Source: an uncultured virus (IMG/VR IMGVR_UViG_3300038704_000019) (Duplodnaviria > Heunggongvirae > Uroviricota > Caudoviricetes). Taken from it: a stretch of 22,410 nucleotides of DNA. The stretch is taken from positions 62,001-84,410 of the IMG/VR virus record IMGVR_UViG_3300038704_000019, one strand, 5' to 3'. Below the pieces are notes generated by a model, which saw only the letters and a program-made list of their open reading frames with translations, was not told the DNA's origin and ran no database searches. Both the position numbers and the translations under genes were made by a program. Positions 1-22,410 of the stretch are shown one piece after another (the first letter of the stretch is position 1; each line of letters starts with the position of its first letter).

Positions 1-2
1 TT

Positions 3-212
3 AACGCCCGCGCACTTGCCACGCTCGGTATTGGGTTTGCCGCTAGGCAGATCGCCGCATTCGGTTTGCTGGTTGATAGCGTAGTCATGTCCGTCAAGCC
101 AGATACAAGCGCGCTTGGCGGGGGCGAACCAAGGACGATGGAGTTGCACAAGCTGCATATTCTCAAGCGCCGACAGCGCGACGAAGATGCTTTATTCATG
201 CTGCTATCGTGA
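3..212 (+). CDS. 3' end of a hypothetical protein (start lies outside the window)
   Basis: Frame 3 is open from the window edge (NARALATLGIG...RRQRDEDALFMLLS) to TGA 210-212; same strand as all downstream genes. Confidence 0.55.
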   Translation, partial: NARALATLGIGFAARQIAAFGLLVDSVVMSVKPDTSALGGGEPRTMELHKLHILKRRQRDEDALFMLLS

Positions 213-228
213 CGCGACAATAGCCACA
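207..228 (+). promoter_or_regulatory. Putative phage late promoter, copy 1 (leaderless start)
   Basis: TCGTGAC GCG ACAAT AGCCAC ATG; motif starts 21 nt before ATG 228; no Shine-Dalgarno. Confidence 0.7.
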
Positions 229-1385
229 TGAACAAAACACCTCTGCTTATCGACATCGGCCCGCTGTCCTGCTGCGCATCCGATGCTGTGCTGGAAGACA
301 TGCACAAGGCGCTGCATGATGACGACCACGACATTTGGCGTCCGCATGAGTCGCCATTTATCCGTGATCTCATCGAGAAGTGGACATCGTTCGGGCTAGA
401 TCGCCTTGGCAAGATTCTCGCCGAGCTGATGAAGTGGATTAAGGGCGGCTTTCACAAGCCAAGCAAAACGCCTGTTCCTAAGCCAAAGATGTTTGTCCGC
501 TGGGGAAAAGATGAGCTTGAAGGTGCCAAGCTGTACCTTGAAGCGCTCCCACCGGAGGTATTTACCCTTGATGACTGGATGATGGTTGTGGACTACCTTG
601 TCCAGAAATACCTTCCACAGGACGTGATGATGGATGATGCCAAGTGGCAAGTCACTCGCGCATCCATGATGGGGAGGGTTCAAAAGCACATGCCTGAAAT
701 GGCGGCGGTCGCGGCTGGCGCAGCGGCGGCGAAAATGCCTGTTGATCTCAATGTAATCCAACGCGATTTCGGCATGACATCGGCGCAAAAGGCTGCCATA
801 GACTTTGGGCAGCACCGGTGTTGCCAATATGTTGTGAATGTCTCAGAGTCATCCCGCGTCAAAATGAAGCTTGCGGTGGTCAACTGGAAGAAAGAAGAGT
901 TCGAAGGCGTGCCGTCGGCAATGGCGAAGCGCAACTTGGAAGGCAAGCTACTAGACGAATTCGCTGTACTCAATAAGGACTGGCGCAGAATTGCGCTCAC
1001 TGAGGCGGGCGAAATGGCGAATCAGGGCTTTGTCGCATCAATGCCGGTCGGGCAGAAATTGAAGCGCATGGAGCAATATGCAGGGGCTTGCCCGTATTGC
1101 CGCAAGATAGATCAGAAGGTAGTGACCGTTGTTGAAGCGACCAAACAAGACAAGAACTACGATACCGAGATTTGGACAGGCAAGGACAACATTGGCCGAT
1201 CTGCGTCACCATTAAAGCGCGTCGGCGGTCAGTTGGTGAGAAGGTCGGATAGCGAACTTTGGAGCATCCCGGCTGGATTGGCACATCCTCATTGTCGTGG
1301 CCGCTGGGCAAAAGTCAGCGATGCTAAGCCTATCGATGACCAGAAATTCGCCGACTGGCTCAATAATCACTTCAAGAAAAAGTAG
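228..1385 (+). CDS. Phage head morphogenesis / minor head protein (Mu gpF / SPP1 gp7-like)
   Basis: RIALTEAGEMANQG, CPYC and AHPHCRGRW match the R-x-A-x-TE ... C-x-x-C ... HPxCR pattern of Phage_Mu_F proteins; head-module context. Confidence 0.8.
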   Translation: MNKTPLLIDIGPLSCCASDAVLEDMHKALHDDDHDIWRPHESPFIRDLIEKWTSFGLDRLGKILAELMKWIKGGFHKPSKTPVPKPKMFVRWGKDELEGAKLYLEALPPEVFTLDDWMMVVDYLVQKYLPQDVMMDDAKWQVTRASMMGRVQKHMPEMAAVAAGAAAAKMPVDLNVIQRDFGMTSAQKAAIDFGQHRCCQYVVNVSESSRVKMKLAVVNWKKEEFEGVPSAMAKRNLEGKLLDEFAVLNKDWRRIALTEAGEMANQGFVASMPVGQKLKRMEQYAGACPYCRKIDQKVVTVVEATKQDKNYDTEIWTGKDNIGRSASPLKRVGGQLVRRSDSELWSIPAGLAHPHCRGRWAKVSDAKPIDDQKFADWLNNHFKKK

Positions 1386-1404
1386 CGTCATCACTGCGTA
1401 ATTG

Positions 1405-1426
1405 TCGTGACTTCATGCTGTCTGCA
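1405..1426 (+). promoter_or_regulatory. Putative phage late promoter, copy 2 (leaderless start)
   Basis: TCGTGAC TTC ATGCT GTCTGC ATG; 21 nt before ATG 1426; no SD. Confidence 0.7.
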
Positions 1427-4400
1427 TGAATATTCCAGACTTCACATCACTTACGCTTGCCAAGCAATCTGCTGAGTTGCTGGCGAAAGCTGAACATACC
1501 GATTTTCACCCAACGCCAGCACAAGCCGAGGCTGGCAATTACGCCAAGCGCAAAATGGCGTGGCATGGGCTGACTATCTCGATTGAGAACGAGCCCGGCT
1601 CTATCCGCAAAGGAAACGGGTGGCAAACCAAGATGGTTTTCCCATACGGGTACATCAATTCAACTGAGGGAAGCGACGGCGATCAGGTTGATGTGTACGT
1701 CGGGCCTGATGAGGATGCCGATACTGTCTATGTGGTTCATCAGCGCAAGTATGGCGACTGGGCGCACTACGATGAAGACAAGTGCATGTTGAACTTTGCA
1801 TCGGAAGATGATGCCCGCGCCGCTTATCTCAAGCACTATGATGACCCGCGTTTCCTTGGGCCGATCACCGCCATTCCAGTGGATGCCTTTGTCGAAAAAG
1901 CGAAGGCTGCTAATGGGCGGATGATTAAGTCGATCAGCCTGATTTTCCCAAATGGCAATCGCCACGAACTTACTGGTGTGCAGTTTTCATTCGTTGATGA
2001 CAACCTTCTGGTTAAGGCGCTTGCGCCTGGTCAACGCTGGATCACTGTTCACCCAAACGGCGCTGGCTCGACTGGTGTGCCCGTGATGGTGCAGGAGGCG
2101 CAGCATGGCTCGGGAGTATTTCACGTCATCGGCGGGGCCGGCGGCAAGCTGAACTACCTCAAGTTGCGCGGGCTTAAACCAGAGTCAAGCTACAAAGAGC
2201 ACGCAGCCGAAAATGCCAAGACCAAGCGTGATGCGAAAAAGCAACAGCGTGCGCGAGATAAAGAACTGGGTATCGATCACGGCAAAAAACAGGCGCGCGA
2301 GTCCGTGCAATCGCAAAGGCGAATGGCCGACAAGGCTTTCCTGCAAAAAGTTGCCGACAAGATGGGGTGGAAGGCGGAAGACCTTGAGCCAAAGATACCT
2401 GAAAACGTATCCGATGCCACAAAGCAAAAGATTGAACACCGCCACCATAGCGAACTACTGAAACGGGCTAATGCGGCTGTCGAGTTGCAGCATCAGAACT
2501 TGCTGACTGACGCTATGGCGCGCGAAGAAGCGGGCGGCGTATCGGTTGAGCCGAATGAGCATTCAGATTCTGCCAAACTCAATATTTCAGACTTGGATGA
2601 TGCGCACCCTCAGAGCATGAGCGGGCTTGGATTCTCAGCGCACTACGCGGAACGCGCTGCCGCCAACGGGGCAACGCCAGAGGAAATTCAGCAAGAGGCT
2701 GCAGGGAAGAAAGAATCAAGGCAGTCGATCATGTCGGAGGCGCAACGATCTGCGATTAAAGCGCGTGGCGATACTGCCCGTCAGATCAAGTCTGAGCTTG
2801 AGACGATTCGTGAACCAATAGCATCAAGCATCAAGGCTACGCTGGCATCCGCATCTGATGCAGTTGAACTCATCAAGGCACAAAAGGAATGGAAGGCAGT
2901 ACAAAAGGCCGCTCAGGCAGCGAACAAAGACATTGACGAGGCAAAAGAGGTCAAGGCGTACAACCTTGAGGTGTCCGCACCGGAAGATTCTGACATTCAG
3001 GCCGATATTGAGAATGACTTGCGCACCATCCGCACCAAGGCATTCCTGTCCACGATAGACAAAGAGGTGGACGAGCCAGAAAAGGCAATGCGCCGACATA
3101 TCGGTGCTGGCGCATTCAACTCGATCAACGCCTTGGCGCTTACTGCCGGTGGCGCTGCGCTGATAGACCGCTCTGTTGTCGATGTGCTTGGTGTTGAGGG
3201 GGCGGCGCAGGTATTGGCGCGCCGCTTGCACGCCGATTTACCAGCCGATGAGATGGACAAGTTGACGGCTGGCATGGAAGATTTTCACCTTCATCACTAT
3301 ATGGAAACCTCGAAAGAGGCCATGCAGGAAGCGCAAGAGTTACACGATGCTGCGAAGGAAATCGGGCTTGGAGAAGCCAGTCACGGCGCTGATTTTGAAG
3401 CGGCGCGAGAGTTCCTACATCGTCGAAAAGCGGCTGTTGAACAGGCGCACAAGATACTCGGGACGGCGCTGGGTGAAATGGAAGCCAATGCGGCGCTGGT
3501 CACGGCGCTCAAGGGCGGGCGCTCCGATAAGCCGATGGAAGTGCCGCTTGGCAAGGTGTCTGACGAAGATGCAATCAGGCAGGTGCGCGCCATCGGATTG
3601 CAGCGTGGCGATTACTCAATAGACCGGGTGGCCGGAAATCAGGTGTTGACCATTACGCCGGACGGATTAGACCGCTTGGCAAAGCCAGTTGATCGCGAAG
3701 AGCTTGACCGCACGCGAAATACGCTCGCCATCCTTAACGGTGAGCATGATGAGGATGACTGGTTGCCGCAAGGATTTGCGAAGCGGCCAGACTTGGCGTT
3801 GGACTTAAAGCCCGGCGTGGCCGCGACACTTGCCAGACCGTTCAAGCCATCAGGCGATATGCGGCAATCAATCAGGGATTACATCGGCGGTCGTGCGGCG
3901 GATGGCGATTCGCCTGATGCGATAGTCGAAGACTTGCAGTCGGCAGACTTTTTTCAGAAGTCGGGGAATGCGGAAGCCTATCGCGAAGCACTGGATGAAG
4001 TCGCGGCTCGTACTGACAAGGACGGCAAGCTACTGCGGAATGAAGACTTGGCTGGCGTGTTCAATGACTATGCCGATAGCTTTGTGCAGCGCGAGTACGG
4101 CGGAAAGATCGCGACCATACATCGGCAAAACTTCGAATCTGATGCTGTGGCGCAAGATGCACTGCACCGCGCGCTATCCGATACCCCGGAAGGTATAGCC
4201 GCATACAAGCCGATTGGCGAACTCACAACCGACGATCAACAGACATTGCGCAAGTTCTTTCATGCCAATGTGGCCCATGAGAGTGACGAGGCCGAGATAT
4301 TGCGCGAGCGCCTTGACGGCATGGCGCACATTGAGCCTGAAAAAGAAGTTCGGGATATGTTTGGCGAAACAACCTCAAACCCAGAATGGCAGGCATGGAA

Positions 4401-6534
4401 ATCCCAGCGTGACGCTCTGGCAGAAGAGGTGAATGCATCTTCCCTGACGTGGGCGAAGTATGCCGATGCCATGCACGGGCACGAAAATGCCTATGCGTCG
4501 GTGCAAGATTTAATCCGCTCGAAAGTTGGGCAGTCATTCCATGAGAATTACAACAAGCTCAATCCAAACGCGCCGCTGAAGCTGGGGCGGCAAGTGGTGC
4601 GCAACAACTTGAACCACCTGGACGCAGTTGACCCCAAGGCAAGGGTAGCCCGTGAAGCGAAAGAACGTGCATTGATCGACGGCCTGCGCGAGCGTAGCCA
4701 AGGGAAATATGCCGCCGGTAGTGTGAGTGACAAGCTCGATGCCGCGAGGGAAGAGCAGGAAGCGTTCAACCAGTCGCAAATGGGATTTTTCTCTACCGAG
4801 CAAGAGCCTGACATGTTTGGCGACACGCCTGCCAAGGCTGAAAAACCACTATCTTCCGATGAACGTTACACGTTAGGCCATGCTGCCGAGCGCACCATTG
4901 CGGCAATGATGCCCGTTGTCGGGCAAAACTTTAAGCCGGGACGCCCGCTGAAATTGTTCAGCCCAACGATGTCGGGCCCCGATGGGGTGATGCGACAACG
5001 GGCGATCAAGATCATTGAGAAAAACAAGCGTGTCGCGCTGGCGGCTGGTACCGGAGCCGGAAAAACGGCAATGATGCTTGGGGCATTCTCGCACCTGCAA
5101 TCTCAAGGCAAGGCAAAGCGCGGTCTATTCCTTGTTCCGTCAATTGTTCAAGGGCAGATCGGCGCTGAGGCGCTGCGCTTCATGGAGCCTGGCAAATATA
5201 GCTGGCACTGTGAGCCGGGCGCTTCGCGCGACGAGCGAATTGCCGCATACAAAGACCATAAGCATCACTTCACGGTTATGACGCACCAGTCTTTCCGCGA
5301 TGACATGCTCCACCTTGGCGCGCAACATACGGGCGTTGACGCGGCGTCGATGAGTGCGCGTCTTGAGGCAATGCAGCCAGAGCAGCGTAGCGCGTGGATG
5401 AAGGGAGTGATGGCAAAAGAGGGTATCAATTACGACTTTCTGGCTGCCGATGAAGCGCACAACACGCTCAATCGTGCGGGAAAAGAGAATTCCGCAATGG
5501 CGAATGTGGTTGATTCTGTGTCTGCCAATAGCGAGTTCTACATTCACAGCACCGCCGATGTAATCAAGAATGACCTATCCGAGGCGGCAGACATCATGAA
5601 AAAGATGGATCCCAAGCGTTACGGCGACACGGCGGCATTCATGCGCCGGTACGGCGTGAATACTCAAGGCGCGCAGGATGCGTTGAAGCGCGAGCTTATC
5701 CGGCATGTGTTGCCATTCAAGATTGAACCAAAGATACGTGCGGACAAGAAAGAGATTGCAGTAAAGCCAACTGAATCCCAAAACAAGGCGCTCTCTGATC
5801 TGGACAAGAATCTAGGCCGCGTGCGGATGGCGCGCATGGAGGGCAAGGTTGATGTCGAGGCGATGAAAGCAATCTCACCTGAGCACTTCAAAGATGCGCC
5901 TGAGTCTGAGCACGAGGCGATTGCCAAAGAGCTTTCATCCAGCATCGGCATTATCAAGGGCTCTGCTGTCCGGGCAATTCTTGATTCGAGCCCTGATTCG
6001 GCCAAGATTGATGCGCTTGCCAGCATCGCCAATGAGCGCAAGGGAAAGCCGGGCGTGGTATTCGCGCACTCATTGGAGGCGGTGCAGAACATCAAGGAGC
6101 GTCTCGAAAAAGATGGCCACCGCGTCATGACGCTGACTGGGGCCGATTCATCCGTCGATAAATCAGCCAAGATTCGCGGGTTCAATCCTGATAAGGGCGA
6201 CCGCACGCACGACATCATGGTTGCATCGGATGCTGGGGCAACCGGTGCGAACTTGCAGTCAGGCCAGTGGCTGACGCAGTTTGACAGTCCAATGACGGCC
6301 ATGACACATGCCCAACGCAATGGCCGTATCAATCGCATCGGACAACAGAACGATGTAGAGCTCATGGATTTGGTCGCCGATCATCCAAGTGAGCGCAATG
6401 CGCGGGAGCGTTTGAAAACAAAATACGCCTTGCGCGAGTTGATGAGCAGTTCATTCGAGGGGCTTGATGACACTGGTTTGGCGGCATTCTTGCATCAGCG
6501 CAAGGTGGCCCAAGCTAACGAGTCGCTTTTTTGA
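1426..6534 (+). CDS. Large polyvalent protein: N-terminal inorganic pyrophosphatase-like domain, long helical middle, C-terminal SNF2/SWI2-type SF2 helicase
   Basis: GNYAKRK..GLTISIEN..GS.RKG..YGYI..TEGSDGDQVDVYVGP..DEDKCML (phage polyvalent-protein InPase pattern, ~1510-1900); Walker A GTGAGKT, VPS, DEAH, GATGANLQ, QRNGRINRIGQ. Confidence 0.8.
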   Translation: MNIPDFTSLTLAKQSAELLAKAEHTDFHPTPAQAEAGNYAKRKMAWHGLTISIENEPGSIRKGNGWQTKMVFPYGYINSTEGSDGDQVDVYVGPDEDADTVYVVHQRKYGDWAHYDEDKCMLNFASEDDARAAYLKHYDDPRFLGPITAIPVDAFVEKAKAANGRMIKSISLIFPNGNRHELTGVQFSFVDDNLLVKALAPGQRWITVHPNGAGSTGVPVMVQEAQHGSGVFHVIGGAGGKLNYLKLRGLKPESSYKEHAAENAKTKRDAKKQQRARDKELGIDHGKKQARESVQSQRRMADKAFLQKVADKMGWKAEDLEPKIPENVSDATKQKIEHRHHSELLKRANAAVELQHQNLLTDAMAREEAGGVSVEPNEHSDSAKLNISDLDDAHPQSMSGLGFSAHYAERAAANGATPEEIQQEAAGKKESRQSIMSEAQRSAIKARGDTARQIKSELETIREPIASSIKATLASASDAVELIKAQKEWKAVQKAAQAANKDIDEAKEVKAYNLEVSAPEDSDIQADIENDLRTIRTKAFLSTIDKEVDEPEKAMRRHIGAGAFNSINALALTAGGAALIDRSVVDVLGVEGAAQVLARRLHADLPADEMDKLTAGMEDFHLHHYMETSKEAMQEAQELHDAAKEIGLGEASHGADFEAAREFLHRRKAAVEQAHKILGTALGEMEANAALVTALKGGRSDKPMEVPLGKVSDEDAIRQVRAIGLQRGDYSIDRVAGNQVLTITPDGLDRLAKPVDREELDRTRNTLAILNGEHDEDDWLPQGFAKRPDLALDLKPGVAATLARPFKPSGDMRQSIRDYIGGRAADGDSPDAIVEDLQSADFFQKSGNAEAYREALDEVAARTDKDGKLLRNEDLAGVFNDYADSFVQREYGGKIATIHRQNFESDAVAQDALHRALSDTPEGIAAYKPIGELTTDDQQTLRKFFHANVAHESDEAEILRERLDGMAHIEPEKEVRDMFGETTSNPEWQAWKSQRDALAEEVNASSLTWAKYADAMHGHENAYASVQDLIRSKVGQSFHENYNKLNPNAPLKLGRQVVRNNLNHLDAVDPKARVAREAKERALIDGLRERSQGKYAAGSVSDKLDAAREEQEAFNQSQMGFFSTEQEPDMFGDTPAKAEKPLSSDERYTLGHAAERTIAAMMPVVGQNFKPGRPLKLFSPTMSGPDGVMRQRAIKIIEKNKRVALAAGTGAGKTAMMLGAFSHLQSQGKAKRGLFLVPSIVQGQIGAEALRFMEPGKYSWHCEPGASRDERIAAYKDHKHHFTVMTHQSFRDDMLHLGAQHTGVDAASMSARLEAMQPEQRSAWMKGVMAKEGINYDFLAADEAHNTLNRAGKENSAMANVVDSVSANSEFYIHSTADVIKNDLSEAADIMKKMDPKRYGDTAAFMRRYGVNTQGAQDALKRELIRHVLPFKIEPKIRADKKEIAVKPTESQNKALSDLDKNLGRVRMARMEGKVDVEAMKAISPEHFKDAPESEHEAIAKELSSSIGIIKGSAVRAILDSSPDSAKIDALASIANERKGKPGVVFAHSLEAVQNIKERLEKDGHRVMTLTGADSSVDKSAKIRGFNPDKGDRTHDIMVASDAGATGANLQSGQWLTQFDSPMTAMTHAQRNGRINRIGQQNDVELMDLVADHPSERNARERLKTKYALRELMSSSFEGLDDTGLAAFLHQRKVAQANESLF

Positions 6535-6556
6535 TCGTGACGGGACAATAAAACAA
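6535..6556 (+). promoter_or_regulatory. Putative phage late promoter, copy 3 (leaderless start)
   Basis: TCGTGAC GGG ACAAT AAAACA ATG; fills the whole 21-nt gap between stop 6534 and ATG 6556. Confidence 0.7.
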
Positions 6557-8436
6557 TGGAAACGAAAATCTTATTTTTCAAGTCGCATGTCAGCGCCTAT
6601 GTAACGAAGAAAGGCGTGTTTGTGCCTGCGCATTTCAATAGGCGCACTAGCCGGGCGGACGATGATCGCACTGCCGATATGTTTGCGCGTAATGTTCCGC
6701 CGTCTCCCAAGCGAGATATTCCAGTTGCAGCCTTGGAAAGGCCGGAAGACTACACGCCGGATATGTTTAGCGGCGAAATGAAGTCTGAAATTAAGGCCGG
6801 CGAGCGTTCGGCAAAACAAGATGCGGACGAATTGCGAGACTATTTGAATTATGGCGATCTGCGGTCTGCAATTGACCAGCTAACCTACATGGATTACGAA
6901 AGGGCGAGAGAAGTTCTGTTGCGCGCAGGCTTTGCCATTCCGTCCCATAAAACAAAAAGTACACGCAGTCTGATAGTCAGCGTGCAAGATCAGCTTCTTC
7001 AAGCATCGAAACCGCGTGTTATGGTGAAATCAGCCAATCCGCGCATTCTTTTCCTGAAATCACACGTCAAGCAATACACCCGTAAGGATGGCACTGTCGT
7101 TGAAGAGCATGACGATAAGCGCATGAAACAGATGCAGGCAGCGCCCGCTGCGCGCCCGTCTGCCAAACAGCCACCACAGGAACCGACGGCGCGCGACGCC
7201 GAGGACGTTCGCGGTTCTGCACATGGCTACGGAACACACAATATCGAAGAGGGTGACACAATCCATTTCAAGGCTGGCGAGTTTTCCGGTGGCGGCAAGG
7301 TGAAAGCAATCGGCAAGGATGGCGCGCAGGTAGAGGATGCATCTGGCCGATTGCATAACGTGCATTGGCATGAAGTGACCGGATTCAAGGCTGATCGCGG
7401 CGACGGTGGCGGAAAGAAACCGCCCGGCGAAAACGGAAAGCCAGTTGCGGAAGGCGAAGAGCCGCCCAAAAATGATGAATCTAAAAAGCCGGTTGTGCTT
7501 GGCAAGCAAGAGCCTATTCCGGCTGAGTCATTCAATGCCACCGACTATGCAAAGTCGCACGATCAGGCTGACGTTTCGCCGGAAAGTATCATCGCTGAGT
7601 TCCCCCCAGACACGAAAGAGAAGATTACAGCGGCTCAAGATCGGCTGAAAAACATTGAGGAAACGCTTGATAAGTTCATGACCGATGGCAAGTGGACGCC
7701 GGAGCGGCAGGAACTTCACCGGAAAATCTTGTACGACGGCGTGATGGGCAAGGATGAAAATGGCAAGGACGTAAAAATACCGGGCTTGCTGTCACCCGAG
7801 AGAATCAAGGCGGCACGCCCTCCGCAGGGCGAACAGCCAGCTTTCATTATCCTTGGTGGTCGAGGCGGTTCTGGCAAGTCTTCATTCAAGGGCGAAGTGT
7901 ACGAGCCTGATCGCTGTATTGTGCTAGATGCCGATCACATCAAGTCAATGCTCCCAGAGTATGAAGGATGGAATGCGCACCAGGTACACGAGGAATCCGG
8001 CGAGCTTTTCGATCATGTCGCAGACTTCGCCCGCATCATGGGCTTGAACGTGGTTTTGGACAAAACCATGAAAACAGCCAAGTCGGCCATTGCCGATGTC
8101 GAGAAATTCAAGAAGTCTGGGTACCGGACGGAAGCGCACTACATGCACCTGCCAAGACAGGAGGCGGGTAAGCGCGCAGTGAAACGATTCCTCGATGGCG
8201 GAGAGTCTGGCCGCTTTGTGCCGCCTGAAATTGTGCTGTCGAACACTACTAATGAGGCCGCGTTCGATCAAGTCAGGAAGATGGTTGATGCATGGTCTTT
8301 CAGAGACAACAACGTGGCAAAGGGTGAAAAACCAATTCTGATTTCGCAAAGTGGTGAGCCCGCCATGAAGAGCAAGGAGATTTTGCGCAAGTCGTTGCTG
8401 AAGAGTATGATTGTGGTGTGGAGGGTAAAAAAATGA
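6556..8436 (+). CDS. Multidomain protein with C-terminal zeta-toxin-like P-loop kinase; N-terminal repeated KSHV..Y..K.G..V..H motifs and an SH3/KOW-like segment
   Basis: FIILGGRGGSGKS (P-loop 7855-7881), VLDADHIK, HEES, NVVLDKT, RAVKRF..GRFVP follow the zeta/PezT kinase pattern; IEEGDTIHF..GKVKAIGKDGAQVED..VHWHEV resembles a small beta-barrel. Confidence 0.72.
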   Translation: METKILFFKSHVSAYVTKKGVFVPAHFNRRTSRADDDRTADMFARNVPPSPKRDIPVAALERPEDYTPDMFSGEMKSEIKAGERSAKQDADELRDYLNYGDLRSAIDQLTYMDYERAREVLLRAGFAIPSHKTKSTRSLIVSVQDQLLQASKPRVMVKSANPRILFLKSHVKQYTRKDGTVVEEHDDKRMKQMQAAPAARPSAKQPPQEPTARDAEDVRGSAHGYGTHNIEEGDTIHFKAGEFSGGGKVKAIGKDGAQVEDASGRLHNVHWHEVTGFKADRGDGGGKKPPGENGKPVAEGEEPPKNDESKKPVVLGKQEPIPAESFNATDYAKSHDQADVSPESIIAEFPPDTKEKITAAQDRLKNIEETLDKFMTDGKWTPERQELHRKILYDGVMGKDENGKDVKIPGLLSPERIKAARPPQGEQPAFIILGGRGGSGKSSFKGEVYEPDRCIVLDADHIKSMLPEYEGWNAHQVHEESGELFDHVADFARIMGLNVVLDKTMKTAKSAIADVEKFKKSGYRTEAHYMHLPRQEAGKRAVKRFLDGGESGRFVPPEIVLSNTTNEAAFDQVRKMVDAWSFRDNNVAKGEKPILISQSGEPAMKSKEILRKSLLKSMIVVWRVKK

Positions 8437-8645
8437 GCGGCAAAAAACTGGATCCCAAGAACTACTGCGGCGGCAAAGCCCCCGAGTATGGCGGTGATGG
8501 GTACAGCGAAATTAGAAGCGATTGCGATTCTTCACCTGAGTATCTGAAAGAAAAGCAGGCAAGATTGCAGGATGCCCAAGATTCAGCGCCTGACTACATC
8601 AAGCAGGCTATCGCAGAAAGCCAAAAGCAAGCTCAACCCGCATAA
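8433..8645 (+). CDS. Small hypothetical protein (70 aa), translationally coupled to the kinase gene; candidate antitoxin or partner
   Basis: ATG 8433 overlaps the kinase stop (ATGA) with GGAGG at 8420-8424; better start than the 8418 call; no recognisable family. Confidence 0.65.
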   Translation: MSGKKLDPKNYCGGKAPEYGGDGYSEIRSDCDSSPEYLKEKQARLQDAQDSAPDYIKQAIAESQKQAQPA

Positions 8646-8647
8646 CT

Positions 8648-8667
8648 AAGCCGCCTTCGGGCGGCTT
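8648..8667 (+). terminator. GC-rich hairpin with C(UUCG)G tetraloop; weak terminator or RNA stability/processing element
   Basis: AAGCCGCC TTCG GGCGGCTT perfect 8-bp stem immediately after stop 8645; lacks a long U tract. Confidence 0.55.
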
Positions 8668-8687
8668 CGCATTTCTGGAAGCACACA

Positions 8688-9248
8688 ATGACCCCAAGAT
8701 TCACAAAAGCGTTAGCCGTTGCTGCCGAAGCCCACGAAGGGCAAGAGCGCAAAGGCACTGGCATCCCATATATCACTCACCCCGTCGCGGTCGCTGCGCT
8801 GGTAGCGCGCTATGGCGGCGATGAAGATCAGCAAATCGGCGCGTTGCTGCATGATGTTCTCGAAGATGCTGGCGAAGAGTGGGCCGTGCGTATCGCGGAA
8901 TTCGGTAATCGCGTATTGTCTATCGTTCGCGCCTGCACTGATGGTACGCCGGATGCCAAAACAGGGAAGAAAGCACCGTGGCGTGTTCGCAAGGAGGCAT
9001 ACTTGCCACATTTGGCAGAAACGCCTGACGATGCACTGCTGGTTTCGGCCTGTGACAAATTGCACAACATCCAGTCTATCCACCTTGATCTAGTCGAGGT
9101 AGGCACATCGGTATTTGACCGATTCACGGCGAGTCAGGATGAAACGCTGTGGTATTACCGTAGCCTGGCTGAAATTTTCACCGAGAGGCAAATAGCACCA
9201 GCGAGTGCGATTGTCCGCGAATACGAACAAATCATCTCCAAGTTATAA
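8688..9248 (+). CDS. HD-domain phosphohydrolase, MESH1/SpoT-hydrolase (small alarmone hydrolase) family
   Basis: AHEGQERKGTGIPYITHPVAVA, ALLHDVLED, VSACDKLHN are the canonical RelA/SpoT hydrolase motifs; no synthetase domain. Confidence 0.88.
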   Translation: MTPRFTKALAVAAEAHEGQERKGTGIPYITHPVAVAALVARYGGDEDQQIGALLHDVLEDAGEEWAVRIAEFGNRVLSIVRACTDGTPDAKTGKKAPWRVRKEAYLPHLAETPDDALLVSACDKLHNIQSIHLDLVEVGTSVFDRFTASQDETLWYYRSLAEIFTERQIAPASAIVREYEQIISKL

Positions 9249-9256
9249 CCGCTATG

Positions 9257-9278
9257 TCGTGATGTCACCATAAGGGGA
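9257..9278 (+). promoter_or_regulatory. Putative phage late promoter, copy 4 (variant TCGTGAT, leadered transcript)
   Basis: TCGTGAT GTC ACCAT AAGGGG A; same spacing, predicted +1 at A9278, 21 nt before ATG 9299. Confidence 0.55.
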
Positions 9279-9296
9279 ACCCCTTAGATGGTGACA
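9263..9296. repeat. Inverted repeat overlapping the promoter and leader of the DarB-like gene
   Basis: TGTCACCAT-AAGGGG-AA-CCCCTT-AG-ATGGTGACA; 15 complementary positions with a 2-nt bulge. Confidence 0.75.
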
Positions 9297-9298
9297 CC

Positions 9299-12200
9299 AT
9301 GCAAACCCTATTCTCGCGTCTCGGTGCCGTTCGGTGCCTATTCTTCAAGTCAGAGCAATTCCAGTTGATCGAGATGCCCGTGCAGGTCGGCGCATCGGTA
9401 GATAAGCGCGGGCATTTTACGCAGGCACACACTCGAATTCAGAAGGTACGCATTGAAAAGCCTGCGCAGCCAGATTTATTCGGCAACTCAGAAGAGCCCC
9501 AGAAGGACAAGCATTCAGCACGCCTAGAGGCTTTCATCATCAAGCATGGCGGGCTAGGCAGCCTCGCACACCTCATGTCTGGAATGACTGACGGCCAACA
9601 GCAACGCATTTTTGAGGAAATGGGAAAGCTGGGCGGAAAGTCTGTTGTTGAAGTCGCGGCGATGTTCGACAACATAAAGCCGGAGCCAGCGCCGCAAGCT
9701 GATCTATTTGCCGCACCGCAAAAACATGTTGATGAAATCGACACATCTGAAAAACATGTCGAAAAAAAGGCAGAAAACGAACATGTAGCACCTAGCCATG
9801 CCGGTGACATCGTTGTTCCGCACGCTATTGTTGGGCACATCACAGGCAGGGGTAAGACTTTGCGCGGGATTGTGCGTACTGACCTGACCAAAGATCAGGC
9901 GATGGAAATTGACCAGTACACATTCAAGAAAAATGGTGGTTGGTTCATCCGCGAAAAGCACCTCAAGCCCGGTGAAGTTGCTATTTCGAAGCCTGTTACC
10001 GCAGAGAATCCACAAAAAACCGTAGCAAAAGAGTCGAAGAGCCGCTACGAGCGCCTGTTAGAGCGCCGAACTGACGGCACGCCGGATGAAATGGCCGCCG
10101 AGGATGCGCGGATTTCTAATCTTGCATCTGTCCAGGTTGGCAATGTTGACGCATCGCTTCCTTTTGGGGTGCAGGCCGGCATCAGCAAGCAAGCCCGCCG
10201 TGACCTGAATACGCAAGCCGCCGCTATTGTAGCCCGTGGGGGCGAATACTCAGACGAAGACAAAGCGATTCTGCGCCAATACTCAGGCAATGGCGGCTGT
10301 GGCGATTCTCTGAATGAGTTCTACACCTTGCCAGAAGTGGCAAGTGCCATGTGGTTGGTCGCGCAGCGTCTCGGCGTGAAGGGTGAAGTGCTTGAGCCAT
10401 CCTGCGGCCCCGGTGTGTTTTTGCATACCGCGCCGGCAGATTCTAAAGTGACCGGTGTTGAAATGGACGAGACATCGGCCAAAATAGCCAAAGCGTTGCA
10501 TGGTGATCGCCATGAGATTGCAAATGCCAGCCTTGAGCGATTCGCCACTCAGGATGAGCGTCAATATGATGGCGTGCTGGGCAATGTGCCATTTGGACTA
10601 CGCGGGTCGCTGATTAAGGACGACAAGCCGAATTTGAAAACGGCGGATGCGTATTTCTGCGACACGGCGATGGATAAGTGCAAGTCCGGCGGTATTGTCG
10701 GCCTGATCGTGCCGACCGGCATCATGGATTCGCGCACAAATCGCAAGCTGCGTGAGGCGCTATTGCGCAAGGGGCAGTTCCTTGGTGCTCAGCGTATGCC
10801 GAATACTGCATTCGAGCATTCGCATACTGAGGTGACAACCGATGTGGTGTGGTTCCGCAAGTTTCCCGATGATGTGGCCGGCGCGCTGTCATCTTCCGCA
10901 GTCAAGCAAGATCACTTAAAAGCACTTGGCGTATGGGACGAAGAGTTCCTAGCTGGAAAATACTTCACCGGGCGCGGCGCGGAGAATGTGTTGGGCAAGA
11001 TGGGCGATGGTTGGCGCGCAAAGGCTGGCATGGGTGCGGACATTACTGTCGAAGGTTCCATGAGTGGCGTGCCAGAAGCGCTCGCTGAGTTTTCACCGGA
11101 AGACGGCAAGGAAATTCCGGCTGTAACTGACATTCTGACCGCTGTGGGTGGTGACGAGAAAGCACGTTCTATGGTGATGGGCGGTGCAATGAATCGCCCG
11201 TATGCGGATACTTCAAAGGTTGGCGATACCAAGACGGTGGACGGCGTAGTTTATGTGCTGCAGGGTAATCCGCCACGTTGGCATCGTATTGACGAGGTGC
11301 TGCAATCGGAAGCGTTGAAACAAGGGCAAGACATCGCCGCGCGGATTGATGCACTGATGGATGGCATGACTGCCGTTGATCGTTCGGCACTCGAAAAAGA
11401 CTTGCGGGAATGGGTTGAGGCGCACGGCATTCCATCGAAGAACAAGGACGTTTTGCTTGGTGCGCAGCAGGACAAGGTGCTGTACCGGTTGATCGGTGCT
11501 GTTAAATCGAATGGCGAACTCTCCGATGCGGTAACTGGCAAGGTGGCTAAACAGCAGATGGGCTCATTTGAGGCCACTGTTCAGTCATTACTTAATGACC
11601 ATGAGACTGTTGGTGTAGACAGGCTGGCAAAGGCGGCGGAGCTAGATAGAGAAGAGGCGCTAGACCAGCTTTATGGCTCCCCGAAGTACGCCATTGACCC
11701 AGTGACTGGAGAATGGACAACAAAAGACATCTACCTGTCCGGCGATCTGTGGGCTAAGGCAGATTTCGCGAAGGCGGCGCTGTCTGGCGAGGGATTGGCA
11801 CCTGAGCTACGCAAGAAGCTGGAACAGCAAGTAACTATGCTGACAGAAACAATCGCTCCTGTCTCATTGGAGGATGCATTTATCCAGGTGAACTCGGCTT
11901 TCTTGCCAACGTCAATTTTGTCTGCATTCCTGACATCAAGAAACCAGAACGGCAATAAGTGGCAGAAAGAGTTACCCCCGGTGGTTGTCACGTTTGAAGA
12001 TGGCGTTTACGCGATCACCGGTGGCAATGGATATGGCGAGCAATCGCACCTCGATAAGTACCTAAACCGCACCGGCCTGAGAAAAGACGATAAGCACATC
12101 ATTGATGACCTGAACGTGGAGTTCAAAGACTGGCTTTGCGCATCGCCGGAATACCGCGAAATAGCCGAAGACCTGTACAACAGAAAATTCAGGGGCTTCG

Positions 12201-15200
12201 CTGAACGGGAATTCTCGAATGAGCCTATGGATATTCCCGGTATGAATACCGAGGGATTGAAGGACTACCAGTGGGGCGGGCTGCGCTGGGCGCTGAACGC
12301 GGGCAAGGGAATCATTGCGGCTGATGTCGGGCTGGGTAAAACAGCACGGGCGCTCATGCTGGCACGCACGCTCAAAACGACTGGGCAGGCAAAACGCCCG
12401 ATGATCGTGGTGCCGAAGTCAGTTCTGGCCAACTGGTTCGATGAGTGCGAGAAATGGTTCCCAGGGAGCAAGGTGCTCACCATCGGCGGAAGCTTTGAAC
12501 GACTTGCTGATGGCTCTCTCAAAGGCAAGGATGACAATGCCGCTGAGCGCAAGCGCAAATACCATGATCTTCAGCAAAACGAATACGACTTCATCATTTG
12601 CAGCGAGCCGTCATTCGAGGAAATTGACCTAGACCCAATCACCAAGGGCGAATACAACAGCAAGGATTTCTGGGTGCAGCGTGGCGACAAGCTGGGCAAT
12701 GCTGGAGATAAGCGCGCCAAGCAGATCCGCGAAAGCTGGGAACAGGCGCGCGCGAGTCAGGAATTCGGGAAAGACTCTCGTACCGATGCGACGTACTTCA
12801 ACGGCCTCGGGGTGGACGCGCTGATTCATGATGAATTCCATCACCAAAAGAACCTGTGCGCGATCAAGTCGCGCTTTGGTGAGTCGCCCAAGTATCTGGG
12901 CGGTGGCGGGCTATCAATGCGTGCGCTTGATTTTAACCTCAAGGCGCGCTGGTTGCTCGATCAGCAAAATGGGAAGAACGTGTACGGATTAACGGCCACG
13001 CCAACCAAAAATAGCCCGATTGAGATTTACGCCATGCTGTCGCATGTCGCGCCGGAAGCATTCGAGAAGATCGGCGTGCGCAATAGCGAAGAGTTCCTTG
13101 ACCGATTTGCCAAGTTTGAAAATGGCATGGCGCTTGATACAGGCGGAAAGATGGAAGAGGCGCTGATTACTGCTGGCTTCCAAAATATGGATGAGCTCCG
13201 CGCGATCATGAAGCGCTATATCCATCGCCAAACTGCGGATGAGGTCGGATTGAAGCTGCCGGGGAGGCAGGATGTCACGCACATGGTTACGATGGATGCG
13301 GAGCAAGAATCTGCCTATTCAGAATTGCGCGAACTGGCGGCGGAAGCAAAAGGGAAAGATGCGACCGGAGACGCGCATATTTTCAGCATCATGGACAAGA
13401 TGAACAAGGCCGCTGTCGATCTATCCTTGCTTGACCCCGATTACGATGGAACAAAAAGCCCGAAATACATTACCTGCGCTCAGGAAATCATCAAGAATAT
13501 GAAGGATGGCGGACAGATTGTGTTCTCTGATTACGTCGATTCTCACGAAAAGATTGCCGCTGCGCTTGTTGCGTCCGGCATCCCGCGCAACCAGATCGGC
13601 ATCATCAATGCGCAAGTTGCATCTTCATCATCCAAGCGGCAAAGCATTTGCGATGCGTTCAACGCGCGCAAGCTGAAAGTAGTGATCGGCAACACGGCCA
13701 CGATGGGCGAGGGGCTGAACCTGCAAAAGGGCACTTCGGATATTCACCATCTCGACTTGCCGTGGGAGCCCGCATCCATGCAGCAACGAAATGGGCGTGG
13801 CTTACGCCAGGGCAATACAAACGAGGGCGTTAGAGTTCACGCATATCTGGCAAAAGGTAGCTTCGACGGCTATCGGTTGCAGGCGATATTAGCCAAGAAG
13901 GACTGGCAGGATGCCGTCTGGAAGGGTGGCAACGAAGTGGAAAACATGAACCAGCAGGGGAATGTGAGCCGCGATGAAATGATGATTATGCTGGCAGCCG
14001 ACCCAGACCAAGCGCGCGAAGCATTCGAGGCTAATCACAAAGCCAAGGAAGAGCGCCTAGTCGCCGGAAGGACGGCTGAGGCATCGCAGCGCTTTGTGAA
14101 ATTCCAAGAGGTCAAGCGTAGCTACGCCTCCCTGAAAAACAAGGATACGCAGAGCGCGGCACGACTCAAAGCCAAGCTGGACAAAGAATACTCGGCGCTC
14201 AAAGCGGATAAGTATTTCACTGCGAAACAGGCGCTGGATTCAGATACGCCAGTGATTGTCGCCAGCACTGGAACGATGATGTACGCTGGCGCAGGCATTG
14301 AAGTTACTGATGGCGATAAGGTTGCAAGGTATGTGGTCGAAGGCGTTGACCCACGTAAGCAGCAAGTAGCGATGCGCTTGTATGGTCAGGAAATGCCAGT
14401 CCGCATGACGATGGACATAAAGGACATGCCGAAACCCAAGGCATTCGCCTATGACGAAAAGGCGGAAACGGAAGAAATCAGCCGCAAGATTGCTGAAAAG
14501 CCACTGGAAATTAAGCAAGTAAGCGATGTGATGAAATTGCCTCCATCGGTGATCTCGGCAAACCATGACAAGCTGCAAAGCCAACTGTGGGACGGATTGA
14601 GAAATTACAAGGTCAGCGCCGGTCATGGCAGCGTTGCGCTGATAGACAAAGTTACAGGGCAGCCGGTAATTGTTCCCAGCCATGAAGTCAGCGGCAACAG
14701 CAAGGGATATGGGCCAGATACGCATGACTTCATGCTGCCGACCGAAGAGAACAAGCAGAAAGCAATTCAGGCGTGGATGGATGCTGAGCGGGCGGCCTCG
14801 TTTGGCACTGATACCGCAAGCGTTGGGCGTCGTGGCGGAAAGACCGTAACGCGCGCCAAGCGCAAATATGGGTTCGGTGTAGATGGGAACAACAATCCGT
14901 GGACACGCATCATTGGCGACTTGAGCGGGAAGTATTCTGGCGGTGGGTATTACTATGGAGATGGTGACTCTCCCGAGGTTAAGCCGATTCGCCAAAAGCT
15001 GATCGCAGAGCAAAACGAGCGCATCCGCCATGCAAAAACATTCTCCGAGGCGCTTGATGCTGCCGCTCCATTGGGTGAGATTCAAGATGCCGACAAAGGG
15101 TATGGCGCGCGGGTTAAGCTCCCAAAGAAAGCGATTGCCGCACTTTGGGCGAAGGCGCGGCACCTTGACGTGCTGGGTGGTGCTATCGATACACATGAGC

Positions 15201-15619
15201 CAAAATCAGAATCGTATGGCGGTAAATACGGCAAGCACAGCAACTATTTCCTTGGAGATAAGGCAAAGTCGGTTCATGCCGCTATTCTTGGGCTTGCTGC
15301 GAGTGCCGGGCATGACGATCTCGTACATGCGATGGTTGAATCCGGTTTGCGGCATCACAAAGATGGAAAGCATGAAGAGGCGCTGCAGGCAATTGCCAAC
15401 GGCTATGAGCATAGACCTGCAAGGATACGCGCTATGCAGAAGCTGGCCGGCGCGGCGGGTTTGTTAGATAAAAAGCGCGGTGATATTCAGGGTTATGGCA
15501 ATCTTTCAGCCTCACAAGGATATTACTCTTCACAAGAAGACAAGAGCCAGACGGTGGGTGACAGGCTTAATGAATTGCTTGCAGCAAGCCAGAAAATTTA
15601 CGATAAGGAACCCGCATGA
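9299..15619 (+). CDS. DarB-like polyvalent protein: N6-adenine methyltransferase plus SNF2-type helicase (putative virion-borne antirestriction protein)
   Basis: MTase motifs EFYT, VLEPSCGPG, VTGVEMD, GNVPFG, F....V.TDVVWFRK; helicase motifs LKDYQ, DVGLGKT, VVPKS, DEFHHQKN, LTATPTKNS, MGEGLNLQ, QRNGRGLRQGN; architecture like P1 DarB. Confidence 0.85.
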   Translation: MQTLFSRLGAVRCLFFKSEQFQLIEMPVQVGASVDKRGHFTQAHTRIQKVRIEKPAQPDLFGNSEEPQKDKHSARLEAFIIKHGGLGSLAHLMSGMTDGQQQRIFEEMGKLGGKSVVEVAAMFDNIKPEPAPQADLFAAPQKHVDEIDTSEKHVEKKAENEHVAPSHAGDIVVPHAIVGHITGRGKTLRGIVRTDLTKDQAMEIDQYTFKKNGGWFIREKHLKPGEVAISKPVTAENPQKTVAKESKSRYERLLERRTDGTPDEMAAEDARISNLASVQVGNVDASLPFGVQAGISKQARRDLNTQAAAIVARGGEYSDEDKAILRQYSGNGGCGDSLNEFYTLPEVASAMWLVAQRLGVKGEVLEPSCGPGVFLHTAPADSKVTGVEMDETSAKIAKALHGDRHEIANASLERFATQDERQYDGVLGNVPFGLRGSLIKDDKPNLKTADAYFCDTAMDKCKSGGIVGLIVPTGIMDSRTNRKLREALLRKGQFLGAQRMPNTAFEHSHTEVTTDVVWFRKFPDDVAGALSSSAVKQDHLKALGVWDEEFLAGKYFTGRGAENVLGKMGDGWRAKAGMGADITVEGSMSGVPEALAEFSPEDGKEIPAVTDILTAVGGDEKARSMVMGGAMNRPYADTSKVGDTKTVDGVVYVLQGNPPRWHRIDEVLQSEALKQGQDIAARIDALMDGMTAVDRSALEKDLREWVEAHGIPSKNKDVLLGAQQDKVLYRLIGAVKSNGELSDAVTGKVAKQQMGSFEATVQSLLNDHETVGVDRLAKAAELDREEALDQLYGSPKYAIDPVTGEWTTKDIYLSGDLWAKADFAKAALSGEGLAPELRKKLEQQVTMLTETIAPVSLEDAFIQVNSAFLPTSILSAFLTSRNQNGNKWQKELPPVVVTFEDGVYAITGGNGYGEQSHLDKYLNRTGLRKDDKHIIDDLNVEFKDWLCASPEYREIAEDLYNRKFRGFAEREFSNEPMDIPGMNTEGLKDYQWGGLRWALNAGKGIIAADVGLGKTARALMLARTLKTTGQAKRPMIVVPKSVLANWFDECEKWFPGSKVLTIGGSFERLADGSLKGKDDNAAERKRKYHDLQQNEYDFIICSEPSFEEIDLDPITKGEYNSKDFWVQRGDKLGNAGDKRAKQIRESWEQARASQEFGKDSRTDATYFNGLGVDALIHDEFHHQKNLCAIKSRFGESPKYLGGGGLSMRALDFNLKARWLLDQQNGKNVYGLTATPTKNSPIEIYAMLSHVAPEAFEKIGVRNSEEFLDRFAKFENGMALDTGGKMEEALITAGFQNMDELRAIMKRYIHRQTADEVGLKLPGRQDVTHMVTMDAEQESAYSELRELAAEAKGKDATGDAHIFSIMDKMNKAAVDLSLLDPDYDGTKSPKYITCAQEIIKNMKDGGQIVFSDYVDSHEKIAAALVASGIPRNQIGIINAQVASSSSKRQSICDAFNARKLKVVIGNTATMGEGLNLQKGTSDIHHLDLPWEPASMQQRNGRGLRQGNTNEGVRVHAYLAKGSFDGYRLQAILAKKDWQDAVWKGGNEVENMNQQGNVSRDEMMIMLAADPDQAREAFEANHKAKEERLVAGRTAEASQRFVKFQEVKRSYASLKNKDTQSAARLKAKLDKEYSALKADKYFTAKQALDSDTPVIVASTGTMMYAGAGIEVTDGDKVARYVVEGVDPRKQQVAMRLYGQEMPVRMTMDIKDMPKPKAFAYDEKAETEEISRKIAEKPLEIKQVSDVMKLPPSVISANHDKLQSQLWDGLRNYKVSAGHGSVALIDKVTGQPVIVPSHEVSGNSKGYGPDTHDFMLPTEENKQKAIQAWMDAERAASFGTDTASVGRRGGKTVTRAKRKYGFGVDGNNNPWTRIIGDLSGKYSGGGYYYGDGDSPEVKPIRQKLIAEQNERIRHAKTFSEALDAAAPLGEIQDADKGYGARVKLPKKAIAALWAKARHLDVLGGAIDTHEPKSESYGGKYGKHSNYFLGDKAKSVHAAILGLAASAGHDDLVHAMVESGLRHHKDGKHEEALQAIANGYEHRPARIRAMQKLAGAAGLLDKKRGDIQGYGNLSASQGYYSSQEDKSQTVGDRLNELLAASQKIYDKEPA

Positions 15620-15954
15620 TGTCGTCAACAATGCTCCCGCTCGACCAGCTCGCGGCCAACATTCGCAAAGTGCTGGATAACAAGCCAGCCGACTATCGCA
15701 ACTTTGGCGTGTACTGGTATTTTGTGAAAGCTTTCCTGAAAAAGTATTACACCAAGGAAAATTTGTACCTCCTGGGTGAGTATGAGCAGCCTGACGTGGT
15801 TGCCAAGATGCCGGAATATGACAACTTCGAAGACGCCATGCATGATGCTCTGTTGATGTGGCGAGCAAACTGGGAAAACAACATGGGACGCGCTGCCAGC
15901 ATTGATCTGGATAGTGACGAGGTTGTGCTATTCGATGAAGACGCGGGGCTGTAA
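15616..15954 (+). CDS. Hypothetical protein (112 aa), coupled to the DarB-like gene
   Basis: ATGA overlap with the upstream stop, AAGGA SD, protein-like aromatic/acidic composition. Confidence 0.75.
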   Translation: MMSSTMLPLDQLAANIRKVLDNKPADYRNFGVYWYFVKAFLKKYYTKENLYLLGEYEQPDVVAKMPEYDNFEDAMHDALLMWRANWENNMGRAASIDLDSDEVVLFDEDAGL

Positions 15955-16196
15955 TGGGACTAGATCAAGGTAATTCAGAGCTTCGTAAGCGTATCGGCCA
16001 AACGTCCGCGATGCTGCGCCAAGTAGATTCGCAGGGCGATGCCATAACTGCTGGCGCGACTGCCCGGCTTGTGCAAGTGAATGCGCGACTGGATAGTTTG
16101 CGAGGGAAGGCGATCACAGACCGCGCGGCTGCGGATGAGTATCTTGACCTAACCAAAGAGAAAGGCGCACTCCTGCGCACGCTGGCTACATCGTAG
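15954..16196 (+). CDS. Hypothetical helical protein (80 aa)
   Basis: TAATG overlap with the previous gene; ends just before a terminator. Confidence 0.7.
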   Translation: MGLDQGNSELRKRIGQTSAMLRQVDSQGDAITAGATARLVQVNARLDSLRGKAITDRAAADEYLDLTKEKGALLRTLATS

Positions 16197-16226
16197 CGGC
16201 TATATGTTGTATGCGAATAGCAGACG

Positions 16227-16250
16227 AACCCGCTTCGGCGGGTTTTTTGT
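16227..16250 (+). terminator. Rho-independent terminator
   Basis: AACCCGC TTCG GCGGGTT followed by TTTTGT. Confidence 0.85.
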
Positions 16251-16261
16251 TGCTGTATGTG

Positions 16262-16283
16262 TCGTGACGCCAACATGGCCGCA
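16262..16283 (+). promoter_or_regulatory. Putative phage late promoter, copy 5 (leaderless start of the protease-scaffold-capsid operon)
   Basis: TCGTGAC GCC AACAT GGCCGC ATG; 21 nt before ATG 16283, directly after a terminator; no SD. Confidence 0.72.
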
Positions 16284-17161
16284 TGATAGATGCCGCCAAC
16301 AATACAGACGACTTTGTTTCATTCCAGTCGTTCCTTAAAGCAACCCCAGTCGAAGAGTCCGGGGAGCGCTTCATTTACATTGAGGCCAGCAACGAAGGGA
16401 TTGACCTGCAAGGTGAGAAGGTTCTATCCGAAGCACTTGCGGATAGCAAAGATTACTACTTGCGCTACGGGAACATCGACATAGATCACTTCTCGATCAT
16501 TGGGGCAAAGGCGGGGATTCAAAATCCGCTGCAATACGAAATTGGGAGGCCCGTCGATGTCCGCATTGAAAACCGCCATACGTTCGTCAAGGCCCAGCTC
16601 TACAAGGGCGATTCTGAATTAGCCAAGAACGCAAACATGGTGTGGGAGTCGATGACCAAGATTTCACCGCCAAAGCGTTGGTATCCGTCCGTAGGAGGTT
16701 CTGCGCCGGTCAAGGTGCAAGAGTTTGATCCAGAGTCATGCAGCAAGGTCACGGTGGTCAAATCTGTGCGCTGGACAAATATCGGACTTAGCCAAACGCC
16801 GGTCAATCAACACGTCCCAACGGCCTCGGCTTCGCCAATTGGCACGTTCTGCAAATCACTAAATGCATTCACCCTGAACAAGGCGCTTGAAGCCAGCTAT
16901 GCCACTGATGCCACCGCCATGACTGGTGGTGCTGCATTTGGGATGCAGTCACTTGATACCGGCATTCACAGCTACTTTGATTTCCGCGAGCGTATCTCAG
17001 AAGCAATTCGCGGGCGAAAAGTTGGTCGTGACATTACAAATTACGCTATTCGCACGTTCGGTTTATCCCATGAACAGGCTTCTGATTGGGTAGAGCGCTT
17101 CTTGCGAGGGATTAAACAGTCGGCTGCTACAAGCATCCATTTTAAGGAGAGAAGTAAATGA
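16283..17161 (+). CDS. Prohead (capsid maturation) protease
   Basis: EASNEGIDLQGEKV, NIDIDH (candidate catalytic His), EIGRP, PSVGG (candidate catalytic Ser), TPVN; HK97/herpes-assemblin-type pattern; two genes upstream of the capsid gene. Confidence 0.78.
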   Translation: MIDAANNTDDFVSFQSFLKATPVEESGERFIYIEASNEGIDLQGEKVLSEALADSKDYYLRYGNIDIDHFSIIGAKAGIQNPLQYEIGRPVDVRIENRHTFVKAQLYKGDSELAKNANMVWESMTKISPPKRWYPSVGGSAPVKVQEFDPESCSKVTVVKSVRWTNIGLSQTPVNQHVPTASASPIGTFCKSLNAFTLNKALEASYATDATAMTGGAAFGMQSLDTGIHSYFDFRERISEAIRGRKVGRDITNYAIRTFGLSHEQASDWVERFLRGIKQSAATSIHFKERSK

Positions 17162-17814
17162 GCTACGAAAAACTGCTGGACGACCTTGAGACGCTGCAAA
17201 AGAGCTATGCCGCCGAAGAGGACGACAAAAAGATTCAAGCTGCTGCTGCCGCAGCGGCGGGCGCTGATGATGGCGCAAAGAAAAAAGAGGGCGATGAAGA
17301 AGAGCTGGATGAAAACGGCAATCCGATTGCCAAGCCAGCAGCCAAGAAAGAAGGCGAAGAGGGCGCGCCAATGGCAAAGTCTTTCATCGTCACTACTGCC
17401 GATGGCGAGAAGCATGAGGCTATTGACGGTACCGAGATGATTAAGTCGCTTAGCGACCAGGTTGAAGCCCTGCAAAAAAGTGCCGAATCCGAAAAAACTG
17501 ATCTCACCAAATCGTTGACCATTTTGGCTGATGTAATCAAGAGCCAAGGCTCCTTGATTAAGTCGCTCAACGAAAAGGTTGAAATTCTCTCCAATCAGGG
17601 TGCTGGCCGCAAGTCTGTTACGACTCCGACACCGGCCATGATGAAGAGCCTGCAAAACGAACAGCCACTGGATGCGCAAGGTTTCATGCTCAAAGCGAAT
17701 GCCGCTTTCGATGCTGGCCGCATCACTGGCAAAGACTTGACGGTTTGCGACGTGGCGTTGCGCATGGGATCAGTGCTTGACCAGAACCTCGTCAACAAGG
17801 TTTTGGGCGAGTAA
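17158..17814 (+). CDS. Putative capsid scaffolding protein
   Basis: Between protease and capsid; acidic low-complexity N-half, coiled-coil middle, eight [LMV]-x-K-S motifs; strong SD TAAGGAG and ATGA overlap. Confidence 0.68.
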   Translation: MSYEKLLDDLETLQKSYAAEEDDKKIQAAAAAAAGADDGAKKKEGDEEELDENGNPIAKPAAKKEGEEGAPMAKSFIVTTADGEKHEAIDGTEMIKSLSDQVEALQKSAESEKTDLTKSLTILADVIKSQGSLIKSLNEKVEILSNQGAGRKSVTTPTPAMMKSLQNEQPLDAQGFMLKANAAFDAGRITGKDLTVCDVALRMGSVLDQNLVNKVLGE

Positions 17815-17863
17815 CCCAAGATTCTGGCCGAGTAATATTTTCAACTAACTAGGAGAAGTAAAA

Positions 17864-19369
17864 ATGAATCCTCAAGAACTAATGGCACAATTTGCAGGAA
17901 TGCAAGCTGGTGGCGCTCCCGAGTTGGGCGGCTCTGTCGGTGGCGCACTGGGCGATGCACAAGAACTGCAAAAAGCATTGACCGCATCCAGCTATCAAAC
18001 TGACGTTGCCACCCTCACCGGCGGCGGCGCTATGGGCGTACAGTCCCTCGACACCGCAATGAAGACTGTGGTGCAGGAAGAAGAGCACTTCGTGCTGTTC
18101 AAAAAGCTGCAACAGTCCAATGCAACAAACATCGTTGACGAATACACTCGTCAAAACAGCATCGGTGGCGTGTTGGGTGGTTCGACAAACAGCCAAATGG
18201 GTACTGTCCGTTCTGCACAAGGCGAATACAGCCGCGAAGTTGGCTTGGTCAAGTTCCTGATGACCTTGCGTCAAGTCGGTTATGTGCTGAATCTGGGTAA
18301 AAACATGGCTGAGCCTGTTGCTGTTGAAGAGCGCAACGGCGCACTGCAATTGCTGACAGATGCTGAATATCTGCTGTTTCATGGCAACGCTGCTGCTTGC
18401 CCGACACAGTACGACGGCATCTTCACTCAGATCGACGCAGCTATCGCCGCTGGCAAAGCTGGCTCTGACCATGTGATCGACATGGCCGGCCTGCCACTGA
18501 ATACCGTGGAGCCTTTCACCAAGCTGCAAGCAGCAATTCAGGACTACGGTAACTGGGGTCGTATCACCGACACCTTCATGCCGACAGCAGTTCAGACCGA
18601 CTTGAATATGGGTCTTGACCCAGCATTCCGTTGGAGTGGGCAGCCTAATTCCCCATTGACCATTGGCGGTCATGTGGAAGGCATTCGCCTGACTGAGGGC
18701 GTATTGAAGACCAACATCGATACGTTCCTGCATCATGGCGAGTTCCCAATGGCAAAACCAATCGAATTGACTTGGCCGGCTGCTGCTGCTGCGAACGTTG
18801 GATTCATTCCTTTGGGCGTAACTGTGGATGCTTCCGCATCCGACACCGCAAGCATGTTTACCGCACCTCGCGCTGGCCTGTACTACTACGCAGTTGCTGC
18901 GGTAGGTAGCAATGGTGAAGGTCTGACTGCAATCGTGAAGTCTACACAGACCTCTGTTGCGGCTGGCAAGAAAGCGGTTCTCACGATCACTCAGTCGGCG
19001 GCTGGTACCGAAACAGGGTATGCAGTGTATCGCTCGCGTCAAGATGGAACGAACGCGACGAACGACTTCCGTCTCGTGAAGATCATCCCCAAGACTGGCG
19101 CAACAACTGCGTTCACCGACATCAACCGAGACATCCCTGGCACCGTGATGGTTCCTTGCTTGAATATGAACCCAGCGGCTGATGCAATCGGATGGCGTCA
19201 GTTCCAACCGATGACCAAGATTCCTTTGCCATTCGGTGTTGGCGGCGTTCCTGTTGTGAGCTGGTTCCAGTTCTTGTTCGGCTACTTGCGCGTGACGAAG
19301 CCAAAGCATCACGGCTACATCAAGAACATCCTGCCGGCAAACGCAACATGGCGTCCGTTCACTGTTTAA
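17864..19369 (+). CDS. Major capsid protein (A511/Twort-like type)
   Basis: 501 aa, strong SD AGGAG, followed by a terminator; ELQKALTASSYQTD..GGAMGVQSLD N-arm, EYLLFHGN..QYDGI, and a beta-rich YYYAVAAV..GYAVYRS insertion recall large-myovirus capsid proteins. Confidence 0.85.
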   Translation: MNPQELMAQFAGMQAGGAPELGGSVGGALGDAQELQKALTASSYQTDVATLTGGGAMGVQSLDTAMKTVVQEEEHFVLFKKLQQSNATNIVDEYTRQNSIGGVLGGSTNSQMGTVRSAQGEYSREVGLVKFLMTLRQVGYVLNLGKNMAEPVAVEERNGALQLLTDAEYLLFHGNAAACPTQYDGIFTQIDAAIAAGKAGSDHVIDMAGLPLNTVEPFTKLQAAIQDYGNWGRITDTFMPTAVQTDLNMGLDPAFRWSGQPNSPLTIGGHVEGIRLTEGVLKTNIDTFLHHGEFPMAKPIELTWPAAAAANVGFIPLGVTVDASASDTASMFTAPRAGLYYYAVAAVGSNGEGLTAIVKSTQTSVAAGKKAVLTITQSAAGTETGYAVYRSRQDGTNATNDFRLVKIIPKTGATTAFTDINRDIPGTVMVPCLNMNPAADAIGWRQFQPMTKIPLPFGVGGVPVVSWFQFLFGYLRVTKPKHHGYIKNILPANATWRPFTV

Positions 19370-19389
19370 TCGCAGTGAGTTGAAAATAG

Positions 19390-19415
19390 ACAGGGGTTAA
19401 TAGCCCCTGTTTTCT
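19390..19415 (+). terminator. Rho-independent terminator after the capsid gene (probably leaky)
   Basis: ACAGGGGTT AAT AGCCCCTGT followed by TTTCT. Confidence 0.7.
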
Positions 19416-19430
19416 CTAAAGGATAAAGAA

Positions 19431-19781
19431 ATGAAAATCACTTGCACTCGCCCGAATGCTTCCGAAGAAATTAACGGGATCGCATTCGAGCGTCAAAAAG
19501 ATGGAAGCGTGGTAGCGACTGGCGTATCTGCTGAGGATGCGGCATTGTTTGCAGACTTCGAAGGCTTTGCTATAGAGGATGAAAAAGAACCTGCAGTAGT
19601 TAATCCTCCGGTTGCTGATCCAGTTGTTCAAGTTCCGGCAGACGTTGAGCCTGCGGAAACGTTACCAGCGGAATCTGAGCCTGTCGTTGACGCGGCTCTA
19701 GTTGATGTAGCGCCTGCTGCTGACGCTCCGGTAGAGGTCGGGCAAGCACAAGCCGATGTAAAACCAGCAAAACGTAAATAA
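19431..19781 (+). CDS. Hypothetical head-associated protein, small N-terminal domain with acidic Pro/Ala/Val-rich tail
   Basis: SD AAGGA; directly downstream of the capsid gene; low-complexity C-terminus ending KPAKRK. Confidence 0.7.
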   Translation: MKITCTRPNASEEINGIAFERQKDGSVVATGVSAEDAALFADFEGFAIEDEKEPAVVNPPVADPVVQVPADVEPAETLPAESEPVVDAALVDVAPAADAPVEVGQAQADVKPAKRK

Positions 19782-19792
19782 GGAGACTGAAA

Positions 19793-20191
19793 ATGTCAGT
19801 TAGCGAAAATGCAAAAAAACGCCTTGCGGCAGCAGTAACAAGCAAAGCTGTTGCGGATGAATTGGTGGCGGCAATTGATGCGCCAGGTAGTGTCCCAGCC
19901 GGGGTTGTGGTGGCATTTGGCGCTACAGCAAACTTGACTCCACTGGTTCCTGTAGCAACCACATTCGCAGGTGCAGCAACTGCCGGTGGAGCGGCCCCGA
20001 CAGCAGCGCAAGTCAACGCGGCCATTGATGCGGCCACTGCATTGGTTAAGACAGCCTTGGATTTGAAGGCCGACAACGCAGATGCCGAAACATTGCGTAC
20101 CGAAGTCGAGGCGCGTTTGGATGCACTTGAAGCCAAGGTAAATGCCATTTTGACATCGCTTAAAGCGGCATCGTACATGGCGGCGGCTTAA
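19793..20191 (+). CDS. Ala-rich head fibre / decoration-like protein
   Basis: SD TAAGGAG; C-terminal ARLDALEAKVNAILTSLKAASYM resembles the N-A-I-L-x-x-L-x-A-A helix of head-fibre proteins. Confidence 0.55.
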   Translation: MSVSENAKKRLAAAVTSKAVADELVAAIDAPGSVPAGVVVAFGATANLTPLVPVATTFAGAATAGGAAPTAAQVNAAIDAATALVKTALDLKADNADAETLRTEVEARLDALEAKVNAILTSLKAASYMAAA

Positions 20192-20214
20192 TCATTGCCT
20201 GCTAAAAACACAGG

Positions 20215-20240
20215 AAGCCCGCTTCGTGCGGGTTTTTTGT
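20215..20240 (+). terminator. Rho-independent terminator
   Basis: GCCCGC TTCGT GCGGGT followed by TTTTTGT. Confidence 0.82.
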
Positions 20241-20242
20241 TG

Positions 20243-20264
20243 TCGTGACTTTACGCTATAACCA
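20243..20264 (+). promoter_or_regulatory. Putative phage late promoter, copy 6 (leadered transcript)
   Basis: TCGTGAC TTT ACGCT ATAACC A; directly after a terminator; predicted +1 A20264, then SD AAAGGA and ATG 20286. Confidence 0.7.
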
Positions 20265-20285
20265 TCACCAACAAAGGAAAATAAA

Positions 20286-20489
20286 ATGACACCGTTTGAA
20301 ATGGCAATCGTAGAAGTACACAAGCTCGCGATGAAGCCGGGCGATATTCTGGCGCTGCGCGTCGCCCCCGATATTAGCGAACAAGCGCTGAGTGAGATAT
20401 ATCAGCAAATGCAGCGCCTTGTGCCAGAAGGCGTAAAAGTTGCCGTTGTGCCAAACACAACTGAATTCCAGATCATCACCCCGAGCTAA
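20286..20489 (+). CDS. Small hypothetical protein (67 aa)
   Basis: SD AAAGGA; alpha/beta-like pattern LAMKPGDILALRV...GVKVAVVP. Confidence 0.7.
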   Translation: MTPFEMAIVEVHKLAMKPGDILALRVAPDISEQALSEIYQQMQRLVPEGVKVAVVPNTTEFQIITPS

Positions 20490-20492
20490 GCC

Positions 20493-21257
20493 ATGTCCCT
20501 GTTTCCCGTCAAAGCCACAATAGTTGCCGAACTGCGCGCAGATCGCCTTGTTCTGGCTGGCGGGAATTATTTCAAGGCCAGCGCACTGACTGACGATTTC
20601 ATCTACAACAAAGTGCTTGCGGCGGAAGCTGATGCCGCGCGTCGATTGCGTGTATTCCTTGAGTCTACAACTGTATTTGCGGGCGAGCCTTCTGCGGATG
20701 AAATTGCCGCTGTTGGTACCGCGCCGTGGGCAGAAGAGTCTGGCTATGACTATGAGCCAGAGCTTTGGAATACCGAGGACTGGGGTTATCTGGTATTGCG
20801 CAACAAGCTAGTGTCCAGCGTGGCATCCGTCGAATTTGTCTATCCTTCTCCGGTCGCTGGGGTATTCAGGATGCCGGATAACTGGATCCGCCTTGACAAG
20901 AAGGCCGGGCACATTCGCTTTGTTCCCGCCGGCTCAAATATGTCCGTCGGGTCTTTCGGCTCGATGATATTGACGATGATGGCTGGTGGGCGGCATGTTC
21001 CACAAATGCTGAAAATCAGGTATGTCGCCGGTATGGTAAATGCGGCACGCGATTCCCCCGATTTGATCGACCTCATTAAAAAAATGGCTGTACTGCGCAT
21101 CATCAATGATGCCTTTGTTCCCCAGTCAGGCTCAATTTCTGCGGACGGCCTCAGCCAGTCATTTTCGGCTGACGTGGATAAATTCGCCTCTGGTGTTGAT
21201 GCCGCACTGAATGCACTGCGCGAATCTATCCACGGAATCCGGTGCATGGTGCTGTAA
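20493..21257 (+). CDS. Putative head-tail adaptor / neck protein
   Basis: Position after head genes; LKIRYVAGM, DLIDLIKKMA and SISADGLSQS resemble large-myovirus adaptor proteins. Confidence 0.6.
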   Translation: MSLFPVKATIVAELRADRLVLAGGNYFKASALTDDFIYNKVLAAEADAARRLRVFLESTTVFAGEPSADEIAAVGTAPWAEESGYDYEPELWNTEDWGYLVLRNKLVSSVASVEFVYPSPVAGVFRMPDNWIRLDKKAGHIRFVPAGSNMSVGSFGSMILTMMAGGRHVPQMLKIRYVAGMVNAARDSPDLIDLIKKMAVLRIINDAFVPQSGSISADGLSQSFSADVDKFASGVDAALNALRESIHGIRCMVL

Positions 21258-21889
21258 TGCATCTTAGCCCAGACAAGTTTAATGCGTTGATCGCCGACAT
21301 GGGGCAAACCGTGCGCTGGCGTAAATCCTTCGCATGTCCATGCACAAACCCTCATTCAGGTGCCGCAAAGCCCGGTTGCCCAATTTGTGGCGGAAATGGT
21401 AGAGGCTGGGGCTCGCCTGTTGATTGCGATGCCGGGATAACCGGACAAAAGACGCAGCGCGAGTGGGCGCAAAGCGGCCTGTACGAATCCGGCGATGTAG
21501 TGATCTCGCTGCCGTCTGATTCCGCCATCTACGCAATGGGGCAGTTTGATCGCGCCATTCTGGTCAACACCTCTGAGCGCTTCTCAATCGTTCTGACGCG
21601 CGGCAATAACGACACGTTGCGCTTCCCCTTTCTGACTGTCACCCGCTGCTTTTGGCTGAATTCAGGTGGCACTGCCATAGTTGAAGGTGGTATCCCATCG
21701 GTGTCATCTGCTGGGGTAATGACGTGGACAACTGGTGAGCCTGCCGCTGGGGCAACCTACACCGTCGAAGGCACGCGAATGAACGAGTATTTCTGCTATG
21801 GCATGTTCCCGTCGAATCGTGGGATACATCATGGCGAGGCGTTACCGAAGAAAGTAATCCTGCGTAAGTTCGACCTGTTCGGGCGTTGA
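21257..21889 (+). CDS. Putative head-completion / neck protein with Cys4 zinc-finger
   Basis: Start 21257 by TAATG overlap; GQTVRWRKSFACPC..GCPICGGNGRGW; follows the adaptor gene as in A511/Twort-like neck modules. Confidence 0.6.
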   Translation: MHLSPDKFNALIADMGQTVRWRKSFACPCTNPHSGAAKPGCPICGGNGRGWGSPVDCDAGITGQKTQREWAQSGLYESGDVVISLPSDSAIYAMGQFDRAILVNTSERFSIVLTRGNNDTLRFPFLTVTRCFWLNSGGTAIVEGGIPSVSSAGVMTWTTGEPAAGATYTVEGTRMNEYFCYGMFPSNRGIHHGEALPKKVILRKFDLFGR

Positions 21890-21890
21890 T

Positions 21891-22295
21891 ATGGGTTACG
21901 TTCTTTCCAAGAAGCTGCGCAACATCACTAGCGAAGGTTCGGAGCACGGACGCCGGATTGCTTTCTGGTGCCCTGGGTGCGACGGTATTCACGCGGTAAC
22001 AGTAGAACATACATCGCATCCAGTCTGGGGATGGAATGGCAATGTGGATTTCCCGACATTCACCCCGTCGATATTGACGCGCTTCACCAAGCTCACGGAC
22101 AAGGGTAATGCTGACATAGAGGCGTGGCGAGAGGCTGGACACCCAAAGCACCCTGAAGGGTTTTCATTCGATCACATAGACATGGTCTGCCATTCGTATG
22201 TGACCGATGGGAGAATTCAGTATTTGTCAGACTGTACCCATGATTTTGCCGGTAAAACAGTTGAGCTACCTGATTGGCCGCTGGATTCGGAATGA
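21891..22295 (+). CDS. DUF6527-like Cys/His metal-binding protein
   Basis: FWCPGCDGIH, WGWNG..PTFTPSI, CHSYVTDGRIQYLSDCTH pattern. Confidence 0.65.
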   Translation: MGYVLSKKLRNITSEGSEHGRRIAFWCPGCDGIHAVTVEHTSHPVWGWNGNVDFPTFTPSILTRFTKLTDKGNADIEAWREAGHPKHPEGFSFDHIDMVCHSYVTDGRIQYLSDCTHDFAGKTVELPDWPLDSE

Positions 22296-22410
22296 CGAAG
22301 TGCGATCAGTTGAAATTGGCATCTGGCTTGTTTGCCGCAATTATAGTGGTGATCGGCGGTGGAATATGGCTTGCAAGTTGCGAAGATGATGCTGGCAGTG
22401 GCTGCTTGGA
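22292..22410 (+). CDS. 5' part of a putative membrane protein or lipoprotein (runs off the window)
   Basis: ATGA overlap; MTKCDQLKLASGLFAAIIVVIGGGIWLASCEDD: hydrophobic stretch ending in lipobox-like LASC. Confidence 0.45.
   Translation, partial: MTKCDQLKLASGLFAAIIVVIGGGIWLASCEDDAGSGCL

Follow-up and report, generated by a model that had tools for sequence, protein, structure and literature searches.

Probable Lys-Ser/Ala cut signals and a portable tag on accessory enzymes encoded among the head genes of an uncultured tailed phage: candidate capsid cargo

The prohead protease of bacteriophage T4 cuts after Glu, and the giant phages SPN3US and phiKZ, which have a T4-like head, likewise have a Glu-type cut site; the capsid protein of Listeria phage A511 is reportedly cut between Lys and Ser. 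In T4, the internal proteins IPI-III and Alt carry a capsid-targeting sequence: proteins that are otherwise unrelated begin with a short leader whose end is the cut motif of the head protease (PMC9024508, citing Mullaney and Black). Such cargo is described as loaded into the prohead, trimmed by the prohead protease gp21 and ejected, and the leader as portable to foreign proteins (PMC9024508). In the Dar system of phage P1, DarB (PMC9024508) and Ulx (PMC11437467) are described as virion proteins, and packaging of DarB is directed by its N-terminal 30 residues; the P1 capsid protein is cut after E120, and the Dar proteins have no leader consensus in common (PMC9024508). In the giant phages (SPN3US gp245, phiKZ gp175), the head protease that cleaves the capsid protein also processes many proteins that are packaged and ejected (PMC10052503, PMC7411985). 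Polyvalent proteins, giants with InPase, zeta kinase, RelA/SpoT-HD, ART, ParB and PBECR domains in MuF head-gene neighbourhoods of phages and conjugative elements, have been predicted to be packaged and injected (Iyer, Burroughs, Anand, de Souza and Aravind, 2017, PMC5512222).

We compared these systems with the window, that is, the whole stretch of 22,410 nucleotides analysed. The window covers the head genes of a complete phage genome of 84.4 kb, whose head module (portal, protease, scaffold and capsid) is SPO1-type (Table 1). As in the Herelleviridae (SPO1, phage K/phi812 and Listeria phage A511), a homologous capsid protein is encoded in the order portal-protease-scaffold-capsid, and Lys-Ser/Ala sites recur along the scaffold and stand ahead of the predicted mature capsid protein. 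As in T4, short leaders on unrelated proteins end in the presumed cut motif of the head protease. In contrast to T4, the candidate cut falls after Lys (hydrophobic-x-K↓S/A) and the head is SPO1-type; many leaders run on into a conserved core (~25 residues), which the mature protein would retain, and within giant multi-enzyme proteins the signal is also present as a link between domains. By analogy, the system may be regarded as T4-like capsid targeting in a Lys-specific form, with polyvalent proteins as its cargo. For the latter, PMC5512222 proposes processing by their own MPTase peptidase domains; the words 'leader' and 'linker' do not occur in its text, and 'prohead' appears there a single time, among the references; for the giant phages, the available text of PMC10052503 and PMC7411985 describes no common portable tag on enzyme cargo. 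The P1 Dar system is paralleled by a DarB homologue (g5; BLASTP E-value of 1e-64 against P1 DarB) followed by a Ulx-like gene (g6). However, g5 has ~285 extra N-terminal residues, the head genes of P1 are organised differently, g6 has no BLASTP match to P1 Ulx at 1e-3, and homologues of DarA, DdrA and DdrB were not found among the window's 15 proteins (Hdf was outside the query set).

Table 1. Genes and candidate sites of the head region, in window coordinates
Feature	Position (nt)	Strand	Basis
MuF-like minor head protein, 385 aa	228..1385	+	phrog_581 1.8e-5; Pfam Phage_min_cap2 below cut-off
MuF-like candidate site M-H-K27↓A28	300-311	+	motif
g2, 1702 aa: leader, InPase domain, spacer, large SF2 helicase body	1426..6534	+	Pfam InPase 7e-40 (residues 32-158), ResIII/DEAD/Helicase_C; phrog_62 3e-173
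g2 candidate cut K21↓A22 (LLAKA)	1477-1491	+	motif
g2 candidate cut K168↓S169 (MIKS)	1921-1932	+	motif
g2 candidate cut K197↓A198 (LLVKA)	2005-2019	+	motif
g3, 626 aa, zeta-toxin-like kinase domain at residues 421-566	6556..8436	+	Pfam Zeta_toxin 1e-23
g3 tag copy 1 (ILFFKS at 6568)	6556-6663	+	tag profile, E 1e-23
g3 candidate site VMVK↓S	7018-7032	+	motif
g3 tag copy 2 (ILFLKS at 7045)	7036-7146	+	tag profile, E 9e-23
g3 C-terminal K-S cluster (MKS..LRKS.LLKS)	8365-8406	+	motif
g4, 186 aa, HD_4 (RelA/SpoT-type) phosphohydrolase	8688..9248	+	Pfam HD_4 9e-20
g5, 2106 aa, DarB-like N6-methyltransferase and SNF2 helicase	9299..15619	+	Pfam N6_Mtase, SNF2-rel_dom, Helicase_C; phrog_10089 'DarB-like' 4e-115
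g5 diverged tag, residues 1-50, candidate cut K17↓S18 (CLFFKS at 9335)	9299-9448	+	motif
g6, 112 aa, Ulx-like; overlaps g5 stop codon	15616..15954	+	phrog_1629 'Ulx-like anti-restriction' 1.1e-9
g7, 80 aa	15954..16196	+	homologues in L001-L005 and L009, adjoining protease gene
Predicted terminator-like hairpin and T-tract between block and protease gene	16226..16255 (hairpin 16226-16245)	+	8-bp stem, 5 G-C pairs, T run
Prohead protease, 292 aa	16283..17161	+	phrog_1028 6e-29
Scaffolding protein, 218 aa, nine hydrophobic-x-K-[SA] sites	17158..17814	+	motif counts
Major capsid protein, 501 aa	17864..19369	+	phrog_752 7e-88; PDB matches
Capsid candidate propeptide, residues 1-37, cut at L-Q-K37↓A38	17864-17974	+	ELQKA motif (residues 34-38)

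The initial annotation had listed hydrophobic-x-K-(S/A) motifs in g2, g3, g5, the MuF-like protein (MHKA), the capsid protein (ELQKA) and the protease (FLKA, FCKS, LNKA), and all were found at the places given. Motif counts were compared with 2000 composition-preserving shuffles per protein. The scaffold has eight [LMV]xKS matches where 0.29 are expected (0/2000 shuffles as high) and, depending on the pattern, 8-9 hydrophobic-x-K-[SA] sites (expected 0.3-1.2), and the protease has 5 against 0.88 expected (0/2000). Across 15 scaffolds, including that of SPO1, there are 6-13 sites each; the 119 pooled sites favour L or M at P3 (102 sites) and have S (96) or A (23) at P1'. An alignment of nine scaffolds (35-89% identity) has K15, K74-S75, K96-S97, K118, K163-S164 and K179 invariant. 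Capsid residue K37 is invariant in nine sequences, down to 28% identity, and relatives as distant as SPO1 and Staphylococcus phage K have the motif in the same positions. The capsid protein matches PDB entry 9vel (9e-23; Gp6.1, gene 6.1 being annotated as major head protein in the SPO1 record) as well as 5lii and 9row (3-5e-9). In the phage K capsid protein the site reads V-V-K24↓S25, and the 439-aa chain of 9row starts at S25, 24 residues into the 463-aa 5lii. The candidate self-cuts of the protease (K19↓A20, K191↓S192, K200↓A201) are kept in 8/8 relatives, and its residues 198-237 (nt 16874-16993) resemble the capsid N-arm (20/41 identical to capsid residues 35-75, E 5e-7). MuF-like homologues have hydrophobic-x-K-[AS] at residues 22-35 in all five seen (L010, Dolphis, fHe-Yen8-01, PHB04 and ST4). 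The recurrence at conserved scaffold positions and the 9row start after Lys support the proposal, already made in the initial annotation, that the motif acts as the prohead protease site in this head lineage.

Enrichment over background, which had been proposed as a check, held for the scaffold, the protease and g3 (6 motifs against 2.08 expected, p=0.017; 13 Lys-Ser dipeptides against 3.9 expected, 0/2000 shuffles as high). It failed for g2 (8 against 5.35 expected, p=0.16) and g5 (6 against 6.79, p=0.69). Because these whole-giant counts are at background, most of the matches inside g2 and g5 are unlikely to be sites; what marks the giants is where the motifs stand, namely at N-termini and domain seams, and that they are conserved there, rather than their total count. 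The motif occurs within the first 60 residues of 9/10 ORFs of the MuF-to-capsid block, compared to 13/95 other genome ORFs (Fisher p=1.5e-6), and of 6/7 block ORFs without protease, scaffold and capsid (p=1.2e-4); the ORF set was a crude longest-ORF call over the 84-kb genome, in which an antisense ORF displaced g7. FVKA in the Ulx-like protein is probably a chance match, the PHB04 homologue reading LIKE there, and FTKA in the HD protein, at the start of its HD_4 match (residues 8-131), probably has a structural origin or arose by chance.

The N-terminal and seam sites are kept across relatives at 45-70% identity, and in Thermus phage Lalka27a. These sequences support the view, consistent with the placement near termini and domain borders that had been pointed out initially, that the sites are conserved and coincide with gene boundaries in relatives. 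In PHB04, the InPase is a separate 169-aa protein with both border sites, and the helicase is a separate protein beginning M-K-P-I-L-F-L-K↓A, a leader whose counterpart is internal in g2. The L010 homologue of g2 is without the InPase and begins at the leader equivalent to K197, and the Lalka27a helicase Lvh has a different N-domain followed by the same junction, A-L-L-A-K↓A. Some leaders lack the tag core, namely those of the InPase and helicase of PHB04, L003 and L010; they too end in K↓A/S, directly before differing domains. The g5 homologue of PHB04 begins M-I-I-L-L-T-K↓A and keeps the core V-x-K-D-G-T-V-V-x-x-H, and the C-terminal L-[RK]-K-S-L site of g3 is kept in 3/4 sequences compared, window g3 among them.

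The initial annotation had relied on the four-residue motif; decisive instead is a longer conserved tag, a hydrophobic leader ending in K-S/A followed by H-V/I-x-x-Y/F-T-R-K-D-G-x-x-V-x-x-H-D-D-K-R, for which no Pfam model was found. Run against 1.84 billion representatives, a profile built from 4 copies matched 588 protein clusters (E<=1e-3), 128 of them at E<=1e-10. The best 150 tagged proteins carry 211 tag copies, and in 109/150 a copy lies inside the first 12 residues; where a copy is internal, another site precedes it by 4-22 residues in 54/105 cases. With L, F or M at P3 in 193/204 tags and S (152), A (44) or T (8) at P1', the tag follows the P3/P1/P1' rule of the scaffold sites. Among the 75 longest tagged proteins, 23 have Pfam domains (InPase 12, ddrB-ParB 4, ART-PolyVal 3, DUF6900 3, Zeta 2, PBECR3 2, Acb1 1, LPD3 1) and 52 have no known domain; in 11/12 InPase domains, a hydrophobic-x-K-[SA] follows within ~25 residues downstream. 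The tag is also found on NUDIX proteins (ST4, L033) and on the g4 homologue of PHB04, complete and N-terminal; window g4 has no tag, only F-T-K↓A at residues 5-8.

The ~14-kb enzyme block between the MuF-like and protease genes, noted at the outset, is supported as a swappable accessory insert by its absence between these genes in Dolphis, fHe-Yen8-01 and ST4 and by its reshuffled or differently composed contents in L003, L004, L010 and PHB04. Within it, g7 had no family match in the Pfam and PHROGs searches. The enzymes of g2-g6 (InPase-helicase, zeta-like kinase, HD hydrolase, DarB-like methylase-helicase and Ulx-like partner) would be cargo of the polyvalent-protein type. Purified Lalka27a virions are reported to contain the DarB homologue Gp2 and the 1715-aa Lvh (Lalka27a preprint). 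g5 matches Gp2 (BLASTP 5e-62), which begins with a leader ending L-L-A-K13↓A14, and g2 is homologous to Lvh. Observations that point away from cargo are the hairpin before the protease operon, the untagged g4 and the cut after Glu in P1, the only experimentally dissected Dar system.

From the directly established motif statistics, conservation, modular architecture, homologies and link of the tag to head type, we infer cleavage, packaging and injection in the window phage, as well as the biochemical roles. We give a probability of about 0.6 to the reading that the block enzymes, bearing the cut signal of the head protease, often within a portable 30-residue tag, enter the capsid, are trimmed there and leave it together with the DNA on delivery. 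The prohead protease would most likely cut after Lys within hydrophobic(P3)-x-K↓S/A: about nine such cuts would break down the scaffold, one would take 37 residues off the capsid protein, and others would trim the protease itself, the portal and the MuF-like protein. The leader or tag would carry the cargo precursor into the assembling prohead, where the protease would then strip leaders and split modules, e.g., by freeing the InPase of g2 from its helicase and by parting g3 into two halves. Once mature, the enzymes would remain in the head, entering the host alongside the DNA, and if this mechanism is true they would counter restriction and nucleotide-based defences. The cargo proposal of the initial annotation gains from the DarB homologue with its Ulx-like gene and from the reported Lalka27a virion proteins, and probably loses the sites in the Ulx-like and HD proteins.

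That the motif is a coincidence in the non-structural proteins, with real sites in structural proteins alone, is already disfavoured and would be very improbable: the background counts of g2 and g5, the 13/95 unrelated ORFs and the Ulx-like site not kept in PHB04 speak for it, whereas the positional enrichment without structural proteins, the conserved seams and a tag family of 588 clusters speak against it. Less remote, though still unlikely, is that the enzymes are packaged with the tag as a docking signal uncut at K-S, its K-S-H contacting a head protein, and that cuts occur only in scaffold, capsid, protease and perhaps spacer sites upstream of tags. The tag is conserved well beyond the needs of a cut site (invariant K, S/A, H, G, V and H), P2' is His in 189/204 tags as against Leu, Gln or Asn in scaffold sites, and K-S-H conservation could serve binding instead of cutting; P1 DarB is packaged through its N-terminal signal with no cleavage reported in the available text of PMC9024508. 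Yet the tag obeys the scaffold-site rule, coreless leaders end in the same K↓A/S before varied domains, and the T4 capsid-targeting sequence is described as signal and cut site at once (PMC9024508).

It is also improbable, more so than docking, that the block encodes intracellular anti-defence and nucleotide-metabolism enzymes of a late region, the tag being a small module (e.g., for nucleic-acid or host-factor binding) with an incidental K-S. The hairpin setting the block apart from the protease gene would fit this, as would the basic tag core (R-K ... K-R), the 52/75 tagged proteins without a recognisable domain and the lack of a confident AlphaFold2 fold (a tagged 100-aa protein gave a mean pLDDT of 57 with a helix at residues 3-14, uninformative on site accessibility). 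Loading into the capsid is favoured over it by the reported virion proteins of Lalka27a (preprint) and P1 (PMC9024508, PMC11437467), by InPase and zeta domains that match PHROGs whose annotation reads minor head or virion protein, and by the tag's N-terminal position or, when internal, pairing with a second site. The tag also co-occurs with one head type: 12/15 tag-bearing virus records tested have a head-type match, these 15 (not the 588 clusters) having been reached via DNA patterns from the window phage's own tags and including the near-duplicates G003/G009, G004/G010 and G002/G008. Eleven of the 12 have a capsid homologue and one, at a contig end, has the protease mimic alone. The three records without a head match are 13-60% complete, and all 6/6 tag-bearing records that are at least 90% complete have this head type.

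The 22.4-kb window forms the end of a complete phage genome that is 84,410 bp long and has direct terminal repeats; the terminase and portal genes lie immediately upstream of the window. The genes of interest, all encoded on the plus strand, are collected in the table. The head genes follow the order portal, protease, scaffold, capsid, which is the SPO1/Herelleviridae-type order. The capsid protein is 60-71% identical to its homologues in Aeromonas phage ST4, Pseudomonas phage Dolphis and Yersinia phage fHe-Yen8-01 and ~31-35% identical to those of Thermus phages; its relation to the capsids of the SPO1 group and of Staphylococcus phages is distant but clear (tblastn), and its matches in the PDB are 9vel (Gp6.1; E 9e-23) and 5lii and 9row (3-5e-9). 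The homologous capsid protein and the gene order place this module among the SPO1/Herelleviridae-type heads. Two related virus records (G003:C1:31741-33159 and G009:C1:19654-21072) have one in-frame TGA within their capsid gene match.

Genes from the minor head gene to the capsid gene (window positions)
Feature	Position	Strand	Remark
MuF-like minor head protein	228-1385	+	
g2, 1702 aa, InPase domain and large SF2 helicase	1426-6534	+	
g3, 626 aa, zeta-toxin-like kinase at the C-terminus	6556-8436	+	
g4, HD_4 hydrolase	8688-9248	+	
g5, 2106 aa, N6-methylase and SNF2 helicase	9299-15619	+	PHROG 'DarB-like'
g6, Ulx-like	15616-15954	+	phrog_1629
g7, no assigned function	15954-16196	+	
Prohead protease	16283-17161	+	
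Scaffold	17158-17814	+	
Major capsid protein	17864-19369	+	neck and tail genes downstream

The initial annotation had read hydrophobic-x-K-[SA] sites in the head proteins and in the products of g2-g5 as the mark of enzymes that are loaded into the prohead, cut by the prohead protease and injected. All the motif instances that it named were found in their places, and we compared the motif counts with 2000 shuffles per protein. The scaffold contains eight [LMV]-x-K-S motifs against 0.29 expected and the protease five hydrophobic-x-K-[SA] motifs against 0.88, while g3 has six sites against 2.08 (p=0.017) and 13 Lys-Ser dipeptides against 3.9. The giant proteins g2 and g5 showed no site enrichment over their full length (8 against 5.35 and 6 against 6.79, respectively), and enrichment over background as a sign of cargo fails for both when they are taken whole. 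In a rough set of ORFs called across the genome, we found a site within the first 60 residues of 9 of the 10 ORFs in the MuF-to-capsid block, compared with 13 of 95 others (p=1.5e-6); removal of protease, scaffold and capsid leaves 6 of 7 in the block, again compared with 13 of 95 (p=1.2e-4). What is non-random about the sites in the giants is their position, not their number. Two further candidates, F-T-K-A in the HD protein and F-V-K-A in the Ulx-like protein, are probably not sites and were not accepted as confident ones.

The same Lys-type site recurs throughout the head lineage. The scaffolds of nine relatives, some only 29-39% identical to that of the window, have 6-8 sites each. In a nine-sequence scaffold alignment, few columns are invariant, and those of the Lys (and Ser) residues belong to them. 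Fifteen scaffolds including that of SPO1 contain 6-13 sites each, or 119 when pooled, with L or M at P3 in 102 and with S at P1' in 96 and A in 23. Residue K37 of the capsid protein is invariant in relatives down to 28% identity. In SPO1, 11 sites are found in the scaffold, the capsid protein reads A-L-N-K/A-L-E-A (a slash marks the candidate cut), and further sites are present in protease and portal; in phage K, seven scaffold sites accompany V-V-K24/S25 in the capsid protein. The displayed 5lii sequence is the phage K capsid sequence, and both 5lii and 9row are structures that we take to be of phage phi812/K type. The 439-aa 9row chain is offset by 24 residues against the full-length 463-aa 5lii chain, and thus the deposited 9row chain begins at S25. 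The capsid protein of Listeria phage A511 reportedly matures by a cut between Lys and Ser. The start of the 9row chain and the conservation of the sites support the motif as the predicted protease site of the whole head lineage, at which the capsid protein would be cut after Lys and before Ser or Ala. Literature searches for a published cut site or virion proteome of fHe-Yen8-01, SPO1, PHB04 or Mecenats66 found none. The portals of the lineage (G000:C1:57191-59014 in this phage; loci L012, L013, L015 and L018 of relatives) have a conserved hydrophobic-x-K-[AS] ~50 residues from the N-terminus and a second one 12-25 residues from the C-terminus, here D-M-N-K/S and P-L-A-K/S, suggesting that the portal is trimmed at both ends.

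In the accessory proteins the sites coincide with N-termini and domain borders. In g2, cuts would be predicted at K21/A22 before the InPase domain, at K168/S169 just after it, and at K197/A198 just before R-W-I-T-V-H-P-N-G, the opening of the helicase body. Bordetella phage PHB04 encodes the InPase by itself, in a 169-aa protein with V-V-L-L-K/A at its start and M-I-K/A at its end, and the helicase is likewise separate, starting with M-K-P-I-L-F-L-K/A followed by R-W-I-T-V-H-P-N-G as in g2. The g2 homologue of a related locus, L010, has no InPase and starts with M-P-K-F-P-T-L-L-I-K/A, and the homologous helicase of Thermus phage Lalka27a has a different 73-residue N-domain, then A-L-L-A-K82/A and R-W-I-T-V-H-P-N-G. 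The positional conservation sought in homologues was borne out, with N-terminal and seam sites kept and matching the gene borders in PHB04, L010 and Lalka27a. Taken as a whole, the earlier proposal stands as to the motif and is supported in part as to its interpretation. The kinase protein g3 opens with a leader and has V-M-V-K/S at residues 155-159; a second leader follows at 164-169, and L-[RK]-K-S-L is conserved close to the C-terminus.

Both g3 leaders continue into a conserved unit of ~30 residues, which we refer to as the tag: three or four hydrophobic residues, K-[SA], and then H-[VI]-x-x-[YF]-T-R-K-D-G-x-x-V-x-x-H-[DE]-D-K-R. The tag also opens two small proteins of the related locus L004, the HD hydrolase of PHB04 and the NUDIX hydrolase of ST4, and in diverged form the PHB04 DarB-like protein and g5; g4 of the window is without it. 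No Pfam model covers the tag, a Pfam search of tag-bearing N-termini at E<=10 returned nothing relevant, and the ESM Atlas gave no usable match. A four-copy profile run against 1.84 billion representative proteins recovered clusters that come without genomic context: 588 of them pass E<=1e-3, and 128 still pass E<=1e-10. The best 150 proteins carry 211 tag copies, with a copy in the first 12 residues of 109 and two to four copies in 53. A second hydrophobic-x-K-[SA] lies 4-22 residues upstream, most often 10-11, of 54 of the 105 internal copies, an arrangement as in g3 that would be expected by chance at ~6% (a rough estimate from the shuffle background rate). Pfam domains were assigned at 1e-5 to 23 of the 75 longest tagged proteins and to none of the other 52; the domains are InPase (12), ddrB-ParB (4), ART-PolyVal (3), DUF6900 (3), Zeta_toxin (2), PBECR3 (2), Acb1 (1) and LPD3 (1). 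This matches the repertoire of polyvalent proteins described by Iyer et al., 2017 (PMC5512222). For 11 of 12 InPase domains in tagged proteins, a hydrophobic-x-K-[SA], mostly M-I-K-[SA], follows within ~25 residues. Overall, a leader or tag precedes InPase, helicase, HD, NUDIX, DarB-like, zeta-kinase, ART, ParB and Acb1 domains. The metagenomic protein P0019 (1098 aa) has an Acb1 domain, an anti-CBASS phosphodiesterase, immediately after its N-terminal tag and another tag near residue 930; provided that the tag signals packaging, this anti-CBASS enzyme would be one packaged in advance. Among cultured phages, tblastn with the 37-aa tag found only Jeremy and the Pseudomonas putida phage Dolphis, where the tag lies at ~83.7 kb, a count that is a lower bound since the PHB04 and ST4 copies, noticed by eye, were missed by this search. 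Literature searches, and a text search within PMC5512222, returned no paper describing the tag or its processing among the passages that they reached.

The tag occurs together with the head type. A capsid search in 15 tag-bearing IMG/VR records gave matches in 12, of which 11 are capsid homologues (27-86% identity) and the last is only the capsid-like segment of the protease, at a contig end. The three records with no capsid match are 13%, 23% and 60% complete, and all six records that are at least 90% complete have a match, in a set that includes several near-duplicates and is biased toward relatives, since DNA patterns from this lineage's tags led to all of its records. The most distant records (capsid 27-28% identical) retain Lys-Ser/Ala sites in the capsid N-terminus and in the putative scaffold, which has 13 sites in a search that also allowed Thr at P1'. 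Five complete genomes have 2-4 tag matches each.

Homologues of both giants reportedly occur in virions. A 2026 preprint on Lalka27a reports, from purified virions analyzed by SDS-PAGE and peptide mass fingerprinting, that the DarB homologue Gp2 is a minor virion component, and that a 1715-aa 'large virionic helicase' (Lvh) is also present. Gp2 is homologous to g5 (E 5e-62), and g2 matches Lvh along nearly all of its length (38% across 735 residues, E 6e-129, then 26% across another 826). The start of Gp2 is a 13-residue leader ending in L-L-A-K/A, which resembles the g2 leader and the N-terminal site of several scaffolds. By its Pfam domains (N6_Mtase, SNF2-rel_dom, Helicase_C) and its BLASTP match to P1 DarB (1.2e-64), g5 is a giant of the P1 DarB kind. 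The gene for g6 overlaps the g5 stop; its product matches phrog_1629 at 1.1e-9 and gave no BLASTP match to P1 Ulx at 1e-3, so the relation to Ulx is one of profile. P1 DarA, DdrA and DdrB had no BLASTP match among the 15 proteins of the window. According to PMC9024508, the first 30 residues of P1 DarB are enough to direct a reporter to the capsid interior, and the P1 capsid protein is cut between E120 and S121. The principle of an N-terminal packaging signal is alike, whereas the protease rule differs from the Lys-type site. Both g5 (9299-9360) and P1 DarB (L016 2470-9237, minus strand) have G-[AV]-[VF]-R-C near residue 10, inside the P1 DarB region required for packaging; this stretch is too short to judge and is absent from PHB04, and N-terminal homology on its basis was not accepted.

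The T4 capsid-targeting sequence is similar in its working, as are the protease-processed ejection proteins of giant phages. At the sequence level, the leader ends in the putative cleavage motif of the phage's own prohead protease, as in T4; the predicted cut is after Lys rather than the gp21-type cut after Glu, and the leader is no member of the T4 family by descent. With an InPase (PF18823, 7e-40) and SF2 helicase in g2, a methylase and SNF2 helicase in g5, and a MuF-like gene directly upstream of the block, the giants are polyvalent proteins in the sense of Iyer et al., 2017. Three features set the system apart from the known ones: a Lys-type site in an SPO1-type head, a long conserved tag that is portable, and a signal that also serves as a seam within multi-enzyme giants.

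From these statistics, conservation, architecture and homologies, we infer a course of recruitment, cutting and ejection, in which the leader or tag would draw precursors into the prohead, the prohead protease would strip the leaders and separate the modules, and the mature enzymes would leave with the DNA on ejection. For recruitment, a possible route is that the leader mimics the N-terminal helix of the scaffold. The leaders of the small proteins, M-x-x-F-D-L-L-K/S, resemble scaffold N-termini (F-D-E-L-L-K/S in L010, F-D-K-L-M in others), and AlphaFold2 placed the only helix of a tagged 100-aa protein at residues 3-14, with low confidence (mean pLDDT 57). The protease may have its own route into the prohead, as judged from a segment (residues 198-237, 16874-16993) in which 20 of 41 positions (49%, E 5e-7) are identical to capsid residues 35-75 (17966-18088). 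This segment, also a feature of the SPO1 protease, copies the capsid cut site and the first mature residues. It recurs as a second 'capsid' match in other virus records.

The conserved K-S-H could serve binding instead of cutting. The tag has L, F or M at P3 in 193 of 204 copies and S (152), A (44) or T (8) at P1', and at P3, P1 and P1' its Lys follows the scaffold site rule; unlike this agreement, P2' is almost always His. Also counted against delivery as cargo is a strong terminator-like hairpin at 16226-16255 (the hairpin itself 16226-16245; 8-bp stem with five G-C pairs, T-tract) in the gap between g7 and the protease gene, which separates the block from the protease operon and by which the block may be its own transcription unit. 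On balance, we give a probability of about 0.4, somewhat short of even odds, to the reading that the tag serves SPO1-type heads universally as a portable 'load and cut' code. Any tag-bearing enzyme would be incorporated into the prohead, polyvalent giants would be polyproteins that the head protease cuts at tag-marked seams, and the lineage would thereby exchange ready-made first-strike enzymes delivered with the DNA before phage gene expression, using a leader that may imitate the scaffold helix. Acb1-like, NUDIX, HD, InPase, ART, ParB-nuclease, zeta-kinase and DarB domains are the examples found on tagged proteins.

If this code exists, it provides a sequence rule that predicts capsid-carried proteins in a large phage group, and the proteins so predicted would be at work during the opening seconds of infection, countering restriction as well as CBASS-type signalling and further defences. 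The 'polyvalent proteins' would be recast as protease-processed polyproteins, which would explain the activation of the giants that the 2017 paper (PMC5512222) ascribed to their own peptidase domains. Foreign proteins could then also be loaded into SPO1-type heads with the tag as a compact handle, a use to which the T4 and P1 signals are already put.

The 14-kb block that separates the MuF-like gene from the protease gene is accessory. Dolphis, fHe-Yen8-01 and ST4 have the protease gene almost directly after the MuF-like gene, and in uncultured relatives and PHB04 the interval contains other sets and orders of similar kinds of genes. A scan of a contig database for the tag found only three loci, all on proteobacterial MAG contigs, one of which is binned to a Propionivibrio MAG and has a close copy of the block. 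In a close relative (L002 62-3979), a stop codon divides the DarB-like gene into one frame of 1223 aa and another of 80 aa; a sequencing error and a pseudogene are both possible causes. Between the portal and MuF-like genes of this phage is a gene for a 478-aa right-handed beta-helix protein (Pfam Beta_helix 7e-12; G000:C1:60564-62000), an odd location for a depolymerase-like protein. The gene after the portal (G000:C1:59011-59817; L015 11122-12603 in PHB04; L010 771-1085) opens with a His/Gly-rich motif, Y-x-H-x-x-x-G-x-x-x-G-x-V-x-x-x-G-K-H-G, and in PHB04 and L010 its product also has a K-[AS] site close to the C-terminus. At 21891-22295, after the neck and tail genes, the window encodes a DUF6527 protein (Pfam 5e-11; phrog_3362). 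In ST4 (L018 1-1658), genes for a giant ADP-ribosyltransferase, the tagged NUDIX protein and an 'RE endonuclease' lie upstream of the terminase gene, and the likely cargo of ST4 is placed there rather than between the MuF-like and protease genes.
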